Assembly: GCA_039934415.1 (NCBI GenBank)
Contig: JBDTME010000006.1
Coordinates: 17,206-81,205, forward strand
Reading direction: 5' to 3'
Source: Patescibacteria group bacterium
GTDB taxonomy: Bacteria; Patescibacteriota; Microgenomatia; UBA1400; PJMF01
Length of the DNA: 64,000 bases
Numbering within the stretch: position 1 is the first letter of the stretch; each line of letters begins with the position of its first letter. The position numbers and the translations under genes are program-made. The notes below the pieces were generated by a model. The model had not been told where the DNA came from and did no database searches. It worked only from the letters and a program-made list of their open reading frames with translations. This document shows positions 1-64,000 of this stretch, piece after piece.

Positions 1-1332
1 ATCTTGGAAATTGGCGGCGGCGTCTTTGAAGTCAAATCTACCAATGGCGATACGTTTTTAGGTGGTGATGACTTTGATAATAAAATCATCGACTGGATCA
101 TTGCTGAGTTTAAAAAAGAAAACAATGTTGATCTATCGAAAGATCCTCAAGCACTCCAACGTATTAAAGACGCGGCGGAAAAAGCTAAGATTGAACTATC
201 TGCAGCTGCACAAAGTGAGATCAATCAGCCATTTATCACTCAGGGGAGTGAAGGACCGTTGCATTTAACAATGACCTTAACTCGAGCCAAACTTGAAGAG
301 TTAGTTGATGATCTCGTTCAACGCACACTTGAGCCAGTTAAAAAGGCACTCAAAGATGCCGGTAAGACCGCTAAGGATATCAACGAAGTTGTCTTAGTCG
401 GTGGTATGACTCGTATGCCTAAAGTGCAAGAAGTTGTCAAGAAATTCTTTGACAAAGAACCACACAAAGGCGTCAATCCTGACGAAGTCGTAGCAGTTGG
501 TGCTGCAGTTCAAGCTGGGGTCATCGGTGGAGATGTCAAAGACGTGGTGCTGTTAGACGTTACGCCGCTCACCCTTGGTTTGGAAACACTTGGTGGTGTT
601 CGCACCGCGTTGATCGATCGTAATACGACAGTTCCAACGAGTAAGTCTCAGGTCTTTTCAACCGCTGCCGATAATCAGACACAGGTGGAGATCAATGTCT
701 TGCAAGGTGAGCGTGAGATGGCTGCCGACAATAAATCATTGGGTCGATTTATTCTGGATGGAATTCCGCCAGCACGTCGCGGTATGCCACAAGTCGAAGT
801 TACTTTTGACATCGATTCCAACGGAATTTTAAATGTGACTGCCAAAGATAAAACTTCTGGTAAAGAACAGAAAATTTCAATTCAAAACTCGACCAATCTT
901 TCTGAAGAAGAAGTTGAACGCATGAAAGCCGATGCTGAGCAACACGCTGAAGAAGATAAGTTGAAGAAAGAAACTGTTGAAGCCAGAAACCATGCTTCAC
1001 AAGTTATCTTTGAACTAGAGAAACAACTCAAAGAGTACGGCGACAAAGTCGACAAAGAAACAGTTGAGACCATTCAGAAGAATGTCGATGAACTGAAAAA
1101 ATTGGCTGAAGATCAGTCCAGTACGAAAGAACAGCTCGACAAAGCCACTGAAGAGACGTTGAACTCCGCTCAAAAAATTGGTGAGGCGATGGCCAAAGCC
1201 CAACAGGCCGCCCCATCACCAGAAGGAGCAGAAGCCACTTCACCTAATGAAAGTGCTGACGCCAATGAAGCGGAACCAAAAGAAGAGAAGAAAGACAAAG
1301 GCGATGCCGAAGAAGGCGAAGTCGTGAATTAA
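1..1332 (+). CDS. dnaK: Molecular chaperone DnaK (Hsp70), C-terminal part; 5' end lies outside the window
   Basis: Translation has the Hsp70 substrate-binding domain and lid (DLGGGTFD-like context, [14 protein letters not shown], acidic EEV-type tail). The ORF runs to the window edge. Confidence 0.95.
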
Positions 1333-1357
1333 AAGAAAAATAATTATTAAATAAAAA

Positions 1358-1387
1358 GGAGCTCAATGAACTGGGCTCCTTTTTTTA
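1358..1387 (+). terminator. Rho-independent terminator after dnaK
   Basis: Hairpin GGAGCTC-N8-GGGCTCC followed by a T7 run. Confidence 0.6.
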
Positions 1388-1428
1388 AACTTCTTACATT
1401 CTTCAGGATTTGTTTGCTATACTCTGTG

Positions 1429-1610
1429 TATTCTTTCGGGGTTTTGTGTAAGTCAAAATCGGCGGTACACTCCGCGAGCTCCATTAGGGGCACGAGTCGG
1501 TGAAACTCCGGCAGCGACCGTATAGTCGGGATAAAAGAAAGAACAGACGAGCCATCTCAAATGGCTTTGTTTGGTATTATTAACACCCCCGAAAAAGAAG
1601 GGGTTTTTTT
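1429..1610 (+). ncRNA. FMN riboswitch (RFN element) with terminator/RBS-sequestering expression platform
   Basis: Conserved RFN blocks are present: UUCGGGG...CGGCGGUA...CCGCGAGC...GGUGAAACUCCGGCAGCGACCGUAUAGUCGGGAU...AGAAAG, with a P1 closing helix UCUUUC/GAAAGA. Two downstream hairpins follow, the second (CCCCC-N9-GGGG-T7) ending 1 nt before the ATG and sequestering the AGAAGGGG RBS. Confidence 0.8.
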
Positions 1611-2525
1611 ATGCAAAAAATGAAAAAATTTGGATCACTGTTCATAGTGATTGCGTCTTTATTGTGGAGTTTTGACGGGATCTTGCGTCGGAGTTTGTAC
1701 TCGTTGCCACCGGCGGTGGTCGTGTTTTACGAACATGTTCTTGGTGCAATTGTGTTGCTGCCGTTTATGTATTCGCATCGAAAAGAAGTGGCTCAAATGA
1801 CTCGCAAAGAGTGGTTAGCGATTGCAGTTGTGGGTCTTTTCTCTGGAGCTTTAGGCACTATTTTTTATACTGCGGCATTGGGCAAAGTGAACTATATTCA
1901 ATTTTCAGTCGTAGTGTTGTTACAACAGCTGCAGCCGATCTGGGCTATTTTGACTGCTTCATTGCTTCTGAAAGAAAAATTGTCGCCCAAATTTTTATTT
2001 TTTGCAGTCTTGGCAATCGTGGGATCGTACTTTGTGACCTTCAAAGATTTACGTGTCGAGATTTCGCCAAATAATGCGACGTTGATCGCTGCTCTATTGG
2101 CGTTGGGAGCGGGAATGATGTGGGCGACTTCCACTTCTTTTTCCAAAATTGTTTTGAACAAAGTTTCATTTATTACGGCTACCTTTTTGCGATTCCTGTT
2201 GGCACCCATTTTTGCATTCATGTTCATCGTGGTTTTCAATCAAACAGGTGCGTTGACCCAAATTAATACGAGTCAATGGATGACATTGATCACGATCATG
2301 CTTTCAACTGGCATGGTGGCGTTACTCATTTATTATTATGGTCTTAAAAAAACACCCGCGCGGGTCAGTGCAATTTGCGAGTTGGTCTGGCCAATTTCTG
2401 CTATTTTTCTCGATTATTTTTATTTTAAAAACGGATTATCGTTTACTCAGATGATTGGGGTAGCGGTAGTGTTGTTCTCAATTTATAAAATTTCAACGCA
2501 AAAGGAACAGCATGAAATGGTATAG
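1611..2525 (+). CDS. DMT-superfamily (EamA-like) 10-TM transporter; putative riboflavin importer (ImpX/RibN-like)
   Basis: 304 aa, about 10 hydrophobic helices with a duplicated EamA-like architecture. It lies directly under FMN riboswitch control and overlaps the downstream riboflavin kinase gene. Confidence 0.5.
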   Translation: MQKMKKFGSLFIVIASLLWSFDGILRRSLYSLPPAVVVFYEHVLGAIVLLPFMYSHRKEVAQMTRKEWLAIAVVGLFSGALGTIFYTAALGKVNYIQFSVVVLLQQLQPIWAILTASLLLKEKLSPKFLFFAVLAIVGSYFVTFKDLRVEISPNNATLIAALLALGAGMMWATSTSFSKIVLNKVSFITATFLRFLLAPIFAFMFIVVFNQTGALTQINTSQWMTLITIMLSTGMVALLIYYYGLKKTPARVSAICELVWPISAIFLDYFYFKNGLSFTQMIGVAVVLFSIYKISTQKEQHEMV

Positions 2526-2889
2526 CGGGAGTGTTTTACGAGGCAAGCAAGATGGCAGAACGATTGGATTTCCGACTGTTAACTTGGACCCGTCAATTTT
2601 GAATGAAGACATTTCTGAAATCCAGCCAGGTATTTACGCTTCTCAAGTAAGAGTTCATGATGAAGTATGTTTAGGTGCTTTATACATCGGTCCACGATTA
2701 GTAAAAAATGAGACGCATACCGTGCTAGAAATTTTTATCCTTGACTTTGATCAAGAGATTTACGATGAATCGATTGAGTTTACTGTGGAAAAGTTTATTC
2801 GTGGAGTTGAGAATTTCACATCAATGGATGAGATGATGATTCGAATCAAGCAGGATGTGAAGGAAGTGAGGGAGTTTTTTAAAGCTTGA
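2512..2889 (+). CDS. ribF: Monofunctional riboflavin kinase (flavokinase domain only)
   Basis: 125 aa with the GRTIGFPTVNL motif typical of the RibF C-terminal flavokinase domain. No FAD synthetase domain. Overlaps the transporter gene. Confidence 0.85.
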   Translation: MKWYSGSVLRGKQDGRTIGFPTVNLDPSILNEDISEIQPGIYASQVRVHDEVCLGALYIGPRLVKNETHTVLEIFILDFDQEIYDESIEFTVEKFIRGVENFTSMDEMMIRIKQDVKEVREFFKA

Positions 2890-2984
2890 CGTCTCTTATA
2901 TTGTAGTAAGAACAATAAAATTACCGCATAAAATCCGAATCTTTGTGATATAAATAAGTTAGTATTTTTCTCATAGGAGCAGCC

Positions 2985-3803
2985 ATGGGAGACAGAGTTT
3001 TATCCAAATTAGAGCTTACTGATTTTGAATCAATTAAAAGAATTGATGAGGAAGATAATGAATACTGGTTTGCACGAGAACTGATGCCACTGCTCGAGTA
3101 TACGAAGTGGCAGAATTTCCATGAAACGGTTATTCAAAATGCAATTGAATCGTGTAAAAAATCTGGTCAATCAGTCCAAAACCATTTTACTGACATCAGT
3201 AAAATGGTTGATATAGGTTCCAACACTCAGAGGTCGCAACTTGATTACAAACTTTCTCGCTATGCTTGTTATTTAATTGCTCAAAATGGTGATCCACGGA
3301 AAAAGGCAATTGCGTTAGCTCAGACTTATTTTGCGATACAAGCTCGGAGGCAAGAACTTCTTGAAAAATTGAGTGAAGATGAAAAAAGACTTTTCATTCG
3401 CAATGAAGTTACTGTCCAGAATAAACAATTGTTTAACACCGCCAAAAAAGCTGGGGTCAAAAATTTTGCACACTTTAATGAGGCTGGTTATCAAGGACTT
3501 TATGGTATGACTTCAGAAAAAGTCAAAGAGAAGAAACAGATAGGGAAAGATCGTATCATTGATCGGGCAGGGGCGACTGAATTAGCAGCAAATCTATTTC
3601 GAATAACTCAAACTGATGAGAAAATAAATAGAGAGAATACGAATGGAGAAGGAAAAGCCACATTTGCACATCGTTTTGTTGGGAGGCAGGTTCGAGATAC
3701 GATGAAAAAAATTAGTGGAGTTTATCCAGAAGATCTTCCCTCAGAACAACATATTAAAAAAATAAATCCTGGTCAACAAGATCTTCTGAACGACCCAGAC
3801 TAG
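2985..3803 (+). CDS. dinD: DNA damage-inducible protein D family (DinD-like)
   Basis: 272 aa. Blocks WFxARELxPLLxYxxWxNF, LSRYACYL(I/V)xQNGDP, QTYFAIQxRRQEL, EDEKRLFxRNE and TELAANLFRxTQT match the DinD family as I recall it. Confidence 0.65.
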   Translation: MGDRVLSKLELTDFESIKRIDEEDNEYWFARELMPLLEYTKWQNFHETVIQNAIESCKKSGQSVQNHFTDISKMVDIGSNTQRSQLDYKLSRYACYLIAQNGDPRKKAIALAQTYFAIQARRQELLEKLSEDEKRLFIRNEVTVQNKQLFNTAKKAGVKNFAHFNEAGYQGLYGMTSEKVKEKKQIGKDRIIDRAGATELAANLFRITQTDEKINRENTNGEGKATFAHRFVGRQVRDTMKKISGVYPEDLPSEQHIKKINPGQQDLLNDPD

Positions 3804-3888
3804 AGGAAGTAAGCTAAGTAATTTTACTTAAACCACTCTTCTTTTTCCCCTTTCAAATTTAGCACTATTTTTGATATACTGCTAGATC

Positions 3889-4770
3889 ATGGCTTCCAAA
3901 CGTGATTACTATGAAATTTTAGGTGTAGATAAAAAGGCTTCAGAGGCTGATATTAAGGCTGCCTATCGGAAGATGGCTCTGAAGTGGCATCCAGATCGCA
4001 ATGCAGATAATAAGAAGGGTGCCGAGGAAAAATTTAAAGAGATTAACGAAGCCTACCAAGTTCTCTCAGATAAACAGAAAAAGCAGTCATACGACCAGTT
4101 TGGCCACGCTGCCTTTGAGAATGGTGGTGGAGGAGGAGCGGCTGGGAATCCATTTGCTGGCGGTTTCCGGACGGGTCCGTTTCAGTGGTCGTATCAATCA
4201 AGTAGTGACGGAAATCCTTTTGAAGGTTTTGGTGGTGATGCAGGTTTTGGCGATCCTTTTGACATCTTCGAGCAATTCTTTGGTGGAAGTGCGGGAGGAT
4301 TTAACCGACAACGCAAACCTCGATACTCACTTCGTATAGAGTTCATGGAAGCAGTTAAAGGTGTTGAAAAAACGGTGGTAATTCAGGGTAAAGAACATAA
4401 GATTAAAATCCCAGCTGGAGCTTCAGAAGGGGTCCGGATTCAGTTTGATGATTTTGAAGTGACGATTGATGTCAAACCTGATGCCCGATTCACTCGAGAA
4501 GGCAATGATTTATTTATTGAAGAGGACGTGCCTTTAGTTACTGCCATCATCGGTGGTGAGATTGAGGTTCCCACTGTCAATAATCCTATCAAAATGAAGG
4601 TCAAAGCGGGTACCCAACCGAACTCATTAGTTCGCTTGCGCGGCGAAGGAGTTCCTCATCTTCGAGGTCATGGCAAAGGTGACCTCTACATTCGTCTCAA
4701 AGTCAAAATTCCCGAGCGTCTAACCGGTCGCCAACGAGAATTACTTCGCCAGTTTGACCAAGCATCCTGA
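3889..4770 (+). CDS. J-domain co-chaperone (DnaJ/CbpA-like, no Zn-finger domain)
   Basis: N-terminal J domain (DYYEILGV...HPDRN), a G/F-rich linker and C-terminal substrate-binding domains. CxxCxGxG repeats are absent. Confidence 0.85.
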
Positions 4771-4815
4771 GAGTGGTAGAATACAGCCTATAATTTTTTA
4801 CTATACTAACTGCCC

Positions 4816-5088
4816 ATGCCTGCCGAATCTTGTCCTCATTTAGTACCCCCCAATCTAAGTAACATTGAAAAAAGAATGCATGAGTTGCAAAAGGCGTTTA
4901 ACGACGGTCAGCTGTTGGAGTATCTTTTAAACTTCACTAAATTTCATCGTTCTCTTGAGGTGTACCTACTCAGAGATGAAGTAAAAAAAAGAATTAAGAA
5001 TATTCGAGCAGAAGAACTCACTGAATTAATGGTAGAAATCTCAAAACTAATGAATGAAGAAGCTGCTTCAGATCGCAATATTCAATAA
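4816..5088 (+). CDS. Hypothetical protein (90 aa)
   Basis: ORF only; no recognisable motif. Confidence 0.3.
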   Translation: MPAESCPHLVPPNLSNIEKRMHELQKAFNDGQLLEYLLNFTKFHRSLEVYLLRDEVKKRIKNIRAEELTELMVEISKLMNEEAASDRNIQ

Positions 5089-5091
5089 AGT

Positions 5092-5745
5092 CTACTGCGT
5101 TTGGTCGGTGTCCACTTGAGGGGTTTCTGGATTAATCGCAGTATTTTGTTGATTCTCCAAATGTTGAGTGAGTCTTACAATACCAGAGGTTTCAATAGCT
5201 TTTTTGCGCTTCTTAATCTGTTCAGTGTCAAAATCCGGGTCAGCGTCATGTTTTATTTCATCAACAATTCTTTGCACACGAACCAACTCCGTAGGATTGA
5301 GTGCATCGAAACTTTTTTTCATTACGCCCTGTGCAACCCGTTCTAACAATGCGTCCGTCTGGTTTTTAGCATTAAACAAATCAAGTAAAGTCTGAGTACC
5401 TTCATCTACTTGTGGAACTTTGTTGACTTGTTTATCAGTTTCTACGATTGGATTTGGTTCAGTAGGTGATTCACTAGTGCTTGTAGCAGTACTAATAGGA
5501 ATATTCTCCTGGTTTGCTCTTGCGATTGCATTATCGACAATGGCGTTATATTCCTCAATTAAAGCGCTGACTGGTTTTTTTTCAGGCACGTCTGCTTTAC
5601 CTTCTTTTGCTCTTTGCGCTGCATTTAGATCTCTTGCTTTCATGACTTGTTCGTCAATAGCAATATCAAAACGTGTTCTGAGATTAGTCTTTTTGTCTTG
5701 GGTTACTCCATTATTAACTGGAGTTTCTAGGGTGGTTGTTGCCAT
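5092..5745 (-). CDS. Hypothetical protein, low-complexity and acidic (217 aa)
   Basis: ORF only; T/S/Q/E-rich with no motif. Confidence 0.3.
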   Translation of the reverse strand: MATTTLETPVNNGVTQDKKTNLRTRFDIAIDEQVMKARDLNAAQRAKEGKADVPEKKPVSALIEEYNAIVDNAIARANQENIPISTATSTSESPTEPNPIVETDKQVNKVPQVDEGTQTLLDLFNAKNQTDALLERVAQGVMKKSFDALNPTELVRVQRIVDEIKHDADPDFDTEQIKKRKKAIETSGIVRLTQHLENQQNTAINPETPQVDTDQTQ

Positions 5746-5995
5746 ATGTCCCCAATATAGGAGTAGTTGCGCAGATTGTCAATGCAATGGCGCTTAGCAT
5801 GGTCTTTTGCCTTGATCTTTTGACGGATCTTGCTATAATGTATCTGGTAGATGAAGAGGTGGGGTGACCCATCTTTTTTTATAGTTATTTAAAATTTGAT
5901 CTTGTTTATTCTGGCTCATCACATTCGCCAGAGATTCACGATCTGACTTGATCGATTTGAAAAGTATCTCAATCGAGTCAACCATCCGGAGTCGT

Positions 5996-7285
5996 ATGCC
6001 AAAAACTAAGAAACAAATCCAACAGCAGATGGTTCGCACTGAGTTCGCCGCTGCTATTAGTCAGATTGCCAAAGAGCGCAAGATCGAGCCAGAGAAAATC
6101 GTGAGTTCGATTGAAGAGGCGTTGGTTGCTGCGTATCGCAAAGATCAAAATATCATTGTTGAGAGAGACGAAGAAGGCAATGAACTGTATCCAAAGCACA
6201 CTGCCAAAGTTGATCAAAATTCTGGTGAATCTAGAATCTTCTTGATGGATAGTGAAAGTGCCGAACCAAAGGATGTAACTCCTCCAGGTTTTGGTCGTAT
6301 TGCAGCTCAAACTGCCAAACAAGTCATTCTCCAAAAAATTCGAGAAGCTGAAAAAGATTCAATCATTCAAGATTACTCAGGTCGTTTGGGTGAGATCGTT
6401 TCTGGTATGGTGCTGCGCATGGACGGCAAGAATGTCATCATCGACATCGGTCGTGGTCAAGGTGTCATGCCTCCTGAAGAACAGATGCGTGGTGAGTTCT
6501 ATAAGATGAATAGTCGAATCACTGTTTTTATTAAAGATATTCGAGAGACGTACAAAGGCCAGGCCATTATCGTTTCTCGCAGTGACAAGCAAGTTGTTTC
6601 CAAATTATTTGAGCGCGAAGTTCCAGAAGTAGCTTCTGGTGTGGTCAAAGTCAAAGCCGTTGCTCGTGAGGCGGGTGTTCGTTCCAAAATTGCCGTGTTC
6701 ACTGATCAATCAGGTGTTGATCCAGTTGGTGCATGTGTCGGTCAAAAAGGCGTTCGTGTCCAAGAAGTCATCAAAGAGTTAAATAACGAAAAAGTTGACA
6801 TCATCCCTTATTCCGAAGATATTAAAATGTACTTGGCCGCTGCCTTAGCACCAGCCGAGAGTCTTTCGATTGATTGGAATGAAGCTGAAAAAACCGCTGT
6901 CGTAACTGCTCCAGATGACCAACTCTCTTTAGCGATTGGTCGAGGTGGCCAAAATGTTCGATTAGCTGCGAAATTAACTGGGTATAAAATTTCTATCAAA
7001 TCCAAATCAGGTGAAGAAAAAGTGAACGTTACTGGTCAAGAAGAGTATGAAATTGACCAACAAATTGATGGCATTACCCCTGAAGTTCGGGCAGTATTGA
7101 TCCAAAATCGCTTGACGACTCTAGAGGATTTGCGCTACCGTAAGGAGAAGTGGATGCTTTTTGATCAAATTCCAGAAGATCAGAAAGAATTATTGAGCAA
7201 CGCAGTTGAAAAATACGAAGGTGAACTTGTGAAACGCGAAAGTGAGCGAGCAGCAGCCGCTGTAGTCGAGCCAAAAGCAGAGTAA
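5996..7285 (+). CDS. nusA: Transcription termination/antitermination factor NusA
   Basis: N-terminal RNAP-binding domain, S1 domain and two KH domains (GxGG, IGRGGQNVRLA). Start chosen at MPKTKK, with GGAG 7 nt upstream. Confidence 0.95.
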   Translation: MPKTKKQIQQQMVRTEFAAAISQIAKERKIEPEKIVSSIEEALVAAYRKDQNIIVERDEEGNELYPKHTAKVDQNSGESRIFLMDSESAEPKDVTPPGFGRIAAQTAKQVILQKIREAEKDSIIQDYSGRLGEIVSGMVLRMDGKNVIIDIGRGQGVMPPEEQMRGEFYKMNSRITVFIKDIRETYKGQAIIVSRSDKQVVSKLFEREVPEVASGVVKVKAVAREAGVRSKIAVFTDQSGVDPVGACVGQKGVRVQEVIKELNNEKVDIIPYSEDIKMYLAAALAPAESLSIDWNEAEKTAVVTAPDDQLSLAIGRGGQNVRLAAKLTGYKISIKSKSGEEKVNVTGQEEYEIDQQIDGITPEVRAVLIQNRLTTLEDLRYRKEKWMLFDQIPEDQKELLSNAVEKYEGELVKRESERAAAAVVEPKAE

Positions 7286-7319
7286 AAACTGTACACGTTT
7301 TCAATTTAGAAAATACATT

Positions 7320-8756
7320 ATGTCATTACAATCTCGACCACCAGTCGTTACCATCATGGGGCATGTCGATCACGGCAAGACCTCTTTGTTGGATTACATC
7401 CGCAAGACGAAAGTCGCTGCAGGTGAGGCCGGTGGAATCACACAGCACGTTGGTGCGTATCAAGCCGAGCACAAAGGCAAGAAAATCACTTTTATCGATA
7501 CCCCAGGTCATGCCGCGTTTTCTAAAATGCGTTCTCGTGGAGCAGCCGTTACCGATATCGTAATCTTGGTTGTTGCAGCTGATGATGGCGTCAAACCACA
7601 AACAGTCGAGTCAATTCAACATATCCAAGCAGCCAATGTGCCAGTTATAGTGGCTATTACTAAAGTTGATTTACCTACTGCCTCAGCTGAGATGGTCAAA
7701 GCCCAACTCACTGAACATGGGATTAGCGTCAATGGGTATGGTGGTGACGTCGACGCAGTTGAGATTAGTGTCAAAACTGGTAAAGGAGTTGACGATTTAC
7801 TGGAAACCATTCAAGTTATGGCTGAGTTAAATGAGATTACAGCCGATCCCGCAGCGCCACTCAATGCCATTGTGATCGAGTCAGTTCGCGATGCAGCGTC
7901 TGGTGCTCAAGCCACAGTGTTAGTTAAAGAAGGCACCTTGAATGCTCGTGATATGGTTTATACCTTAACAGCATCAGGCAAAGTGAAACGCATGACTGAC
8001 GCACTTGGTAAAACAATCAGTTCAGCCACGCCTTCAATGCCTGCCGTTATTTTAGGTTTTGAATCGACACCGATGGTGGGTGAAGTCGTAACGACGACTC
8101 CCTCGACTGAAGTTGCTGAAGACATTGCAGTCCCTACCGATAATTTTTCACTCGAAAGTATTTTGAATCAAAATAATCCTAAGTTAAATTTGATCATAAA
8201 GTCCGATACTGTTGGTACTTTACAAGCACTTCAACAACAGCTGACTGAAGAGGTCTTGCTCGTTTCCAGTGGAGTAGGGGCGATTACTGAAACAGACGTG
8301 TTGTTAGCTGAAACCACTCACTCTCAGATCATGGGTTTCAATGTTAAATATACAAAGACTTTACAGAAACTAGCGGAAGAACGCGACGTTCGAGTCAAAG
8401 TATTCAAAATCATTTACGAATTGCTCGAAAATTTACAGAAACAGGTGTTGAAAATCATGGAGCCTACGATTGATGAAGAAGTTGTAGGTGAAGCAACTAT
8501 TAGTCAGATTTTTGATATGAAAGGTGAACGTATCGCTGGAGTAAAAATCACTAAAGGCAAAATCAAGAAAACCGACCTCGTCCATCTGAAACGCGCTGAT
8601 ATCATCATCGCTGATCCAAAAATAAAAACCATGCAGCACGGCAAAGACCAGATCGAAAAAGCCGAAGTCGGTGAAGAGTGCGGAATCGTCTTTACTCGCT
8701 TTTCAAATCTCCAAGTTGGCGACGTAGTCTCCGCCTACATCAAAAAAGACGACTAA
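7320..8756 (+). CDS. infB: Translation initiation factor IF-2 (short form, G domain to C2)
   Basis: RPPVVTIMGHVDHGKTSLLD and DTPGH GTPase motifs plus a C-terminal beta-barrel. Only 478 aa, so the N-terminal extension is absent. Confidence 0.95.
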   Translation: MSLQSRPPVVTIMGHVDHGKTSLLDYIRKTKVAAGEAGGITQHVGAYQAEHKGKKITFIDTPGHAAFSKMRSRGAAVTDIVILVVAADDGVKPQTVESIQHIQAANVPVIVAITKVDLPTASAEMVKAQLTEHGISVNGYGGDVDAVEISVKTGKGVDDLLETIQVMAELNEITADPAAPLNAIVIESVRDAASGAQATVLVKEGTLNARDMVYTLTASGKVKRMTDALGKTISSATPSMPAVILGFESTPMVGEVVTTTPSTEVAEDIAVPTDNFSLESILNQNNPKLNLIIKSDTVGTLQALQQQLTEEVLLVSSGVGAITETDVLLAETTHSQIMGFNVKYTKTLQKLAEERDVRVKVFKIIYELLENLQKQVLKIMEPTIDEEVVGEATISQIFDMKGERIAGVKITKGKIKKTDLVHLKRADIIIADPKIKTMQHGKDQIEKAEVGEECGIVFTRFSNLQVGDVVSAYIKKDD

Positions 8757-8822
8757 GTTTTCCGACTACATCAACCTTCAGCCCTTCCTCTTGCATTTTC
8801 GCTGATTGATCAGTACACTTTT

Positions 8823-8857
8823 GATTATCTTGATAGACTTTTAAAATCAAGATAATC
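8823..8857. promoter_or_regulatory. Perfect 12-bp inverted repeat GATTATCTTGAT-N11-ATCAAGATAATC
   Basis: Seen directly in the infB-to-downstream intergenic region. No T-run follows, so it looks more like an operator or processing site than a terminator. Confidence 0.35.
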
Positions 8858-8925
8858 AGTTCGCGAGGATCAAGTGAATGTCATGAACTTGACCAAGTCG
8901 AACAATAACTAATTAAGGTACTTTA

Positions 8926-9792
8926 ATGTTTTCAGCCGAAGATCAAGCGTCACTTCAAAAAACTTTACAAACTGCTCAATCTTATCTTATTATTCTTCGT
9001 TCCAATCCTTCTTTTGATCAAGCCGCAGCGGCGTTTGCTTTGACCACGTTGCTTCAGTCAGCCAAAAAACAGTGTCATTTGGCTTGCGAAAGAAAGTTGC
9101 CAGATGCATTTAATACATTGTCCGGTTTTGATTTGGTAAATGAAAACGTTGGTAATCAGAGTTTGGATATTACGTTTGATTACAATGAAGATATGGTCGA
9201 GAACGTCAGTTACAACATCGACCAGGCAACGCAAAAATTTCATTTGATCGTCAAACCCAAGCGAGGCCACCATGGCCTTGATCCCACGACAGTAGAGTAT
9301 TCTCAAGTTGGCATCGACGCAGATGCCATTTTTTTAATTGGAGTTTCGTCCTTTGACCAGATTAAGAACTTTTACGAACAAGATGAAACAGCTTTTACTC
9401 AAGCCCATACCATTGCGGTAAATCGTCAAGTCACTACCTATGCCCAAACCAACGTCGATACCTCCGAATATACTTCCAATTCTGAGTGGCTCATCACTCT
9501 AGTTGGCTTGTGGCAACTCCCACTAACCTCGGAATTGGCTACCAATATTTTGGCTGGCATCGAGTCTGCCACTGATTCATTCCGTCAGGCTTCTGTCACT
9601 GCCGACACCTTTCAAATCGTCGCTGATCTGATGCGAGCTGGTGCACATCGTTTGAAACTTGCACCAACGCAACAATCATCCACCTCGAGTTTAGCGGCAG
9701 CGTTTGCCAAAAAACCCAATACCTCAGTCATCTCACAATCGGTCAAATCTCAGGTACAAATGCCGTCCCAGTACAACCCTCCAACTCGTTAA
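8926..9792 (+). CDS. DHH-family phosphoesterase-like protein (NrnA-like, catalytic motifs degenerate)
   Basis: Size, position downstream of infB (as in actinobacterial infB-rbfA-nrnA) and overall architecture resemble NrnA. The DHH and GGGH motifs are not conserved (IILRSNPSFDQAAAAF in place of HxNPDGDAxGS). Confidence 0.4.
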   Translation: MFSAEDQASLQKTLQTAQSYLIILRSNPSFDQAAAAFALTTLLQSAKKQCHLACERKLPDAFNTLSGFDLVNENVGNQSLDITFDYNEDMVENVSYNIDQATQKFHLIVKPKRGHHGLDPTTVEYSQVGIDADAIFLIGVSSFDQIKNFYEQDETAFTQAHTIAVNRQVTTYAQTNVDTSEYTSNSEWLITLVGLWQLPLTSELATNILAGIESATDSFRQASVTADTFQIVADLMRAGAHRLKLAPTQQSSTSSLAAAFAKKPNTSVISQSVKSQVQMPSQYNPPTR

Positions 9793-9916
9793 GTTGGCCT
9801 ATTGGCCTTTTCCCAGACTATCTGATATAATTCGATCATCTTTTATAAAGTACTTTGCCAAGAGGGTTTAATACTCTCTGGCTAAGGGGCCTCCACTAAA
9901 GGTGGAGTGAACATAT

Positions 9917-10186
9917 ATGGCACTCGATACAACGGTTAAACAAACAATCATCAAACAGTTTGCTCAAGGTGATGGCGACACAGGTTCTCCAGAAGTGCAA
10001 GTCGCGCTTTTAACCCACTCGATCAACGACCTCACTGATCATCTCAAAAAACACAAAAAAGACAATCACTCCCGCAAAGGTCTCTTAAAACAGGTAGCTA
10101 AACGCCGCAGATTACTTAATTTCTTAAAGCGCAAAGATGACAAACGCTTTGAAAAATTGATTGCAGAGCTTAAGATTAAAGGGTAA
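9917..10186 (+). CDS. rpsO: 30S ribosomal protein S15
   Basis: 89 aa; family match on [44 protein letters not shown]. Confidence 0.95.
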
Positions 10187-10490
10187 TAATTACTTATCTA
10201 TAAGAGTGCTATACCACTACTTTTGATAAAGATCCCAACCAACCTGGAACAACGTTAGAATACACCAACTTAAAAGGTGATAAGGTTGATTACTACTTGA
10301 GTAAATATTCTCTAACAGTTCACGGATCTGCTTTTACAGATTGCATGAGTAACAATAAATATATTTAAAAGAAAGGAATGGGGTTATTAAAAATGTTAGT
10401 TTTTCAGGTGTTAGTTTTGAGTCATGAGGCGGAATATTGTTCTAATGATTGAAAACTGATAACTGATAGCTAACTTCCCCAAAAATTTTT

Positions 10491-12899
10491 ATGGCGAAAA
10501 AACAACGCCCAAGTTTAACAAACCTCTACACCAAAGAGGTAAAAGTTGGTGAAAAGGTAATTACCCTCGAAGTGGGTCGCTTTAGCGAACAGGTCGAGGC
10601 TGCTGTCATGGCCAAATGTGGTGACACATGGGTGCACGTGACCTTAGCACTCGGTAAAGAAACTGCTTTGGGTTATTTCCCATTGCAAGTTGAGTATGTC
10701 GAAAAACTCTATGCTGCTGGAATGATTAAGGGATCTCGCTGGGTAAAGCGTGACGGTCGTCCAACTGAGGATGCAGTCCTTCGTGGTCGTGTCATCGATC
10801 GTACCCTTCGACCATTATTTGCTGAAGGTTTAACACGAGAAGTTCAAGTTATCTGTACCGTTTTATCCGCTGATGGAATCAACGATCCAGATATGGTTGC
10901 ACTTGTCGGAGCAGCCGCAGCAGTTGAAATTTCTTCTATCCCATTTGATGGTCCAGTCGCAGGTTTGCGTATTGGCTACAACATTGCCGAAAAGAAATTC
11001 GTTTACAATCCAACTTTCACTGAAAAAGAAACCAGTGATATGGATTTGATTTTATGTGGAAATGCAGATGCCATCGTGATGGTTGAAGCAGGTGCCAAAG
11101 AAATTTCAGAAGAAGTCATGATCGAGGCTTTTGATAAAGGTCAGGCTCAACTGTCAGAAATGGCAAAATCCATTAAAGAGATGGGTGAGGAAATTGGTAA
11201 AGAAAAATTCACCTTTATCCCAGAAGAAGAGCACGTAGAACTGCAAGCAGCGTTGAACAAGAAGTACGCCAAAAAAATTGCAGAGATGGTTGTGTTAGAA
11301 GGCAAACTTTTACCATTTGACCTCGATGTACTCGTCGCTGAAGTGAAAGTTGAGCGCGAAGATCTCGAAGAAAACGATATCAAGCACGCCTTTTACAACT
11401 TAATGAGAACCGAAGGTCGTCGCATGATCATTGAAGACGGGATCCGTCCAGATGACCGCAAGACAACTGAGATTCGTCCAATCACCGTTGCTGTTGACGT
11501 TCTTCCAATGACCCATGGTAGTGCTATGTTCAAACGAGGAGCAACTCAAGCACTCACGATCACTACTTTAGGTTCTCCATCTCTTGGTCAATTGATCGAA
11601 GACATGGAAGGTGAGCAAGTTCGTCACTATATTCATCACTACAACATGCCTCCATATGCTTCTGGTGAAGCTGGACGCATTGGCTATCCAAAACGCCGAG
11701 AAATCGGACACGGTGCTCTTGCAGAACGTGCATTGTTCCCAATGCTGCCAACTCAGGAAGAGTTTCCATATACCATTCAGGTTGTTTCTGAAATCATGAG
11801 TTCCAATGGCTCGACTTCCCAAGCTTCTGTTTGTGGATCGACAATGTCACTCATGGCTGCCGGTGTCCCAATCAAACGACCAGTTGCAGGTATTGCAATG
11901 GGTCTGATGACTGATGGTAAAGGCAAGTACGTTGTCTTGTCTGACATCCAAGGTTTGGAAGATCACGTTGGAGACATGGACTTCAAAGTTGCTGGAACCA
12001 CGGTTGGTATCACTGCCATGCAGATGGATATCAAGATCAAAGGGATCCCAATGGACGTGATGAAAAAAGCACTTGGTCAGGCCCGAGAAGGTCGACTCTT
12101 CATCTTGGATAAGATGTTGGCTTGTATCGCTGAACCACGTAAAACTGTTTCAACCTTGGCGCCTAAAGTTCAACAATTGTCCATCCCGGGTGACCGAATT
12201 GGAGAATTGATTGGTCCAGGAGGAAAGGTCATTAAAAATATCATTGCTGTTACCGGTGCTCAAGTTGACGTCGATGAAGCAGATGGTAAAGGAATTGTAA
12301 ATATTTCTTCCGATGACCAAGCCAAAATCGATCAAGCGTTTAAGTGGATTTCGGACATGATGCGTGTGTTGACCGTTGGTGAAGAGTTCGATGGATTAGT
12401 GACTCGGGTCGAAGGATACGGAGCTTTTGTCGAGTTCCTTCCAGGACGTGAAGGATTAGTCCACGTTTCAACGATGGCAACTGAGTTCGTTCGAGATGCC
12501 CATGATATGGTCAACCTCGGGGACAATGTTCACGTTAGAATTGCCGGTATCGATGAAGAAGGCAAGATCAAACTATCGATGTTAACTCCAGAACAAGAAG
12601 AGCAGGCTCGTCAAAACCGACCTCCTCGTCCAGAAGGTGGAGATCGAGGTGGATTTAGCGGTGGCAGTCGCGGAGGTTTCAGTGGAGGCGATCGAGGTGG
12701 AAGTAGAGGCGGATTTGGTGGAAACCGAGGTGGCAGTGGCCGCAGTTTTGGTGGCGGTGATCGCGGAGGCAGCCGAGGCGGCTTCAGCGGTGGTGACCGA
12801 GGTGGCAGTCGTGGAGGTAGTACCGGCCGCAGTTTCACTCCCCGAAATGATCGTGCACCAGCATCAAAAGATAGCTTTTCACAAAAATCATTTGAGTGA
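10491..12899 (+). CDS. pnp: Polynucleotide phosphorylase (PNPase) with a C-terminal Gly/Arg-rich (RGG) tail
   Basis: Two RNase PH domains, KH and S1, then about 95 aa of GGDRGG/SRGGFSGG repeats. A roughly 300-nt 5' leader precedes it. Confidence 0.95.
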   Translation: MAKKQRPSLTNLYTKEVKVGEKVITLEVGRFSEQVEAAVMAKCGDTWVHVTLALGKETALGYFPLQVEYVEKLYAAGMIKGSRWVKRDGRPTEDAVLRGRVIDRTLRPLFAEGLTREVQVICTVLSADGINDPDMVALVGAAAAVEISSIPFDGPVAGLRIGYNIAEKKFVYNPTFTEKETSDMDLILCGNADAIVMVEAGAKEISEEVMIEAFDKGQAQLSEMAKSIKEMGEEIGKEKFTFIPEEEHVELQAALNKKYAKKIAEMVVLEGKLLPFDLDVLVAEVKVEREDLEENDIKHAFYNLMRTEGRRMIIEDGIRPDDRKTTEIRPITVAVDVLPMTHGSAMFKRGATQALTITTLGSPSLGQLIEDMEGEQVRHYIHHYNMPPYASGEAGRIGYPKRREIGHGALAERALFPMLPTQEEFPYTIQVVSEIMSSNGSTSQASVCGSTMSLMAAGVPIKRPVAGIAMGLMTDGKGKYVVLSDIQGLEDHVGDMDFKVAGTTVGITAMQMDIKIKGIPMDVMKKALGQAREGRLFILDKMLACIAEPRKTVSTLAPKVQQLSIPGDRIGELIGPGGKVIKNIIAVTGAQVDVDEADGKGIVNISSDDQAKIDQAFKWISDMMRVLTVGEEFDGLVTRVEGYGAFVEFLPGREGLVHVSTMATEFVRDAHDMVNLGDNVHVRIAGIDEEGKIKLSMLTPEQEEQARQNRPPRPEGGDRGGFSGGSRGGFSGGDRGGSRGGFGGNRGGSGRSFGGGDRGGSRGGFSGGDRGGSRGGSTGRSFTPRNDRAPASKDSFSQKSFE

Positions 12900-12923
12900 G
12901 CTTTAAAATAAAAACTTAAATAA

Positions 12924-12956
12924 AGACCTTTCCAAACTTGTTTGGAAGGGTCTTTT
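12924..12956 (+). terminator. Rho-independent terminator after pnp
   Basis: AGACCTTTCCAAA-loop-TTTGGAAGGGTCT hairpin followed by TTTT. Confidence 0.65.
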
Positions 12957-13015
12957 AGTATTCTGTTCCAATTTTTCAGCTTGCTAATACAAGCTAAATT
13001 GATCACAATGGATTA

Positions 13016-13894
13016 ATGAAACTTTCCACTTTGCAAACCAAAAATAATCACTTTACGATCAGTGCTTTTGATCATCGTTCCAGTCTCGTGAAATTACTAG
13101 GATTAGATGAAACAGATGAAGAGCGATTAAAACAGCAGATGATCGAAGTAAAGTCATTGTTCATGAAGATTTTCTCTCCGATAAGTAGTGGGGTGTTGAC
13201 CGATCCCATTTATGGATTGGATACGCTAGAAGACAAGGCGAAATCGTGTGGATTACTGATGTCGTTGGAAGAGTCAGGATATGATGCTGACAAAACAGAG
13301 TTGCCAAAATTACTACCGAATTGGGGCATCAAAGGCATTAAAGAGCATGGCTCTTCTGCCAAAATGTTGTTATATTTTAATCCAAAAGAGAAAGCTGCAA
13401 TGTTGAAAAAAGAGTTGATTGTTCAACTCTATGCATTGGCCAAAAAGGAAGATATCCCTTTCTTACTGGAACTCGTGTTATTTCCACTTGAAGATGAAGC
13501 TGAGTTTAAAAAAGACTGGCACACCTTGCAACTGGAGTCGGTTGGTATTTTTCAAGGTTTGTGTGACGTGCTGAAGATTGAATACCCAGGTTTACATGCA
13601 TCATCAGAAGAACATGCGAGTTTGTTTTGCGAAATGATTTCCAAAGCCACAGCTGTGCCATGGATTATTCTCTCCAGGGGGATGAAGTACGAGTTATTTT
13701 TCCAAGCATTGAAAATCTCAATGGATAAAGGGGCTGCTGGTTTTGCTGTGGGTCGTGCAGTTTGGCAAGAGATTGACAATTACTCTCTGGAAAAAACAGG
13801 TAGCTGGCAAGAAAGTCTGACACAGATGCAAGATTTTTTGGAAAATATTGCTGTTGGGAGATTAGAAGGACTCATTGAGCTAGTCGAGAAATAA
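13016..13894 (+). CDS. Class I aldolase of the LacD/tagatose-1,6-bisphosphate aldolase family (possible FBP aldolase)
   Basis: Blocks AFDHRSSL, DPIYGL, CGLLMSLEESGYD, DIPFLLELV, DVLKIEYPG and GFAVGRAVW align with LacD motifs AFDQRGAL/DPEYGL/CGLLLAYEKTGYD/DIPFFLEVL/DVLKVEVP/GVLCGRATW. Confidence 0.7.
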   Translation: MKLSTLQTKNNHFTISAFDHRSSLVKLLGLDETDEERLKQQMIEVKSLFMKIFSPISSGVLTDPIYGLDTLEDKAKSCGLLMSLEESGYDADKTELPKLLPNWGIKGIKEHGSSAKMLLYFNPKEKAAMLKKELIVQLYALAKKEDIPFLLELVLFPLEDEAEFKKDWHTLQLESVGIFQGLCDVLKIEYPGLHASSEEHASLFCEMISKATAVPWIILSRGMKYELFFQALKISMDKGAAGFAVGRAVWQEIDNYSLEKTGSWQESLTQMQDFLENIAVGRLEGLIELVEK

Positions 13895-13951
13895 AGAATT
13901 TGTTATACTGTCTTCATCACTTATTAGGTGTTATTCACATTTGGAGTCACT

Positions 13952-14254
13952 ATGTCAGGCAAAGCAACGCAATGGATTCAAATCGCACAAACATTATTAG
14001 CGTTGGTGATTGGTTTGATCGAAATCATTTTAATTTTCCGATTCATCTTGCGGTTGCTCAATGCGAGTCCATCAGCAGAGATTGTGAGTTGGGTGCTGGT
14101 GAACTCTGCGCCATTTTTGCGACCATTCGCATTCGCCTTTACTCCATTTATTTTGCCTGGAGGATTTGCAATTGAGTTCACTACTTTGTTTGCAATTTTT
14201 GCCTATGCTGTAATTGGCTATGTAATTCGTGAAGCGTTGAATATGATGAAGTGA
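13952..14254 (+). CDS. YggT-family small membrane protein
   Basis: Two TM helices with a YggT-like SW(V/I)...P...P(G)G pattern. GGAG RBS 7 nt upstream of the chosen ATG. Confidence 0.55.
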   Translation: MSGKATQWIQIAQTLLALVIGLIEIILIFRFILRLLNASPSAEIVSWVLVNSAPFLRPFAFAFTPFILPGGFAIEFTTLFAIFAYAVIGYVIREALNMMK

Positions 14255-14839
14255 TCAAATCAGCGTCATCTGCATGCCTTCTTCTTTTTCTGATTTAAAT
14301 GAAAAGTCGACGGGTGTTTCGATAAGGCGATTCCATTTATTCTTATATTTTAGTTTTCCAAACTTCATTCCGTAATCATAGATATCTCGGGTAATTGCTA
14401 CATCCATCAGACAATACTCTTTGAGTTTATCAAGTTGGCCGGATTCGTAGTATTTGATGGCATCAAGCCCATCCCCACTTTTGCCTTTTCCCAGAGTCTC
14501 TTTGGCGATAATATCAAGTTTAATGCGGTGTCCGGTAGCATCCTTAAACCTTGCCAGAAGATCAAGCGATGGGAATTTCAAAATCGCTTCAGAATAATAT
14601 GGAACGAGTGCTGGAATGTCGAAGTGATCACTGTTAAAACCAATTAACATATCTGCTTGTTCAAACAGAGGAAACATTTGTTCGAGTTCATGCTCAAAAA
14701 ATCCCAACATCTCACCGTCACCGTGCATCGAATCACGGACACAAACTCCCACAAAAGAAACTCCTAATTTTTCAGGAAAATTCCCGTCCACTTGATTGAA
14801 TGTCCGCTTGGTTTCGATGTCAAAAATAATTTGTTTCAT
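14255..14839 (-). CDS. RNase H-fold DEDDy-type 3'-5' exonuclease (PolB-exo/YprB-like)
   Basis: Exo I FDIET, Exo II FNSDHFDIP and Exo III YCLMD motifs in the right order and spacing. Confidence 0.6.
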   Translation of the reverse strand: MKQIIFDIETKRTFNQVDGNFPEKLGVSFVGVCVRDSMHGDGEMLGFFEHELEQMFPLFEQADMLIGFNSDHFDIPALVPYYSEAILKFPSLDLLARFKDATGHRIKLDIIAKETLGKGKSGDGLDAIKYYESGQLDKLKEYCLMDVAITRDIYDYGMKFGKLKYKNKWNRLIETPVDFSFKSEKEEGMQMTLI

Positions 14840-14883
14840 GATAATAGATGTTTATTATATCGAATTCAATCAAAAAAAAAGAA

Positions 14884-14915
14884 ATGCCCCAGAAAGAGGG
14901 GCAATCTCACCTGCC
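14884..14915 (-). terminator. Intrinsic terminator oriented on the minus strand, lying in the divergent intergenic region
   Basis: GCCCCTCTTTCTGGGGC hairpin followed by a U-rich run (ATTTCTTTTTTTTT) when read on the minus strand. There is no U-run on the plus strand. Confidence 0.55.
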
Positions 14916-15177
14916 AATTAGGGCAGGTCGGACGTTGGAAGGCTTTACTTACTATAGAAGCTTTAGTGAAGGTGACGCAACACAAAGAAGAGGCGAAGAG
15001 AATCTAGATATACGAGAATTATTACGCTCAGTCGTATGGAGATGCTATATTTATAGCCTAGTTTTAGCCTATATATTAGGCTAATTCTAGTCCAATCCTA
15101 GTACATTTTTATAGTGACATCATCCCAGGTGGCGGGGCATCCTTCACTAGTTCCTGCTGAGAGCTTATAATCCTTTC

Positions 15178-15711
15178 ATGTCCGATCTTCAGAACTTCCA
15201 TGCCAAGATTTGTTTCACGGCTGCTGCCTGGTTACTACACGATGAGAAAGTGCTATTAGTACATCATAAAAAATTAGATATTTGGTTGGCGCCAGGTGGA
15301 CACGTCGAAGAACAAGAACTACCCCATCAAACGGCTGAACGTGAATTTTGGGAGGAAACTGGCATTCGAGCAAAAGCGATTTCACAGCAAGAATTTGGAG
15401 TTGATGAAGCGACTGAATTTTTACCCAATCCAATTGCTTCCAATCTGCATTGGGTGTGTAAAGAGAACTATTGGTTGCGACAAGGAATTGGAAAATCAGA
15501 AGATGTACCAGAAGGTTGGCGCAAACGGAAGTGTGAGCAACATTTAGGATTGTCATATCTAGTGTATCCAACAAATGGAGTGGAGTTCCGACAGGATGTT
15601 GAAGAAACTTTGGGAATTGGCTGGTTTGGTCCAGAAGAGTTGGCAGATTTGCAAACACTTGATAACATCCGAGCGGAAGCGAAGTTTGTATTTGAACACT
15701 ATCCGCGATAA
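15178..15711 (+). CDS. NUDIX hydrolase
   Basis: Nudix box GGHVEEQELPHQTAEREFWEETGI. Confidence 0.8.
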   Translation: MSDLQNFHAKICFTAAAWLLHDEKVLLVHHKKLDIWLAPGGHVEEQELPHQTAEREFWEETGIRAKAISQQEFGVDEATEFLPNPIASNLHWVCKENYWLRQGIGKSEDVPEGWRKRKCEQHLGLSYLVYPTNGVEFRQDVEETLGIGWFGPEELADLQTLDNIRAEAKFVFEHYPR

Positions 15712-15774
15712 AAAAAACACTCGAAATGGTACAATACTACCTCTGGGTTATACATTACTATTAGGACAGTCAAC

Positions 15775-16518
15775 ATGTTGTCAATTTCAAATCTCCAAGT
15801 TTCAGTTAACGAAAAACCAATTTTGATGGGTGTTGATTTAGACGTCAAGCCAGGTGAAGTTCACGCAATCATGGGACCAAATGGATCTGGTAAATCAACT
15901 TTAGCCTACTCCCTTGCTGGTCATCCATTTTATGAAATTACGAAAGGGAAGGTAACCCTTGATGGTGATGATGTGTTAGTCAAAGCTCCTGATGAACGCG
16001 CGAATGCAGGTTTATTTCTCGCTTTCCAATATCCAGTCGAAGTTGCTGGCGTCAAAGTGAATCATTTTTTGCGTCTGGCGTATGAGGCACGTTTTGCCGG
16101 ACAGCCTGAGAAAAAATTCCCAACAGTTTTAGCTTTTCGGAAGCATCTAGAGAGTTTGGCCGATGAATTACAAGTCAATAAAGATTTATTAAAACGTGGA
16201 CTGAACGAGGGCTTCAGTGGTGGTGAAAAAAAACGCGTTGAGATTTTGCAGATGGCTGTATTAGAGCCTAAGTATGCTATTTTGGATGAAACTGATTCAG
16301 GATTAGACGTTGACGCGATTAAGGCAGTGTCTGCCGGAGTTAAAAAAATTATTGAAAAATATAACACCGGGATTATCGTCATCACACATTATCAGCGCAT
16401 CTTGAAATATCTCGAGCCAGAATTCGTGCACGTCATGGTCAAAGGAAAAATTGTGAAATCTGGCGGACGCGATTTCGCACAAGAATTGGAAAGTGAAGGA
16501 TACAAGAAGTTTGTTTGA
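15775..16518 (+). CDS. sufC: Fe-S cluster assembly ATPase SufC
   Basis: ABC ATPase with Walker A GPNGSGKST, signature FSGGEKKR and a SufC-like C-terminus. Confidence 0.9.
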   Translation: MLSISNLQVSVNEKPILMGVDLDVKPGEVHAIMGPNGSGKSTLAYSLAGHPFYEITKGKVTLDGDDVLVKAPDERANAGLFLAFQYPVEVAGVKVNHFLRLAYEARFAGQPEKKFPTVLAFRKHLESLADELQVNKDLLKRGLNEGFSGGEKKRVEILQMAVLEPKYAILDETDSGLDVDAIKAVSAGVKKIIEKYNTGIIVITHYQRILKYLEPEFVHVMVKGKIVKSGGRDFAQELESEGYKKFV

Positions 16519-16581
16519 TCAATTAATACATAGGGTGATAGTTGTCTGTGAATTAGAAATTAAAACGTAAAGAATATACAC

Positions 16582-18006
16582 ATGTCTCGTTTTGCAGCAA
16601 AAAAAACTACAGGATTTGATACTACTACCGAAAACTACTCGGCGGGTTTCTCATACTCTACAAAAGGTTACTCACACATCATCAAACCTGGTTTGAATGA
16701 GCATGTGGTCAAAGAAATTTCAGGGATTAAGAATGAGCCAGAGTGGATGTTAAAACTACGTCTCAAAGCATATGAGCAATTTGTATCTAAACCTACTCCA
16801 CAATGGGGAGGCGATTTAAACTCGATTAATTATGACAAGATTCGGTATTACATGAGTGCCTCAGATGGCCAAAAAAAATCTTGGGATGACGTGCCCAAAG
16901 AAGTAAAAGCGACCTTTGAAAAATTGGGAATTCCTGAAGCAGAACGAACGGTTCTCGCTGGCGTTAAAGCACAGTATGATTCTGAAGTCGTTTATGGATC
17001 ATTGCTCGATGTATGGGCAAAGGATGGGGTCGTTTTCTTGTCTATGGATGAAGGATTGGCCAAGTACCCAGAACTAGTAAAAGAATATTTTGGTAAAGTA
17101 ATTCCAAGTGGTGACAATAAATTTTCAGCTTTGAATACTGCGACATGGTCTGGCGGTTCCTTTGTGTACATCCCAAAGGGAGTAGAAGTCAAAATGCCGT
17201 TGCAGACCTACTTTCGGATCAACGCCCCCAATGCTGGTCAATTTGAGCGAACACTAATCATTGTGGATGAAGGGGCAAAAGTTCATTACATTGAAGGTTG
17301 CACCGCACCGAGTTTTTCTTCAGGCTCTTTGCATTCAGCAGTCGTGGAAATTTTTGTCAAAAAAGGTGCGCGGTGTCAGTACACTACTGTTCAGAACTGG
17401 TACAAAAATGTCTATAACTTAGTGACGAAGCGTGCTTGGGTAGAAGAAGAAGGTGAGATGATCTGGACCGATTTTAATATGGGTTCAAAATTAACAATGA
17501 AATATCCCGGATTCATTTTAGCTGGCAAAGGTGCCAAAGGTGAAACATTGTCGATGGCGATGGCAGGAGCAGGTCAGCACCAAGATACCGGGTCGAAAGC
17601 AACACATCTTGCTCCATACACAAGTTCAACTATCATCTCAAAATCGATCAGTAAGGATGGTGGACGCACGAGTTATCGTGGCATGATCAATGTGGGCCCA
17701 CTCGCTCATGGTTCCAAAAACACAGTGATCTGTGATGCGCTCTTACTTGACCCGCTTTCTCGTTCGGATACATATCCGACCGATCGCATTTTCAACTCTG
17801 ACGTAGAAATTCAACACGAAGCTACTGTGTCCAGAATTGGTGACGAGCAACTGTTTTACTTAATGAGTCGTGGCATGAAAGAAGAAGATAGTCGCAAGAT
17901 GATTGTGAATGGTTTCGTTGATGATTTAGTCAAAAAATTACCGATGGAGTACGCTGTTGAAATGAATCGACTAATTGATCATGAGATGGAAGGAAGTATC
18001 GGATAG
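16582..18006 (+). CDS. sufB: Fe-S cluster assembly protein SufB
   Basis: 474 aa; SufB/SufD beta-helix core with a SufB-type N-terminus. Confidence 0.9.
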   Translation: MSRFAAKKTTGFDTTTENYSAGFSYSTKGYSHIIKPGLNEHVVKEISGIKNEPEWMLKLRLKAYEQFVSKPTPQWGGDLNSINYDKIRYYMSASDGQKKSWDDVPKEVKATFEKLGIPEAERTVLAGVKAQYDSEVVYGSLLDVWAKDGVVFLSMDEGLAKYPELVKEYFGKVIPSGDNKFSALNTATWSGGSFVYIPKGVEVKMPLQTYFRINAPNAGQFERTLIIVDEGAKVHYIEGCTAPSFSSGSLHSAVVEIFVKKGARCQYTTVQNWYKNVYNLVTKRAWVEEEGEMIWTDFNMGSKLTMKYPGFILAGKGAKGETLSMAMAGAGQHQDTGSKATHLAPYTSSTIISKSISKDGGRTSYRGMINVGPLAHGSKNTVICDALLLDPLSRSDTYPTDRIFNSDVEIQHEATVSRIGDEQLFYLMSRGMKEEDSRKMIVNGFVDDLVKKLPMEYAVEMNRLIDHEMEGSIG

Positions 18007-18009
18007 AGT

Positions 18010-18906
18010 ATGTCAGAACAAAAAGAAGATAGAAATCTAGGCAAAAAAGAAGGTAGTCATAGATTGTCTTGGTTACATGATTTGTCAGAAAAACTGGGAG
18101 GCAATGAGTCTGAAGATTTTCAAGCTGTACTAGTTTTTTTTAAGGAGCTTGAAAAACCTACCTTTGATATAGACAAGCAGAATGAGAGTCGTCAAAAGGT
18201 AATGGTGCTAAAGGGTATTCTTTTGGCTGCCGATGCACGAGGTACCGATGTGAATTTAGGTGGTTTTGAAGGGGAGACGAGGGAGTTTCTAGCAGCTGAT
18301 GTCAATCAGGAAGTTTGGCTTGATTTTTTAAAGATTCTATTAAGACATAAAGAAAATTTTCAATATCAGATAGCGGTATTCGCATCGTTAATGAAAGATC
18401 CCCAAGTTGCCCAAGAATTATTTCCAGAGGCGACTTTACTAAAGAGCGAATACCAAATCGTTTTGTCCCACAAACATTGGGATCTTTGTGATAAGTCTGA
18501 AAGAAGACTGGATTTATCATTGACGCACGGGGCAGTTTTAAATGTTGACGGATTTCTGTTGATTAAATTTTTTGGCAGATTTACTGCATTATGCTTAAAA
18601 GATAGTATTAGCTCAAACGGAAATGTTTTTATAAAAGGGTGTTTTTACACACCCGTAGACTCTAATATTAGAGAAGATATTAAAAATAGATTTTATACTA
18701 ATTCAAGTCGAGATATCAAATTAAATAATCCAGAACAATGGTTGCTTATGAGACCATTGGAATTGTCAGATCAGTCAACTGATTCTTACTTAGATGAAAT
18801 TGAGAAAAAATTGCAGAAATTATCCCAGACCTTACCAGCTAGAATAATGGGAAAGTCAAGAAAAGATGCTGCAAGTGAATTTTACGAAGACGAAATAGGT
18901 AATTAA
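18010..18906 (+). CDS. Hypothetical protein, possibly a diverged N-terminal portion of a split SufD
   Basis: It occupies the sufD position right after sufB and has weak VFVDG-like similarity (AVLNVDGFLL). It is in a different frame from the next ORF. Confidence 0.3.
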   Translation: MSEQKEDRNLGKKEGSHRLSWLHDLSEKLGGNESEDFQAVLVFFKELEKPTFDIDKQNESRQKVMVLKGILLAADARGTDVNLGGFEGETREFLAADVNQEVWLDFLKILLRHKENFQYQIAVFASLMKDPQVAQELFPEATLLKSEYQIVLSHKHWDLCDKSERRLDLSLTHGAVLNVDGFLLIKFFGRFTALCLKDSISSNGNVFIKGCFYTPVDSNIREDIKNRFYTNSSRDIKLNNPEQWLLMRPLELSDQSTDSYLDEIEKKLQKLSQTLPARIMGKSRKDAASEFYEDEIGN

Positions 18907-18920
18907 TAAATAATGTAATT

Positions 18921-19445
18921 ATGAAGTCACTAAAAGAAGAACAAGCCAAAGTATTTAAAATAAAGAGTGTTTCTCCTACACCAATCATCATCAGTGGAAC
19001 CGGGAAGTATTTGGTGGAGATTCTCAAAGAAGGCGCACACGCCGAGATTCAAGGCTCTTTTTTAACTACAGGAAGTGAAGAGGTAGATATTGAAATTTTG
19101 ATAGTGCACAAAGTTCCCCACACGACAGCAAAAACGACGCTGAAAGGTGTGGCTCGAGATAAAAGCAAGATTCGTTTCTTGGGGAGGATTATTATCGAGG
19201 AAGGGTGTGGTGATACTAACTCATTTTTAGAAGAGCGAATTTTATTGCTCTCTGATCAAGCCAAAGCCGAAGCTGTGCCAGAGTTGGAGATCTTAGCTGA
19301 CGATGTAAAATGTTCACACGCAGCCACAATTAGTAATATTCCAAAAGAACATTTATTTTACCTGCAAAGCCGTGGCCTTTCTAAGACGGTTGCAGAAGAT
19401 GCAATTGTTGAAGGTTTTTTAAAATTGCCTGAAGCTAAGAATTAA
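18921..19445 (+). CDS. sufD: SufD C-terminal (SufBD-family) domain protein
   Basis: LEILADDVKCSHAATISNIPKEHLFYLQSRGL matches the SufD C-terminal signature (EIYADDVKCSHGATVG..EQLFYLRSRGI). At 174 aa it is too short for a complete SufD. Confidence 0.65.
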   Translation: MKSLKEEQAKVFKIKSVSPTPIIISGTGKYLVEILKEGAHAEIQGSFLTTGSEEVDIEILIVHKVPHTTAKTTLKGVARDKSKIRFLGRIIIEEGCGDTNSFLEERILLLSDQAKAEAVPELEILADDVKCSHAATISNIPKEHLFYLQSRGLSKTVAEDAIVEGFLKLPEAKN

Positions 19446-19520
19446 AGTTTTGTCCTAAAATTTGATCTTCTTATTAAGAAATTATAACATTTTTAACGAG
19501 ACTATATTTGCATTCATCGT

Positions 19521-20729
19521 TTGCTTGGATGTTACAATACCTGTATGTTTCAAGGTAGATATATTTTAGGGTTAGTGGCATGTATTGTGCTAGGTTTGGG
19601 TGCGGCTTCATTTTTCTTGCGATTTTTTCCTTCATTGCTTTTACCGGAGAGTCCAGTTCTTCACACGCTAGGGGTGAGAAAACCAATTGTGAATGGATTC
19701 TTGCCCTACTGGTTATTAACAAAAGCAACACCTGAGTCACTTCGCCAGCTCAATAAAATTACGTACTTTGGTTTAGAGATCGATTCTGATGGGACTTTAG
19801 TTGACAAAAGTACTCCGCAAGAAGCGGAACCTGGTTGGCACAAATTAGCGAATGGTGATTTTACTCAAATAGTCTCTCCGCTGAAGGGAAACTCTGATTA
19901 TTCATTACTGTTGCATCAAAGTAATGAAGCAAGTATTAGTGCTTTGCTCAGTGAACCTGTGGTGCATGCTGGTAACTTAGTGAGCGCCGTTGAACCGCTC
20001 ATGAAACAGCATGGATTTACAGACTTAAATATTGATATTGAGAGTTTTCGCACAGCATCCCCAGAAGCTCAAGTCAGAATGAGCACTTTTTTAAGAGAAG
20101 TAAAAGCCCAGTTGAATATACGAAAGTTGGGAACATTAACTACTGAGCTGACAGTTGCCTCACTGGTCAAACAGGCTTTGATGAATCCAACTGAGATTGG
20201 AGAAATTTCTGATCATGTTGTTTTAATGGCGTATGATTTTCGATACACTGGCTCCTTCACATCTGGTGCAGTTGCTCCCATTGGAGGAGCAGGTGAAAAA
20301 ATAGAGTACGATATTGTGAAAAGTGTGCAGCTGGCTTCCCAAGTCATACCAAGTGAGAAGTTACAGTTGGGCATTCCACTCTATGGATATGAGTGGGAAA
20401 CATTGAGCTATGATCCAGAAAGTCCGGTGGTACCTGGGACTGGCAAAACGGCTACTTCTAATCGCATATCAGAGCTCTTGAAAACTTGTACTGACTGTAT
20501 TACTGGTCGTGACGAATTGACCGGTTCACCTTATCTAATACTCCCTCCAAATGAAGACAGTGCTGTCCAGCAAATTTATTACGAAGATCAAGAATCTATT
20601 CAAAAAAAGTTAGATTTAGCAAAGCAGTATAAATTAGGTGGCGTTGCGTTTTGGGCAATCGGCTACGAGACTCCCGAGTTACTTACTCCAATCAGAAAAT
20701 ATGTTAACGAGTACGAACTACTCTTTTAA
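19521..20729 (+). CDS. Membrane-anchored glycoside hydrolase family 18-like protein (chitinase/peptidoglycan hydrolase fold)
   Basis: N-terminal TM helix; GH18 blocks DLNIDIE (DxxDxDxE-like catalytic region), LMAYDFRYTG (MxYD) and GGVAFWAIGYE. Confidence 0.6.
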   Translation: MLGCYNTCMFQGRYILGLVACIVLGLGAASFFLRFFPSLLLPESPVLHTLGVRKPIVNGFLPYWLLTKATPESLRQLNKITYFGLEIDSDGTLVDKSTPQEAEPGWHKLANGDFTQIVSPLKGNSDYSLLLHQSNEASISALLSEPVVHAGNLVSAVEPLMKQHGFTDLNIDIESFRTASPEAQVRMSTFLREVKAQLNIRKLGTLTTELTVASLVKQALMNPTEIGEISDHVVLMAYDFRYTGSFTSGAVAPIGGAGEKIEYDIVKSVQLASQVIPSEKLQLGIPLYGYEWETLSYDPESPVVPGTGKTATSNRISELLKTCTDCITGRDELTGSPYLILPPNEDSAVQQIYYEDQESIQKKLDLAKQYKLGGVAFWAIGYETPELLTPIRKYVNEYELLF

Positions 20730-21366
20730 TGTCGTCATATATTATTTTTTCTCCGCTCTTTATTTCTGAAGTTTGAGTTTGGTTATTTGTGTCGATATAA
20801 CCTACCCGGCCTGTACCCTCTATTACATTGAAGTCAATTAATTTTTCATCTGGATCTACACTAAGTCGTGCTTTTCCTTGCGAAAGTGAGAAGAGGGCAT
20901 GCAAGCTACGCGCGGAAATCGTAGCAACTTGTTCATCAGTTTGGTACTCAACCGTACCTTTGTCTTGTTTCACCAAAAAGTTTTTAGGATTGGTACTAGG
21001 AAAAGCCAAGATTGTATCGGGAAAAATTGAAAATAAATCTTCTTGAGCAAACCGAACATCAAGTGTGCCGCTTTCGCTTGCCGTGATTTGTTCCCCTTCT
21101 AGAACAAAACCGTTGATTTTAATTATGGAGGGATCATCAGCTTTTCGAGTGAGTTGAGTTGCTCCACCCTTAATTCGCATCACTTTTCCGGTCAACGATT
21201 GATGTGGTGGGTCGAGTTTGAAATCAAGAGTGGCTGGAGTGAATATTGGCTTTGTTGGAACAATGGTTTTCACTCTGCTCATTCTAAAACCGATAACCGC
21301 AGCTGCACTGATAACAAAGAACAGAATACAGAAAAAGACATACAGAATTTTTTTCATTTCATTCAT
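20704..21366 (-). CDS. Single-pass membrane protein with FecR-like extracytoplasmic domain (tentative)
   Basis: N-terminal TM helix plus a beta-rich domain. The FecR resemblance is weak. Convergent 26-nt overlap with the GH18 gene. Confidence 0.3.
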   Translation of the reverse strand: MNEMKKILYVFFCILFFVISAAAVIGFRMSRVKTIVPTKPIFTPATLDFKLDPPHQSLTGKVMRIKGGATQLTRKADDPSIIKINGFVLEGEQITASESGTLDVRFAQEDLFSIFPDTILAFPSTNPKNFLVKQDKGTVEYQTDEQVATISARSLHALFSLSQGKARLSVDPDEKLIDFNVIEGTGRVGYIDTNNQTQTSEIKSGEKIIYDDIKRVVRTR

Positions 21367-21420
21367 TTTATCAGAAAGCCAAGGTATTGACGGCTTCTGT
21401 TATAATCGCCTTATTCTCTA

Positions 21421-21924
21421 ATGACCAACTCTCAGATTGAAAAACTAGCTGAAAAGGTTTTTGCCAAACTTGGTGACGTGATTCCTGTCGATATGATTAA
21501 AGCAGCGCGGCTTCATGACATTGATGTTTTTGTCACACACATGGAGAAAACGGTAGGTGCAACTCCGAGTGGAATTTTGGTCGAACAGCAAAAAAAATGG
21601 GCGATTCTACTCAATATTGATGATACTTTGACTCGACAACGATTCACCATTGCTCACGAAATCGGTCATTTTCTAATACACAAAGGAAAGCAGTTTGTTG
21701 ATGAGTTCACTGCTGGCGAAACTTTTTATCGTGACGGTTCGGACAATGAAGAAGAACAAGAAGCGAATTACTTTGCAGCGTGCCTATTAATGCCTGAGGA
21801 AGAAGTAGAGAGAATATGGCCACAGTGCAAGGATCCGAAAGACGCAGCGGTTCGTTTCAAAGTGTCAGAAGTTTCAATGACGTATCGGCTTAAAAAATTA
21901 GGTTTGATAACTGTTGAGGAATAG
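21421..21924 (+). CDS. ImmA/IrrE-family zinc metallopeptidase (DUF955)
   Basis: HEXXH in FTIAHEIGHFLIH with the downstream conserved E/A-rich region typical of ImmA/IrrE. Confidence 0.75.
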   Translation: MTNSQIEKLAEKVFAKLGDVIPVDMIKAARLHDIDVFVTHMEKTVGATPSGILVEQQKKWAILLNIDDTLTRQRFTIAHEIGHFLIHKGKQFVDEFTAGETFYRDGSDNEEEQEANYFAACLLMPEEEVERIWPQCKDPKDAAVRFKVSEVSMTYRLKKLGLITVEE

Positions 21925-21926
21925 CA

Positions 21927-22367
21927 ATGGTTGAACCAAATGACCAACAAATTATTCAGAGTGCTCAAAAACTACTGAGTTCACGTAGAGAGATTGCTAC
22001 TGCTTCTGTTCTGCCAACCCACACTCCTGATTTATCCTTTTCGGCATCCAGTCTCGTTGATGAAAAAGATTTGGAAACACTCAAAAAAAGACAAGAGATC
22101 GCTCAACAAGACAAGCGTTTTGAGGCAGAGATGGAGCAACGACGCATTGATAGAGAACTAAAAAAAGCGATTGCAAATCTAGTTTTTCGTTTTTTGGCAA
22201 CGGAGACAGGGGCTTTATTTATAGTTGTCCTGATTCAAGGTTTTTCTCCTTGGGGGTTTCATTTAGAAGATTCTACAATTAATATTTTTCTCGGGGCAAC
22301 ATTGTTGCAAATTTCTTCTATGGCCGTCATTATTACTCGTCACTTATATCCGACTTCTCCGGCCTAA
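21927..22367 (+). CDS. Hypothetical membrane protein (146 aa)
   Basis: ORF with a charged coiled N-terminus and two C-terminal TM helices. Start lies 3 nt after the ImmA stop. Confidence 0.3.
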   Translation: MVEPNDQQIIQSAQKLLSSRREIATASVLPTHTPDLSFSASSLVDEKDLETLKKRQEIAQQDKRFEAEMEQRRIDRELKKAIANLVFRFLATETGALFIVVLIQGFSPWGFHLEDSTINIFLGATLLQISSMAVIITRHLYPTSPA

Positions 22368-22396
22368 TTTAGCCGCTGAAATGTTACAATAACGAC

Positions 22397-23641
22397 ATGT
22401 TTTCAATAGAACAACTCAAAAGAGATTTTCCTATCCTGTCCAAAAAAATCCACGAAAAGCGATTGGTGTATTTAGATAACGCTGCCACGTCCCAGAAGCC
22501 AAAACAAGTCATCGAGGCAATCGTCAATTACTATGAAAATCATAATGCAAACGTGCATCGTGGCGTTCATCAACTTGCGGAGGAAAGTACCCAAGTGTTT
22601 GAAGACAGTCGAAAAGTTATCTCCCGTTTTTTTGGTGCAGATGATGAAGAGCTCATTTTGGTGCGCAATACCACTGAAGCAATCAATGGCGTGGCGTATG
22701 GTTGGGCACTGGATCACCTGAAAAAAGGTGACGTTGTTGTGACCACCGAGATGGAACATCACAGTAATATTGTTCCATGGCAAGAAATCTGTAAACGAAC
22801 CGGTGCCACACTTCAGTTTGTGAAAGTGGACGAAAATGGCAGATTAGATTGGAAAAGTTTTAATTTTTCTTTACTGGTCAAACTTGTCGTCCTCACTCAT
22901 GTTTCAAATACTTTAGGCACCCTCAATCCAATTGAGAAGATGATTAAAAAGATGAAAAGTCAGAATAAGGACATTAAAATCTTAGTGGACGGAGCTCAAT
23001 CAGCTCCTCACTTGAAGATAGACTTTCATCAACTTGATATTGATTTTTTCATTTTTTCAGGACACAAAATGCTTGGCCCTATGGGTATTGGGGGTTTGCT
23101 CGTTAAGAAAGAGTTGGTGACAACAAACGAGTTGAAACCTTGGTTGTTTGGAGGAGGCATGATCGAGAGCGTCTACGAAGACCACACAAATTTTAATGAG
23201 AGTCCGCAAGATCGATTTACTGCAGGAACTCCAGATGTTGCTTCGACTGTCGGGTTAGCTGCAGCTTGCAATTACCTATCCAAGTTGGACATGCATGAGG
23301 TTGAACTTCACGATCGAGAGCTCGTTGCATACGCTATTAAAAGACTTAGTGAGTTTTCTCAAATCAAAATTGTGGGACCGACTACGAGCAGCACTGATAC
23401 TTTGGATCGGATTGGTTCAGTCGCTTTCCTGTACGAAGGCGTTCATCCACACGATATCGCACAAGTCCTTGATAGTCAGGGAGTAGAAGTGCGAAGTGGC
23501 CATCATTGCACCATGCCGTTACATACTAAGTTTAACTGGCCAGGAACAACCCGAGTTAGCTTTCAAGTTTACAACACGCTTGAAGATGTTGATGTCTTAG
23601 TAGAATCGCTCAAAAAAGTGACAGACGTATTTGGCAAATAA
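22397..23641 (+). CDS. sufS: Cysteine desulfurase SufS
   Basis: Class V aminotransferase fold, PLP lysine region SGHKMLGPMGIG and catalytic Cys loop RSGHHCTMP. Confidence 0.9.
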   Translation: MFSIEQLKRDFPILSKKIHEKRLVYLDNAATSQKPKQVIEAIVNYYENHNANVHRGVHQLAEESTQVFEDSRKVISRFFGADDEELILVRNTTEAINGVAYGWALDHLKKGDVVVTTEMEHHSNIVPWQEICKRTGATLQFVKVDENGRLDWKSFNFSLLVKLVVLTHVSNTLGTLNPIEKMIKKMKSQNKDIKILVDGAQSAPHLKIDFHQLDIDFFIFSGHKMLGPMGIGGLLVKKELVTTNELKPWLFGGGMIESVYEDHTNFNESPQDRFTAGTPDVASTVGLAAACNYLSKLDMHEVELHDRELVAYAIKRLSEFSQIKIVGPTTSSTDTLDRIGSVAFLYEGVHPHDIAQVLDSQGVEVRSGHHCTMPLHTKFNWPGTTRVSFQVYNTLEDVDVLVESLKKVTDVFGK

Positions 23642-24020
23642 TATGGATTTATACCAAGAAATTATTCTTGATCACTATAAATATCCTCGCAATCAAGGTG
23701 AGCTTGCGCAGCATCAGCACGTATTGAGTTGCAGTGAATCAAATGTGGGATGTGGTGATGAGTTTTTGGTCGCGCTTTCTTTGGATAAAGCTGGACAAAA
23801 AATTGAAGACATTAAGTGGCAAGGTCAAGGCTGTGCAATTAGTACCGCGTCAATGAGTCTGTTATCTGAGTACGTAATCGGCAAAACAATTGAAGAAGTA
23901 AAGATAGTAGATAAGAATATTCTTTTAGAATTATTAGGATTGGATGAAATCACACCAGCTCGAGAAAAATGTATGATGCTAGGAGTGCGAGCTGTTCAAA
24001 GAGCTTTAGATCAAAAATAA
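23631..24020 (+). CDS. sufU: SufU/IscU-like Fe-S scaffold and sulfur-transfer protein
   Basis: Conserved Cys triad context (GCGDEF, QGCAIS, EKCMMLG) in a 129-aa IscU fold. Confidence 0.8.
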   Translation: MANNMDLYQEIILDHYKYPRNQGELAQHQHVLSCSESNVGCGDEFLVALSLDKAGQKIEDIKWQGQGCAISTASMSLLSEYVIGKTIEEVKIVDKNILLELLGLDEITPAREKCMMLGVRAVQRALDQK

Positions 24021-24021
24021 T

Positions 24022-24591
24022 ATGTTTTCCAACGACTTACATAAAACAGCAGAAATTATTCAAAATGGTGGTGTTGCTATTTTCCCAACCGATACAGTTT
24101 GGGGAATGGGATGCAGTATCGAAAATATAGATGCTATTGAAAAATTTTATGCGATTAAAAAAAGAGAATCAGATAAACCAACAGCGGTGTTAGTCGGTTC
24201 AGTTGACCAAGCAAAACAATACGGAATGTTCAATGATCAAGCACTTCTGTTAATGAAAGCGCATTGGCCAGGAGCTTTAACAATTGTTGTCCAGGCAACA
24301 GAGCGTGTTCCCCATTCCATCTTGGGACCGCAAAAAACAATTGGATTGCGATTGCCCAATTTTAAAATTGTGGAACAACTCACCCAGCTCACAAAATGCG
24401 GACTCGTTACTGGGAGTGCAAACTTTTCCGGCCAGCCGAGTCCATTTAAGAAAGCAGATCTAGATCCTGATCTTTTACAGTTAGTAGAAGCCGTAGTTGA
24501 AGGCGAATGCGGTGGACAGCCACCTTCGACGGTCGTGGATTGTACACAACAAGAATTAAAAATTCTGAGACAAGGAACAATCCAATTATGA
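24022..24591 (+). CDS. tsaC: L-threonylcarbamoyladenylate synthase (TsaC/YrdC family)
   Basis: YrdC signature GGVAIFPTDTVWGMGC and K/R-rich ATP site. Confidence 0.85.
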   Translation: MFSNDLHKTAEIIQNGGVAIFPTDTVWGMGCSIENIDAIEKFYAIKKRESDKPTAVLVGSVDQAKQYGMFNDQALLLMKAHWPGALTIVVQATERVPHSILGPQKTIGLRLPNFKIVEQLTQLTKCGLVTGSANFSGQPSPFKKADLDPDLLQLVEAVVEGECGGQPPSTVVDCTQQELKILRQGTIQL

Positions 24592-25265
24592 ATCAGGAAA
24601 TTGCAACAGAATTAGAATCAGTCCAATCACCGTTCTGTCGGTTTTATGTAGTTCGTCACGGAGAGAGTAAAGCTAATCTAGAAGGATACATAGCTGGCCA
24701 TCTGGATGCGCGGCTCACCTCTGTTGGAAAACAGCAAGCCAAAGAACGAGCTAAAGACTTATCAGAAATTCATTTTGAAGAAGCCTTTGCATCCGACTTA
24801 CTAAGGGCTCACCAAACAGCCAAAATTTTATCAACTCAACATAAGCTGATCGTCAAAACAACACAAGCAATTCGTGAGCGCTCATACGGAAAGTACGAAG
24901 GAACTCACTACGAAGAATTTAACGGCATCATGAAAGAGTTATTGCAAGAGTACGAGGGATTGCTGGAGGAAGAACAACGAAAACATCGCTTGGGTGGTGA
25001 GATTGAAAGTGATTATGAAATTTTTCAACGGTTAGCGCTATTCCTTCGTGAGTTAGCTGTTACTTATCCAGGAAAAAATATTTTAATTGTTTGCCATGGT
25101 GGCATCATGAGAGAGTTTTTGATTCAAATTGGTTTGGGTAACAGACAAGAATTTGGGCCAGGAGCAGTGTTGAATCTTGGCTACTTCGTAGTAGATTCTG
25201 ATGCTACTGAATTCTTTCTGAAAAAAACAGAAGGCATAGAAAAAGGCCAGCAGCGAGTAAAATAA
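24588..25265 (+). CDS. Histidine phosphatase family protein (PGM/CobC-like)
   Basis: RHGESKANL catalytic motif and downstream LRAHQTA/CHGG. Start moved to the ATG overlapping the tsaC stop (ATGA). Confidence 0.7.
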   Translation: MNQEIATELESVQSPFCRFYVVRHGESKANLEGYIAGHLDARLTSVGKQQAKERAKDLSEIHFEEAFASDLLRAHQTAKILSTQHKLIVKTTQAIRERSYGKYEGTHYEEFNGIMKELLQEYEGLLEEEQRKHRLGGEIESDYEIFQRLALFLRELAVTYPGKNILIVCHGGIMREFLIQIGLGNRQEFGPGAVLNLGYFVVDSDATEFFLKKTEGIEKGQQRVK

Positions 25266-25269
25266 ATGT

Positions 25270-25824
25270 ATGCACATCTTTGTTGGCTCAACGAACCCAG
25301 TCAAACTCAACGCGGTCGTATCAGCGGCTTCTGAAACTTGGCCAGACGTAATCATTGAAGGATTTGATGTCAAAAGTGGTGTGACTGATCAACCTCGTAG
25401 TGATGAAGAAACCAAAAAGGGTGCTGAAAATCGAGCGAAAGAGGCATTGAGAGTTGGACTGGCCAAACATTCAGCGCCAGTTCAGGTGTTGGGAATAGGT
25501 TTAGAGGGTGGTGTTTTTGAAAATGAACAACAAGAAATGTGGAATACAGTCTGGGCATGTGTTGTTGATCAAACTGGCAAAACCGTATTTGCAAACGGCG
25601 AGCGTTTTCATTTACCAGATTCATTAACCACACAAATTCGAGCAGGGAAAGAAATGGGACCAGCGATGGACGAATTGATTGGTTCAACGAATATCAAACA
25701 TCAACAAGGTATGATTGGTGTCATTACCGAGGGGTTTATTGATCGCACAGAGCTCTATGCGAACTTAGCAAAACTAGCCTTAGGGTTGTGGTCAGGTCAG
25801 GATTGGGAAACAAAAATCCGGTGA
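25270..25824 (+). CDS. yjjX: Inosine/xanthosine triphosphatase (YjjX family)
   Basis: MHIFVGSTNPVKLNAV...SGVTDQPRSDEETKKGAENRA aligns with the YjjX N-terminus, and IGVITEGFIDR with its C-terminus. Confidence 0.8.
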   Translation: MHIFVGSTNPVKLNAVVSAASETWPDVIIEGFDVKSGVTDQPRSDEETKKGAENRAKEALRVGLAKHSAPVQVLGIGLEGGVFENEQQEMWNTVWACVVDQTGKTVFANGERFHLPDSLTTQIRAGKEMGPAMDELIGSTNIKHQQGMIGVITEGFIDRTELYANLAKLALGLWSGQDWETKIR

Positions 25825-25895
25825 TATTTTTAGTTGTCTCTTTGAATATGAAGTTCTTTATGATAGAACTGGACAGTTATCAACAAATTTAATTT

Positions 25896-26612
25896 ATGCC
25901 AGTACCTAAAATCACCGCTGCTCTTTCTGACCGTCGTCAACTCACGGAAAAATTCGTGCAACTTTTTTTTGAGTTAAAAGAACCACACACCTTTCAATTT
26001 CAGGCAGGACAATATGCTTCACTAGGTTTTCCTGATAATCCACTGCGACGACCGTACTCTATTGCTTCAACGCCAGTGGAGGAGCATGGCTTCGAACTAC
26101 TGATTGATACAACCCCACAGGGAATTGGTACAAAGTATCTGATGAACTTACCACTGGGTGGTGAGGCGACCTTCCTAGCTCCAATGGGACTCTTCATGTT
26201 GGCAAAAGATGAACAGGCCAAAAAAGAAAAAGCACTAGTTTTTGTGGCAACAGGATCTGGAATTGCTCCATTTCGATCAATGGTAACTTGGCTTCTTCAA
26301 ACTCAAAATGATCAGCGAGAAATTTGGTTGTATTGGGGGCTACGTTACGAACAAGATATGTTCTGGGAAGAAGATTTTCAAGAACTAACACGAGCTTTCC
26401 CGAACTTTCATTTTCATGTCACATTGTCAAAAGCATCAGAAGAATGGCCACTGTGTAAAGGACACGTAACGGATTGTTTATCAATCCATGAGTTACCAGC
26501 AGAAGCCGGATACTATTTATGTGGCAGTAAACCAATGATTGAAGAGACCGTTGCATTGTTAGCCACGAAGGGGATTCCCAAAGAATCTGTACATCACGAA
26601 AAGTTTTATTAA
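25896..26612 (+). CDS. FAD/NAD(P)-binding oxidoreductase (ferredoxin-NADP reductase-like)
   Basis: RPYSIAS FAD-binding motif, GTGIAP-type NAD(P) motif (ATGSGIAP) and C-terminal YLCGSKPM. Confidence 0.75.
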   Translation: MPVPKITAALSDRRQLTEKFVQLFFELKEPHTFQFQAGQYASLGFPDNPLRRPYSIASTPVEEHGFELLIDTTPQGIGTKYLMNLPLGGEATFLAPMGLFMLAKDEQAKKEKALVFVATGSGIAPFRSMVTWLLQTQNDQREIWLYWGLRYEQDMFWEEDFQELTRAFPNFHFHVTLSKASEEWPLCKGHVTDCLSIHELPAEAGYYLCGSKPMIEETVALLATKGIPKESVHHEKFY

Positions 26613-26635
26613 AGCTTTCGTGAGAGGAGAACACT

Positions 26636-26899
26636 ATGACAGACCAACAGACACCAGCTGTTGTGCAAACTCAACAAATCGGTAAGTATCAAGTTAAAGT
26701 CATAAATGATAAGTGTATTGGAGCTGCATCATGTATCGCAATTGCTGACGCTGTTTTCAAGTTGAATGAACAAAATATCGCTGAAGTAATTTCACAGAAT
26801 GACACTGATGATAATAAATTGCTTGCAGCACAGAGTTGTCCTACCGCTGCGATTGAGGTAATAGATACTACGACAGGAGAACTTGTTTGGCCAAAGTGA
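26636..26899 (+). CDS. Small single-cluster ferredoxin
   Basis: CIGAASC ... SCPTAAI: a Cys-x5-Cys...Cys-Pro pattern with the middle Cys replaced by Ala, as in [3Fe-4S]/[4Fe-4S] monocluster ferredoxins. It follows the FNR-like gene. Confidence 0.55.
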   Translation: MTDQQTPAVVQTQQIGKYQVKVINDKCIGAASCIAIADAVFKLNEQNIAEVISQNDTDDNKLLAAQSCPTAAIEVIDTTTGELVWPK

Positions 26900-26952
26900 C
26901 GTTTATCTGCTTGATAAGCACCTGAAGCCATGTTATTCTCCCCAATAATAAA

Positions 26953-27669
26953 ATGAAAAATATTCCGCTTCTCATCGGCACCCTCGTAGGGACACTCGCA
27001 TTAGTCTTTGGTATTGCTTTTTTCTTTGGTCGTGCTGAAACTCCTGAAAGCGTTGATCCAACAAAATTTCGTACAGGTACGAATCATGTCTTAAGTGCTG
27101 AGCAAACGAGCTTTTCAGATATGGCAACACCTAGTGCTACTCCTGAAGCTTCCTCGAGTGATAACCAAGCCTCTCCATCCGCAGAAAAAAAGATCGTAAC
27201 AGTTGTGGAGTTTAGTGACCTCCAATGTCCGGCCTGCAAAATTGCGGCTCCCATTAGAGATCAGATTCGAGCTGCACATCCTGGTCAAGTGGAGTTTGTT
27301 TTCCATTACTATCCGCTCACCCAGATTCATGCCAATGCTTTATTAGCTGCACAAGCGGTCGAAGCAGCGAGTAAGTTTAATGAATTTTGGCAGTATCATG
27401 ATGTTTTATTTGAAAAACAGGAAGAATGGGCAGAGTTATCTTCAAATCAAGCAAAAGAGAAGCTGATACAATATGCTGTAGATCTCAAAATTGATAAAGA
27501 TGGCTTTACTCAAGAGCTGAATAGTGTTACAGTAAAATCCGCTGTTCAATCGGACATTAATTTAGGCAACGAAATTAATATATCAGCAACGCCGACTTTC
27601 TTTGTTGACGGCAAACAAGTCTCTGCTCCCGATGTTGCAAAAACCGTTTCCGATATTCTCGGAAGTTAA
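26953..27669 (+). CDS. DsbA-family thiol:disulfide oxidoreductase, membrane-anchored
   Basis: N-terminal TM helix and a thioredoxin fold with active site CPAC. Confidence 0.75.
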   Translation: MKNIPLLIGTLVGTLALVFGIAFFFGRAETPESVDPTKFRTGTNHVLSAEQTSFSDMATPSATPEASSSDNQASPSAEKKIVTVVEFSDLQCPACKIAAPIRDQIRAAHPGQVEFVFHYYPLTQIHANALLAAQAVEAASKFNEFWQYHDVLFEKQEEWAELSSNQAKEKLIQYAVDLKIDKDGFTQELNSVTVKSAVQSDINLGNEINISATPTFFVDGKQVSAPDVAKTVSDILGS

Positions 27670-27704
27670 CAAACCTCTATCTGCCCGGATTGGAAGTAAA
27701 TGTT

Positions 27705-28226
27705 ATGAAAAAATCAATGTCGTACGTGCTGCCCCTCGCAGCGTTAGCTATCTTAGGTTTTTTGGCCTTTCGTTGGTTAAGAAGTGAGCCAGGAAATCCC
27801 GGGAGTATCTCACCAACTGCAGAGTCAGCAGAAGGCATTGAGATCAGTGATCTCACCGGAAATGAATCAAAACCAACGGGTATGGTTGACACACAACGTG
27901 TTAAGTTAACCCAAACCACACCATCTGAAACTCCTGAGCAAGGTGAAGTTCGTTATAGTAAAACCGATGACAACGCGACTCGATTTACTGTGTCAGCAGA
28001 TTTACCAGAGCTCAAAGATAACAGTAGTTTTTATCAACTCTGGATGGAAGGTGACAAAGGTCGCAAGAAAGCCATGAAGCTGAGTTTTGAAAAAGGCGGT
28101 TATGTAAGTGAAGGCGTTTTATCTTCTAACTTTGATGAAGTTAAAATCATCATCTCTAAAGAAACAAAAGATGATGATCAAATGGAAGAAGTTCAGTTAG
28201 AGGGAACAATCAACTTAAAAAAGTAA
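27705..28226 (+). CDS. Secreted or membrane-anchored hypothetical protein
   Basis: Signal-peptide-like N-terminus (MKKSMSYVLPLAALAILGFLAF). No motif. Confidence 0.3.
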   Translation: MKKSMSYVLPLAALAILGFLAFRWLRSEPGNPGSISPTAESAEGIEISDLTGNESKPTGMVDTQRVKLTQTTPSETPEQGEVRYSKTDDNATRFTVSADLPELKDNSSFYQLWMEGDKGRKKAMKLSFEKGGYVSEGVLSSNFDEVKIIISKETKDDDQMEEVQLEGTINLKK

Positions 28227-28344
28227 GCGTTAAAAGGAACGTGAATGAGAATCCACTCTTGAAGAGTTTCTCGAGTGTGATACCATTAATAAATCGCGTT
28301 CAAGATTATATTCACTCTCCCAATTCGGAGAAAAAGGAGGATCT

Positions 28345-28569
28345 ATGGCAGCACAAGTAAACGCATTCGCGTATACTAACTCCAAAGGCCAGACATATTA
28401 TCTTCACACTCGTGAAGTGACCTTAAAGAACGGTCGAGTACAACGAATCTACTTTTTTGCCCGAGACGTTAGAGATGGTGCGCTTGAAGAAGTTCCAGAA
28501 GGTTATCAAGTTGTTGAAACACAACGTACTGGTATGCCTGTCTTGAAGAGAAATACACCAAAAGCATAA
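28345..28569 (+). CDS. Hypothetical small protein (74 aa)
   Basis: ORF with an AAGGAGG RBS upstream. Confidence 0.4.
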   Translation: MAAQVNAFAYTNSKGQTYYLHTREVTLKNGRVQRIYFFARDVRDGALEEVPEGYQVVETQRTGMPVLKRNTPKA

Positions 28570-28592
28570 TTGAGCTTTTTATAGCAATTCGA

Positions 28593-28619
28593 AAAATCCT
28601 CCTTTCAAGGGGGATTTTT
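28593..28619 (+). terminator. Putative intrinsic terminator
   Basis: AAAATCCTCC-loop-GGGGGATTTTT hairpin followed by a T-run. Confidence 0.45.
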
Positions 28620-28633
28620 GGTACAATACGCAT

Positions 28634-28954
28634 ATGATCACTAAACAACAGGTACTCGATTTAGTAAAAAAAGTGGAAGATCCTGAGTTGTATGTGAGTA
28701 TTGTAGATCTAGGATTGATCTATAATGTTGACGTTACCGAAGTGGATGGCCACCCTAAAGTAAAGATCACCATGACATTGACGACGCCTGGGTGTCCATT
28801 GGGTAGTACTATCAATATGATGATTAAGGATGCGCTGTTTCCACTCAAAGAACTGAACGTTGATAAAGATATTGAGATAGTAGTGACATTTGATCCACCT
28901 TGGACTGTCGAGATGATGAATGAAGAGTCTAGAGCAGAGTTAGGGTTCGATTAA
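28634..28954 (+). CDS. DUF59/MIP18-family Fe-S assembly protein (SufT-like)
   Basis: 106 aa with the PGCPL conserved Cys motif typical of DUF59/SufT. Confidence 0.7.
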   Translation: MITKQQVLDLVKKVEDPELYVSIVDLGLIYNVDVTEVDGHPKVKITMTLTTPGCPLGSTINMMIKDALFPLKELNVDKDIEIVVTFDPPWTVEMMNEESRAELGFD

Positions 28955-29114
28955 ACAGGAATTACCAATAAGAGTATCCTGCTTAATAAGAAGTGAGTAA
29001 CTTATATTGTTATGAACAATGTTCGTTTCAGTCTGGCTTTTGACTCTCGCCAGATCATTACGAACTGAATTTTTCGATTTGTAAAGTCTATCAAAAAATT
29101 CAAAAAGGGATGAT

Positions 29115-29567
29115 ATGAAAATTTTTCTAGGAGCTGATCACGGTGGATTTAAAATGAAAGAAGACATCAAAGATTGGTTGATCGAAGAGGGACATGAAGT
29201 CGAAGATTGTGGAAATACAGTATTAGATCCTGATGATGATTATCCGAAATACGCAATCACAGTTGCCGAGAAGGTAGCAGCTTCTTCTGGTAAAAATTAC
29301 GGCATTTTGTTTTGTCGGTCTGGTGCAGGTATGATAATTGCTGCGAATAAGGTAAAAGGTATCCGAGCTGTCGATGTATTTGACCTGACTAGTGCAATCC
29401 ATGCGCGTACGAATAACGATGCCAATGTGATGTCGATTGGTGCAGATTGGATGGATCCCGGCGAAGCACGTCTTGTCATCAAAAACTTTTTGGAAACAGA
29501 GTTCATGGGTGAAGAACGACACGAGCGCAGAATTCGAGACATTGCCCAATTAGAAAGTGAAAATTAA
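29115..29567 (+). CDS. rpiB: Ribose-5-phosphate isomerase B
   Basis: GADHGGF and CRSGAGM(S)IAANK motifs of RpiB/LacAB. Confidence 0.9.
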   Translation: MKIFLGADHGGFKMKEDIKDWLIEEGHEVEDCGNTVLDPDDDYPKYAITVAEKVAASSGKNYGILFCRSGAGMIIAANKVKGIRAVDVFDLTSAIHARTNNDANVMSIGADWMDPGEARLVIKNFLETEFMGEERHERRIRDIAQLESEN

Positions 29568-29603
29568 TTTTCAAACAACATTATTTACTAGTACTTAATT
29601 ATC

Positions 29604-30266
29604 ATGCATATTTATCCCGCTATTTTAACCGAATCTGTACCATTGGCTGAAGAACAGCTCGCCAGGGTGGTGGGTATTCCAGAGATTGAAGCAGTTCAAA
29701 TTGATATCATTGACGGTGAGTACGCTGATAATCTAACAATATCCCCAATTGACCTGATTGGTACAAACTTTGGTGAGCTGAGAGTAGATTTTCATTTAAT
29801 GACTATAGAGCCTGTGAATTTCATCTATGAGTGCAAACAAGTCGAAAATGTTCGAGCTGTTATCGCACAGATCGAACGCATGACTTCGCAAAAAGAGTTC
29901 ATTCGAGAAGCGCTTCAGTTCAGTGTTCAGCCTGGTTTATCACTGGATTTATACACCCCTGTTGAGTCTATCCACGAAGAAAGTTGGGAAGAGTTGCGAG
30001 TGATCTGTTTAATGGGGAATTTGGCTGGTCATCAAGGTGAGCCATTTAAAGGCAAAGTAGTGCTCGATAAGATTAGAGAAGTGAATGAGATCAAAAAGAA
30101 GTTAGATCTACAGCAATTGGAAGTTATTGTTGATATTGGTGTTAATGAAGACACGATTAGTCAGATTGCGAAAGCGGGAGCTGACGGAGTTGCTGTTGGT
30201 AGTCTATTATGGAAGAGCGAAGATATTGAAGCACAGCTACAACGACTCGAAGAAAACGCACATTAA
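29604..30266 (+). CDS. Ribulose-phosphate 3-epimerase-like TIM-barrel protein (metal ligands partly substituted)
   Basis: Collinear with Rpe: DIIDGEYADNLTISP vs DVMDNHYVPNLTFGP; FHLM; LMGNLAGHQGEPF; AGADGVAVGS. The first His of the HxD ligand pair is Gln, so the function is uncertain. Confidence 0.55.
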   Translation: MHIYPAILTESVPLAEEQLARVVGIPEIEAVQIDIIDGEYADNLTISPIDLIGTNFGELRVDFHLMTIEPVNFIYECKQVENVRAVIAQIERMTSQKEFIREALQFSVQPGLSLDLYTPVESIHEESWEELRVICLMGNLAGHQGEPFKGKVVLDKIREVNEIKKKLDLQQLEVIVDIGVNEDTISQIAKAGADGVAVGSLLWKSEDIEAQLQRLEENAH

Positions 30267-30310
30267 TTTCAAGATTAAAAACTATCAACCACTGAGCAAG
30301 TATATTTTTC

Positions 30311-30937
30311 ATGCGTACACAACTTCACATTCCATCACCAAAAACAAATCCAGGCATCCGTAATGTTGCGGTGTTTGGTTCGGCTGATGTGGATTCAAAA
30401 GATCCAGTCTATGAAGAAGCATTCAACGTTGCTCGTTACTTGGCGTATCATGATAAAGTGATTGTGAATGGTGGGGGTCCAGGTGTGATGCAGGCTGCAA
30501 CAACAGGTGCGCAGTCAGTTGGTGGCCAGACACTCGTTGTGACTTTTGCTCCCGATCCTAAAGAAGCACCAGATTTTGAAGGAAAATTTGAGAATAATAA
30601 AGCTGATGTTGAAATCAAAACCAAAAACTACGTTGAAAGAATGTTTAGTTTAATGGAACACGCCGACATTTTTATCGTGTTTAAAGGTGGTACAGGAACG
30701 CTCAGTGAGTGGGCTACGGCTTGGTTGATGGCGCATATTTACTATGGACATCATAAACCACTGATTTTATACGGTGAATTTTGGACTGAAGTTATTAAAT
30801 GTATGACCAACAATTTTTTTATTGGTAAACATGAGATGGAAGTGTTCAAAATAGTCAAAGACGAAGCTGAATTGATCCCGGCCTTTGAGTACTTCGAGCA
30901 TGAATTAGAGAAGCGGATGTCAGCTACTTGGAAGTAA
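30311..30937 (+). CDS. LOG-family nucleotide 5'-monophosphate phosphoribohydrolase (TIGR00730)
   Basis: VAVFGSA ... GGGPGVMQA ... KGGTGTLSEW motifs of the LOG/YvdD family. Confidence 0.8.
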   Translation: MRTQLHIPSPKTNPGIRNVAVFGSADVDSKDPVYEEAFNVARYLAYHDKVIVNGGGPGVMQAATTGAQSVGGQTLVVTFAPDPKEAPDFEGKFENNKADVEIKTKNYVERMFSLMEHADIFIVFKGGTGTLSEWATAWLMAHIYYGHHKPLILYGEFWTEVIKCMTNNFFIGKHEMEVFKIVKDEAELIPAFEYFEHELEKRMSATWK

Positions 30938-30981
30938 GCCCCTCGCTTGTTTGTCCCCCCAAAGACATCTAGAATGAACAT

Positions 30982-31905
30982 ATGTACGATTTACTTTCCA
31001 TTGGTTCTGCTACGTTGGATGTTGTTGCAAAGTCGAAAGATTTTGTGATTAAAGAAGAAGGGGGCAATAAAATTTTGTGTGAAAGTTATGGCGAAAAGAT
31101 GGATGTAGAGGAAATCAAATTTATTAGTGGTGGCGGTGCCACGAATGTGGCAGTGGGATGTAGTCGTTTGGGCCTGAAATCAGCAGTCGTTTGTGAAGTG
31201 GGTAAAGATTTGGCTGCCCAGGTCATTTTTGATGATTTAAAAAAAGATAAAGTTGAAACGCAATATATTATCAAAGAAAGATTGGAAGAAACGGCAGTAT
31301 CTATTCTATTGTCGGCAGGTGATGGTGGGCGCAGTGCCTTAACCCATCGAGGAGCTGCCTATCAACTGGAAAGTCGCGACATCCCTTGGAATGAGCTGGA
31401 TAAGACGAGGTGGCTTCACTTCGGAACGCTAGGGGGTGATAAGCAGTTACTGTTTGATCTGTTTGATTTTGCTCGGCAGCACCAACTAAATGTGTCCTGG
31501 ACACCTTCTTTAAAAGATCTCGAGCGGTGTGAGTGTGGCGACTTATTACCGTCTGTTATTTATTGTCATGTCCTCATTTTAAATTTAACGGAATGGACAA
31601 CGATCAAAAAGATTCAGGAAGATTTGTTGAAGCATATAGAGTTGATCATTGTAACGGAGGGCAAAGATGGTGGTGTTGTGTATCAAAACGGCAAGAAATT
31701 ACTTACGTATGAATCGCTAGAAGTTAAAACTGTTGAAGAGACTGGAGCTGGCGACGCCTTTGCTACAGGATTTATTGCTGGTCAGCTCAACAGTAAGACT
31801 GTTATAGAAGCAGTCGAGTGGGGTAGCCGAAACGCTGCTTCAGTTGTGCAATTTCTCGGAGCCAAAGAAGGTTTACTTACCAAGTCTCAAATTCAGGGCA
31901 AGTGA
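30982..31905 (+). CDS. PfkB-family sugar/nucleoside kinase (ribokinase-like)
   Basis: GGGATNVAVG N-terminal motif and C-terminal anion hole ETGAGDAFATGF. Confidence 0.8.
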   Translation: MYDLLSIGSATLDVVAKSKDFVIKEEGGNKILCESYGEKMDVEEIKFISGGGATNVAVGCSRLGLKSAVVCEVGKDLAAQVIFDDLKKDKVETQYIIKERLEETAVSILLSAGDGGRSALTHRGAAYQLESRDIPWNELDKTRWLHFGTLGGDKQLLFDLFDFARQHQLNVSWTPSLKDLERCECGDLLPSVIYCHVLILNLTEWTTIKKIQEDLLKHIELIIVTEGKDGGVVYQNGKKLLTYESLEVKTVEETGAGDAFATGFIAGQLNSKTVIEAVEWGSRNAASVVQFLGAKEGLLTKSQIQGK

Positions 31906-31963
31906 ATAGAGTAAGAATTTGGTATAGTAACGTTAGTGTTTTTCATCAAACAAAAAGGAACAA

Positions 31964-33085
31964 GTGATCCCGACCTTAGAACCAAATACACCAGTTTCAA
32001 CTACAGCTGCTCCATCTTCAGCGCAGTCCAATGTCCCTGCGACACTTGAATCTGAGTTACTAGAACTGCGTCAAAAACTGGTTTCGGCGGAAGTACCCGA
32101 TGAATTGAAGCTGCAGGTCGAAAAAGATCTTAATCGGCTGGAAAGAACCGGGCAGAGTACAGGGTACGATGAAAAATACGAACGATTGTCAAAGTATTTA
32201 GATTGGGTAGTCAACTTACCTTGGAATAAGAAAAGTAATGATATTTTAGATCTAGAAAAAACGAAAGAAATTTTCGAAAAGCATCACTACGGTATGCAAG
32301 AAGTGAAAGATCGGTTTTTGGAGTACGTGTCTGTCTTGAAAATGCGTAGTCAGACGCAAAAAAACCCCTATGTCAAAGCGCCTATTTTATTATTAGTTGG
32401 TTTGGTTGGTACTGGAAAGACGACATTTGCTTACTCGTTGGCAGAGGCGTTGGGTCGCCAGTTGATTCGTATTCCATTTGGTGGAATGGGATCGGCACGC
32501 GATTTGCGAGGTCAGTCACGGTTGCATCTGGAAGCTGAGCCAGGATATGTCATTAAAGGGTTGCGTCAAGCCGGAACGCGTAATCCGGTTATTTTGCTGG
32601 ATGAAATTGATCGTGTGGCAGATGATGCGCGAAACGACATCATGGGTGTACTAGTTGAGCTGCTAGATCCAGGGCAGAATTTTGCTTTTACTGATCACTA
32701 TATTGATTATCCTTTCGACTTATCAGAAGTGATTTTCCTGGCTACTGCCAACAATACTCGTAACATCGCGACTGCAGTCTTCGATCGTCTTGAACAAATT
32801 TCGATGCCGTCTTACACAGATGAGCAAAAAATTGTGATCGCACAAAAATATATTCTCCCGCAATTGTTGGAAGAGGCCGGCCTCACTGCTCAGCAGTTTG
32901 TCCTTCAAGATCCCAATTTGTGGACGAGAATGGTACGACCATTGGGATACGATGCTGGTATTCGTACCTTACAGCGCACACTACAAGGTGCCGTTCGGAA
33001 AGCCGCACGAGAAATAGTAGAAAAACACGTGCCGCAAGTTGTGATCACTGAACAGAATATTAATCAATTCCTGCCGCAGTATTGA
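31964..33085 (+). CDS. Lon-like AAA+ ATPase lacking both the N-terminal LAN domain and the S16 protease domain
   Basis: Collinear with the Lon central region: YLDWVVNLPWNKKSNDILDLEKTKEIFEKHHYGMQEVKDRFLEY, Walker A GLVGTGKT, Walker B ILLDEID, sensor ATANN. The ORF ends 9 nt before the UDG gene with no protease module. GTG start. Confidence 0.8.
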   Translation: MIPTLEPNTPVSTTAAPSSAQSNVPATLESELLELRQKLVSAEVPDELKLQVEKDLNRLERTGQSTGYDEKYERLSKYLDWVVNLPWNKKSNDILDLEKTKEIFEKHHYGMQEVKDRFLEYVSVLKMRSQTQKNPYVKAPILLLVGLVGTGKTTFAYSLAEALGRQLIRIPFGGMGSARDLRGQSRLHLEAEPGYVIKGLRQAGTRNPVILLDEIDRVADDARNDIMGVLVELLDPGQNFAFTDHYIDYPFDLSEVIFLATANNTRNIATAVFDRLEQISMPSYTDEQKIVIAQKYILPQLLEEAGLTAQQFVLQDPNLWTRMVRPLGYDAGIRTLQRTLQGAVRKAAREIVEKHVPQVVITEQNINQFLPQY

Positions 33086-33094
33086 TAAGCAGCC

Positions 33095-33724
33095 ATGACT
33101 CCTTCTGACAAGCAAAAAAAACTGGATGAGATCGCCAAACAGATGGAGGTCGAGATCCAGTACGAACTAGCCAAACATGCGAATTTAGTTCCAGGAGAAG
33201 GCAGTGCTAATGCAGAGGTCATGTTCATTGGTGAAGCACCAGGGGCAGATGAAGATCATTTGAAGCGGCCATTTGTGGGCAGGTCTGGGCAATTGTTGAG
33301 ATTGAATATCCGCAGCATTGGTTGGAAGGAAGCTGATGTGTATATCACGAATGTGGTCAAACATCGTCCGCCCGCTAATCGGGATCCGTTTCCAGATGAA
33401 ATTCTGCAAAACAAAGTTTTTTTAGATCAGCAGATTGAGACGATTGACCCGTTATTGATTGTGACACTGGGGCGCTTTAGCATGGGGAAGTTCTTTGCGG
33501 ACACGAAAATTTCACAGATTCATGGCAAAGTTTTTAAGATCAATTTCCAAAGAAAGAAGCGTTTTGTTTTCCCGTTATATCATCCAGCAGCCGCGTTGCG
33601 GAGCACTGCTATGAAAGAGCAGTTTGAGCTTGATTTTAAAAAACTGCCCAAAATTTTAGAGTGGGTGAGAAAGCAAAAACCAGATCTGGAGTTGCAGGCA
33701 ACTGTAGAAGAGTTTTTACTCTAG
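33095..33724 (+). CDS. Uracil-DNA glycosylase, family 4
   Basis: GEGSANAEVMFIGEAPGADED...PFVGRSGQLL motif A and HPAAALR motif B. Confidence 0.85.
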   Translation: MTPSDKQKKLDEIAKQMEVEIQYELAKHANLVPGEGSANAEVMFIGEAPGADEDHLKRPFVGRSGQLLRLNIRSIGWKEADVYITNVVKHRPPANRDPFPDEILQNKVFLDQQIETIDPLLIVTLGRFSMGKFFADTKISQIHGKVFKINFQRKKRFVFPLYHPAAALRSTAMKEQFELDFKKLPKILEWVRKQKPDLELQATVEEFLL

Positions 33725-33767
33725 TGAGCAACACGAGTATTGAGTACTAAAATTACTCAATATGTAA

Positions 33768-34616
33768 GTGAACTCAAGTCTACTTCTTGAAAACTGCTAT
33801 AATGAACACATGTATCTGTTTATTATTTGTTTTTCGCTGCTCGTTCCACTACTTGCCTTGTCAATTTATCAACACAACGGAAAAAGACAGATCTTTCAAC
33901 TCGATTTTGTGCAGTTCATGTACTTATTTGTGTTTATGCCAGTCTTGTTCATTTGGGCGAAAGCGTTCTTGTTTTATCTGTTGAATACCGAAGTGAGCAA
34001 CAGCCTGAGTTCAAGAGACATTTTCACGATTGATACAACATTTAGTATTGTTGCGTTGTATCTATTCTCTGCAACAGCGATCCATACATTGACCAAAACC
34101 TTCTGGCTGAGAAAACAAGATGATCCAGATTTCGACATCTTTCACTTGTCAGAGTACTTTCATCTGTGGTGGTCTCACATTTTTATGGATGTGGGTGGGA
34201 TGATTGCGTTTTGTTTTTTGTCGACGATTAATGCTTTTATTGCATTTAACTTAGTTGAAAGTCAGTTTAAATTATTGTTTACAATGGCGTTGGGAATCGT
34301 TCTCGGTATTTTTGTTTTCTTCATGATATGGAGTCAAGATCCCAAGCAAGAACGCAAAAGGTTTTTGCGTTTGATGAAAGTTTGTCTTATTATTGTTTCG
34401 GTGTATCATGTCTTTCTGTATCTGTTGATTGAACCGCAATTTTCGATGAATTACTTTCTTTTTTGGTTCATCTTTAGCGTTGTAGTGAGTGCAACAATTT
34501 CAAGTTTCAGTTTCGTATACTCTAAAAAAGCCAGAAGACTTCATGAGCGAATGTTGCACCAAGGTTGGGGTGACAATATTCAAATTTTTAAACCAAGAGA
34601 GTCTCTGAAGAAATGA
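33768..34616 (+). CDS. Hypothetical polytopic membrane protein
   Basis: 282 aa, about 7 TM helices, no motif. Confidence 0.3.
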   Translation: MNSSLLLENCYNEHMYLFIICFSLLVPLLALSIYQHNGKRQIFQLDFVQFMYLFVFMPVLFIWAKAFLFYLLNTEVSNSLSSRDIFTIDTTFSIVALYLFSATAIHTLTKTFWLRKQDDPDFDIFHLSEYFHLWWSHIFMDVGGMIAFCFLSTINAFIAFNLVESQFKLLFTMALGIVLGIFVFFMIWSQDPKQERKRFLRLMKVCLIIVSVYHVFLYLLIEPQFSMNYFLFWFIFSVVVSATISSFSFVYSKKARRLHERMLHQGWGDNIQIFKPRESLKK

Positions 34617-34695
34617 AGTGGTGCGTGATTGTTGTTATTAATATATTAAATATTTTTTAAGTAATAGAAAATTACTTGGGTTGTGAAAGGTTTTT

Positions 34696-36357
34696 ATGAG
34701 TAAGTTACGAATTATCCCGCTTGGTGGAATTGGGAGTGTAACCAAGAATATGTTTGTCTATGAATATGAAGACGAAATGTTGATCGTGGATTGTGGAATT
34801 GGTTTCCCCGCGCTCAACATGCAAGGAATTGATCTGCTGATTCCTGATGCCAGTTATTTATTTGAGCAAATTGAAGCAGGAAAGAAAATTGTCGGGATGT
34901 TCTTTAGTCACGGTCATGATGATCACATCGCAGCGGCTGGATATATTCTATCTCAATTGCCTGAGTTCCCAATTTACGCGGCCCCATTGACCGCTGCTTT
35001 CGCCGAGCAACGGATGAGAGATCATCATGTCGAGCGACCGATCACAGTGGTACGGGATCGCGAGCCGGTGACGTTGGGATACTTTACCGTTGAGACCATT
35101 GCCATGACACACTCAGTTCCAGATACGAAGCATTTAATCATCAGAACTCCAGAAGGAATTATTTATCATGGTTCTGACTTCAAACTGGATACAAATCCAG
35201 TTGATGGTGTTGTGCCTGATTACGAAGCAATTACTGAGGTGGCCAAAGAAGGCATCTTATGCATGTTGATCGATTGTTTGCGTATTGAGAATACGACTAT
35301 GACTCAGTCTGAGTCGACTGTCCGATCTGCGATAGAGCGTGAAATGATGCACGTACAAGGGAAAGTCGTTGTTACCTTGATGAGTTCACACATTCACCGT
35401 ATTCAACAGGTCGCTGACGCAGCGATTGCGGTTGGTCGAAAGCTGGTGTTTATTGGTCGCTCTGTTGAGCAGAATGTTGATTCAGCAATCAATTTGAAAA
35501 AATTACGTTTACTACCGAAAGACATCGTAGATAAAAGAAAAATTGACACCGTTCCAGATGAGCAACTGTGTCTAATTGTTGCTGGTAGCCAAGGTCAAGA
35601 AGGTTCTTCGTTGATGCGAGCGGTCTTTGGTGAACATCCGATGTTCCAGATTTCTAAACAAGATAAAGTCATCTTTTCAGCTGATGTGATCCCAGGTAAT
35701 GAACTACCGTTTTATGGCGCGATCGACGAGTTAGCAAAAAATGGTATCGATGTCACCTATCCGGATATCCGACATGATCTTCACGTTTCTGGGCACGCCT
35801 CAGCGGTTGAGCAACAGCAGTTGATCGAGTTGGGGAAAGCCAAGTATTTATTCCCAATTGGCGGTGCATACCGACACCAGAAGTTGTTCTCAGATTTGGC
35901 AAGGGAAGTGGGGTACGACGAACAACATATTTTGTTACCAAAAGATGGTCAAGTTCTCGAGTTTTCAAATGGTTTGGAAAATTGGGGCGAAACAATCTTA
36001 CTGAAAGACTTGATGGTCGATGGTAAAGGTATTGGTGATGTGGGAACCATGGTATTATCTGATCGAAAAATTATGTCCCAAGATGGCATGTTGATATTGG
36101 TCATTCCTCGGGAAAACAACAGTTATCGGTTGAGGGAAATGCAAGTCGTTTCTCGCGGTTTTATCTACATGCGCGACTCGGAAGAGTTCATTCAAGAAAT
36201 TAAAATGGCAGTTACTGAAATGATGAATGAGATGATTCGAGATGGAGAAAAACCGAATGAAATGAAACGTCGTATCGAGAAACGATTAACCAGAAAGCTC
36301 GACAAGATGATTGGACGAACACCGTTGATTATGACCGTGTTTGTAGAGTTGGGTTGA
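34696..36357 (+). CDS. rnj: Ribonuclease J (beta-CASP metallo-beta-lactamase)
   Basis: HGHDDH motif, beta-CASP region and conserved C-terminal domain; 553 aa. Confidence 0.9.
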   Translation: MSKLRIIPLGGIGSVTKNMFVYEYEDEMLIVDCGIGFPALNMQGIDLLIPDASYLFEQIEAGKKIVGMFFSHGHDDHIAAAGYILSQLPEFPIYAAPLTAAFAEQRMRDHHVERPITVVRDREPVTLGYFTVETIAMTHSVPDTKHLIIRTPEGIIYHGSDFKLDTNPVDGVVPDYEAITEVAKEGILCMLIDCLRIENTTMTQSESTVRSAIEREMMHVQGKVVVTLMSSHIHRIQQVADAAIAVGRKLVFIGRSVEQNVDSAINLKKLRLLPKDIVDKRKIDTVPDEQLCLIVAGSQGQEGSSLMRAVFGEHPMFQISKQDKVIFSADVIPGNELPFYGAIDELAKNGIDVTYPDIRHDLHVSGHASAVEQQQLIELGKAKYLFPIGGAYRHQKLFSDLAREVGYDEQHILLPKDGQVLEFSNGLENWGETILLKDLMVDGKGIGDVGTMVLSDRKIMSQDGMLILVIPRENNSYRLREMQVVSRGFIYMRDSEEFIQEIKMAVTEMMNEMIRDGEKPNEMKRRIEKRLTRKLDKMIGRTPLIMTVFVELG

Positions 36358-36440
36358 GCGTAGAAAAGATTTGCTTTTTAGTTTGCATTACTCTTTACAG
36401 AGTCTTTCTACTTTGTACTTGATGAAGTATACTTTTTGAT

Positions 36441-38633
36441 ATGGGTTTATTTGGTAAAAAGTCCAAGCGTGGGCGCAAGAAGTCGCCGTTAAAGTTGTCC
36501 CTGCGAAAAGAGACGATGTTGTCGTTGGTTTCGGTGTTCTTTTTTGCAGCAGGTGGACTGATTTTTCTGTCTTTCTCTGGTCAAGGTGATATCTTGCAGC
36601 AGTTTAATAGATTTGTCGTCGCAAAGTTGGGTCTGGCCACTTTTCTGTTGCCCTTTATATTCTTTTCGGCTGGTTTAACGTTGACCCAGATGAAATGGGC
36701 GTTTGCGCGACCCCATACCTTTTTAGGTGCTTGTCTGATCTTTATTGGTATCTTAGGTCTTTTTCAATCAGGTGAAGTTGGTTCTCAAACATTTTTAAAT
36801 GTGGCTAACTCTGTTCAAGAAGCGGGTGCGTATTTGTTATTTTTCTTGATTACTTTTGCTGGCTATCTGATCATTACTCAAACATCAATTCGTGAACTAG
36901 TCGATATTTTTGTTGATCTCTTGCCGAAAAAATCAGACAAACCAGCGATAAAAGCTGACGAGTCTGGAAAACCAGAAGAACGGAAGGGATTACTCTCTGG
37001 ATTTTCACTAGGAGGAATCAAGATGAATACGGGTGATCCCAAAGATCCTAACCGAGATAAGCCAACGAGTGAACCGGAATTTGCTTTGGATAAGAAAAAG
37101 CCAGAAGTCTTGGCTCCAAAAACTGATGATAAAGAGATGTCAGATCAAGTTTTGGCGAATCAGCCAGGCCAAGAGTTTGTTTGGGAGTATCCACCAATTT
37201 CTTTGTTATCTGTGAAATCTGGTGCCAAAGCAGATCGTGGTGATGTCAAAAAGAACGCTGATATCATCGAACAGACTTTAGACTCATTTGGCATCAAAGC
37301 AAAAGTAGTCGAAGTTAATGGTGGACCGGCGGTAACGCAGTATGCAATGGAAATTAGTTTAGGCACGAAGTTGACTAAAATCACTGCTCTTGCAAATGAC
37401 TTGGCATTGGCACTAGCAGCCCCAACTGGCCAGATTCGTATCGAAGCGCCAATTCCAGGGAGATCTTTAGTCGGTGTGGAAATTCCAAACCGATCTTCAG
37501 AAACAATCGGATTGAAAGCAATTCTGGCGAGTGAAAAAATGCGTAAGCACAAATCAAAGTTGGCGGTGGCCTTGGGGTTGGATGTATCTGGTCAACCAGT
37601 GATTATCGATATCGCTCGGATGCCGCACTGTTTGATTGCTGGAGCCACAGGTTCTGGAAAGTCCGTCTGTGTGAACGTCTTTATTAGTAGTATTTTGTTC
37701 CGCTCGACGCCTCAGGAAGTCAAATTTATTTTGGTTGATCCGAAACGCGTGGAGTTGACTGGTTATAATGGCATCCCTCATTTGTTAACTCCAGTCATTG
37801 TTGAACCAGACAAAGTTGTTTCCGCTCTGAAATGGGCTACCGCAGAAATGGATCGTCGCTATAAGACATTGGCTGAGGTTGGTGTCAAAAATATCGAAGG
37901 CTACAACGAGCTGGCTGGTTTCCAAGCGATGCCATATATCGTCATCATTATCGATGAGTTAGCAGATATCATGTTGTTTGCTCCAGCTGAGGTTGAAGAG
38001 TGCATCACTCGTATTGCCCAAATGGCGCGCGCAGTTGGTATGCACTTGGTACTTGCTACACAGCGACCTTCTGTGGATGTCATTACTGGCTTGATCAAAG
38101 CCAACATCCCAACTCGTATTGCGTTTAACGTTTCATCAATGACTGACTCTCGTGTAGTTTTAGACTCTCCAGGTGCAGAAAAATTGTTAGGTCGGGGAGA
38201 CATGTTGTACACGCCGCCAGAGCAATCTAAACCGACTCGTATCCAGGGTGCATTTGTATCCGAACAAGAAACACGTAATCTGATCGACTTTATCAAGGCG
38301 CAGGGTCAAGAAGTTACGTATGAAGCTGATATCACTACGAAATTCAAGTCAAACAAAACTGGTGGTAAAACCAGTGGTGGGATGGGTAACAATGAAATGG
38401 GTGACAAAGATCAGTTCTTTGATGAAGCGGTTAAGATATTTTCACAGTACGACAAAGGCTCGGCTTCTTTGATTCAACGTCGCTTAAAAGTCGGTTACGC
38501 TCGTGCGGCTCGTATCCTGGATGAACTCCATGAGTATGGTATTGTCGGCGAAGCCGAAGGTAGCAAACCTCGCGAAGTGAACCTTGAAGCAGCTCAGAAA
38601 TATCTACAAAGTTTAGAAAGTATTGGAGAATGA
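36441..38633 (+). CDS. ftsK: DNA translocase FtsK/SpoIIIE
   Basis: N-terminal TM segments, Walker A GATGSGKS, DELAD Walker B and a C-terminal gamma wHTH. Confidence 0.9.
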   Translation: MGLFGKKSKRGRKKSPLKLSLRKETMLSLVSVFFFAAGGLIFLSFSGQGDILQQFNRFVVAKLGLATFLLPFIFFSAGLTLTQMKWAFARPHTFLGACLIFIGILGLFQSGEVGSQTFLNVANSVQEAGAYLLFFLITFAGYLIITQTSIRELVDIFVDLLPKKSDKPAIKADESGKPEERKGLLSGFSLGGIKMNTGDPKDPNRDKPTSEPEFALDKKKPEVLAPKTDDKEMSDQVLANQPGQEFVWEYPPISLLSVKSGAKADRGDVKKNADIIEQTLDSFGIKAKVVEVNGGPAVTQYAMEISLGTKLTKITALANDLALALAAPTGQIRIEAPIPGRSLVGVEIPNRSSETIGLKAILASEKMRKHKSKLAVALGLDVSGQPVIIDIARMPHCLIAGATGSGKSVCVNVFISSILFRSTPQEVKFILVDPKRVELTGYNGIPHLLTPVIVEPDKVVSALKWATAEMDRRYKTLAEVGVKNIEGYNELAGFQAMPYIVIIIDELADIMLFAPAEVEECITRIAQMARAVGMHLVLATQRPSVDVITGLIKANIPTRIAFNVSSMTDSRVVLDSPGAEKLLGRGDMLYTPPEQSKPTRIQGAFVSEQETRNLIDFIKAQGQEVTYEADITTKFKSNKTGGKTSGGMGNNEMGDKDQFFDEAVKIFSQYDKGSASLIQRRLKVGYARAARILDELHEYGIVGEAEGSKPREVNLEAAQKYLQSLESIGE

Positions 38634-38643
38634 AAGGAAACTT

Positions 38644-39525
38644 ATGCGAAAAATTACCCCTCATCTTTGGTTTGATAAAGAAGCGCAAGAAGCAGCACAG
38701 TTATATACTTCTCTTTTTGAAAATTCAAAAGTCCTCAATGCTGTAAAGATCCATAACACTCCGTCAGGTGACGCCGATATTTTGACAGTCATGTTGGCTG
38801 GTCAAGAGTTCATGCTGTTAAATGCCGGTCCGATTTTTAAATTTAATCCCTCTATTTCTTTTTTGATAGCGTGCAAAACGAAAGAAGAAGTCGAAAACCT
38901 TTGGCAGAAATTAATTCCAGGTGGTTCTGCTCTAATGGAACTGGGTGAGTATCCATTTAGTCAAAAATATGGTTGGCTTGCTGATAAGTTTGGTTTGTCA
39001 TGGCAAATTATGTATATGGGTGATCTGCCGATAACTCAAAAAATTACCCCGACCCTCATGTTTGTAGGGGACCAGTGTGGCAAGACTGAAGAAGCAATCA
39101 ATATGTACGCGTCAATTTTTCACAACTCAAATATTGGCGATATTATGCGCTACAACAAAGGTGAAGAGCCTGACAAAGAAGGTACCATCAGGCACGTTTC
39201 TTTCCAGTTAGCGGGGCAAGATTTTGCTGCTATGGATAGTGCTCATAAACATGAGTTTAGCTTTAATGAGGCGGTTTCATTTGTTGTTCACTGCGAGAGT
39301 CAAGAAGAAATTGATTACTATTGGGAACGACTTTCAGCTGATCCGAAGGCAGAACAGTGTGGCTGGCTCAAAGATAAATATACTGTATCGTGGCAGATTG
39401 TACCGACCTTGATGGATGAGATGTTTAAAGACAAGGATGAGAAGAAAATAGCAAGAGTTACTGAAGCATTTTTGAAAATGAAAAAATTTGATATCGCTCA
39501 ACTGCAACAAGCAGCCGAAGGATAG
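38644..39525 (+). CDS. VOC/glyoxalase-fold protein (PhnB-like, tandem '3-demethylubiquinone-9 3-methyltransferase' domains)
   Basis: Two repeats of the HLWF...(V/I)xFQL/VM(L/A)AGQ(E/D)F...KYG(W/V)SWQI pattern typical of the COG3865/PhnB family. Confidence 0.65.
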   Translation: MRKITPHLWFDKEAQEAAQLYTSLFENSKVLNAVKIHNTPSGDADILTVMLAGQEFMLLNAGPIFKFNPSISFLIACKTKEEVENLWQKLIPGGSALMELGEYPFSQKYGWLADKFGLSWQIMYMGDLPITQKITPTLMFVGDQCGKTEEAINMYASIFHNSNIGDIMRYNKGEEPDKEGTIRHVSFQLAGQDFAAMDSAHKHEFSFNEAVSFVVHCESQEEIDYYWERLSADPKAEQCGWLKDKYTVSWQIVPTLMDEMFKDKDEKKIARVTEAFLKMKKFDIAQLQQAAEG

Positions 39526-39539
39526 TTACAACTTACTGC

Positions 39540-42500
39540 TTACTTCTTCGCGGATAACTTCTCTTTTTTCAACAATTCTTTGCCGAATACTTCGACATAG
39601 AGTGAAGGGATCAAGAACAAGACGAGTATTCCTGAAACAGATAACCCCGCTACGATTGCTCCACCTAAGCCGCGCCACAGCGGATCGGAAATGGTAATTG
39701 GCAAGAGACCTAAGATACCTGTGACTGCTGTCAGAAAGATCGGCTCGATACGTGAAGCACAAGCGTCTGCAATTCCTTGGTAGACTGGGAAGTTTTCATG
39801 CATGTTCTGGTTGATTTTATCCATCAACATCAACGCGTTATTCACGACGATCCCAAACAGTGCCAAGACTCCAATCAGTGACGGGAAGGACAAAGGAATA
39901 CCGAAAATAGTGAAGTTGATAAACACTCCGGCGATTGATAAAGGAATCACGACTAATACAATCAGCGCTTGTCGGAACGAATTCAACAACAGAACCATCG
40001 TAATCAAGATTAAAGTGAACGAGATGATCATGGCTTGTAAAATCGAGTTAACTGATTTTTGATTCTCCTCATTTGCCCCTCCAACGTCCCATGTGTATCC
40101 TTCAGGCAATTCATACCCTTTCACTTTTTCATTAAAAGCTTTTAACATTTCAGGTGCAGTTTGTTTACCGGTAGCGCTGGCATTGACGCGTACGACACGT
40201 TTGCCATCTTCACGAGTGATTGAAGTGGGACTTTGTTCTAATCTAAATCGCGCCACATCGTTCAACGTATATTGACCTTGTGGTGAAGGGAGTACCAGAT
40301 TTTGTAAGTAGCTCACCGTGCGATCCTGTTTATCAATTGTTAGAATGATGTCCGAATCAGAATCATTGATCACAATATTGCCAGATTCTTGGCCACTGAT
40401 TGCGGTGCGTAACCACTCACCAACTTGAGCGGTAGACAAGTTTCTTTTGGCTAATTCTGCTGGTATTAAATCAACATGGATCTGGCCTGCCGATAATTTC
40501 AATGAACTTTCGATATTAGTGACACCATCGATTTCATGCAACTTGTCCATAAACGTTCGACTAATTTCTTCTAGTGTATCGAGGTCGTCGCCTTTGATGT
40601 TGGCTTGGAAATCAGATCCCGCTGGAGGACCACCACTTTCTTCTTGTACTGTTACTTTTGCTTCCAGAATCTGTTTGAACTCTTCTCGTAGAGATTCAGA
40701 AATTTCAGAAGAAGTCCGTTGACGCTTTTCTTTATCTTCTAAAATCAAAGTAACTGAAGCGGTATTATTTCCACCACTGGCTGCATCAAAGCCACCACCA
40801 CTTGATTGTGAACCGAGCTGAATAAATGAGTGTTGAATCTCAGGAATTTGATCAAGTTTCAGTTCTACGAGCTGCATGACTTGATCAGTTTTTTCTTTGG
40901 TCCAGCCGGCTGGACCTTCGACGTTTACAAATAGCAAGTTTGAGTCTGTCTTTGGAAAAAATTCATTTTTGAGTAAGCCTGTTCCCATGAAGATACCACT
41001 CAATACCAATAACAGAATTAAGACGCCGTAGACGATAAATCGGGAGCGACGTTTTTTAATGATGGGTTCGATGACTTTCAAGTAACGCGCAGCTAAAGGA
41101 TTGAGGTCCAATAATGGTTTTGATAACAATTCTTTTTTACGAATCCAGTTTAAAGGTTTTTGAATACGAGGGAATTTTTGGCTAAACATTTGGCCAGATT
41201 TCTTAAAAGATTCAGCGATAAAACTTCTATTAAAAAAGGCCAGAATTAATAAGAGAACATAGACGATGAGTGCGACCATTGCGAGTGGTGAGCGTTGAAC
41301 GATGACATACAACAGTCCTAAAGTAGCAGCCGTTCCGAGTAAGACAAAAAGTATTCTCAGGCGTTTGGGCACTTTCATCTCGGCTAATAAAATATTGAGT
41401 GGTAAGTTGATTAAAGTAGCGATAGCGGTGGATGAGAGTAAGGTTGCGGAAACCACGATTGGAATTGGCCGGATAAATTTACCAATGATTCCAGAAGCCA
41501 GGAGTAATGGCACGAATGACCACACGACAGTCAGTGTTCCTGTCCAGATTGGAATAAAGAAATCTCGCCAAACTAATAGCCCTGCTTCAAATGGTGAAAA
41601 TTTTTCTTGGTACTCTTTGTTTGACTGAACAATAACGATAGCATCATCACCAATCAAACTAATGGCAAGCAAGAGTGAGAAGATGGCTAAGAAACTGAGA
41701 GTGACGCCAGATACACCCATAATGATAAATGTACACATCAGGGTTAGTGGTAATGAGATAGCAGCAATCACGGCTTGTCTCACACCCAGGAATAGTGACA
41801 GTGCAACTAGTACAAACAGGATTGAGTTGATGAAGTTGCCTTGTAAATCATCGAATGATTGATTGGTTTCCTTGGCAGAGTTGATTACGTCATAACTGTG
41901 AATTTGAGGATAGAACTTCAGCTCGTCATCGATCACTTTCTTGGCTTTTTGGTAGGCGCCGTCGATAGTTTCAGTGTCAGTTTTAAAAATAGATAATTCT
42001 ACGGCAGTTGTTCGTTTGCCGTTGACACGAAATAAGATAGGAGTGGCTGTTTCTTTTGAGCGCTGGTAAATGTTGGCAATCTGCCCGAGCGGAATACTAT
42101 TCTTATTGATAGTCAGTGGTAAGTTGCGCAGTTGCTGAATTGAAGTTAGTTCATTGTCTATTGTCAGCGTATATTGCGTGTTGTGCACTGTTACTCGACC
42201 GGCGGGGAAACTCAAGTCGTTACTTTTTAATGCTTGGATGATTGAGGAACTGTTTACGTTCAGCTCATTGAGTGAAGCACGATTGAGCTCGATGACGATT
42301 TCTTCTGCTTCTTTGCCAACGATATCAACCTTGCGGATACCTGACACGTCTTCAATTTTTTCTTCTAAAGTGGTGGCAATTTTAGATAAAGATAAAGGAT
42401 CTGTGTCAGCTGTCAAAGCGACGAGCCAAACTGGTTGGTCATTGAAATCAAGTTTTTGAACGACAGGATCACCAGCGTTTTCTGGTAAATCAGAAACGAG

Positions 42501-42899
42501 ATCCATTTTTTGCCGAACTTCGTCTAAAGCCTTATTAGAGTCTTGATTACCCAAGAATTGGATAGTGATGACCGATACTGATTCTTGGGATTGAGAGGTG
42601 ATCAGGTCAACGTTGGTCAAATTGCTGAGTGATTTTTCGATTTTCTTGGTGACCAGGTTTTCAACGTCTAGCGGAGCTGCTCCTGGTAGCGTCGTCACGA
42701 CATTGACGATGGCGAGATCCACATCAGGATTGAGTTGCCGAGGAAGACTGGCGAACGAGAGTGATCCAGCGATGACTAAACAAATGATGATGAGAAAGAT
42801 CAATCGTGTATTGGCCAAGTATTTTGCCACAAACGAGTTCTTCAACCGTTGGTCAAAGTGAAGATTTTTGAGATAGAGTGATTCGTGTATTTCAGCCAT
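39540..42899 (-). CDS. RND-family efflux transporter permease (AcrB/HAE-like)
   Basis: 1119 aa with a 12-TM, two-large-loop architecture and RND conserved TM4/TM10 regions. Confidence 0.9.
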   Translation of the reverse strand: MAEIHESLYLKNLHFDQRLKNSFVAKYLANTRLIFLIIICLVIAGSLSFASLPRQLNPDVDLAIVNVVTTLPGAAPLDVENLVTKKIEKSLSNLTNVDLITSQSQESVSVITIQFLGNQDSNKALDEVRQKMDLVSDLPENAGDPVVQKLDFNDQPVWLVALTADTDPLSLSKIATTLEEKIEDVSGIRKVDIVGKEAEEIVIELNRASLNELNVNSSSIIQALKSNDLSFPAGRVTVHNTQYTLTIDNELTSIQQLRNLPLTINKNSIPLGQIANIYQRSKETATPILFRVNGKRTTAVELSIFKTDTETIDGAYQKAKKVIDDELKFYPQIHSYDVINSAKETNQSFDDLQGNFINSILFVLVALSLFLGVRQAVIAAISLPLTLMCTFIIMGVSGVTLSFLAIFSLLLAISLIGDDAIVIVQSNKEYQEKFSPFEAGLLVWRDFFIPIWTGTLTVVWSFVPLLLASGIIGKFIRPIPIVVSATLLSSTAIATLINLPLNILLAEMKVPKRLRILFVLLGTAATLGLLYVIVQRSPLAMVALIVYVLLLILAFFNRSFIAESFKKSGQMFSQKFPRIQKPLNWIRKKELLSKPLLDLNPLAARYLKVIEPIIKKRRSRFIVYGVLILLLVLSGIFMGTGLLKNEFFPKTDSNLLFVNVEGPAGWTKEKTDQVMQLVELKLDQIPEIQHSFIQLGSQSSGGGFDAASGGNNTASVTLILEDKEKRQRTSSEISESLREEFKQILEAKVTVQEESGGPPAGSDFQANIKGDDLDTLEEISRTFMDKLHEIDGVTNIESSLKLSAGQIHVDLIPAELAKRNLSTAQVGEWLRTAISGQESGNIVINDSDSDIILTIDKQDRTVSYLQNLVLPSPQGQYTLNDVARFRLEQSPTSITREDGKRVVRVNASATGKQTAPEMLKAFNEKVKGYELPEGYTWDVGGANEENQKSVNSILQAMIISFTLILITMVLLLNSFRQALIVLVVIPLSIAGVFINFTIFGIPLSFPSLIGVLALFGIVVNNALMLMDKINQNMHENFPVYQGIADACASRIEPIFLTAVTGILGLLPITISDPLWRGLGGAIVAGLSVSGILVLFLIPSLYVEVFGKELLKKEKLSAKK

Positions 42900-42932
42900 G
42901 TAGTGAGACGAGTGTAAAAATTTGGGAGTTCC

Positions 42933-44438
42933 TTATCCTCTTTCCTGGATCTCATCTTCTTGCAATGTTGGTTCAACGGTTTGAGAATCGATGACTCGAC
43001 GATCCAAGATTAATTGGTCACCATCATTAAGACCTGATTTGATTTCAATTTGATCACCAATGACGTCACCTGTTTCGACGACCTTGCGAACGGCTTTACC
43101 ATCTTGGTAAATGAATACGTAGCGTTCCAAGTTGGTCACAAAGACTGACTCTAGTGGGACTCGATGGGTGTTGGTAGAGTTACTGGTTTTTTTAGCGATA
43201 GTTGGTAAGGTTACACTGATGGATTGCCCCTCATAGACTTCAGTTTTATATGATTCTGGAATGACGGCTAACACTTCATATAATTGACCCGAAGTTGGAG
43301 TTGAAGGGACGTGGGTGATTGGAACTTGGAGTGTCTGTGTACCAAGTTGGACATCGATTAAACCGCTGTCCAGAATTTGAGAGGCGGTAAAACCAGAAAC
43401 TGGAACGACTAGACTCAATTGAGTTTTTCCGGTTATTTTGGCAACTGGAGTTCCAGGGTTTAAATACTGACCTTGAGTGACGTAGATGCGTTCGATGCTA
43501 CCGGCAAAGGGAGCGCGAACGGTGTTTAAAGAAGCCATGATTCGAGCAGATTTCAAACTCAACTCAGAGATTTCAGCACCAATTCGAGCCGCGTCGAGCT
43601 GCATTTGAGTAGCTGTATACACCGAGTCTTTGGAGTAATCAGCGAGTTTTGTTGGTGATTTACCTGTATCTACCGAATACTGCAAATTTCTCAAAGCTGA
43701 GTTGTTCCCTGCCAGGATACTTTGATACTGGACGAGCTGCTGGCGTAAACCTTGAATAATGTTGGGATCAGTATTGGCCGAGATATCTGTTTGGATTTTT
43801 TTGATGACTTCTTGAGTTGTGTTCAGTAGATTTTGAGTATCACTAATGGATTGCTCACTGATCTTTCGTAATTCTTCAGTATTGGTTCTACTTTCATCAG
43901 CAATTTGACGAGCCTTGCCGACACTGTCTTGAGTGTTTTTGTAACTTGTTTGAGCCATTTCCAGACTTTTTTGGGCAATTTGAACACCGACTCCAGCTGC
44001 ATTGCCTGTACCGTATCCAGTTTCCTGAGAAACAAGTGATGTGCCTTTTTTTACTTGTTTGCCTTCCGTAGTTGAAATGGTTCGTACTGGTCCAGCAGTT
44101 TGGGCAACGAGAGTGACTGAGCCGAGGTTCTGGATGGTTCCAGTGGTGCTCACTCCTGCAGTCTCACCATTCACGATCATGGTTTCAACCATGAGTGGTT
44201 TTGGAGCAATAATTTGAGGAGTTTCTACTGGTTTTTTGGTTAATTGAGTGGCGATCATGATTAAAACAAACAATATCGCAACCAGTATGAGTAAGCGTTT
44301 GAGGTTTCTTTTCACAAAGTCGAGTGCTCGACTTAAAAAAAACTTCCCTTTTTGTACAAAAGAGGGCTTCTGATCAAGGATTTTTGTGGACGAAGTGGTT
44401 TTAGGCATAAGTTGTATATTATAACAGTTATAGGACAC
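42933..44438 (-). CDS. Efflux RND periplasmic adaptor (HlyD/membrane-fusion protein) with long coiled-coil
   Basis: N-terminal TM anchor, extended coiled coil and C-terminal beta-barrel, placed immediately upstream of the RND permease. Confidence 0.7.
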   Translation of the reverse strand: MSYNCYNIQLMPKTTSSTKILDQKPSFVQKGKFFLSRALDFVKRNLKRLLILVAILFVLIMIATQLTKKPVETPQIIAPKPLMVETMIVNGETAGVSTTGTIQNLGSVTLVAQTAGPVRTISTTEGKQVKKGTSLVSQETGYGTGNAAGVGVQIAQKSLEMAQTSYKNTQDSVGKARQIADESRTNTEELRKISEQSISDTQNLLNTTQEVIKKIQTDISANTDPNIIQGLRQQLVQYQSILAGNNSALRNLQYSVDTGKSPTKLADYSKDSVYTATQMQLDAARIGAEISELSLKSARIMASLNTVRAPFAGSIERIYVTQGQYLNPGTPVAKITGKTQLSLVVPVSGFTASQILDSGLIDVQLGTQTLQVPITHVPSTPTSGQLYEVLAVIPESYKTEVYEGQSISVTLPTIAKKTSNSTNTHRVPLESVFVTNLERYVFIYQDGKAVRKVVETGDVIGDQIEIKSGLNDGDQLILDRRVIDSQTVEPTLQEDEIQERG

Positions 44439-44495
44439 TTTTTCAACACCCAGCCGTGATTAGTCAAACTGTGTTTTGTTCTGTAAAATGGTGGA

Positions 44496-45326
44496 ATGAA
44501 ACGTTTTTTCCTGACTATTTTCGTTGTGCTCTGCCTGTTTCTACTCTTTATTATTGGAAACGATGTCATTAGGACTCATCAGATTACTGAAAATCTGGAT
44601 ACTTCGCCGATTGCACCCTTCGTCCAACCATCCAAATCTATTCAGCTTAGCCAAGATTGGCAAACGCTGTCATCTGGTGTTGAGGTGAGAAGTTTGCAGT
44701 ATGCATATAATGGTCAGTCATATCAAATTCAGGTGATTCGTCTAGATCCGAACCAAGGCACACTTTCTCTTCAGTACGACCAAAGAGGCAAAACAGTTAG
44801 TCAGTGGGCAAAAGGTACTGATCATCTGGTTGTTTCAAATGCCGGTTTTTTCAAAGAAAAGAATGAGCCTGTTGGCTTGCTTTACGTTAATGGGGAACGC
44901 TTAGATAGCCATCGAGTCAAACCAGCAGATTCAGGTTTGCTCGTGATTCATGAAAACGGCATAGAGATTTTAAACCTGGCTAATGCGCCAATTCCAGCAG
45001 AACTTCAAAATGCCGTGCAAACATATCCGGTGCTCATCGATCAGGGGAAATTGATTGCTAATAAAAACATGACCAAGCAAGATCGCAGAACCGCGATAGG
45101 TACGGATAGGGATAGAAGAATCTACCTGTTTACCGCAGGCTACCAACACTTAGGGCTTTATGATTTTGCTAAAGTAATTAGTGAATCTGGACTTCAGTTA
45201 ACTGAAGTGCTCAATCTGGATGGAGGCGGATCGACTGGTGTCGCAGTAGACGCAGGAACTTTTCAGAAAATAATAGAAAGCGAAACAGCAGTCCCAACGG
45301 TGTTAGTCTTCAGTGAGAGAAAGTAG
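44496..45326 (+). CDS. Phosphodiester glycosidase family protein (NAGPA/DUF2233)
   Basis: Signal anchor and the VSNAGFF ... LNLDGGGST motifs. Confidence 0.6.
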   Translation: MKRFFLTIFVVLCLFLLFIIGNDVIRTHQITENLDTSPIAPFVQPSKSIQLSQDWQTLSSGVEVRSLQYAYNGQSYQIQVIRLDPNQGTLSLQYDQRGKTVSQWAKGTDHLVVSNAGFFKEKNEPVGLLYVNGERLDSHRVKPADSGLLVIHENGIEILNLANAPIPAELQNAVQTYPVLIDQGKLIANKNMTKQDRRTAIGTDRDRRIYLFTAGYQHLGLYDFAKVISESGLQLTEVLNLDGGGSTGVAVDAGTFQKIIESETAVPTVLVFSERK

Positions 45327-45333
45327 TGGCTTG

Positions 45334-45399
45334 GTGGAGAGCTCGTATCTGAGATGGAACTCTATCATAGATTGGGTGATGAAATGGGGAAAAGAATTG
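45334..45399 (+). repeat. 66-bp direct repeat, copy A
   Basis: GTGGAGAGCTCGTATCTGAGATGGAAC-N16-TGATGAAATGGGGAAAAGAATTG; the 27-bp and 23-bp blocks are identical to copy B. Confidence 0.85.
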
Positions 45400-45425
45400 G
45401 GGCAAAGTGGTCTACAATATGACCT

Positions 45426-46661
45426 ATGATAGAAACAACTCATGAACCTTCACCCGCTAACGAAGAAAAGAAAGACGTTGATCACCCTTTTTCTACACAA
45501 GCAATTCAAAAACGATTTGATCAATATAGATCATTACCTCCACAACACATAAGAGAAAAAATAAGAGTTCGTTATTTAGGTAAAGCAGGCGAAGAACTTC
45601 AAGAGTATTTAGAAAGCAAGGTGGAGAGTGACAAGTTAATTATAGTAAAGCCTCTATTGCATTTTGAGGATTTTTTAGAGCGATATGAATTGAATGGAAA
45701 AAATTTTCCTGAAGATCTACTTCGGGAGGCTTACATTGATCTATCTAAAGATCTCAAAAGAGTACAAAGGTTTGTCTATTGGTCTTTTACCTTAAAAGAG
45801 TCGATAAATCTTCTTTTAGAAGAATTACCAGAAATGAGAGAGCTCTGCAGACAATTGGAACCAACAGTATCTTTTCTAGATGCAGATGAATTAAATGAAG
45901 ACGATTTTGACGAATATCCTTATGCTGGAGGAGCGATTGGTTCGGGGAACATTAATTTAATTGTTGTGCCTAAGTTTAAAAATTATGAGGAAATAAATAC
46001 TTATCAGATGCTCAGAACTTTTGTTTTTGTTCATGAGTTCTTTCATATTATTAACAGCTTTTATGCCAAGGAAAATTTCGGTTTTTCTCATAGCGAAGAT
46101 TCAATTACTGAAAAACATCGTATATTTACAACTTTACTTGAAGGAACAAGTATCAGTTTGGAATATTTGCTTTTAAAGAGGTTGGCACGTTTACCTGATA
46201 ATGATCAGTTAGAAAATGTTAAAAAATATGGAATATGGAGATTAAATAATGTGCTAAAACTGGCAAAGTATAGAGGTGAGAAGGCTCGTACTACTGTTAC
46301 TGAGTATTGGAATGGTGAAGAAGGTGCAGGTGAAAATTATTATGAAGATAAAAAGACTGAACCTGTTTACAATTTCCCGCATCTAAATTATTCAGAAGGA
46401 GCAAAGTTAGGTATTCAACTACAAAGAAATGGATGGACTGCCCATGACATTCCTGAACTTTGGAAGAAAATCAAAATGATTATTGATGAACTTATAAGTG
46501 AGAAAAAAATATCACCTGCCTTTTCTGGATCTAAACCTTTTGATATATATACTGAACTTGCTCAATATGGAAAGTTTGCAACATGGAGTAATCTAAAAGA
46601 GCGACTACTTCAACTTCGACCTGAGAGGAGTAATGAAACTATCGAAAATAAATTCGAGTAA
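45426..46661 (+). CDS. Hypothetical cytoplasmic protein with an HExxH (VHEFFH) putative metallopeptidase motif
   Basis: 411 aa with no signal peptide. HEFFH plus a downstream Glu fits a gluzincin-like layout. No family recognised. Flanked by the direct repeats. Confidence 0.35.
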   Translation: MIETTHEPSPANEEKKDVDHPFSTQAIQKRFDQYRSLPPQHIREKIRVRYLGKAGEELQEYLESKVESDKLIIVKPLLHFEDFLERYELNGKNFPEDLLREAYIDLSKDLKRVQRFVYWSFTLKESINLLLEELPEMRELCRQLEPTVSFLDADELNEDDFDEYPYAGGAIGSGNINLIVVPKFKNYEEINTYQMLRTFVFVHEFFHIINSFYAKENFGFSHSEDSITEKHRIFTTLLEGTSISLEYLLLKRLARLPDNDQLENVKKYGIWRLNNVLKLAKYRGEKARTTVTEYWNGEEGAGENYYEDKKTEPVYNFPHLNYSEGAKLGIQLQRNGWTAHDIPELWKKIKMIIDELISEKKISPAFSGSKPFDIYTELAQYGKFATWSNLKERLLQLRPERSNETIENKFE

Positions 46662-46667
46662 TTTTAG

Positions 46668-46733
46668 TGGAGAGCTCGTATCTGAGATGGAACACGATTG
46701 TTGAATGGCTGATGAAATGGGGAAAAGAATTGA
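46668..46733 (+). repeat. 66-bp direct repeat, copy B
   Basis: Same sequence blocks as copy A, in the same orientation, 1334 bp away. Confidence 0.85.
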
Positions 46734-46746
46734 GAGAGAGCACCAG

Positions 46747-47568
46747 TTAGAAATTTCTAAATGAGTTTCTTTCCACATCGTAGTTTTCTGAAGGAATTAA
46801 TTGAAATGACCACATATCAGCAGACCAAAAGAAATAGTAAATAGGGTCATTTATTGGATTTATAACTAGACTAGCTCTCCCGCTGTTCATACAAGATAAA
46901 CCTCTTCTTTGCATAGCCTTAACTTCATTATTGTCATTTACTGTAACTCTGTATCCCAAACATTTAGTGGATTGAATCGGCAGAAAGGGAGTTGGACAGT
47001 AAAAATAGGTTATGTCATTTTCTGAGTACCGAATATTAAAAAAGTTTTTTTCAGAATGCATTGGTCGTCCGTATTTTTCTTCAAGCTGCTGAAAAGAGCT
47101 AGCTTTCTGTGTAACTACTATTCTGGTATTACCTTTTTCGTCAAAGATGGGAGCTTGTTGCTCTAAGAATTCATTTCTTGATATATCTAAAACACAGTCA
47201 AAGGTAACTTCTCTACTTCTGTAAAGAAAAGAAACCACCCATACAATGCTCCACAGAAAGACGAATGCAGCTGCAAACTTACCCCATTTTTTTCTTGATA
47301 CTGAAGTGAATAAACTTTGATTTTTGAAAGCCTTACTAGCTTTGTAGCCTACAAAGACAACTCCAGCGATAACCATTATTGGGAGAATCGCAAACAGATC
47401 CAAGAATTTAATATAATACCAGCTCAAAAAGATGGTATTGAATACAGTCAAACTTTTCCAAATAACCGAAGTTTTCGATTTACTAAAAGAGTAATAAGAG
47501 GAGATGAATAAAAAAAGAAAATGTACGAGGTAAATGATCGGTAGTGACGATTTAAAACTGTCAAGCAT
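46747..47568 (-). CDS. Hypothetical membrane protein (273 aa)
   Basis: Multiple N-terminal TM helices and a Cys-containing C-terminal domain. No motif. Confidence 0.3.
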   Translation of the reverse strand: MLDSFKSSLPIIYLVHFLFLFISSYYSFSKSKTSVIWKSLTVFNTIFLSWYYIKFLDLFAILPIMVIAGVVFVGYKASKAFKNQSLFTSVSRKKWGKFAAAFVFLWSIVWVVSFLYRSREVTFDCVLDISRNEFLEQQAPIFDEKGNTRIVVTQKASSFQQLEEKYGRPMHSEKNFFNIRYSENDITYFYCPTPFLPIQSTKCLGYRVTVNDNNEVKAMQRRGLSCMNSGRASLVINPINDPIYYFFWSADMWSFQLIPSENYDVERNSFRNF

Positions 47569-47580
47569 GTCTTGGCCTCC

Positions 47581-47733
47581 TCAGAACATGCTTTGAGGTG
47601 CAACAAAGATGTTTAACAAGGTAAAGAACCAAAGGATACTTAATCCAGAATAGAAGAAAGCCGAACTGAAAGATTTTCTGAAACGAATGAAGTTAAAGAT
47701 ATAAACGGAAACAAAAATCCCCGCCCACAACAT
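47581..47733 (-). CDS. Small hydrophobic protein; start uncertain
   Basis: The longer ORF in the track (to 47838) would overlap the tmRNA 3' end, so an internal Met start is chosen. Confidence 0.2.
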   Translation of the reverse strand: MLWAGIFVSVYIFNFIRFRKSFSSAFFYSGLSILWFFTLLNIFVAPQSMF

Positions 47734-47784
47734 AAAATGTAGGTTTGCGATATTCGATGCTGATTGAACCAGTATCATAATATT

Positions 47785-48210
47785 TGGTGGAGATGAGGGG
47801 TTATGAACCCCTGTCCGCATACGGCAGACTAGCATCATCTACAGATATAGTTCACTTTTCGTAAAGAGTCGTAGGTGAGTGAACGAACCTGACAACCCTT
47901 CGCTGTTCAAAGTCTTATGTCTTTACGGAACAGTACGTATCGACAGTCACACGAACTTGGTTTTCACCCAATCGTTTCCGCTCGTGAAAGATCTCGATTG
48001 AATGTCTATTTAAGCAGCGTAAGCTAAATTAGCAGCAGCTGGTGTGATAGAAGCAATTGCTGAGTCGACTACTCCGAAGAGTGAGGCAACAGCAGTTTTT
48101 GCTTTACTGACAATTGAATTGACAGTTAGTTTTTTAACTATGTTTAGCCTCAGTAGTAAAGGAGGATCTGCAGATGTTAATGTGCGTACACGTCGAGTCA
48201 ATACATCCCC
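47785..48210 (-). ncRNA. ssrA: tmRNA (SsrA)
   Basis: Minus-strand 5' end GGGGATGTATTGACTCGACG resembles the tmRNA 5' consensus GGGGnUGAUUCUGGAUUCGACG. The 3' end GGACAGGGGTTCATAACCCCTCATCTCCACCA has a T-arm-like hairpin, and the acceptor strand CATCTCC pairs with the 5' GGGGATG (one G-U) before a terminal ACCA. An internal tag reading frame ends ...AANLAYAA-TAA. Confidence 0.8.
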
Positions 48211-48222
48211 GTGTAGGGCTGA

Positions 48223-48251
48223 ATTATACCAAATTTTGACGTAAATATCAA
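48223..48251 (-). promoter_or_regulatory. Sigma70-type promoter for ssrA
   Basis: Read on the minus strand: TTGATA, a 17-bp spacer, then TATAAT, about 12 nt upstream of the GGGG 5' end. Confidence 0.5.
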
Positions 48252-48277
48252 TAAATTCCTGGTTTTTACATAATGCC

Positions 48278-48907
48278 TTAATCGCCATGGGCAAATACCA
48301 AACCAATGACTTTTTTCGCCTGGTGGTTTTTTAAGATTCTGGCACACTCGTTGAGCGTGGTTCCAGTGGTGGTGACGTCGTCGATGAGCGCTATGGTTTT
48401 CCCGGTTATTGAGGAATTTGGTGAAATATTGAACGCATCGGTTAAGTGGGTGAGTCGTTTGGCTCGATCTAACTGGGCTTGGGGAGTAGTCGCTTTTGGT
48501 CGGTGAAGTGCGTTCACTATGGGAATTTCCCAGCGTTTTGACAAATGTTTGGCCAACAGTTCTGCTTGGTTAAAGCCTCTTTCTCGTTGTCGGGATCTAT
48601 GCAATGGCACCGGAACTAAAAAATCGACAGTAGGTCTGGCCATTTTCTCAAACATGATTTCGCCGATCGTAGGTGCGAGTGCGTATGAGCAGCCAAACTT
48701 ATACATATGGATAAAATCGCTGCCGGTTTTCGCATATTTTGTACAGGCTTGGAGTTCGTCTAAAGTAGGAGTGGGCAGATCAATCACTAGAGGTTGGTCA
48801 AAGAACGACATTTTTTCGTAACAGTTTAAACAAATATATCCACCTATCGAACCACAAGTGACACAGAGTGGCGGAAAGAGTAAGTCCAAGAAGAATTCGA
48901 GTACCAT
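48278..48907 (-). CDS. comFC: ComF/ComFC-family phosphoribosyltransferase-like protein
   Basis: N-terminal Zn-ribbon (CVTCGS...CLNCY), FNQAELLA motif and PRTase-type LIDDVTTTGTTL. Confidence 0.8.
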   Translation of the reverse strand: MVLEFFLDLLFPPLCVTCGSIGGYICLNCYEKMSFFDQPLVIDLPTPTLDELQACTKYAKTGSDFIHMYKFGCSYALAPTIGEIMFEKMARPTVDFLVPVPLHRSRQRERGFNQAELLAKHLSKRWEIPIVNALHRPKATTPQAQLDRAKRLTHLTDAFNISPNSSITGKTIALIDDVTTTGTTLNECARILKNHQAKKVIGLVFAHGD

Positions 48908-49000
48908 GCCGGAATTATGAGGTTTGATTCTGACAGCGATATGACATCGACAAATGGAGTTTTTTTTCTGATATACTATGGCCTGTTTGATCTTTTATTT

Positions 49001-49077
49001 GGCCGTTTAGCTCAGCTGGTTAGAGCGCTTCATTCACATTGAAGAGGTCTGGGGTTCGAGTCCCTAAACGGCCACCA
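49001..49077 (+). tRNA. tRNA-Val (anticodon CAC)
   Basis: Cloverleaf folded manually: acceptor GGCCGTT/AACGGCC, D-arm GCTC/GAGC, anticodon stem CTTCA/TGAAG with loop TTCACAT, T-arm TGGGG-TTCGAGT-CCCTA, then discriminator A and CCA. Confidence 0.9.
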
Positions 49078-50101
49078 GCATTTCTTTGAGTTCTTCACTT
49101 GAATTTGTTCTCATGGCTTTCATGCGAACTTCAGCCGCTCCCGGAAAATTGGATAAATACCATGCTATGTGTTTTCTCATAGGCAGAAAATTATAACGTT
49201 CTGTATCTTGAAATGTCTGTTCGTATAACTGTGCGTGTTCAATAGCGACGGCGAATCGTTCTGCCACCGTTGCTTCATGTTCTTGGAAAATCCAAGGATT
49301 TCCCCAGGTGGCTCGCCCGATGAGCACGCCATCTAAACCATATTTAGCAATCTTTTCTCTGGCTTCTGGCACATTTTTAATATCGCCATTTCCCATAATT
49401 AAGGTAGGAGTTTGATGAACCAACTCAGCTGCTTTGCCGATTTCATCCCAATCCGCCAATCCTGCATAGCGTTGATTGAGCGTTCGTCCGTGCAGAGCAA
49501 TTGCTGCAAGGTTCATTTCTAATAAAGTGGAAATCCACTCTTTGATGACAGGTTTCTCAAACCCGATACGTGTCTTAACACTGACAGGTAAACGTTGGCG
49601 ATCTTTTAAAATATGTCCTGCTGACCGTTTATTAATCTCTGCTTTGATCTCGTCACTCAATTGGGTATCGTCTACTGTTTTTCCATTGAACCAGTCTTCA
49701 ACGCCATCTTGGACATTTTTGATAATTTCTTGAGCAAGTTGAGGAGTTCTGATCAGAGCGGCACCGCTGCCCAAGTGTGTAACGTTTTTGGCAGGACAAC
49801 CCATGTTGATATCAACGCCGTCAAAACCTAACTGACAGACAATTAAAGCAACGGTTCGAAAATCGGCTGGTGTGTGTCCGTAAATTTGAGCGAGGATTGG
49901 GCGTTGCGTCTCATCAAACAAAAAATCTTTGAGCAAGCGAGTCGCGCCATGCGTAATGCCTTCAACGCAAGTGAACTCAGTATATGTGAGAGCGTGCTTG
50001 CCATATTTTTTTTGAATAAATCGGCACGGATGATCAGTCACTCCATCCATAGGGGAGAGACCAATAAAACCAGTTGGTAGGGTAGACCAGCAGTTGTCCA
50101 T
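49064..50101 (-). CDS. tRNA-dihydrouridine synthase (Dus family)
   Basis: TIM-barrel Dus motifs (LSPMDGVTD, DINMGCPAKNV, catalytic Cys, KTRIG). Start set at the internal MDNCW because the longer ORF overlaps the upstream gene. The 3' end overlaps tRNA-Val by 14 nt on the opposite strand. Confidence 0.85.
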   Translation of the reverse strand: MDNCWSTLPTGFIGLSPMDGVTDHPCRFIQKKYGKHALTYTEFTCVEGITHGATRLLKDFLFDETQRPILAQIYGHTPADFRTVALIVCQLGFDGVDINMGCPAKNVTHLGSGAALIRTPQLAQEIIKNVQDGVEDWFNGKTVDDTQLSDEIKAEINKRSAGHILKDRQRLPVSVKTRIGFEKPVIKEWISTLLEMNLAAIALHGRTLNQRYAGLADWDEIGKAAELVHQTPTLIMGNGDIKNVPEAREKIAKYGLDGVLIGRATWGNPWIFQEHEATVAERFAVAIEHAQLYEQTFQDTERYNFLPMRKHIAWYLSNFPGAAEVRMKAMRTNSSEELKEMLVAV

Positions 50102-50135
50102 CTGGGAATTATACAATAAGTTGTGAAAAGTAGCT

Positions 50136-50744
50136 TTAAAAGCCGAGTTTTTCCTTAACGAAGAGCACCGTAATTCGGCCAGGAGTTCCTTCTTTGTTGA
50201 AAATGAGCAATTTGTTAATGCTACTCCCCATCTTATAGAGTTGTTGCATATGTTCATCTTCGAGTGGGAAGATGTATTCTTCGAGTCTTTTCATCGCTTG
50301 ATCAAGATGTGGTACGATTTTTTGTGTACCAACAACCCAGATGACGTGTTGAGATCCGTAGGCATAGCCAGGTAATTGGCTACCGGTATTCGAGGCGATT
50401 AATACTTTACCGTCTTCTGTGATTGCATGCACGCTACCAATTGACCATTCTGGAGCTGCTCCAAGTTTCTGCATTTCTCCGGTTTGGGTGTTGCGATCCA
50501 TGGACATTAATTTTTTCTTTACTGAATCGTACTTTCCAGATTCGTTAATAGCTTCGACAACACCGATGGTCTCAAGTGTTACTGAAGACATTGTCATGAC
50601 CTCTGCCTGTTCAGGAATTGTTTTTAAAATCCATTCTTTGGCTTCTGCGCCGGTGTTCACTGTTTGTGACTCAATGCCGTTTGCTTTCAATGCTGCAATG
50701 GTTGTTTGTAATGAAGTGTCGTTTGCGAGTGTGTCGAATGACAT
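50136..50744 (-). CDS. LUD-domain protein (LutC/YkgG-like, DUF162)
   Basis: About 200 aa matching the LutC-family layout; start chosen at MSFDTLANDTS. Confidence 0.6.
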   Translation of the reverse strand: MSFDTLANDTSLQTTIAALKANGIESQTVNTGAEAKEWILKTIPEQAEVMTMSSVTLETIGVVEAINESGKYDSVKKKLMSMDRNTQTGEMQKLGAAPEWSIGSVHAITEDGKVLIASNTGSQLPGYAYGSQHVIWVVGTQKIVPHLDQAMKRLEEYIFPLEDEHMQQLYKMGSSINKLLIFNKEGTPGRITVLFVKEKLGF

Positions 50745-50848
50745 ATGAATCCTTTTTGGAGTATTTATTGATGTTTGTCTATAATAGTCTACTTTCCATG
50801 GATTCACAAGCCATAGTTTTGTTTTCGATGCAGCTGTGACAAAATAGG

Positions 50849-51631
50849 GTGAATTATCCAGAGAAAGATAGCCGAATGGTAACAAGTTCAAATCGTTTTT
50901 ACGATACATATCATAAGAAAAATCGTAACTCGCTGTATCACGCCATTATTACTGATAGTAACTTTACGTACTTTTACACGCTCAAGTACTTAAAAAAAGT
51001 ATTGGAAATGTTTGGACTAAAAAAATTGGAGATCTTGGACTTAGGATGTGGAGTAGGCACGATTGATTTTTATCTCGCGAAAAAAGGACATGAGTTGACA
51101 GGGATTGATATTTCTCAAGATGCTATCGATATTTGTAATCAGGTCAAAAAAGAATTGGAATTTCTGAACGCAACCTTTGTACAAGGTGACGTTCAAAAAA
51201 CTCATTTTAAAAAAAAGTTTGACTTTGTCATTTGTTCAGAAGTGATCGAACATGTTGAGGATGACGTAGGGTTACTGAAAACCATCGGCAACTTATTGAC
51301 TGATTCAGGTGTGTTGTTATTAACGACTCCCTCTGTCAATGCTCCGTTATATCGTCTGGGCTTTTTGAAAAGTTTTGAGCGACGTGTTGGTCACCTTCGA
51401 CGATATCAGATGAAGAAATTAATTGAGTTGATCGAACAAGCTGGTTTTGAAATCGTGGAAACGGCAAAAACAGAAAGTGTCGTACGTAATGCTTTGTACA
51501 CCTTTCCAATTCTAGGTTATTTGATCAAAGGTCTTCGAGGGCCACTCGTACCTGTCTTTCATTTTTTTGATCAAATGGGTACTACTTTAGTTGGAGAAAG
51601 TGATTTAGTTATCATCGCGAGAAAGTTATGA
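50849..51631 (+). CDS. Class I SAM-dependent methyltransferase
   Basis: Motif I ILDLGCGVGTI, motif post-I DISQDAI and motif II FDFVICSEVIEH. Confidence 0.8.
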   Translation: MNYPEKDSRMVTSSNRFYDTYHKKNRNSLYHAIITDSNFTYFYTLKYLKKVLEMFGLKKLEILDLGCGVGTIDFYLAKKGHELTGIDISQDAIDICNQVKKELEFLNATFVQGDVQKTHFKKKFDFVICSEVIEHVEDDVGLLKTIGNLLTDSGVLLLTTPSVNAPLYRLGFLKSFERRVGHLRRYQMKKLIELIEQAGFEIVETAKTESVVRNALYTFPILGYLIKGLRGPLVPVFHFFDQMGTTLVGESDLVIIARKL

Positions 51632-52710
51632 CACAGGTTCTTTTCTTAACTCGTTTGTACTCACCTTATATCGGAGGTGTAGAGACTCACGTATTGAATG
51701 TAACAAAAGAGTTGCAGCAAAAGGGTTATCAAGTAAGTATTTTAACCGAGCAGTTTGAGTCGGATCTGCTCGAGCATGAGCAACTCAATGGCATAGATAT
51801 CATTCGAATTCCAGAAAATGCGATACTAAGTAAGGTTACTTTGTGGAAGTGGATCTGGTCTCACCGTGAGTTGTTCATCAAAGCAGACATTGTTCATGTT
51901 CATGATGTGTTTTGGTGGGTGGTACCCGTTTTACCTTTAATGAAGTCAAAGTACTTCGTCACCTTTCATGGTTGGGAAGGCCAATTTCCGATTAAAAAAA
52001 CTGCGATTTTACAACGTCAAGCCGCTGCTAAACTAGCGAAAGGTGTCATCCAAGTTGGGGAGTATATAGAAAAATGGTATAAGACAAAACCAGACATTGT
52101 TACATATGGTGGTAGTGATTCAGTTCAACCAGGGTCAAACTTGGCTCAAAATATTTTAAAGAAAGTCTTTTCTGCAGCGAAACAAGGTCGATTTATTTCG
52201 CAAGAAAAACAGACCTATGAAGCTGTTTTCGTCGGTAGATTGTCAGAAGATAATGACATAAGTACCGTTTGTGAGTTTTTTTCATTACTAAAAAACGAAC
52301 ATCCAAATGCACATTTTTTGTTCATTGGAGATGGTCCGCTTGCGGAACTGTGTAAATCTATTGGAACGGTGACCGGTTTTGTGCCAGATGTTGACAAGTA
52401 TCTTGTTGAATCAAAAATGGTTTGTGCCAACTCATATTTATCAATCCTTAATGCTCAGTCGTTGGGGAAGTTGGTATGTTCTTTTTATTCAAACCAGTTA
52501 AAAAAAGACTACTTAACAGAGTATCCCCAGGCAAAAAATATGATCATTGTCGGAACAGCAAAAGAAGGTGTGCAGAAATTAACAAATATGAAGAAGAATC
52601 CTCCGCTGTTGAAAGCAAAAATAAAGCAGGCGAGTGAGTGGGCAAAGCTGCAAACTTGGCAAAAAGTGTCACAACACTATGAATATCTTTGGAAGAAAGT
52701 AAGAGTATGA
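51628..52710 (+). CDS. Glycosyltransferase family 4-like (GT-B)
   Basis: N-terminal GT4-like domain (LFLTRLYSPYIGGVETHV) and C-terminal EX7E-like region. Overlaps neighbours at both ends, so it sits in an operon. Confidence 0.65.
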   Translation: MTQVLFLTRLYSPYIGGVETHVLNVTKELQQKGYQVSILTEQFESDLLEHEQLNGIDIIRIPENAILSKVTLWKWIWSHRELFIKADIVHVHDVFWWVVPVLPLMKSKYFVTFHGWEGQFPIKKTAILQRQAAAKLAKGVIQVGEYIEKWYKTKPDIVTYGGSDSVQPGSNLAQNILKKVFSAAKQGRFISQEKQTYEAVFVGRLSEDNDISTVCEFFSLLKNEHPNAHFLFIGDGPLAELCKSIGTVTGFVPDVDKYLVESKMVCANSYLSILNAQSLGKLVCSFYSNQLKKDYLTEYPQAKNMIIVGTAKEGVQKLTNMKKNPPLLKAKIKQASEWAKLQTWQKVSQHYEYLWKKVRV

Positions 52711-53654
52711 AAGTTACCGTGGTGATACCACTTTTAAATGAAGTACTCAGTCTTGATGCTTTACTACATGCATTGATGAAGCAGACTCTTTCTCCAACTG
52801 AAGTGATTTTAGTTGATGGTGGGTCAAAAGATGGATCGATAGAAAAAATCCAAGAATGGCAACAAAAAAAATTATCGTTCAATTTGGTGCTTCTTGAGAA
52901 ACTGGGTGCGAATCGATCGGTCGCTCGCAATTTTGGAATCAAGGAAGCAAGAACCGAAGTGATTGCTCTGACCGATGCGGGATGCAAACCAAAAGCCGAC
53001 TGGCTGGAAAAGTTGACGACACCATTTATTGACGAAGAACGGACTGAAGTTGTGGCAGGTTTCTATGACCCAGCTCCGCAAAACTGGTGGGAGGATGTGC
53101 TTGCTGATTATACGTGTACTCGTGACTGGAATTTCCAACCTAATACTTTTCTACCATCGTCTCGTTCATTAGCTATCACTAAGACAATTTGGCATAAAGT
53201 CGGCGGATACCCAGAGCATCTCAATACGTGTGAGGATCTCATTTTTGCGGAAAAATTAAAAAACAAGTCAAAACACTGGCAAGTGGTTAAAGAGGCCCAA
53301 GTGATCTGGAACCAACCTCACAATTTATCTGAACTCAGTCAAAAAATTTTCGGATACGCCACAGGGGATTTACAGGCCAAGTATGAACGACACGTCAACA
53401 AGATTTATTCAGCGATGTGGAGAATTATTGTTCTGATTTGTGTGGCAGTTCCAGCAGCGTTTATTGGTCAGCCGATAATTCGAGTATTTGGGTTATCCTT
53501 TTTTGCCCTCTATATCGTAGGTAGCCTGGGCAAACATCCTAGAATGCTCAAGTATCCCTTGGCGATTTTCGCCATCCCAGTCATTCAGCTCACCGTTGAT
53601 GCCTCGCTCGTTCAAGCTCTGATCTATCACAAGCTATCCTCTCAATATAAGTAG
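52707..53654 (+). CDS. Glycosyltransferase family 2 with C-terminal TM helices
   Basis: VVIPLLNE ... VILVDGGSKDGS ... DAG(C) DxD-like motifs of GT2. Confidence 0.8.
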   Translation: MKVTVVIPLLNEVLSLDALLHALMKQTLSPTEVILVDGGSKDGSIEKIQEWQQKKLSFNLVLLEKLGANRSVARNFGIKEARTEVIALTDAGCKPKADWLEKLTTPFIDEERTEVVAGFYDPAPQNWWEDVLADYTCTRDWNFQPNTFLPSSRSLAITKTIWHKVGGYPEHLNTCEDLIFAEKLKNKSKHWQVVKEAQVIWNQPHNLSELSQKIFGYATGDLQAKYERHVNKIYSAMWRIIVLICVAVPAAFIGQPIIRVFGLSFFALYIVGSLGKHPRMLKYPLAIFAIPVIQLTVDASLVQALIYHKLSSQYK

Positions 53655-55360
53655 CTTTTTTTCTGGTAAAATAGGTCACAATCTGGAGAGGTCGCATAGT
53701 GGCCTAGTGCATCGGTCTTGAAAACCGACATCCGAAAGGATCGAGGGTTCGAATCCCTCCCTCTCCGCCATCGTGTACGAATGGCTAAAAGAGCTTCCGA
53801 TTGTTCGGGTGAATAGGGCTTTTCTGTGAGTTCTAACGAAAGGTATTTCTGTTCTAGAGCAGGATAGGCTTTTTTGATCTCTGCGAAGTGTTCTGTGAGC
53901 TCTATATAGAGCTTTCCTGCCTTGATTTTAGGACCATATCCCAATGCCATAAGGATTTCTTTCTTCAGTTCTAACCCTCCATGAAGGAATGCTTCGTGAG
54001 CGTAGGTGGCGAAGTGAAAAGTTCTCTCTGTAAGCTCGAGCCACTCAACGGCTCGCTGCTCAGTTCTTCTGAGTTTCTCCTTTAGTTCGGTAATTTTGGT
54101 TTGAAGTTCGTTCCTTTGTTTCACAAACATGTCATCGTCAATGAGTTCTCTAAACCTCATCTTGGTTAAGTTGTCGAGCTCTGTTTGTGTAGTGACTAAC
54201 GTTTTATGTTGCATGTCATAAATTTTGCTGCGGTCTTCAATTTCTCGGTCGTTGTTTTCATTGAGGACTTCTAGTGCCCAATCTTTAAACTCGGGGAGGA
54301 TGGTAATAGCATCCAGTTCTGTTTCGATTTGCTCTTCGAGTTTTTCGAGTGGGACCACTTTCCTTTGAGTACATTTTATGGTCGTTTTCTTCCTGGTACA
54401 GTGATAATAGGTGTACTCTTTAATCTCACCAGTTTTCTTAATGAATTTTTTCTTCGTTTCGGCGGTATATAGACAGCCACATTCTCCACACCGAACAAAA
54501 CCAGTAAAGGCAAACTCATGCTTCTTGGGGCGTGGTTTACCTTTTCTTCCCATCAATACTTGCACTCGGTCAAACTCTTCCAAGGTGATCATGGGATCAT
54601 GTTTGCCTTCATAGTGTGTGCCTTTATGATTAAGAATGCCTGCATAGAAGACACTATTGAAAATCTTGTAGATCCCGCTTCGAGAAAGCGGTTTTCCTCC
54701 TAAGCGTTTCGTTTTTCTGGTGAGGTAACCCCATTCTTCATTGGCGACTTTCAAAATTTGTGGTGGAGTATACGCTCCAGTCAGCATTAAGTCCCACATC
54801 TTACTAATCAGGTTAAATCGATCTGTATCTTTGGCAATGGTGTTTTCAGTTCTGTCATTGAGATATCCAGCTGGAGCCATGTTGGGGAGCCAGCCTTTTT
54901 GTAACTTTGTCTCTATACCACGTTTCACATTCTTGCTTAGGTCCAGAATGTATTGATTGGAACTAGCGGCTTCAACACTGAAGATAATAACGTTATCACC
55001 TGGTAAATATTCACGATCATAGGTTTGAATTGACTTGAGCACACTTTGTTGGAGTAACCAACTGACACGACCACTGTCAATCGGGTTCCTGGAAAGGCGG
55101 TTAATTTGCCAACAAAGAAGCCCATCAGCCTCACCATTCTCTAATTTATCCATAACCTCTTCAAAGATTGGGCGATTCCCAGGTTTTTTGGCGGATTTTG
55201 CCTCGGTAAAGATTTTTACGATGTGAAGATTATTTTCTTTGGCTAACTGGTTGAGCTTGTTAATTTGGCTCTCAATGGACTGAACTTGCCTGTCTTCGCT
55301 GTCGGAAGACTTGCGTGCGTAGAGAAAGTAGCGGATGTGTTGTCTGTCTTTTGTGATCAT
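53642..55360 (-). CDS. Large serine recombinase (resolvase/invertase catalytic domain + recombinase domain + zinc ribbon)
   Basis: N-terminal YARKSSDSEDRQVQSIESQ catalytic Ser context, a central recombinase domain, a CGECGC...C Zn-ribbon and a coiled coil. The last ~40 codons of the ORF are antisense to tRNA-Ser, so the true C-terminus is uncertain. Confidence 0.85.
   Translation of the reverse strand: MITKDRQHIRYFLYARKSSDSEDRQVQSIESQINKLNQLAKENNLHIVKIFTEAKSAKKPGNRPIFEEVMDKLENGEADGLLCWQINRLSRNPIDSGRVSWLLQQSVLKSIQTYDREYLPGDNVIIFSVEAASSNQYILDLSKNVKRGIETKLQKGWLPNMAPAGYLNDRTENTIAKDTDRFNLISKMWDLMLTGAYTPPQILKVANEEWGYLTRKTKRLGGKPLSRSGIYKIFNSVFYAGILNHKGTHYEGKHDPMITLEEFDRVQVLMGRKGKPRPKKHEFAFTGFVRCGECGCLYTAETKKKFIKKTGEIKEYTYYHCTRKKTTIKCTQRKVVPLEKLEEQIETELDAITILPEFKDWALEVLNENNDREIEDRSKIYDMQHKTLVTTQTELDNLTKMRFRELIDDDMFVKQRNELQTKITELKEKLRRTEQRAVEWLELTERTFHFATYAHEAFLHGGLELKKEILMALGYGPKIKAGKLYIELTEHFAEIKKAYPALEQKYLSLELTEKPYSPEQSEALLAIRTRWRRGRDSNPRSFRMSVFKTDALGHYATSPDCDLFYQKKSYLY
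53685..53770 (+). tRNA. tRNA-Ser (anticodon TGA)
   Basis: Cloverleaf folded manually: acceptor GGAGAGG/CCTCTCC, 3-bp D-stem, anticodon stem TCGGT/ACCGA with loop CTTGAAA, long variable arm, T-arm GAGGG-TTCGAAT-CCCTC, discriminator G and CCA. Confidence 0.9.
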
Positions 55361-55408
55361 GTTCTGTTTTGTATATGATGACTAAAGTACATCATTAGTA
55401 TATACCAC

Positions 55409-56089
55409 TTAGCTTGCTTTATCCAAGAACTCTTTGAATTGAACTAAGCTCTTTTCCATACGCAGATACTTTTTAGTAAATTTGTGGTTGTGTTTTACTC
55501 TTTTCACCTCGTGCAAATGTCGTTCATATCTATGCATCAAAGCTGTTGCATGAAACCAAGAATACATTGAGTGACGATCATTTCTCTTTCGACAGGTATA
55601 GGTCAGTTCAAAGCAATGCCGACAACCAAAAAAGTTTCTGACTTTGTACAATACTCCCACTCTCTTGCCACAAATTAGTCCGTTTTTAGGAACCGGACAG
55701 AGGAACCAATATCGCCACCCACCATAGGTACACGGTGTCCTGGTTAAATAAATTTTCAGTGGATATTTTTGACCATCACTCAAGTCATAGAGTAGGTAGA
55801 GGTAGGGGTGATAGTCCTCAACATGGCTCGAGATACTGAAGGTTTGTGTTTCGTCATCGAGTGAGTTGTACCACTCCATAGCGCCTTGTTTGTCCGCACA
55901 CAGGTAGTGATATTTCCTCAGCCAATAGATGTCGAATTTAAGCAGAAAGTTTGATTCTAGTTTCATATGGGTAGCCTGGGACTGTGTCGAAATCATTAAG
56001 GATGTCATCTCATTCTGTCCTGGTTTTGTCCAACTTTTGTATAACCTCTTTTTCAGTCTCGGGTAGCTGATGGGGTTTGTTTTTCCCAT
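55409..56089 (-). CDS. Hypothetical Cys-rich (zinc-ribbon) protein, island-encoded
   Basis: CPVPKNGLICGKRVG...GCRHC metal-binding-like motifs. No family recognised. Confidence 0.3.
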   Translation of the reverse strand: MGKTNPISYPRLKKRLYKSWTKPGQNEMTSLMISTQSQATHMKLESNFLLKFDIYWLRKYHYLCADKQGAMEWYNSLDDETQTFSISSHVEDYHPYLYLLYDLSDGQKYPLKIYLTRTPCTYGGWRYWFLCPVPKNGLICGKRVGVLYKVRNFFGCRHCFELTYTCRKRNDRHSMYSWFHATALMHRYERHLHEVKRVKHNHKFTKKYLRMEKSLVQFKEFLDKAS

Positions 56090-56397
56090 TGTTCTTTTCG
56101 CCCCAGCCTGCCATAGGTCATCTCGATATCTGGGTCAGGAAAGGGTGGAGTTGGTAATGAATCTCCATAAATCAAGGCTTGCCTATTCTGGGCGTGCAGT
56201 TGCCGGAAAGTACTCATGTCACCACTCTTGAGAGCGGTCTTCATTTTCAAGAACCGCTTGCAACATGCTGAATTTCTAACTCTGGCATAATAGGCTCGCC
56301 ATACTTGTCTTCTTCTGTAAAACTCACCGCTGTCGATGAGCTCTGATGGAACCCTCATTTTTATTTGCTCGTCTGGTTTTTCTTTCTTAAATGCCAT
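56053..56397 (-). CDS. Hypothetical basic protein (114 aa)
   Basis: ORF overlapping its neighbours by a few codons in an operon-like arrangement. Confidence 0.3.
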   Translation of the reverse strand: MAFKKEKPDEQIKMRVPSELIDSGEFYRRRQVWRAYYARVRNSACCKRFLKMKTALKSGDMSTFRQLHAQNRQALIYGDSLPTPPFPDPDIEMTYGRLGRKEQWEKQTPSATRD

Positions 56398-57154
56398 ACT
56401 TTTTACCTCCTTTACTCAATGTATTGGCCACATTCATCAGATCCCAACCGTTCTCATTCCAGAACTTATCTTTGTCCATTGCATTCAAACAATGATTAAT
56501 TTGTTCATCGCTGAAACCAGCTTTATAAAGTTTATGCAAAGCACTTATTTGTTTAGGAAAATTCACAAACTTTTTACCAAACTCAGCTTCGACTGAGTGA
56601 ATATTTTCAATGCACTTTTGATGACCTTGAAGGTTTGGACAAATTGTTTTCCGAGAAACTTTAGGTTTTTCGCTAGGACCACTTTCAAGTAGGCTGGTAA
56701 TATTTTCTTCTTTCCCTTGTTCTTCTTTAGTGTCCCTCAGCTGGGACGATGTTTGTCCCCGATTTGAAACGATCTCTTTGTTTTCTGAAGATTGTCCCCC
56801 GTTTGGGACGATCTTTTTGTGACGGTAAAATTCGGCATTCTGCTCCCATAAATCAACAATGGCATACGTCGTTCGAGGTTTGGTTTTGGCGGGAATTGTC
56901 CCTGAAGTTTTAATCCAACCACGATTAATCAAGGACTCTAAAAGACGGTAGACAGTGTTTTTACTGATACCACATTTCTTTCCCAGCTCTCTAGCCGAAT
57001 AGTAAACTCTGCCACGTTCACCAGCGATGCGTTTTAGCGTTAGATAAAAACCTCTTTCTTCTAGAGTTGAATGATTCACAATGTAATTAGGGACAATGGA
57101 GAAGTAGGCTCTATCGCTTGACTCATCTTTGATATTAAATTCTGTTTGTTTCAT
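56387..57154 (-). CDS. Winged-helix/HTH DNA-binding protein, putative replication initiator or organizer, with internal iteron-like repeats
   Basis: N-terminal wHTH (ARELGKKCGISKNTVYRLLESLINRGWI) resembles phage/plasmid Rep or DnaD-like initiators. The central coding region holds three copies of GTCCC-N5/6-GGGAC/GAAAC. Confidence 0.45.
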   Translation of the reverse strand: MKQTEFNIKDESSDRAYFSIVPNYIVNHSTLEERGFYLTLKRIAGERGRVYYSARELGKKCGISKNTVYRLLESLINRGWIKTSGTIPAKTKPRTTYAIVDLWEQNAEFYRHKKIVPNGGQSSENKEIVSNRGQTSSQLRDTKEEQGKEENITSLLESGPSEKPKVSRKTICPNLQGHQKCIENIHSVEAEFGKKFVNFPKQISALHKLYKAGFSDEQINHCLNAMDKDKFWNENGWDLMNVANTLSKGGKKYGI

Positions 57155-57345
57155 AACAACTCGAGTTGTTTCTTCCGCTCCATGACTTGTTGGTACTGAA
57201 CTTTCGTCATTGGTTTGTAAATAATCTGCATGAGTCGAACTAGGGAGAGTCCTTTTTCATACGCGTCTTCATAACTAATCTCTTTGCCGAATCGAGCTTT
57301 ATAGAGCATTTGGTATTTTTCAACTTGAGCCTCTGTAATAAACAT
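57151..57345 (-). CDS. Hypothetical small protein (64 aa)
   Basis: ORF whose stop overlaps the start of the downstream gene. Confidence 0.3.
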   Translation of the reverse strand: MFITEAQVEKYQMLYKARFGKEISYEDAYEKGLSLVRLMQIIYKPMTKVQYQQVMERKKQLELL

Positions 57346-57347
57346 AG

Positions 57348-57644
57348 CTAGACCGCCGTGCTATAAATTCTATTTTTAAGCATCTTCGTGTTTTCAAAGA
57401 AAGAACGCGCTTCAACTATCAAACGGCCAGCAAAATACTCCTGGACCGAATATTCAAGTTCTGGTGTTTTAAGAAAAATGAAACCAATTTTGCGAACATT
57501 GTCGCGATTCAATGAAAGAAGCTCGTAGTGAAGAGTAACGAGTGCTGAAGAGAGTCCAATGTCGTAACTGAGGAAATGGTGGTCACCCTGAAGGTTCCCT
57601 AATATTGTGTTCATAGTATGTTCTGCTAGCTCAAGTCTAGGCAA
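57348..57644 (-). CDS. Hypothetical protein (98 aa)
   Basis: ORF; first structural gene downstream of the XRE regulator. Confidence 0.3.
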   Translation of the reverse strand: MPRLELAEHTMNTILGNLQGDHHFLSYDIGLSSALVTLHYELLSLNRDNVRKIGFIFLKTPELEYSVQEYFAGRLIVEARSFFENTKMLKNRIYSTAV

Positions 57645-57953
57645 AACATACCGACAGATCTAGAAAGTTTGTGGTTGTTTAGGTTTATTTGTGAAGGAGA
57701 GTACCAGCTATTGTTTGGTTTGAGTTGTTTTTGTTACACTCCGATTAATGAAAAGATCATTTTCTGATAAAGAGAAACTCAATAATGTTGTCTAAAAAAT
57801 TAATCGATGAGTACAAACAAATTATTAAGGAAGATTATGGACTTGAGTTGTCAGACGAGGATGCACATGACTGTGCTACCAATCTCGTCGATTACTTCGA
57901 GTTACTAATGAAAATCGATCACCAAACGAAAGTGAAGAAAGAAGAGTAAAGGT

Positions 57954-58181
57954 CTAAAAAGGGAGCAGCTCGCAAGAATCTACTTTTAATGCCTTGGAGA
58001 TTTTGTAAAGTGTTCTGACCGTGGGGTTTCGCTCACCTCGTTCAATAAGTCCAATGTAGGTTCGATCCATCGAAACCATGACAGCAAGTGCTTCTTGTGT
58101 GACACCTTTACTCTTCCTAGTTTGTTGAAGCTTTTGGCCGAATTTCTCTAGTATGTGTTTGTGAGTGATAGGTTTTCCCAT
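57954..58181 (-). CDS. XRE-family helix-turn-helix transcriptional regulator (Cro/CI-type)
   Basis: HTH_XRE signature QEALAVMVSMDRTYIGLIERGERNPTVRTLYKISKAL. Confidence 0.85.
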   Translation of the reverse strand: MGKPITHKHILEKFGQKLQQTRKSKGVTQEALAVMVSMDRTYIGLIERGERNPTVRTLYKISKALKVDSCELLPF

Positions 58182-58330
58182 TCCTCATACTTTAGAGACT
58201 CCCTGTCTTCTTTTCCTCTGACTCCTTGTCATCATTTATGTTATACTTGGCCTGGTAGTAGGAGCAGTTTCGATTTGACTTTCCAGGCTAAAGGAAGGTA
58301 ACATCTCGAAACTTACGGGAGGAAAAGCCT

Positions 58331-59227
58331 ATGACAAGAAAAACGTTAAAAAAACTACCGTTGTTGGTACTTTTTCTAGCAATGAGTCTTTTAGCTGGTG
58401 GGTTTGTGCTGAGATCTAAAGCACAAACACAAGTAATACAGATCTGGGATCAGAATTTAGAACAAATAAAAGCCCTGACAGAAGCTTCTAACAACGATCC
58501 GAAATACCGTGAACACAATTCACAAGCCAGCAAGGATTTATCAGATGAGCTCTGTTCATTCACTACGCGTCCTGCTGAAGAGCGAGAAAAAGCAGTGGGT
58601 GCTATTCGTGATTTCTTGGAAATGCCAACAGCTGAAATAAAGTATGAATGTAACGATGCCTTTTATGACTTAGAAAGTGATCGCTTTATTCAAGCAAAGA
58701 GTGAGACTTATTCCCTAGACAAGACTTACTTCATTGTGAATTTTGTAACAAACCATATCATTCAAGTTGAAGAGACTCCTGGAACCTGGGGATATAAAAC
58801 AGATGGGACTAGGTGGTTTAGTGAACAAAAAACCTATGACTATTCAAGGAACCTCTCTCAGAAAGACGCTGAACAACTTGCGAGAAACTTTATTGCTAGA
58901 CGCCAAATGGCTTTGGGGAGCATCGATCTGAGTAAACTAAAGCTAGAGACTGGCAAAAAAGATGTTGGTAATGGCCAAATAAATTATTTCTTCATTTGGA
59001 AGGGAGAGTCTAAAACAGTTCATCTCGACCCTCCTGCTGAAACTTGTAGTCAAGATTTGGATAAGAAGGCAGAAGGTTTGTACCTTAATGGCAATGGAGT
59101 ACCCTGTATAAAGCGGTACGAGTCTACAGAAACGCCAACGCTGAGCATTGCCTTCACCAACAGTGGTCAGCTGATTAACTTCTCCAATGAACTAGAGGGA
59201 CAAATTGGTAGGGCAAGGATGAGATGA
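58331..59227 (+). CDS. Secreted or membrane-anchored hypothetical protein (298 aa)
   Basis: Signal-peptide-like N-terminus MTRKTLKKLPLLVLFLAMSLLAGG. No motif. Divergent from the XRE gene. Confidence 0.35.
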   Translation: MTRKTLKKLPLLVLFLAMSLLAGGFVLRSKAQTQVIQIWDQNLEQIKALTEASNNDPKYREHNSQASKDLSDELCSFTTRPAEEREKAVGAIRDFLEMPTAEIKYECNDAFYDLESDRFIQAKSETYSLDKTYFIVNFVTNHIIQVEETPGTWGYKTDGTRWFSEQKTYDYSRNLSQKDAEQLARNFIARRQMALGSIDLSKLKLETGKKDVGNGQINYFFIWKGESKTVHLDPPAETCSQDLDKKAEGLYLNGNGVPCIKRYESTETPTLSIAFTNSGQLINFSNELEGQIGRARMR

Positions 59228-59528
59228 CGCTGTTTACCAACACTTTAATCAAAATGTGGGTGAGCTTTTTAGAAGCACAGCTCCAAATTATTAAACAGCT
59301 AATCAAGAAGTGAATGAATTTAGTCACAATTTTCGTACACATTTTGCCCACCCTAAAATTGAGGCCTAATTATTTCGTCAAAAATGTTACAGAAGAAATA
59401 CATCAGAAGCATACATTCTCGGCTTTTTAATCTCATAAATTGGTGATATATTATCCAGATAAAATCGAACAATTCTCCAGAGTAGCTGCGATAGAAGAAT
59501 TTACTCACAGAAATCTGATAAGGAAAAT

Positions 59529-60191
59529 ATGTCCAACATAGAACATTTGGAAGAAAGTATTGAAGCTCATCTAGAACAAGTAAGACAGGCTCTTGCCGAA
59601 TTTAGAGATAAATTTGCCGTTAGTTTTATCGTTAGCATTTCTGGCGGAGCTGAAGAGCATAATACAACTTATGCACATGATGTGATTTCTCAATTGATTG
59701 TTGGTCTGAAAAACTCTTCTTGCGCTATATTGACTGGTGGTACACAAGGAGGGATCCCCGAACTAGGAACCAGGATTGCCAGAGAACATAAGCTATCTAC
59801 AATTGCAGTTTTTCCTCCTAAAGCCAAAAAATATGTGCTCTTTAATGAGCTTGATTTGCCGATTGAGACACTCCCTCCTTCAGTTGGACCAGCTGGCTTT
59901 GGTTCTGAAACGCCTTCGTTTGCTCAATTACCTGATTATGCTGTGTTTATTGGTGGGTCGTATGGAACTTTGGCTGAGGTGAGCACAATGATGAAAGTAA
60001 ACACTAAACGTAAAAAGGATAATGTTGAGCCGATCTATATTGTTCCAATTGCTGGCTCTGAAGGAGTAGCTGCTTTAATCCCTTTGCTCGTACAACTAAA
60101 CCCCAGTCTTGCCTTCTGTTTGCCTGAGTTTGAATTAACAACCGGAGCAGCTGCGGCTGAATTTATTAAGGAGACTCAGAGTAAAAGATAA
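59529..60191 (+). CDS. LOG/SLOG-family Rossmann-fold protein (second, divergent LOG paralog)
   Basis: ILTGGTQGGIPELG and AVFIGGSYGTLAEV motifs parallel the GGGPGVM / KGGTGTLSE motifs of the LOG protein at 30311. Confidence 0.55.
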   Translation: MSNIEHLEESIEAHLEQVRQALAEFRDKFAVSFIVSISGGAEEHNTTYAHDVISQLIVGLKNSSCAILTGGTQGGIPELGTRIAREHKLSTIAVFPPKAKKYVLFNELDLPIETLPPSVGPAGFGSETPSFAQLPDYAVFIGGSYGTLAEVSTMMKVNTKRKKDNVEPIYIVPIAGSEGVAALIPLLVQLNPSLAFCLPEFELTTGAAAAEFIKETQSKR

Positions 60192-60222
60192 ACTGTCTTT
60201 TGCTTATCAGTAGAAATGTACT

Positions 60223-61173
60223 ATGCCGCTTGTTGAAACCCCAAAAAGTTTGCTCTTGGACAAAGGACCGCTTACAAAATTACAAACAAATAAAACTGAT
60301 CTCTCGAATGCTGAAACAGAATACACAAATATTTGCACTGGCTTTGGTGTAGATCATGAGATTCCGGTCAGGATTGCAGTATATGCGCTTCCGGTACTTC
60401 AAATGGGAGAAAAATTTCTGCGAGCTCAAACTGAGTTTTATGTCGCGGAGGCTTTTGCCACAAAACTCAATGGTCTTGATCCCAATAAGGTGCAAGTTAA
60501 TATTGCCTTGATTAAAGAATACATTAAGCTTTTTAAAACGGAGTTATCTGTTGTAAATTCTCCAGTTTGGCTAGATGAGCGCGACCCCTTTGAAGTTCAG
60601 CGACATGCTCTGACAAAAGAATTGGCTAAAATATTAAGAGAGCATGGTTCAGAAAGAATAATTCGTTTTGCTGACAGTCGGAATGGCGATGAATCTCTGG
60701 CATATATAGCATCGCATGCCCTTTATATGTGGGACACTCTTAATGTTGACGAAGATAAATTCATCACTGAGAGAAATGTCTCTCCGCAATCATTATTGAT
60801 GGTTGGAGGACCAGCAGAAAAACTTTTTTTTGAAGCTCGGCAGTTGCTATTGAGTCACTTTCCTACAGTTTCAACTCGCTCTACAGTCCAAGGTTTTACC
60901 GAAATCGGTCGTCGTCCACCATATTATGCTGTTGATAGTGAAATGGTTGTTAATGGCAAGAATAATTTAAGAATTGGCTTTGAAGAAATCATGTCTATTT
61001 CTGATCCTGATGCACTTAGAGATTCGCTTTACCTGATTATCAGTTTGTCAGAAACCTTAACATTTGACGATATTCCTAGGGTGAAAAAGGGTCAAATCAA
61101 ACCTCAAGAGCTTGAAGATCTGACATCAGCTTGCAATAAGCTACAGAAGATTATTGCCCAACTAAGAAGCTGA
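60223..61173 (+). CDS. Hypothetical protein (316 aa), island cargo
   Basis: ORF with AGGAG-like context. Weak HIGH-like stretch (TGFGVDHEIP) but no KMSKS, so no confident family. Confidence 0.3.
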   Translation: MPLVETPKSLLLDKGPLTKLQTNKTDLSNAETEYTNICTGFGVDHEIPVRIAVYALPVLQMGEKFLRAQTEFYVAEAFATKLNGLDPNKVQVNIALIKEYIKLFKTELSVVNSPVWLDERDPFEVQRHALTKELAKILREHGSERIIRFADSRNGDESLAYIASHALYMWDTLNVDEDKFITERNVSPQSLLMVGGPAEKLFFEARQLLLSHFPTVSTRSTVQGFTEIGRRPPYYAVDSEMVVNGKNNLRIGFEEIMSISDPDALRDSLYLIISLSETLTFDDIPRVKKGQIKPQELEDLTSACNKLQKIIAQLRS

Positions 61174-61174
61174 A

Positions 61175-61468
61175 ATGAATGCACGAGTTGTCTGATCTGG
61201 AGTGACCTCACCGGTTATCTTTCAACAGCTGTGCCGTATGGGCAGGATGGCTATTGAATAAGGCTATTGATTTTAGTACAATACTGGTTGTTTACAGTTG
61301 ATATAAAGCATTTGACTGGAGTCACGATCCAGAAGCTGCGAGTCAAAATACTCGACGGAAATTGAGCCGTAAAATACAATAGCCGATGTCGCGTATGCGG
61401 AGCCGGCCTGAGAGCTCAAGAATTAATATTCTTGAGAATAAGGATGGGACCGCGGGAGGTCCTTTTTT
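61175..61468 (+). ncRNA. Candidate T-box-like leader or structured RNA ending in an intrinsic terminator
   Basis: AAGGATGGGACCGCGGGAGGTCCTTTTTT contains a near-consensus T-box sequence (AGGGUGGNACCGCG, here AGGAUGGGACCGCG). A terminator hairpin GGACC-N6-GGTCC-T6 overlaps it. Upstream are internally repetitive G(C/U)CG(C/U)GUAUG(G/C)G(C/G)AG blocks. Stem I and the specifier loop are not resolved. Confidence 0.4.
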
Positions 61469-61554
61469 AATACCTCTCGTTCCTTAGTTATCACTCATTT
61501 GAGTGGTAGTTAATGAACGTGAGGTTTTTTGTTGCAAAAAAAGGAAAAATCTAT

Positions 61555-62337
61555 ATGAATAAAAAAATTGTTTATCAGCAACTTGAAGAAAAGTTTGTTA
61601 AATACAGAGACTTAATCAATATAGCTGTCAAAGAAAATAATGATGGTTTTGTAAGCCTGCGCCAAACAGAACCAAAGACTTATGAGGTTATAGGCAGATA
61701 TGAAACTTTAAGTGACATGAAAGAGAATTTTCCTTTAGTTCCGGTACGACAAGAAGTAAAAGATAAGCTTGATCAAGCAGATAAAGCTTTGAAAGAAATG
61801 AATCCCAATTTACAGCTAGTTGTTGCTTATGGTTATAGAAGTTTGGAAGTCCAACAAAATTATTTTGATATTCAAAAACAAAACTATTTAAAGAACCAAC
61901 CAGAAGATAATGATGAAGAAATTGACGAAATTATTCACCGTTTGATTGCAGTACCAAACGTAGCTGGTCACCCAACAGGAGGGGCAGTAGACGTTTTTAT
62001 TGAAGATACTAGAGATGGTACTAAACTTGATTTTGGAGTTCCAATTTTTACTTTCGACTCTAAAGATGCTTATTCGTTTTCTCCATATATTGGTAAGGAA
62101 GCTCAACAAAATAGATTTTTATTGAGAAAGATAATGACAGGACAAGGGTTTGCCCCCTACGATGGTGAGTGGTGGCACTTTTCTTTTGGTGATAAAGAAT
62201 GGGCTTTTTATTACAAAAAACCGTATGCAGTCTATGAGCAAAAAAGAGAAGAAGTTGTTTTCAAGTTTGCAGAGAATCAAATTCGGGTAAACAAAGAATA
62301 TACCCAGATTGGAGTGCAACAACTGTCTTTCCAATAA
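61555..62337 (+). CDS. D-alanyl-D-alanine dipeptidase (VanX/DdpX, peptidase M15D)
   Basis: YGYRSLEVQ, HPTGGAVDV (HxxGxAxD) and EWWHF motifs. An alternative start at 61513 adds 14 aa. Confidence 0.8.
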   Translation: MNKKIVYQQLEEKFVKYRDLINIAVKENNDGFVSLRQTEPKTYEVIGRYETLSDMKENFPLVPVRQEVKDKLDQADKALKEMNPNLQLVVAYGYRSLEVQQNYFDIQKQNYLKNQPEDNDEEIDEIIHRLIAVPNVAGHPTGGAVDVFIEDTRDGTKLDFGVPIFTFDSKDAYSFSPYIGKEAQQNRFLLRKIMTGQGFAPYDGEWWHFSFGDKEWAFYYKKPYAVYEQKREEVVFKFAENQIRVNKEYTQIGVQQLSFQ

Positions 62338-62399
62338 AAAGACGGGAAGACACGACAATTGACATTGTTTGATACCGATGTAAGATAAAAGGTGTTTAC

Positions 62400-62435
62400 A
62401 GCACCTGCCCATTGCGAGCGAGGTGCTATTTTTTT
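62400..62435 (+). terminator. Rho-independent terminator after the VanX-like gene
   Basis: AGCACCT-N14-AGGTGCT hairpin followed by T8. Confidence 0.65.
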
Positions 62436-62462
62436 AACAAAAGTTTACAATTAAGAGGAAAT

Positions 62463-63311
62463 ATGTCATCGAGAGCAAAAGAAGCTGACAATCCAAGAAG
62501 AAAGGAATCTGAACCAATGCCACTGCAATACTCAGTTTTCCGACCAGGAGGCAATGACACCGCCTTAGTTGTTGGTGTGGAGCGTGATTCTGATAAGCGC
62601 AAGAAAATTAATGACCAAGTGATGAAACAACATTCAAATGTTGAACAAGTTGGTTTTGTGAACCTTGATAGAGATAATCCAGAACTGATGATGGCTGGAG
62701 GTGAATTTTGTGGTAATGCAACTCGTAGCACAGCGTGGCAGATTTTAACTGGAAAACCAGGAGAAGTATTAATGAAAGTCTCTGGAGTAGAGTCAAAGTT
62801 ACGAGCAGGGGTTGATGAAGAAGGAAATGCTTGGGCACAAATGCCTATTTATGCTGATCCTTCCAGAATTACATTTTTGGAAGACGGTAGAGCTGTGGTG
62901 GCTATGGAAGGCATCACTCATGTTGTCATGAACGATATTTATCCAGACGCTTCTCCTGAAGAACTCAAACCAATTGCTCTTAAATTATTGCAACAGCTAG
63001 GTTTAGATAAATCAGTGGCCGCATCAGGCGTTATGTTCTTAACTCCAACTGAGTCAGGTGTGAGCATGAGGCCCGTTGTGCTGGTCAGAGACATAAACAC
63101 ACTTTTTTATGAGACTGCTTGCGGTAGTGGTACGACTGCTGTTGGGCTTCTTGAAGCCCTCAAAAAGGGTGGTTCTATTGAATTGCCCGTCACTCAGCCA
63201 ACCGGTATGCCAATTAATATTAAGGTTTCTTTTGATGGGTCGAAGTTTGAGCAAGCTGTAATTTCTGGTCCAATAGAAGTACTCAATAATAACGAGGAGA
63301 TAACTGTATGA
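62463..63311 (+). CDS. DapF-fold PLP-independent epimerase/racemase-like protein (DapF/PhzF/proline racemase superfamily)
   Basis: FRPGGNDTALV (cf. GNDF), GEFCGNATRS (cf. MCGNGxRC) and ETACGSGTTAV (cf. ACGSGA) place two Cys-containing loops as in DapF. Confidence 0.55.
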   Translation: MSSRAKEADNPRRKESEPMPLQYSVFRPGGNDTALVVGVERDSDKRKKINDQVMKQHSNVEQVGFVNLDRDNPELMMAGGEFCGNATRSTAWQILTGKPGEVLMKVSGVESKLRAGVDEEGNAWAQMPIYADPSRITFLEDGRAVVAMEGITHVVMNDIYPDASPEELKPIALKLLQQLGLDKSVAASGVMFLTPTESGVSMRPVVLVRDINTLFYETACGSGTTAVGLLEALKKGGSIELPVTQPTGMPINIKVSFDGSKFEQAVISGPIEVLNNNEEITV

Positions 63312-63886
63312 CAGATGAAAGAACAGGCAATCATAGTATCGACCGAGTCATGACGGCAGAAGAGCTCAACGAAGCGTTTAATAAAGGACTTATTGAGTTA
63401 TATCAGGCTGTGTTTGCAGATCCTCCTTATGAAGAGAAGTTCACACCAGAGGAAGTAAAAGATGTTTTGCAACTCTACTTTATGCAAGGCGTACTTATGT
63501 TATGTAGAGAAGATGCACAAAGCGTGATTGGTTTTTCAGCATCTGTGCCTTTAGTTTTAGAACAAGAAATTGCTACAATCGCTCAAAATTTTGACATTGA
63601 TCCAGAAACAGTGTGGTACTTTGCTGACTTAGGAGTGAGTAAAGAGCATCGTCGTAAAAAGATTGCTCAAAGCTTAGTTGTGGCTTTACTTGGTGAGACT
63701 CCAGTTGATACATTGCTCATGCGCACTTCAGAAAATAATATTGCTTCTCAAAGAGTTAACCAAAGTGTCGGCTTTGAAATAATTGATGGTATGGAGCAGC
63801 ATGTTCAACAGACCAGACAAAATGGTGAAGTAGAGTCGGATAGAAGAATCTTTCTGAAAAAACAAAAATCAGTCGTGCAAAGTTAA
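63308..63886 (+). CDS. GNAT-family N-acetyltransferase
   Basis: Motif A region LGVSKEHRRKKIAQSLV and an overall GNAT fold. Overlaps the upstream gene by 4 nt. Confidence 0.7.
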   Translation: MTDERTGNHSIDRVMTAEELNEAFNKGLIELYQAVFADPPYEEKFTPEEVKDVLQLYFMQGVLMLCREDAQSVIGFSASVPLVLEQEIATIAQNFDIDPETVWYFADLGVSKEHRRKKIAQSLVVALLGETPVDTLLMRTSENNIASQRVNQSVGFEIIDGMEQHVQQTRQNGEVESDRRIFLKKQKSVVQS

Positions 63887-63937
63887 CATTTTTTGGCATA
63901 ATCCTATAAATACATACAGCAACTAAAAAGGAAATAT

Positions 63938-64000
63938 ATGGCTAATAAAGAACGTAAAACTGGGAATCCTAGTGGTTTTAAGGACACTCTCCCTGGAGAA
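63938..64000 (+). CDS. Hypothetical protein, 5' fragment; continues beyond the window
   Basis: ATG with AAAGGAAAT upstream; only 21 codons visible. Confidence 0.25.
   Translation, partial: MANKERKTGNPSGFKDTLPGE

Follow-up and report, generated by a model that had tools for sequence, protein, structure and literature searches.

Direct repeats next to the tmRNA gene of a Patescibacteria genome as proposed orphaned ends of serine-integrase elements

A pair of direct repeats encloses a single gene close to the tmRNA gene (ssrA) in the window, the whole 64-kb stretch of DNA analysed here, whose source is a Patescibacteria (CPR) MAG. On balance, these repeats are probably the orphaned distal ends of ssrA-targeting serine-integrase elements, each consisting of a core and the severed 3' coding end of an integrase gene, and they would bound two stacked islets devoid of integrase. 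The original prediction, drawn from the sequence alone, described the repeats and the bracketed gene; the larger structure to which the repeat belongs, reaching the tmRNA gene and including a second islet with a gene for a 273-aa protein, had been missed, as had the link that relatives provide to a large serine recombinase. The features of the locus are the following.

44496..45326, + strand: NAGPA phosphodiester glycosidase gene (Pfam PF09992, E 1.8e-21), the host flank on the far side of the hotspot
45331..45340, - strand: outer core TCTCCACCAA, the last 9 nt of the tmRNA plus 1 nt, at the putative distal (attR-type) border
45334..45429, + strand: repeat copy 1 (66 nt, 45334-45399), read as codons VESSYLRWNSIIDWVMKWGKELGQSGLQYDL and a stop, proposed orphan 3' end of a serine-integrase gene
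45341..47783, no strand: low-GC inserted DNA (islet A, 45341-46663, 33.9% GC; islet B, 46674-47783, 35.3% GC)
45426..46661, + strand: cargo of islet A, gene of a 411-aa HExxH protein
46664..46673, - strand: internal core TCTCCACTAA, with 1 mismatch to the tmRNA end, at the islet A/B junction
46667..46750, + strand: repeat copy 2 (66 nt, 46667-46732), read as codons VESSYLRWNTIVEWLMKWGKELRESTS and a stop, second proposed orphan fragment of an integrase tail
46747..47568, - strand: cargo of islet B, gene of a 273-aa protein
47785..48210, - strand: tmRNA (ssrA) gene (Rfam RF00023, 79.1 bits, and ARAGORN), its 3' end being the proposed insertion point
48278..48907, - strand: ComF-like phosphoribosyltransferase gene (Pfam PF00156, PF18912), the host flank beyond the tmRNA

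A repeat search of the 64-kb window returned a direct repeat of 69 nt (45331-45399 and 46664-46732; 88% identity; start-to-start distance 1333). The 66-nt repeat is composed of an exact 27-nt block, a 16-nt centre and an exact 23-nt block. At a tolerance of up to 3 mismatches, each of the two blocks is present twice in the window, where 0.00-0.01 occurrences would be expected, and no further copies of either were found there, so that nothing like the abundance of a REP element is seen in these 64 kb. Two Logan contigs, each from another sequencing run, are 100% identical to the window, one over 45227-48386, which covers both repeat copies (L001), and the other over 45363-47381 (L002). Since these independent contigs agree with the window, the repeat pair is not an assembly artefact. 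The predicted 66-bp direct repeat pair around one gene was thus confirmed by both the repeat search and the independent assemblies, while several of its details required correction. The start of copy 1 at 45334 was right, whereas copy 2 begins at 46667 and not at 46668. Both copies indeed lie just past stop codons, but the distances were off: copy 1 follows the NAGPA TAG (45324-45326) by 7 nt, not 8, and copy 2 follows the TAA of the 411-aa gene (46659-46661) by 5 nt, not 7. The TAGTGG said to precede both copies does so only loosely, being located 4 nt upstream of copy 1 (45324-45329) and overlapping the repeat at copy 2 (46665-46670).

The two copies mismatch at 7 positions, all of them within element positions 28-43, the 16-nt centre, and the probability of such clustering in 16 of the 66 nt is about 5e-5. 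At third codon positions, 0/15 sites were changed in the blocks and 4/6 in the centre (Fisher p = 0.0025). The amino acid replacements in the centre of copy 2 relative to copy 1 are mostly conservative (S/T, I/V, D/E, V/L). Owing to this clustering and to the mostly conservative codon changes, copies 1 and 2 resemble a pair of alleles, not a duplicate that has drifted. This pattern bears on a purely local origin, in which illegitimate or homologous recombination, with no site-specific step, would have inserted or duplicated the 411-aa gene and left the repeats as a duplication of target or homology sequence. Direct repeats bracketing precisely one gene would be expected from such an event, but it explains neither the allele-like differences nor the recurrence of the repeat unit (hereafter the module) in unrelated contigs with integrases and tmRNA, and we consider it improbable.

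The tmRNA gene is located 1 kb from copy 2, with its 3' end (…CATCTCCACCA) pointing toward the repeats and with the core TCTCCACCAA at 47784-47793. Within the cargo, TCTCCACCAA is the best same-orientation match to the tmRNA 3' end; as an exact 10-mer it occurs 3 times in the window, against 0.002 expected on one strand of the 2.45-kb cargo. The third exact occurrence, at 19011, falls within coding sequence and is attributed to chance. The core at the outer edge of copy 1 coincides with the border of the low-GC DNA, the GC content being 34-35% across 45341-47783 versus 42.6% and 43.6% in the flanks. A direct repeat of the ssrA 3' terminus, short (10 nt), is situated exactly at the distal border. 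On the + strand the core reads GTGGAGA, or TTGGTGGAGA, which gives 7-10 bp in common with the extreme ssrA 3' end; at other loci the identity is only 6-8 nt, and the shared core is a reading of sequence comparisons in which neither a circular junction nor an empty site was found. The possibility that the repeat is a displaced tmRNA 3' end (T-arm and acceptor) was rejected, as its body remained unaligned in MAFFT, the Rfam tmRNA model gave no match and only the last 7-10 nt agree.

The scaffold AcrB-MFP-NAGPA … tmRNA-ComF is kept in four syntenic relatives (L004, L031, L035 and L037), and the content between NAGPA and the tmRNA 3' end differs in the window and in each of them. This interval is an insertion hotspot, with foreign DNA directly downstream of the ssrA 3' end that is variable among relatives. 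The module is absent from 4/4 of these relatives. The bracketed gene had been predicted to be an acquisition, and it is foreign, with 34% GC versus 43% in the flanks and absence from all syntenic relatives. The prediction left two readings of the repeat open. The att-like one is supported, in that the repeat behaves as an att-type boundary of inserted DNA. Its alternative, a 3'-UTR, terminator or regulatory element, is not, since no stable or conserved fold was detected on either strand and no Rfam match was obtained. The placement just past stop codons would be consistent with structured RNA or DNA of some kind, whether an intrinsic terminator, an sRNA, a 3'-UTR element, a REP or a hairpin resembling the attC of integrons, but the z-scores of the folds are insignificant, copies 1 and 2 fold differently, neither strand beats shuffled sequence, and RNAalifold on seven copies gave a consensus energy of ~0 on both strands. 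Neither a GC-rich hairpin with a T-run nor many dispersed copies were found within the 64 kb, where the repeat is present only twice, and no inverted-repeat hairpin of the integron attC type with a significant or conserved fold was seen on either strand. The terminator, REP and attC hairpin readings are refuted by the fold and Rfam tests and by the copy number within the 64 kb, and a structured element of any kind is very improbable.

Judging from its reading frame and substitution pattern, the repeat is instead protein-coding sequence, a property missed in the first reading of the DNA. It reads as ~25 codons of a Trp-rich peptide, [V/M][D/E]x5-WN-x4-W-x-MKWG-x-[EK]-LG. Seven copies of the module were found in 5 contigs (two in the window, two in L005 and one each in L013, L016 and L018) of Patescibacteria-like (CPR) bacteria. 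The L005 genome has a NAGPA 50% identical to that of the window, and its copy 1 shares 25/27 and 21/23 nt with the window repeat in the two blocks. In the centre, copy 1 of the window and copy 1 of L005 differ by synonymous changes only (TCT ATC ATA GAT vs TCG ATT ATA GAC). A profile search revealed the seventh copy, L005 copy 2, located 647 nt downstream of L005 copy 1 in the same orientation. The copies of L013, L016 and L018 came from a codon-degenerate scan of genome and metagenome collections; they share ~34-40/66 nt with the window copies and retain the peptide. They also agree at positions outside the search pattern, with an in-register GTG or ATG and Asp, and with ELG[KRQ] behind the motif. 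Strict codon-degenerate scans of genome and viral collections returned nothing, and relaxed ones gave mostly chance matches. A tail-like sequence in L020, with no core, tmRNA or integrase nearby, is a possible decayed copy.

Frame +0 is the sole frame open across all copies compared, and variability is highest at the third codon position (entropy 1.00 vs 0.73 and 0.56). The reading frame of the module always begins exactly at the GTGGA core. Conservation of the peptide ends at ~codon 25, beyond which each copy has an unrelated tail of 2-22 codons and a stop that is not conserved; the TGA of the copy 1 frame overlaps the ATG of the 411-aa gene. The module ORFs were never called as genes, and no known family was matched. 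Two further candidates for such short coding sequence were rejected. For a RiPP or bacteriocin precursor, with conserved leader and variable core, the 'cores' would be just 2-22 unrelated residues, and an extension of the upstream genes by read-through or frameshifting is contradicted by frame offsets that differ between copies (+1, +2).

The chief rival explanation takes the module for an autonomous gene of a micro-protein (27-47 aa), located at the end of a mobile element. Its product could be a small recombination directionality factor or a regulator, or the ORF could be a uORF coupling promoter-less cargo to the upstream host gene. The coding-like substitution pattern is shared ground, and several features would suit such a gene: all copies have GTG or ATG in the same register (ATG in L013), window copy 1 and the L018 copy have a stop codon that overlaps the following start codon (ATGA), and in three contigs (window, L013 and L016) the ORF begins 5-8 nt past the preceding stop. 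Nevertheless, conservation ends near codon 25 with unrelated tails, in three copies the ORF simply enters a convergent gene, and no known family is represented. Moreover, the ORF start exactly at the att core and the integrase frame of L018 (see below) remain unexplained by a micro-protein, which we thus judge unlikely. In Shine-Dalgarno scoring, host genes of this genome score like random sequence.

In L013 and L018, which come from another lineage, smpB is the gene immediately upstream of the module, and a convergent tmRNA gene again has its 3' end turned toward the module, with 0.9 kb of cargo in between in L013 and 4 kb in L018. Wherever the tmRNA is visible (window, L013 and L018), the module faces its 3' end across variable cargo. 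The neighbours of the module vary as well, including NAGPA and genes for 411 aa, 338 aa and 425 aa proteins, and two genomes carry two copies. When the window and L005 are compared, the module stands out as the most conserved DNA, with identities of 91% and 87% versus 65-77% for housekeeping genes, and this fits a mobile or site-constrained sequence. Its position directly downstream of smpB in L013 and L018 could suggest a conserved host feature that marks the edge of the tmRNA hotspot, ancestrally located between smpB and tmRNA and duplicated in the window by homologous recombination. Yet a host feature should not be missing from L004, L031, L035 and L037, nor should it have different adjoining genes or occur twice in two genomes, and a module identity so far above that of the genes points to transfer. 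A host origin is accordingly given little credence.

The reading of the module as an integrase end draws on L018 and L005. In L018, ORF 4649-6217 encodes a 522-aa large serine recombinase (LSR) with the domains PF00239 (Resolvase), PF07508 (Recombinase) and PF13408 (Zn-ribbon). The LSR gene overlaps the tmRNA 3' end by 47 nt, and its last 15 codons are read from the tmRNA antisense strand. L018 is the only element seen with both ends, and there the LSR is at the tmRNA-proximal end. The LSR of L005 is 59% identical to that of L018 (BLASTP), co-oriented with both module copies of L005, and sits past a phage-like stretch (HTH, small terminase). Such an LSR was found in the relatives L018 and L005 only, not in the window, where tblastn with the L018 LSR and a Pfam scan of the cargo detected no integrase or integrase remnant in or near the islets. 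The window is thus considered to hold remnants, not an intact element, as its islets lack an integrase.

At the L018 junction the LSR reads …CCT AGT GTG GAG ACG… and the module GTG GAC ACC…, so that GTGGA is in the same frame in both. Joining the LSR (to 6172) to the module (from 2145) gives a continuous ORF of 555 aa, …SAFGSDKTPS|VDTLLESWNHLSQWIMKWGGKLGRS…, and the attP reconstructed from L018 would be …CCCCTAGTGTGGACACCCTACTT…. The module of L018 is in the LSR frame across the GTGGA core and therefore probably represents the 3' end cut off from the integrase gene; this frame match was observed at one locus (L018), the L005 sequence covered stopping short of the 3' end of its integrase gene, and had a prior chance of 1 in 3. 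The severed-integrase reading accounts for a coding signature without gene features, for the start at the core and for the co-orientation with the integrase. Viral contigs, phage records and the protein collection, which contain no close relative of this integrase, yielded no uninterrupted integrase bearing the tail: the viral contigs hold just one 39%-identical, GC-rich integrase relative without the tail, the phage records only integrases at most 27% identical, and an exact-sequence look-up returned only the integrated 522-aa integrase.

On these grounds we propose a CPR family of integrative elements whose LSR would insert at the ssrA 3' end. The module would be the distal end of the element, namely the 7-10-bp ssrA core followed by ~25 codons of the Trp-rich peptide. 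Once the element is excised as a circle, the LSR reading frame would continue through the peptide, so that the free form would make an LSR that includes the tail, and attP would be located within the 3' end of the integrase gene; integration would then sever the last 25-45 integrase codons. An attP half-site is a possible role for block A of the repeat. Block B lies 43-66 nt from the core, and its constancy at synonymous sites exceeds the needs of an attP half-site or the peptide. In the window, each islet ends with the same module on the side away from the tmRNA, and the repeats would be attR-type or internal junctions left by two related elements whose integrase genes have since gone. The 10 nt AAATTCGAGT to the left of the internal core are also present in the left flank of L005 copy 1, a weak hint that the internal junctions may be attP-like. 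To our knowledge, canonical serine integrases recombine only attP with attB, and tandem stacking at attL is for this reason unexpected. Of the five module-bounded islets, 4/5 have one gene and are integrase-less (window islets A and B, the 647-bp islet of L005 and the ~880-bp islet of L013). The predominance of such islets is not obviously predicted by random decay.

Insertion at ssrA has precedents. Islands and prophages at the ssrA 3' end, some of them in tandem arrays with 3'-end repeats as borders, were reportedly described by Williams in 2003 under the title 'Traffic at the tmRNA gene'. The present locus resembles them in its variable foreign DNA at the ssrA 3' end, the terminal nucleotides repeated distally and the stacked units with the same repeat between them. 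However, classical ssrA islands have tyrosine integrases and a longer ssrA repeat, whereas here an LSR is associated and the core is 6-10 bp. Furthermore, the long repeat here is element sequence (the proposed 3' coding end of the integrase) and not ssrA, and the window islets are without integrase.

Attachment sites inside integrase genes are likewise found elsewhere. The Myxococcus phage Mx8 carries attP within its integrase ORF, with conversion of intP to intX. In the RAP44-like phages of Riemerella, attP is also inside the integrase ORF, with a split at the 5' end (nt 25-43) (PMC12169736). Similar to the proposed family, integration of these phages at a tRNA-gene 3' end leaves a short integrase fragment at the opposite prophage end or an altered integrase C-terminus, but they use tyrosine integrases and tRNA targets rather than a serine recombinase and ssrA. 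The SSV-type 'suicidal' integrases of archaeal viruses and plasmids have the att site inside the integrase gene and were described as exclusive to Archaea; on integration into tRNA-type genes, their integrase ORF is broken in two and one piece of it stays at the distal element end (PMC8371274), as proposed here. These are tyrosine recombinases in which the split inactivates the gene, whereas in the CPR serine recombinase the last ~25-45 codons would be replaced by 15 tmRNA-antisense codons. For the integration-dependent immunity of mycobacteriophage BPs, attP is inside a regulatory gene and the C-termini of the free and integrated forms differ, which serves as an inbuilt switch of state (PMC4557955). 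There, the split gene is that of the repressor, which loses a degradation tag, and the integrase is of the tyrosine type, while in the present case the integrase gene itself is proposed to be split. Integrons collect gene cassettes with attC, and integrase-less CIMEs can be accreted beside ICEs. The islets are similar to both in being one-gene, integrase-less units with recurring borders that resemble recombination sites and with head-to-tail stacking; unlike in integrons, no attC-type hairpin and no IntI are present, and the mobility of the islets is putative.

The features of the window itself are remnants and ordinary in kind. If the proposed reading is true, the principle of an attachment site inside the integrase gene, already described for archaeal tyrosine integrases and a few phages, would be extended to a serine recombinase and to the mobile elements of CPR/Patescibacteria, which are little studied, and ssrA would be a hotspot for CPR serine-integrase elements. 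A C-terminal tail present in the free form only would then be a candidate switch for directionality or self-limitation. A broader idea, which we put forward tentatively and regard as possible rather than likely, is that in small CPR serine-integrase elements with attP in the integrase gene, insertion at ssrA swaps the conserved Trp-rich C-terminal tail for a tmRNA-antisense tail and acts as a free/integrated switch, the serine counterpart of the archaeal 'suicidal' integrases, and that orphan core-plus-tail modules may serve as landing pads or cassette boundaries letting integrase-less units stack. A further, practical interest lies in genome engineering, where serine integrases with defined natural sites can be used as tools. 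For annotation, a recurrent, unannotated conserved sequence would be explained, and the neighbouring orphan genes would be flagged as horizontally acquired cargo.

Regarding the cargo proteins, the HExxH motif predicted for the bracketed gene is present as HEFFH in the 411-aa ORF. The sole close match of this protein is itself, and a full HMMER scan of 1.84 billion representative proteins gave ~15 weak relatives. E239 is the same in all 10 sequences compared, and H203, E204, H207 and E246 are almost so; the family thus conserves HExxH together with a candidate downstream Glu ligand, as in gluzincins. This rare family also keeps a YSEGAKLA..NGW..DLP motif. No match of the 411-aa protein was obtained in Pfam, PHROG, PADLOC or NCBIfam, nor to a peptidase family profile or a peptidase fold. 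One of its relatives touches DUF5700, a putative zinc peptidase family, below threshold. The AlphaFold (AF2) model of the 411-aa protein has a mean pLDDT of 65.6 and is mostly helical, with no match in the PDB. From its motifs, the protein is plausibly a gluzincin-like metallopeptidase. The 273-aa protein of islet B belongs to no known family and has a hydrophobic N-terminal half, and its gene is preceded by the ribosome-binding site GAGGAGG, which is of a strength unusual in this genome.

All seven differences between the two repeat copies in the window (45334-45399 and 46667-46732) are confined to 16 nt. At synonymous sites, none of 15 is changed in the two flanking blocks and four of six are changed in the centre, and the block lying 43-66 nt from the core (block B) is constant at the nucleotide level between the window copies. 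A possible eighth copy of the module was found on contig L020, where a tail-like sequence ending …LYQWNAMLTWIMKWGGG-stop (1997-2056, minus strand) matches the peptide profile with an E value of about 1e-6 and is followed directly downstream by a 400-aa gene. The GTGGA core is absent from this tail-like sequence, and neither a tmRNA nor an integrase was found in 12 kb. It may represent a decayed module copy.

The tmRNA-end 10-mer TCTCCACCAA also recurs exactly at a third place in the window:

Window 19011-19020 (-): TCTCCACCAA in its third exact occurrence, within a stretch that appears to be coding, flanked by ORFs 18010-18906 and 19521-20729.

A search for RNA families gave no match for this copy, which is taken as a chance occurrence. 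Elsewhere in the window, the region upstream of the 273-aa cargo gene (47569-47590, minus strand) has GAGGAGG as a strong ribosome-binding site (-11.5 kcal/mol), whereas window genes score no better than random sequence in Shine-Dalgarno pairing, which is consistent with a foreign origin of this gene. An FMN riboswitch (RF00050, 86.6 bits) was also observed at 1428-1546 (+), upstream of ORF 1611-2525.

The tmRNA genes of the syntenic relative L004 and of the module-bearing contigs L013 and L018 were all missed by ARAGORN and were detected with Rfam RF00023 at 69-115 bits; those of the relatives L031, L035 and L037 were likewise detected by Rfam. ARAGORN seems prone to overlook CPR tmRNAs. One of these relatives carries a second variable stretch:

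L037:9132-12992: a further variable stretch located 5' of the tmRNA gene, between it and ComF.

It contains a 261-aa ORF, a RecQ-like helicase and a Bro-N protein, and in this lineage insertions seem to be accepted on both sides of ssrA.

Contig L013 (CAZDRB010000010.1) is labeled in its record as 'uncultured Pseudomonadales bacterium'. This label looks doubtful from sequence comparison, because its SmpB and the neighbouring 586-aa protein are 74% and 49% identical, respectively, to their counterparts on L018, a CPR contig from the ACD aquifer. In addition, the 231-aa cargo ORF of L013 contains TTGAATACCTCTCCGTCT (1824-1841), which resembles positions -23 to -6 of the tmRNA on that contig, in its T-loop and acceptor part, and is oriented the same way; it could be a piece of tmRNA displaced at an earlier time.

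Two further regions concern integrases and their elements:

L036:3229-4887 (IMGVR_UViG_3300001473_000094): GC-rich serine integrase on a viral contig, 39% identical to the L018 enzyme.
L005:14341-20846: phage-like stretch of about 6.7 kb between copy 2 of this module-bearing contig and the integrase.

The L036 integrase keeps its homology to the L018 enzyme as far as the position corresponding to the junction (…DFCGSKSKM); past it, the protein diverges into sequence with GGTTCGAA-like words. A tRNA search there came back empty. The L005 stretch encodes an HTH protein, a small terminase and several small orphan genes, and seems closer to a satellite or small integrative element than to a full prophage.

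Follow-up and report, generated by a model that had tools for sequence, protein, structure and literature searches.

A small plasmid-like element at a Patescibacteria tRNA-Ser gene, likely an integrated member of a widespread large serine recombinase family

A block of genes adjoining tRNA-Ser(TGA) in a Patescibacteria genome raises the question of what kind of element it represents, where it begins and ends, and how it is joined to the tRNA. The initial annotation of the 64,000-nt stretch analysed here (the window) placed an integrated, non-phage, plasmid-like element at 53642-61173. Its nature is borne out by a large serine recombinase (LSR), a replication-initiator-like protein and the lack of structural genes; its extent has to be revised. 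It is likely that a copy of a small plasmid-like element (~5.6 kb) is integrated at positions ~53767-59346; it belongs to an LSR family found across the Patescibacteria. This LSR-based family of mobile elements is large and undescribed.

The recombinase is a 572-aa ORF on the minus strand (53642-55360). It contains a Resolvase domain (PF00239, 68.6 bits, residues 12-156, with a YARKSS motif visible near the N-terminus) together with Recombinase (PF07508) and Zn_ribbon_recom (PF13408) domains. It also aligns with the A118 integrase 4KIS (E 1e-10), residues 211-449 matching the C-terminal domain of that protein, coiled-coil region included. These matches confirm the large serine recombinase that had been proposed, as opposed to a small resolvase. 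The order of resolvase catalytic domain, recombinase domain and zinc ribbon with coiled coil is that of the large serine integrases of A118/LI, phiC31, Bxb1, TP901-1 and SPbeta (SprA). The family nevertheless differs from these in several ways: integrases in PLSDB and INPHARED reach only ~22-28% identity, the protein has ~80 aa of additional C-terminal sequence past the coiled coil, the targets are tRNA 3' ends and not a protein-coding gene, and attP lies wholly inside the integrase ORF. The carrier differs too, being a plasmid-like unit of 4-11 kb where the large serine integrases are those of temperate phages and ICEs.

The integration target is tRNA-Ser(TGA) at 53685-53770 on the plus strand (ARAGORN; Rfam tRNA, 59.6 bits). 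The proposal that the element starts right at this tRNA holds for the adjacency but not for the coordinate, since the ORF continues across the tRNA and 53642 simply marks its stop codon. The start of the element is instead within the tRNA 3' end, at ~53767, and the last four bases of the tRNA, GCCA (53767-53770), would come from the element. LSR residues up to ~531 are encoded by the element itself; because the ORF runs antisense over the whole tRNA, its last 42 codons are the antisense of the tRNA and of 40 nt upstream. The same tRNA-Ser(TGA) follows the same MT-GT4-GT2 cluster, without a recombinase, in relatives L093, L096 and L097. An empty site, which the initial annotation had suggested looking for in related genomes, is thus present in L093, which keeps the left flank and the tRNA without the element. 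L093 and L096 are related at genus level or higher only (63-66% protein identity), and no element-free allele of the source organism itself was found.

It should be added that the initial annotation had passed over the recombinase ORF crossing both the attachment site and the entire tRNA in antisense, a design that is family-wide in the Patescibacteria. Among the best 120 LSR homologs (63-84% identity, Patescibacteria), at least 109 terminate in a tRNA-antisense peptide; by type, 85 of the 120 tails are T-loop-antisense, 24 stop within the acceptor-stem antisense and 6 are of attP type. The family inserts at tRNAs for Ser, Asn, Gln, Asp and Glu, and all 58 distinct junctions contain TGGC. The free form is represented by the L046 contig, in which an 88-nt terminal overlap gives a circle of 10,383 bp whose LSR ORF spans attP. 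Speaking against this picture, an attP-type junction is also found inside a 636-kb contig (L117). The other junction is seen in L001, L019, L036, L052, L058, L078 and L101, where attR-type P arms with the same identity block of 5-6 nt lie 5-11 kb upstream.

The P' arm of attP, at 53767-53795 on the minus strand, falls among the final conserved recombinase codons (..EALLAIRTRW), of which the Trp codon TGG is CCA read in antisense. Across the 58 junctions TTCGTNCAC..TGGC is invariant, and the Arg codon of the P' arm is CGT in every one (58/58), compared with 9.5% of the Arg codons elsewhere in these genes. The P' arm is dual coding: it is at once attachment site and recombinase C-terminus.

The crossover dinucleotide of attL would be CC at 53765-53766 (tRNA positions 71-72). 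This placement draws on the TGGC(G/T)(G/C) identity block common to attL and attR of L001, L019 and L101, on the best dyad centre of the site, at position 5.5, and on agreement with the half-site numbering of A118. Counting from the T of TGG, the outer motif occupies positions 21-29 in the arms of attP and 16-24 in those of the tRNA; a core at 5-6 would then put it at half-site positions 16-24 in attP and, as the tRNA T-loop, at 11-19 in attB. The published rule for A118 integrase also has the outer motif at 16-24 in attP and 11-19 in attB (PMC3783163), and the spacing read from the family's sequences is the same. On this comparative evidence, the outer (ZD) motif is 5 bp nearer the centre in attB than in attP, a shift that is shared with A118, and attP and attB are identical over just 5-6 nt, short identity being likewise a feature of large serine integrases.

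The core module of the element consists of genes for DUF5659, p64, replication initiator, Zn-ribbon protein and LSR, all intact in the window. The small Zn-ribbon and basic proteins that had been noted after the recombinase are both present. The 226-aa Zn-ribbon protein (55409-56089, minus strand), encoded directly upstream of the recombinase, has no Pfam or PHROG match, and homologs with its CGRRVGVLY motif occupy the same position in 46 other loci. The 114-aa basic protein (p114; 56053-56397, minus strand) belongs to an optional gene, with homologs in 8 of 69 loci, position and strand unchanged. The 64-aa protein p64 (57151-57345, minus strand) also has no Pfam or PHROG match; tblastn finds it in 67 of the 69 loci whose upstream sequence is 3 kb or longer, and 66 of these copies are co-oriented. 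As a near-universal partner of the recombinase family, p64 is a candidate directionality factor or regulator, and the 226-aa protein a candidate accessory or directionality partner; both candidacies rest on co-occurrence, not on similarity to directionality factors. The first gene of the core operon encodes a DUF5659 protein (57348-57644, minus strand; PF18903 at 25.6 bits), whose translation probably begins at the ATG at 57614; it is found in 45/69 loci, and the leader upstream of it is conserved.

The remaining core gene encodes the replication-initiator-like winged-helix protein of 255 aa (56387-57154, minus strand; HTH_36/DnaD_N), which matches PHROG replication-initiation families of the O-like and DnaD-like kinds (1.6e-9). 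Three dyad boxes of the form GTCCC-N6-GGGAC lie in the linker-coding part of this gene (56732-56809) and are a candidate origin or set of iterons. They start at 56732, 56755 (degenerate) and 56794, and the two perfect ones are the sole perfect matches to this pattern in the 64 kb. Two of them differ in reading frame. Homologs L003, L021 and L022 share the 39+23 nt spacing, and in L015 the outer pair is retained. Both the PHROG match and the conserved boxes agree with the Rep-like protein, with iteron-like repeats in its own gene, that had been described from the sequence. In lambda the origin (ori-lambda) is inside the O gene, which is where the candidate origin of the element would also lie, and the likeness to lambda O and DnaD-like initiators extends to the O-like winged-helix N-terminal domain; the element has three boxes and not four as in lambda. 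The type of initiator is interchangeable in the family, the same slot being taken by a G2P-type rolling-circle Rep in L046 and by a Toprim protein in L038.

Oriented divergently to this operon is p54 (57785-57949, plus strand), an apparent small paralog of p64 as judged by eye from the translations, with copies 78-79% identical in L001, L008 and L009. It is followed by an XRE-family repressor of 75 aa (57954-58181, minus strand; HTH_3, 2.8e-15; PHROG transcriptional repressor), 82-88% identical in L001, L008, L009 and L015. Next to this is a divergent control region with candidate operators (58182-58330; mean identity 82% across four elements), containing two 11-nt direct repeats, GACTCC(C/T)TGTC, at 58197-58207 and 58220-58230. 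Beyond it is a 298-aa protein with a signal- or anchor-like N-terminus (58331-59227, plus strand), whose homologs in L001, L008, L009 and L015 are 59-70% identical. The XRE gene and its divergence from a rightward arm with a secreted protein thus stand as annotated, and both proteins belong to the element.

This layout of integrase, XRE repressor and divergent promoter is lysogeny-like, and would suit a phage satellite, an inovirus-like phage or another kind of prophage. Two further points lean the same way, namely the G2P-type Rep of L046, which is of the kind found in filamentous phages, and the use of the same tRNA target by the phiRSM filamentous phages of Ralstonia. In phiRSM a serine recombinase integrates at the tRNA-Ser 3' end in reverse orientation, with the 13-nt core TGGCGGAGAGGGT (PMC3816273). 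The window junction TGGCGGAGAGGG is the first 12 bases of that core, which is the end of the tRNA-Ser gene in reverse complement. However, phiRSM Int is of the small resolvase/invertase type, whereas the window protein has 572 aa with recombinase and zinc-ribbon domains; phiRSM attP lies between ORFs and not in the recombinase gene; the core identity is 13 nt there and 5-6 nt here; and the phiRSM carrier is an inovirus. As the initial annotation also had it, structural phage genes are absent: Pfam and PHROG searches gave no capsid, terminase or portal match in the element, and no phage or conjugation genes in the element or the relatives examined, Zot-like ATPase and coat candidates included for the window and the attP-type relatives. 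The element has no match in IMG/VR, and no relative occurs there, nor in INPHARED above 26% identity. The cargo of relatives consists of restriction-modification, Abi-like and other defence genes and metabolic genes, in keeping with the defence-island-like character first suggested, and one relative assembles as a circle. A phage origin is consequently very improbable, and a plasmid-like element is much the better description.

The right end is less sharp than the left. The 298-aa gene is the last one shared with related elements, and DNA homology with L001 stops at 59205. In the first intergenic region past it lies a candidate degenerate attR on the minus strand (59312-59348), composed of a P arm at 59312-59346 and the core CC at 59347-59348. 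It contains GG-N6-GTGTACGA in exact register with Ser-type P arms, a pattern expected 0.54 times per window when both strands are counted; the present match has the intergenic region and strand that an attR should have. In the attP reconstituted from it, perfect inverted repeats of 9 bp occupy half-site positions 8-16. The candidate is a 16-nt patterned match with a degenerate outer motif and with CACC in place of GCCA as the four host-side bases, and profile and PWM searches did not detect it. The element's right end is probably near 59347, at this site.

Alternatively, the element could be larger than 5.6 kb, with a SLOG ORF, a 316-aa ORF and perhaps a T-box operon as cargo and the true attR beyond 64000. 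The window has no intact P arm, relatives of 10-11 kb exist, and in some relatives 3.5-4.3 kb of cargo lies between the 298-aa homolog and the P arm, that of L001 including metabolic genes. Moreover, no attR is detectable in roughly half of those integrated relatives for which 10 kb of flank is available, which may mean that the elements are larger or that they are often decayed. Against this, all five ORFs to the right are host-typical in codon usage and occur in none of the related loci, while those of the LSR, the 226-aa protein, p114 and the 298-aa ORF each score below all 50 host ORFs (the Rep-like gene, unlike these four, is host-like). Short contigs also reach ~65.2 kb without a P arm, and the attR candidate described above already lies just past the last shared gene. 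The SLOG ORF (59529-60191) is itself borderline, at 26.2 bits for LDcluster4 against a cut-off of 26.3 (E 6.6e-6), and PADLOC gave no match for it. The structured RNA from which a boundary at ~61.2 kb had been drawn is a T-box-like leader at 61302-61487 (42 bits, the Rfam gathering score being 93; T-box sequence and terminator present, stem I strongly shortened). It would serve the downstream operon, with its own terminator, and this operon of M15 peptidase, CntK-like and GNAT genes, ending in a HisRS-like gene, looks housekeeping. The assignment of SLOG and the 316-aa ORF as cargo is thus not upheld, nor is the boundary at ~61.2 kb; they and the structured RNA are probably host, and a larger element is unlikely.

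With a clear attL and an attR that is only a degenerate candidate, where those of the relatives above are clean, the window copy may be locked in place. It could even be a decayed, immobile relic, its tRNA adjacency historical and the recombinase read-through a by-product without present function. Two other samples have the identical junction between the 298-aa ORF and SLOG, so that three samples agree in this arrangement and none is polymorphic, and beyond the conserved Trp the tails are free to differ from one tRNA to another, as such a relic would allow. The intact core ORFs, the still foreign codon usage and the perfectly conserved P' arm speak against it, and we regard decay as a serious possibility rather than the probable state. 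Decay would in any case concern the condition of the window copy, and would not conflict with an integrated plasmid-like element.

For that element, the following mechanism can be proposed. In the free circle the whole of attP would be contained in the 3'-terminal part of the LSR ORF, with the P' arm encoding the conserved C-terminus ..S(I/V)R(A/T)xW and the P arm a dispensable tail; the junction expected for the window element is CACATTTTGCCGCCATCGTGTACG. This attP would recombine with the 3' ends of tRNA genes that have a G73 discriminator, the Trp codon TGG plus C being the reverse complement of GCCA and the crossover probably taking place at the two bases after TGGC. On the tRNA side, the zinc-ribbon domain may read the T-loop/T-stem GATTCGAAC, the corresponding motif in attP (TGTTAGAAC or ATCCGAAC) being 5 bp farther from the crossover. 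GCCA would be re-supplied by the element, so that the tRNA stays intact, and the integrated LSR ORF would continue antisense through it. The initiator would act on the three boxes inside its own gene, the XRE repressor would control the divergent promoter pair, and p64 and the Zn-ribbon protein, as nearly constant LSR companions, may control directionality.

Parts of this design have parallels. An attP inside a coding sequence is a feature of SSV-type archaeal integrases and of integration-dependent immunity in mycobacteriophages. It is also reported for ORF13 of phiRSS0 (PMC3816273). In all of these, as in the element, integration changes the product or its 3' end; unlike the element, however, they use tyrosine recombinases or XerCD, and SSV splits its integrase gene into two inactive parts, whereas here only a non-conserved tail past the last conserved residue is exchanged. 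Islander-type islands have tyrosine integrases, integrate at tRNA 3' ends and restore the tRNA, with the displaced fragment marking the far end (PMC4383910). The element likewise integrates at a tRNA 3' end and restores it, with a different recombinase class and a restored or displaced fragment of just 4-6 nt, so that repeat-based island finders would miss such elements.

More broadly, and tentatively, since as a whole it is rather doubtful, a Patescibacteria-wide LSR lineage may use the universal tRNA 3' end as landing pad, with G73-CCA and the last acceptor pairs as core and the T-loop as zinc-ribbon motif. Its attP would be packed into the last codons of the integrase, and integration would swap the C-terminal tail and 3' UTR and place the gene antisense to an expressed tRNA. 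If so, these elements would carry within them a switch that couples integrase expression or stability to integration, and retargeting between tRNA species would need just a few bases beside the core.

The 572-aa ORF at 53642-55360 on the minus strand is predicted to contain Resolvase, Recombinase and Zn_ribbon_recom domains, and the A118 serine integrase (4KIS) aligns with it (E 1e-10). These features identify it as a large serine recombinase (LSR), and it is a true large serine integrase, distant from the characterised ones. The initial annotation overlooked that this ORF continues into the tRNA-Ser(TGA) gene identified by ARAGORN (53685-53770, plus strand): translation shows it to cover the entire tRNA (86 nt) on the antisense strand, plus another 40 nt beyond. 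Its last residues (..IRTRW-RRGRDSNPRS..) are a backward translation of the tRNA 3' end, with the Trp codon TGG being the antisense of CCA and DSNP corresponding to the T-loop. A tmRNA gene (47785-48210, minus strand; tag peptide AANLAYAA) lies 5.5 kb to the left of the element, and is not its integration site.

A protein search with the LSR gave 4937 proteins at E <= 1e-10 among the candidates scored. The best 120 of these 4937 are 63-84% identical to it, and those that are named come from Patescibacteria. In the same best 120, the C-terminal tail is T-loop antisense in 85, ends within acceptor-stem antisense in 24, and is of another type, alike among themselves, in 6. The titles of the metagenome-assembled genomes (MAGs) carrying the family cover Gottesman-, Sacchari-, Paceibacterota, Berkel-, Shapiro-, Staskawicz-, Nomura-, Moranii-, Gracili- and Peribacteria. 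A convergent tRNA (Asn, Gln, Asp, Glu or one of several Ser isoacceptors) abuts the LSR 3' end in 130 fetched loci, and the DNA preceding it reads TTCGTNCAC-NN-TGGC in all 58 distinct junctions. The Arg codon at the junction is CGT in 58/58, compared to 9.5% of the Arg codons elsewhere in these genes, which implies that the last codons of the LSR are constrained as DNA as well as protein.

Some junctions are unusual. In six loci (L034, L037, L048, L049, L065, L107) the tRNA-Asn antisense stops at the anticodon loop, with no ARAGORN tRNA call. A half tRNA-Asn forming part of attP was considered and rejected, because intron-containing tRNA-Asn genes are a better explanation: group I introns are reported in Patescibacteria tRNA-Asn genes (PMC13011429), and the broken junctions fit such genes. 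In L004-L007, ARAGORN calls a tRNA-Ser with the anticodon ACT at the LSR 3' end, an unusual call that may stem from mis-folding or from a truly peculiar tRNA.

The attachment sites become visible in a free form of a related element. The L046 contig (10,471 nt) has an 88-nt overlap of its ends, yielding a circle of 10,383 bp whose LSR ORF crosses the junction into a non-tRNA arm, TGGCTC-CGCACTGTGAACAATGTTAGAAC. This type of arm also follows the LSR in L008-L012, L035, L038, L040, L043, L053 and L059, and is found again 5-11 kb upstream of the tRNA-integrated copies in L001, L019, L036, L052, L058, L078 and L101. In those copies the arm comes after host sequence that is unrelated between loci, followed by the same TGGCNN block. 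The three locations of the arm define attP (P'-core-P), attL (P'-core-tRNA) and attR (flank-core-P), P' being the half-site within the last conserved LSR codons. The block of identity between attL and attR is only 5-6 nt. The best centre of dyad symmetry in attP is at position 5.5 after the T of TGG; a centre at 8.5 is ruled out, as attP and attB differ from position 7 onward. With the core at positions 5-6 (tRNA nucleotides 71-72), the conserved outer attP motif TGTTAGAAC/ATCCGAAC falls at half-site positions 16-24, and the tRNA T-loop/T-stem GATTCGAAC at positions 11-19. In the A118 integrase the zinc-ribbon-domain motif is likewise shifted 5 bp inward (PMC3783163), the same shift as that of the tRNA T-loop relative to the outer attP motif.

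Since the P' arm carries TGGC, integration re-supplies the GCCA end of the tRNA, and the displaced GCCA is seen at attR of L001 and L019. It is worth adding that a related genome (L096, 3325-3408) has the same tRNA-Ser(TGA) gene with no encoded CCA (..CTCTCCGCAACAG). The GCCA in the window (53767-53770) would then be derived from the element, and integration may add an encoded CCA.

Several loci carry more than one junction. L001 has two P-arm types 243 nt apart, each after the same host flank tttccaacTGGCGG, and another copy of the first type 3.1 kb upstream (1-35, 3103-3145, 3346-3380); PadR and a P-type ATPase are encoded in the intervening DNA, and the sequence after the P arms is rich in GC. 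The pattern points to successive or tandem integration events at a single tRNA. Junctions of attP type also occur inside long contigs (L117 at 11573, in a 636-kb MAG contig; L008 at 1571; L038 at 9849), with second recombinase genes of about 490-507 aa near the first; apparently there are arrays, or composite elements, that carry two recombinases.

In SSV-type integrases, and in the integration-dependent immunity of mycobacteriophages, attP lies inside a gene. The closest functional precedent is the Int/attP unit of phiRSM, which uses a small serine recombinase to insert a filamentous phage at a core, TGGCGGAGAGGGT, that is the reverse complement of a tRNA-Ser 3' end (PMC3816273). A literature search turned up neither an LSR family whose attP lies in its own 3' codons, nor use of the T-loop as an attB motif, nor the present Patescibacteria element family.

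The block in the window is a real integrated element, and the initial annotation was right about its nature and several components (LSR, Rep-like protein, XRE). Its left end is clear, with the putative core CC at 53765-66 and element DNA from 53767. The right end had been placed at 61173, which is probably too far: homology with other elements stops at 59205. The SLOG ORF (59529-60191) and the 316-aa ORF, previously taken as cargo, are found in no related locus, nor are the next three ORFs, and PADLOC returned nothing for either of the first two. Codon-usage scores for the LSR, the 226-aa Zn-ribbon protein (Zn226), the 114-aa basic protein and the 298-aa ORF are below those of all 50 host ORFs, whereas the five ORFs to the right of the 298-aa ORF are host-typical. 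The structured RNA previously used as the border marker is probably a host feature: a T-box-like leader (61302-61487, plus strand) that scores 42 bits, where the gathering score is 93. Its stem I is much reduced, but its T-box sequence is good and a terminator lies at 61446-61463. The operon downstream of it has M15 dipeptidase-like, CntK_N-like, GNAT and HisRS-like genes.

Together with an attR-like site, these observations favour a right end between 59227 and 59529. This intergenic region contains GG-CAAAAT-GTGTACGAA on the expected strand, with the core at 59347-48, in exact register with the Ser-type P arms (0.54 hits expected in the whole window). Joined to the P' arm, it gives an attP in which half-site positions 8-16 form perfect 9-bp inverted repeats. 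Its outer motif is degenerate, it was not detected by the PWM and nhmmer profiles, and its host-side bases are CACC rather than GCCA, a difference that a 2-bp deletion would account for. In roughly half of the integrated relatives, too, no attR is detectable within 10 kb. We regard a border near 59347 as probable; a larger element ending further out is unlikely, and other positions share the little that is left. From this border, excision would leave an attP junction ..TTCGTACACATTTTGCCGCCATCGTGTACGAA.. and an attB junction ..CCCTCCCTCTCC(GC)CACCCTAAAATTG...

A P arm was also sought throughout the window (Smith-Waterman, PWM, nhmmer), and the sole significant match lies inside the Zn226 ORF (55627-55663, minus strand; PWM 22.9, nhmmer E 0.023). 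As 46 homologs lack it and L097, a host relative without the recombinase, has a false positive of similar kind, it is probably a chance match; less probably, it is an internal recombinase-binding site. Other candidate borders were discarded: a 17-nt repeat (53922/61267) was taken as a chance match, and a boundary at 58274 (ATCGAAACT match) is ruled out by the 298-aa gene beyond it, which is common to other elements. No direct repeat of the tRNA 3' end was found as a far border in 53-64 kb, and GC content and skew were uninformative. No element-free allele of the source organism was found in other samples; exact-sequence look-ups with the recombinase and the GT2 flank returned no record, and a first genome scan with the GT2 flank no match.

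Upstream of the LSR is a conserved module of DUF5659, a 64-aa protein (p64), a replication protein, an optional 105-114-aa protein and the Zn-ribbon protein. The Zn-ribbon protein occurs in 46 other loci and p64 in 67/69 loci having at least 3 kb upstream; a homolog search with p64 gave 2 matches only. The replication slot is interchangeable between elements, being occupied by an O/DnaD-like winged-helix protein in the window (PHROG, about 1e-9), a G2P-type rolling-circle Rep in L046 and a Toprim protein in L038. The linker-coding region of the window Rep gene contains three GTCCC-N6-GGGAC dyad boxes, whose 39+23 nt spacing is also found in L003, L021 and L022, with two boxes in different reading frames. 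The recurring spacing and differing frames argue for a function at the DNA level, making the boxes a candidate origin.

The window element has XRE, a small protein (p54) and the secreted or anchored 298-aa protein in common with L001, L008, L009 and L015. Four elements show 82% identity in the XRE/298-aa control region, which has two 11-nt direct repeats. p54 (57785-57949, plus strand) and p64 (57151-57345, minus strand) lie on either side of the core operon promoter and look like paralogs. Cargo in the relatives includes restriction-modification, AbiJ-like and Schlafen-like genes, and in L001 PfkB, GTP cyclohydrolase II and OMP decarboxylase. Searches revealed neither virion nor conjugation genes; IMG/VR yielded no relative, and PLSDB/INPHARED none above 28% identity. 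An element core in L002 is directly adjoined (1-7700) by a complete trp operon together with a Trp-repressor-like gene, and 10 kb of flank contain no attR; if confirmed, the carriage of biosynthetic genes by such an element in a reduced genome would be notable.

Knowledge of mobile elements in Patescibacteria (CPR) is scarce, and no genetic tools are known for these bacteria. The LSR elements form an abundant family across many CPR lineages, carrying restriction-modification, abortive-infection-like and even metabolic genes. With a duplicated tRNA fragment of 4-6 nt and no phage or conjugation genes, they would be missed by island and prophage finders. The site model explains how one integrase family can use many different tRNAs, and predicts the bases that set specificity. 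If confirmed, these integrases, whose attB sites are short and predictable, would be obvious candidates for DNA delivery into CPR genomes, and would add tRNA-targeting members to the serine-integrase toolbox.

Follow-up and report, generated by a model that had tools for sequence, protein, structure and literature searches.

The question raised by this locus is whether three inverted repeats inside a Rep-like gene form a replication origin, as the original prediction had proposed, or whether another constraint explains them. The window, i.e., the whole 64-kb stretch of a Patescibacteria genome that was analyzed, carries this gene at 56387..57154 on the minus strand, and all three repeats lie within its reading frame of 255 amino acids. 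The product consists of a winged helix-turn-helix (wHTH) domain, a linker predicted to be disordered and a helical C-terminal domain. The repeats are probably the iterons of a replication origin that is located inside its own initiator gene, comparable to lambda O and SPP1 gp38. The proposed origin within rep is supported by repeats that are conserved as DNA, by the Rep-like character of the gene and by the arrays found in its homologs.

The three copies were recovered as predicted, with TGTCCCTCAGCTGGGACGAT at position 56731, TGTCCCCGATTTGAAACGAT at 56754 and TGTCCCCCGTTTGGGACGAT at 56793, and their start-to-start distances are 23 and 39 nt. The repeat unit has a length of 23 nt (TTGTCCC-N6-GRRACGATCT). 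Iteron 1, the first in coding direction, spans 56792-56814 (TTGTCCCCCGTTTGGGACGATCT) and is enclosed by a 28-bp hyphenated dyad, AAGATTGTCCC-N6-GGGACGATCTT, at 56788-56815. Iteron 2 at 56753-56775 (TTGTCCCCGATTTGAAACGATCT) has one degenerate arm, and iteron 3 at 56730-56752 (GTGTCCCTCAGCTGGGACGATGT) adjoins it head to tail with a spacing of 23 nt. At least three similar repeats are therefore present in the coding sequence of the putative initiator, and equivalent arrays occur in homologs. The repeats exceed chance: the motif GTCCC-N4-8-GGGAC occurs twice in the 64-kb window versus 0.01 expected occurrences, two or more occurrences were reached in none of 100 shuffles, and the 20-nt pattern TGTCCC-N6-GRRACGAT has three exact matches, all inside 83 bp. 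Tandem Repeats Finder did not detect the repeats, whose units are too diverged and not numerous enough for it. Two further TTGTCCC sequences in the same gene, at 56896 and 57090, were considered as extra half-sites and rejected, as the codons of the homologs vary freely there; they are thus chance by-products of the peptides IVPN and GTI.

Every clade of homologs has its own array of about three to four units at the same position of the gene. At least three copies of a 9-mer were found in 18 of 44 linkers, compared to 2 and 0 of 44 control windows. The terminal repeats are spaced by 23 nt in most clades, irrespective of their sequence. Within one locus all three copies change in concert (GGGA, CGGA, TGGA), and the arms of iteron 3 switch jointly between clades (GTCCC/GGGAC, GTCCG/CGGAC, GTCCA/TGGA). 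The half-site GGACAA of iteron 2 is invariant among the clade A homologs, the sites of the clade B Rep are AACCGCAC/GTGCGGTT, and an outer AAGAT...ATCT frame around the first repeat was read by eye in nine clades. The copies show hyphenated dyad symmetry, as is typical for dimer sites. Among the homologs, pairing of the dyad arms is seen in 83% of cells versus 32-45% with a slid register, and for iteron 1 in 87% of cells (14 homologs). Four dyad pairs have changed on both sides; such both-arm changes occupy 7 cells, which was equalled in 1 of 500 shuffles, although the homologs are of shared ancestry and the conservation and covariation statistics are thus not independent samples. The left arms are often degenerate, and several homologous copies are, like iteron 2, degenerate on one arm. 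Furthermore, the recognition helix and the wing of the wHTH domain vary between clades with different iteron types, i.e., the repeats change together with the DNA-binding domain.

The homologs conserve the DNA of the repeats beyond the protein, since about 50 homologous loci either keep the motifs or have a different array in their place. Within the repeats there is hardly any variation in the choice of synonymous codons, whereas this choice is free in the conserved wHTH domain; the codon entropy is 0.42 bits inside the repeats versus 1.17 bits outside (Mann-Whitney p = 3e-6; homologous loci). The fixed codons are otherwise uncommon, with GGA in 24 of 25 cases versus 18% background, TCT in 13 of 13 (20%) and TCG in 11 of 11 (12%). 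The peptide IVPN at residues 20-23 served as a control, and its codons vary freely, unlike those of the same peptide in the repeats. In the repeats, third-position identity is 0.67-0.72 (about 0.70) at an amino-acid identity of 0.60-0.64, while the wHTH domain shows 0.40-0.54 (about 0.45) at 0.7-0.98. This shows that the repeats are DNA elements under constraint at the nucleotide rather than the protein level. The peptide repeat noted in the original prediction, IVPNGGQS/IVSNRGQT, holds for two of the copies, but the third encodes TSSQLRDT: iteron 3 lies in another reading frame, because 23 nt is not a multiple of three. In most clades the copies likewise occupy different frames.

The Rep-like assignment of the gene could be confirmed by matches to the PHROG families of O-like initiators, DnaD-like loaders and replication initiators at 1e-9 to 1e-6. 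In particular, PHROG matches were obtained for replication initiation O-like proteins (1.6e-9 and 3.7e-5) and a DnaD-like loader (4.9e-9), and Pfam matches for HTH_36 (5e-9) and, below the gathering cutoff, DnaD_N (E = 9.4e-5; 23.0 bits versus a cutoff of 27). With a best PHROG E-value of 1e-9, the similarity to characterized initiators is modest. In one viral homolog (L008) rep is followed by a gene for a DnaB_C helicase (1e-24). The wHTH domain (residues 12-112; 56819..57121, minus strand), the presumed reader of the iterons, was modeled by AF2 with a pLDDT of 82-89 over residues 31-100 and the topology H-H-H-H-H-E-E-H. In Foldseek it resembled wHTH regulators as well as the N-terminal domains of plasmid RepA and DnaD, all of them weakly at E of about 0.02 (2v79 for the DnaD comparison, E = 0.02), and searches of the PDB by sequence and by fold gave generic wHTH matches only. 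The linker (residues 114-170; 56645..56815, minus strand; AF2 pLDDT <50) contains the iterons and a polypurine tract, so that the repeats are predicted to encode a disordered connection between two folded domains. The C-terminal domain (residues 178-247; 56414..56623, minus strand) was modeled as five helices with a pLDDT of about 85 and is presumed to be the module which recruits a partner or the helicase. The homologs combine one and the same module of N-terminal domain and repeats with at least three C-terminal types that are unrelated to each other. The AF2 models and the homologs consequently agree on the two-domain layout of an initiator, with an N-terminal wHTH domain, a flexible linker and an exchangeable C-terminal domain.

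Origins of this kind are known from two phages. The lambda origin comprises four iterons, to which the O protein binds, as well as a high-AT region, and SPP1 employs the origin-binding protein gp38, the loader gp39 and the DnaB-type helicase gp40. The iterons of plasmids, in turn, lie outside rep, beside DnaA boxes and an AT-rich region. The location of ori within gene O has been described for lambda (PMC7466680, PMC6022878), and in SPP1 the origin-binding protein binds to direct repeats within its own gene (oriL, gene 38), the SPP1 origins including an AT-rich DUE (PMC6316719). The window shares with the lambda and lambdoid origins the position in mid-gene, in the link between an N-terminal DNA-binding and a C-terminal partner-binding half, the number of three to four copies, iterons that differ between relatives next to a tract that is kept, the exchange of the C-terminal half as a module, and the PHROG O-like match (1.6e-9). 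It differs from lambda in its three instead of four iterons, in a polypurine tract instead of a high-AT region, in having no recognizable P-like loader, and in its carrier, which is no full phage but a serine-recombinase element of 5.6 kb within a Patescibacteria genome. Phage_rep_O is not among the 21 Pfam matches of Rep at E ≤ 0.1. On the best reading, the protein would work like O by analogy; of the O-type families, only PHROG ones annotated as O-like are matched. As in SPP1, direct repeats are found within the own initiator gene, Rep seems to have DnaD-like, wHTH-type relatives, and the rep gene of the viral homolog precedes a DnaB-family helicase gene; unlike in SPP1, an AT-rich DUE is absent, the element has no loader or helicase genes, and the window protein has no detectable match in the cultured-phage collection. 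With the iteron plasmids (RepA/Rep_3; pPS10, R6K, pSK41/pTZ2162 RepA) it has in common a wHTH initiator, a phased array of repeats of about 20 bp, which here would be bound by analogy, and weak structural matches to the N-terminal domains 4pql, 4pt7 and 5kbj. However, the window iterons are intragenic, the element is integrative, neither Rep_3 nor another plasmid Rep family was matched in Pfam, and PLSDB holds no matching plasmid, which sets Rep apart from the iteron plasmid initiators. The window case is thus best read as joining the already known type of origin within the initiator gene.

Several other explanations were weighed against the origin. The one that survives best, though it is unlikely, is that the repeats are operator-like sites at which Rep or another protein of the element autoregulates or blocks transcription of rep-orf114-orf226-integrase and which have no role in an origin. 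This reading accommodates the dyads, the constraint on synonymous positions and the fact that the repeats change in concert with the wHTH domain, and it is in line with the missing AT-rich unwinding element and with the matches of the wHTH domain to the transcription-factor families IclR, TrmB, MarR and PadR. However, the sites are located about 340 nt inside the gene, where no promoter-like site was found, whereas operators normally overlap promoters. Moreover, Rep matches families of replication initiators best, a DnaB helicase accompanies one of its homologs, and a modular protein whose linker holds a conserved array is the hallmark of the lambda/SPP1 type of origin (PMC7466680, PMC6316719). 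The roles of operator and origin are compatible and do not exclude each other.

It is very improbable that the palindromes act at the RNA level, either in the rep mRNA as hairpins or in the form of a structured antisense RNA similar to the copy-control RNAs of plasmids. The plus strand, which is antisense to rep, folds into three hairpins (z = -3.4) and has a terminator-like TTTTT after iteron 1, and many of the arm differences are C-to-T changes that preserve G-U pairing on the sense strand. The fold of the sense strand itself is not significant (z = -1.6), though, no Rfam family was matched apart from a chance hit (E = 0.88), no sigma-70-like promoter could be placed for an antisense RNA, and the terminator scan does not call the iteron 1 structure. 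In addition, RNA structure does not require hairpins of shared sequence, concerted change or a 23-nt register, about 17% of the dyad cells are unpaired, and several clades (e.g., L049 and L036) have direct repeats with little dyad symmetry.

The origin reading would lead one to expect an unwinding element beside the iterons. An AT-rich region just upstream in coding orientation had been predicted, but it could not be found: the flank has 62% AT and the downstream side 64%, compared to 61% for the whole gene. According to composition and nearest-neighbor stability profiles, the ten 40-bp windows of lowest stability in 55300-58400 include neither flank of the repeats. Because AT-rich or low-stability DNA is lacking beside the repeats, a classical unwinding element is missing or replaced. 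Its position is taken by the conserved polypurine tract of the coding strand (56704..56729), which with about 64% AT is not enriched relative to the gene and its 61%. After the repeats it contains the motif AAAGAAGAA twice, at 56720-56728 and 56705-56713 with an offset of 15 nt, in the arrangement AAAGAAGAA-N6-AAAGAAGAA. A doubled RARGAAGAW with a distance of 15-16 nt was found in most of the 48 loci scanned, whichever iterons they carry; several loci have a single copy, and L008 has none. The GAA codon is used in 37 of 37 cases in the tract versus 55% elsewhere, and third-position identity amounts to 0.86. The tract is a candidate for an unwinding or loading element, or for a junction of module exchange. 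A stronger form of the latter, which takes the nucleotide conservation, that of the tract above all, as the mark of a junction where N- and C-terminal modules recombine between elements, and the repeats as slippage-prone linker sequence without function, is very improbable. The boundary between the N-terminal part and the swapped C-terminal types does lie directly after the DTKEEPGKE/AAAGAAGAA tract, and all three N-terminal clades occur with every C-terminal type. But recent recombination would not retain the doubled AAGAAGAA and the 23-nt register at 35% protein identity between clades, and it leaves unexplained both the dyad symmetry with its both-arm changes and the fixed codons of the repeats, which lie upstream of the junction.

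Finally, the reading that the original prediction had named as its own refutation, in which the repeats are the mere DNA shadow of a tandem peptide IVxNxGQxS in the linker, can practically be dismissed: two window copies are in frame, as are all in-array copies of L047 and L008 with their 21-nt spacing, but in the window, as in most clades, the third one falls into a different frame, the repeats have lower amino-acid but higher synonymous-site identity than the folded domain, the DNA motifs are conserved or replaced as such, and the linker is predicted to be disordered.

For an origin inside rep, the surrounding genes indicate what would be replicated. The rep gene is part of a serine-recombinase element of roughly 5.6 kb at a tRNA-Ser, which recurs in over 20 loci. 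The gene for the large serine recombinase (53642..55360, minus strand) encodes an integrase with Resolvase catalytic (8e-19), Recombinase (1e-5) and zinc ribbon (Zn_ribbon_recom, 3.5e-11) domains and a PHROG integrase match (3e-64). Its 3′ end overlaps in antisense with tRNA-Ser(tga) (53685..53770, plus strand; ARAGORN), which forms the junction between element and chromosome. A tRNA adjoins the recombinase gene not only in the window but also in 12 further loci with differing outer flanks, and homologous elements adjoin tRNA-Ser, Gln, Asp or Asn. Directly downstream of rep, with an overlap of 11 nt, the conserved orf114 (56053..56397, minus strand) codes for a candidate partner of Rep; it is kept in over 20 loci with a type-1 C-terminus of Rep and is absent with type 2. 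The gene which takes its place in the type-2 locus L022 was considered as a relative, without a detectable relationship. Between orf114 and the recombinase gene, the ORF list and the homologous loci give the conserved orf226 (55409..56089, minus strand), whose product is Cys-rich. No family match for orf114 or orf226 was obtained in searches including Pfam and PHROG, which also revealed no recognizable helicase, primase or loader genes in the element. Conserved directly upstream of rep and in the same operon are orf64 and a gene for a DUF5659 protein (57151..57644, minus strand), followed in the conserved module by an XRE-family HTH gene (57954..58181, minus strand; HTH_3 2.8e-15, PHROG transcriptional repressor 2e-12), which likely encodes the repressor of the element. 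At the far end of the module, orf298 (58331..59227, plus strand) adjoins the XRE gene in ten loci with differing outer flanks. Its N-terminus resembles a signal peptide or transmembrane segment, and the gene is probably cargo, forming the element's right-hand part. The stretch from the tRNA to the far end revealed no att-type direct repeats, as is expected for a serine recombinase, and the right boundary is therefore approximate. Terminal direct repeats indicative of a circular replicating form were present in none of 28 whole-contig loci.

From the lambda-like arrangement we infer binding of Rep to the sites, unwinding, helicase recruitment and autonomous replication, which suggests that the element can copy itself after excision. 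The element would be excised from the tRNA-Ser gene by the serine recombinase, after which the rep operon, assumed to be repressed by the XRE protein, would be transcribed. The N-terminal winged-helix domain of Rep would then bind the three hyphenated-dyad sites, probably as dimers, the two promoter-distal ones being kept at the fixed 23-bp register. The resulting nucleoprotein complex could distort the neighboring conserved polypurine/polypyrimidine tract, and the exchangeable C-terminal domain, possibly together with the orf114 product, may recruit the replicative helicase for theta-type replication.

A further proposal, which is tentative and rather doubtful, is that this Rep-ori cassette belongs to an undescribed family of minimal integrative replicons, which enter tRNA genes by a serine and not a tyrosine recombinase and in which the polypurine pair, kept in a fixed 23-bp register to the clade-specific iterons, replaces the AT-rich unwinding element. 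Literature searches, which were not exhaustive, revealed neither a prior description of this element in Patescibacteria nor a characterized replicon of this family. If the proposal is true, origin opening or loading would follow a different logic, and a ready-made replicon with swappable specificity would be at hand for CPR vectors. To our knowledge, no native plasmid vectors or characterized replicons have been described for Patescibacteria (CPR). An origin within its own initiator gene would make a replicon that is compact and self-contained, with a size of about 0.8-1.2 kb, and the Rep-ori cassette with its natural specificity variants, together with the tRNA-targeting serine integrase, a practical start for genetic tools. 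If the cassette is merely a regulatory array, it is of limited interest. In addition, the co-evolution of initiators and iterons can be studied in this family as a natural experiment, in which the same scaffold and 23-bp register are combined with many iteron sequences and the neighboring tract is conserved though not AT-rich. As to its distribution, the family is apparently confined to Patescibacteria and related uncultured lineages.

Three copies of the pattern TGTCCC-N6-GRRACGAT were found by pattern search at 56731, 56754 and 56793 (56731-56813, spaced by 23 and 39 nt) inside the ORF 56387..57154 on the minus strand, which confirms the original prediction of three spaced repeats within a Rep-like gene. 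The ORF encodes the putative replication initiator Rep of 255 amino acids and contains all three 23-nt units, numbered in coding order as iteron 1 (56792-56814), iteron 2 (56753-56775) and iteron 3 (56730-56752). Iteron 1 lies within a 28-bp hyphenated dyad (AAGATTGTCCC-N6-GGGACGATCTT). A more stringent search for GTCCC-N4-8-GGGAC gave two hits in the 64-kb window, both within this array, compared to 0.01 expected from shuffles. This anatomy probably matches that of a replication origin located within its initiator gene, binding and replication being predicted.

Such an arrangement is textbook knowledge for lambdoid and several Gram-positive phages. In phage lambda, the origin is located in the middle of gene O and comprises four iterons, inverted repeats of 18-19 bp to which O binds, beside a 39-bp high-AT region (PMC7466680, PMC6022878), and in SPP1 oriL lies inside gene 38 (PMC6316719). 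The window gene shares with lambda the repeat array inside an initiator gene, whereas four iterons and a high-AT region are found in lambda, and it shares with SPP1 an origin, known there and putative here, inside the initiator gene. An AT-rich region had also been assumed just upstream of the repeats, but no AT-rich unwinding element lies beside them: the flanks have 62-64% AT compared to 61% for the gene, and the least stable windows lie elsewhere. This missing element is the main gap in the origin reading. For opening or loading, a polypurine tract downstream of the repeats, with the motif AAAGAAGAA at 56720-56728 and 56705-56713, suggests itself as the candidate. New are the family and its setting: an initiator of an uncultured lineage is carried in Patescibacteria by a 5.6-kb element that targets tRNA genes with a serine recombinase, its 23-bp register is conserved, and a polypurine tract stands in place of the expected AT-rich tract.

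The repeats might instead form an intragenic operator array, which is rather unlikely and would be compatible with an origin. A function as RNA-level structure is very unlikely: the antisense strand folds with z = -3.4, but the sense strand reaches only z = -1.6, and neither an Rfam match nor a promoter was found. The conservation of the polypurine tract could alternatively reflect a junction for module exchange; that repeats and tract mark such a recombination junction is highly improbable. A pure peptide repeat, finally, is contradicted by the data and hardly credible. The predicted peptide repeat holds for copies 1 (ATC GTC CCA AAC GGG GGA CAA, IVPNGGQ) and 2 (ATC GTT TCA AAT CGG GGA CAA, IVSNRGQ), but not for copy 3 (ACA TCG TCC CAG CTG AGG GAC ACT), which encodes TSSQLRDT, as it begins 23 nt beyond copy 2 and is therefore shifted by one base. 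Since peptide repeats give in-frame copies only, they are not the source of copy 3.

For comparison, the matching segment was taken from each of 50 related loci (numbered with an L, such as L003) from genome, viral and metagenome collections. Over conserved residues of 13 alignable loci, the synonymous-codon entropy is 0.42 bits within the repeats and 1.17 bits in the rest of the first 160 codons (Mann-Whitney p = 3e-6). Nor is it the preferred codons that are fixed: GGA accounts for 24 of 25 cases at G120 and G133 (18% of glycine codons elsewhere), TCT in 13/13 at S122 (20%), TCG in 11/11 at S136 (12%) and AAG in 13/13 at K114 (33%). As an internal control, the second IVPN in the folded domain (residues 20-23) varies freely in its codons (GTA/GTC/GTT/GTG and CCT/CCA/CCG/CCC). 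Across ten clade-A loci (A, B and C being N-terminal clades of Rep), third-position identity is 0.40-0.54 in the winged helix-turn-helix (wHTH) domain at an amino-acid identity of 0.70-0.98, but 0.67-0.72 in the repeats although amino-acid identity is 0.60-0.64 there, and 0.86 just past them. Taken together, entropy, codon fixation, the IVPN control and third-position identity show that homologs conserve the repeat DNA better than the protein, the comparison proposed with the original prediction. In L027 (2505-2600), a TGA interrupts the reading frame within the repeat region but leaves three TCCA-N-TGGA repeats undamaged, and the AAGAAGA tract as well; either rep is a pseudogene there whose DNA array was preserved, or the gene is split.

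The dyad symmetry is maintained as well. In a 14-sequence alignment, 83% of the cells in the dyad arms are complementary compared to 32-45% at slid registers, and seven cells are changed on both sides, a number attained by 1 of 500 shuffles. Left arms are frequently degenerate; the invariant core is RGGACA. The three copies of a locus change in concert: the window and its close relatives have GGGAC as the arm, L003 has CGGA, and both L015 and L027 have TGGA. The concerted change includes copy 3, where, owing to its different frame, the encoded residue goes from R to T to V while the DNA arm is kept.

In more distant homologs, with identities as low as 35%, the equivalent position is occupied by repeats of unrelated sequence: AACCGCAC-NN-GTGCGGTT and AAACCGCAA in clade B, AAGATACGTAAACCACAGAACCA in L032-L036 and L043, AAGATAAGTYCTGAAAG in L045, L048 and L049, four copies of AAGGTGTCA-N6-TGAC in L047 and four of GAGGTGGTG in the IMG/VR contig L008. 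Of 44 non-redundant linkers, 18 contain a 9-mer three or more times when one mismatch is tolerated, compared to 2/44 and 0/44 for two control windows taken from these genes. Irrespective of repeat sequence, most clades place the final two copies at a distance of 23 nt, with spacings of 39 and 23 (window, L009), 40 and 23 (L032, L033, L045, L048), 34 and 23 (L034, L043), 33 and 23 (L036), 33, 22 and 23 (L049) and 24, 25 and 23 (L041). Only L047 and L008 show an in-frame 21-nt spacing, so that in most clades the copies occupy different frames. Behind the array, most clades have a pair of RARGAAGAW motifs at a distance of 15-16 nt, with one copy in several loci and none in L008; GAA is used in 37/37 cases in this tract (55% elsewhere). 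The recognition helix and wing vary by iteron type: clade A has SKNTVYRLL and IPAKTKPR, clade B SDDTVYRLL and IPTGHKPR, and clade C KKSKVYQLI. Co-evolution of initiator and iterons would predict such a pattern, with shared ancestry as a confounder.

Rep matches only HTH families in Pfam (HTH_36, 5e-9; DnaD_N, 9e-5, below its cutoff), and in PHROGs 'replication initiation O-like' (1.6e-9), 'DnaD-like helicase loader' (4.9e-9) and 'replication initiation protein' families. An AlphaFold2 model built on a 32-sequence alignment shows the wHTH domain with confidence at residues 12-112, then a stretch at 114-170 whose pLDDT stays below 50, exactly that encoded by repeats and purine tract, and a five-helix C-terminal domain (178-247). 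Foldseek against the PDB returned generic wHTH regulators (E ~0.02), among them plasmid RepA N-terminal domains (4pql, 4pt7, 5kbj) and DnaD-N (2v79), to which a PDB sequence search added nothing. Residues 1-150 are conserved, and DTKEEPGKE is the point after which C-terminal domains of at least three unrelated types are attached, each combined with all three N-terminal clades. The gene orf114, directly downstream of rep, accompanies C-terminal type 1, that of the window, whereas unrelated genes accompany type 2, which suggests that domain and orf114 product may interact.

The N-terminal and repeat module also resides in other kinds of elements, adjoining a DnaB_C helicase gene (1e-24) just after the homolog in L008 (2605-4217) and lying near a large terminase (GpA_ATPase, 2e-18) and a serine recombinase in L030 (5980-11644). 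No homologs were found in the cultured phage collection or in PLSDB plasmids. An identical Rep is annotated in a Patescibacteria MAG, and further carriers are Nomurabacteria and Gottesmanbacteria MAGs. Several carrier contigs (L002, L003, L004 and L007) are labelled as 'uncultured Pseudomonadales' or 'uncultured Gammaproteobacteria' MAGs, the others being Patescibacteria; either these labels are unreliable or the host range is wider.

By tblastn of the window genes against all fetched loci, a conserved module of about 5.6 kb (53642-59227) was identified and found in more than 20 loci, with the plus-strand order large serine recombinase, orf226, orf114, Rep, orf64, DUF5659 protein, variable region, XRE regulator and orf298. 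Its outer flanks differ among loci, and it is therefore mobile, a compact integrative element. No capsid, conjugation, helicase or loader genes were recognised in the window element, no att repeats were found for it, so that its right boundary is approximate, and no circular copies were seen among the loci. At the junction (53642-53770), the recombinase ORF extends with its 3′ end across a complete tRNA gene in antisense, as in L001 (9288-9378), L003 (10062-10135), L005 (5773-5863), L022 (9991-10067) and L038 (3666-3738). In the window, as in eight further loci, this gene is one for tRNA-Ser; L003 has tRNA-Gln here, L022 tRNA-Asp and L038 tRNA-Asn. Targeting of tRNA genes is typical of tyrosine integrases, and a serine recombinase with its C-terminus encoded across a reconstituted tRNA is unusual; this C-terminus may change upon excision.

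The Cys-rich orf226 (55409-56089), conserved between orf114 and the recombinase, has zinc-ribbon-like CxxxxxxxxxxC...CxxC motifs and no family match in Pfam, PHROG or NCBIfam; from its position it could encode a recombination directionality factor or a replication accessory protein. The paralogs orf64 (57151-57345, minus strand) and orf54 (57785-57949, plus strand; BLASTP E = 8e-7) flank the DUF5659 gene and a probable divergent promoter region, and a relative of orf54 also lies upstream of rep in L038 and L039. Finally, orf298 (58331-59227; L001 2673-3563), which is without family assignment and possibly element cargo or a surface or exclusion protein, accompanies the element in ten loci at 25-62% identity, and its N-terminus resembles a signal peptide or transmembrane segment.
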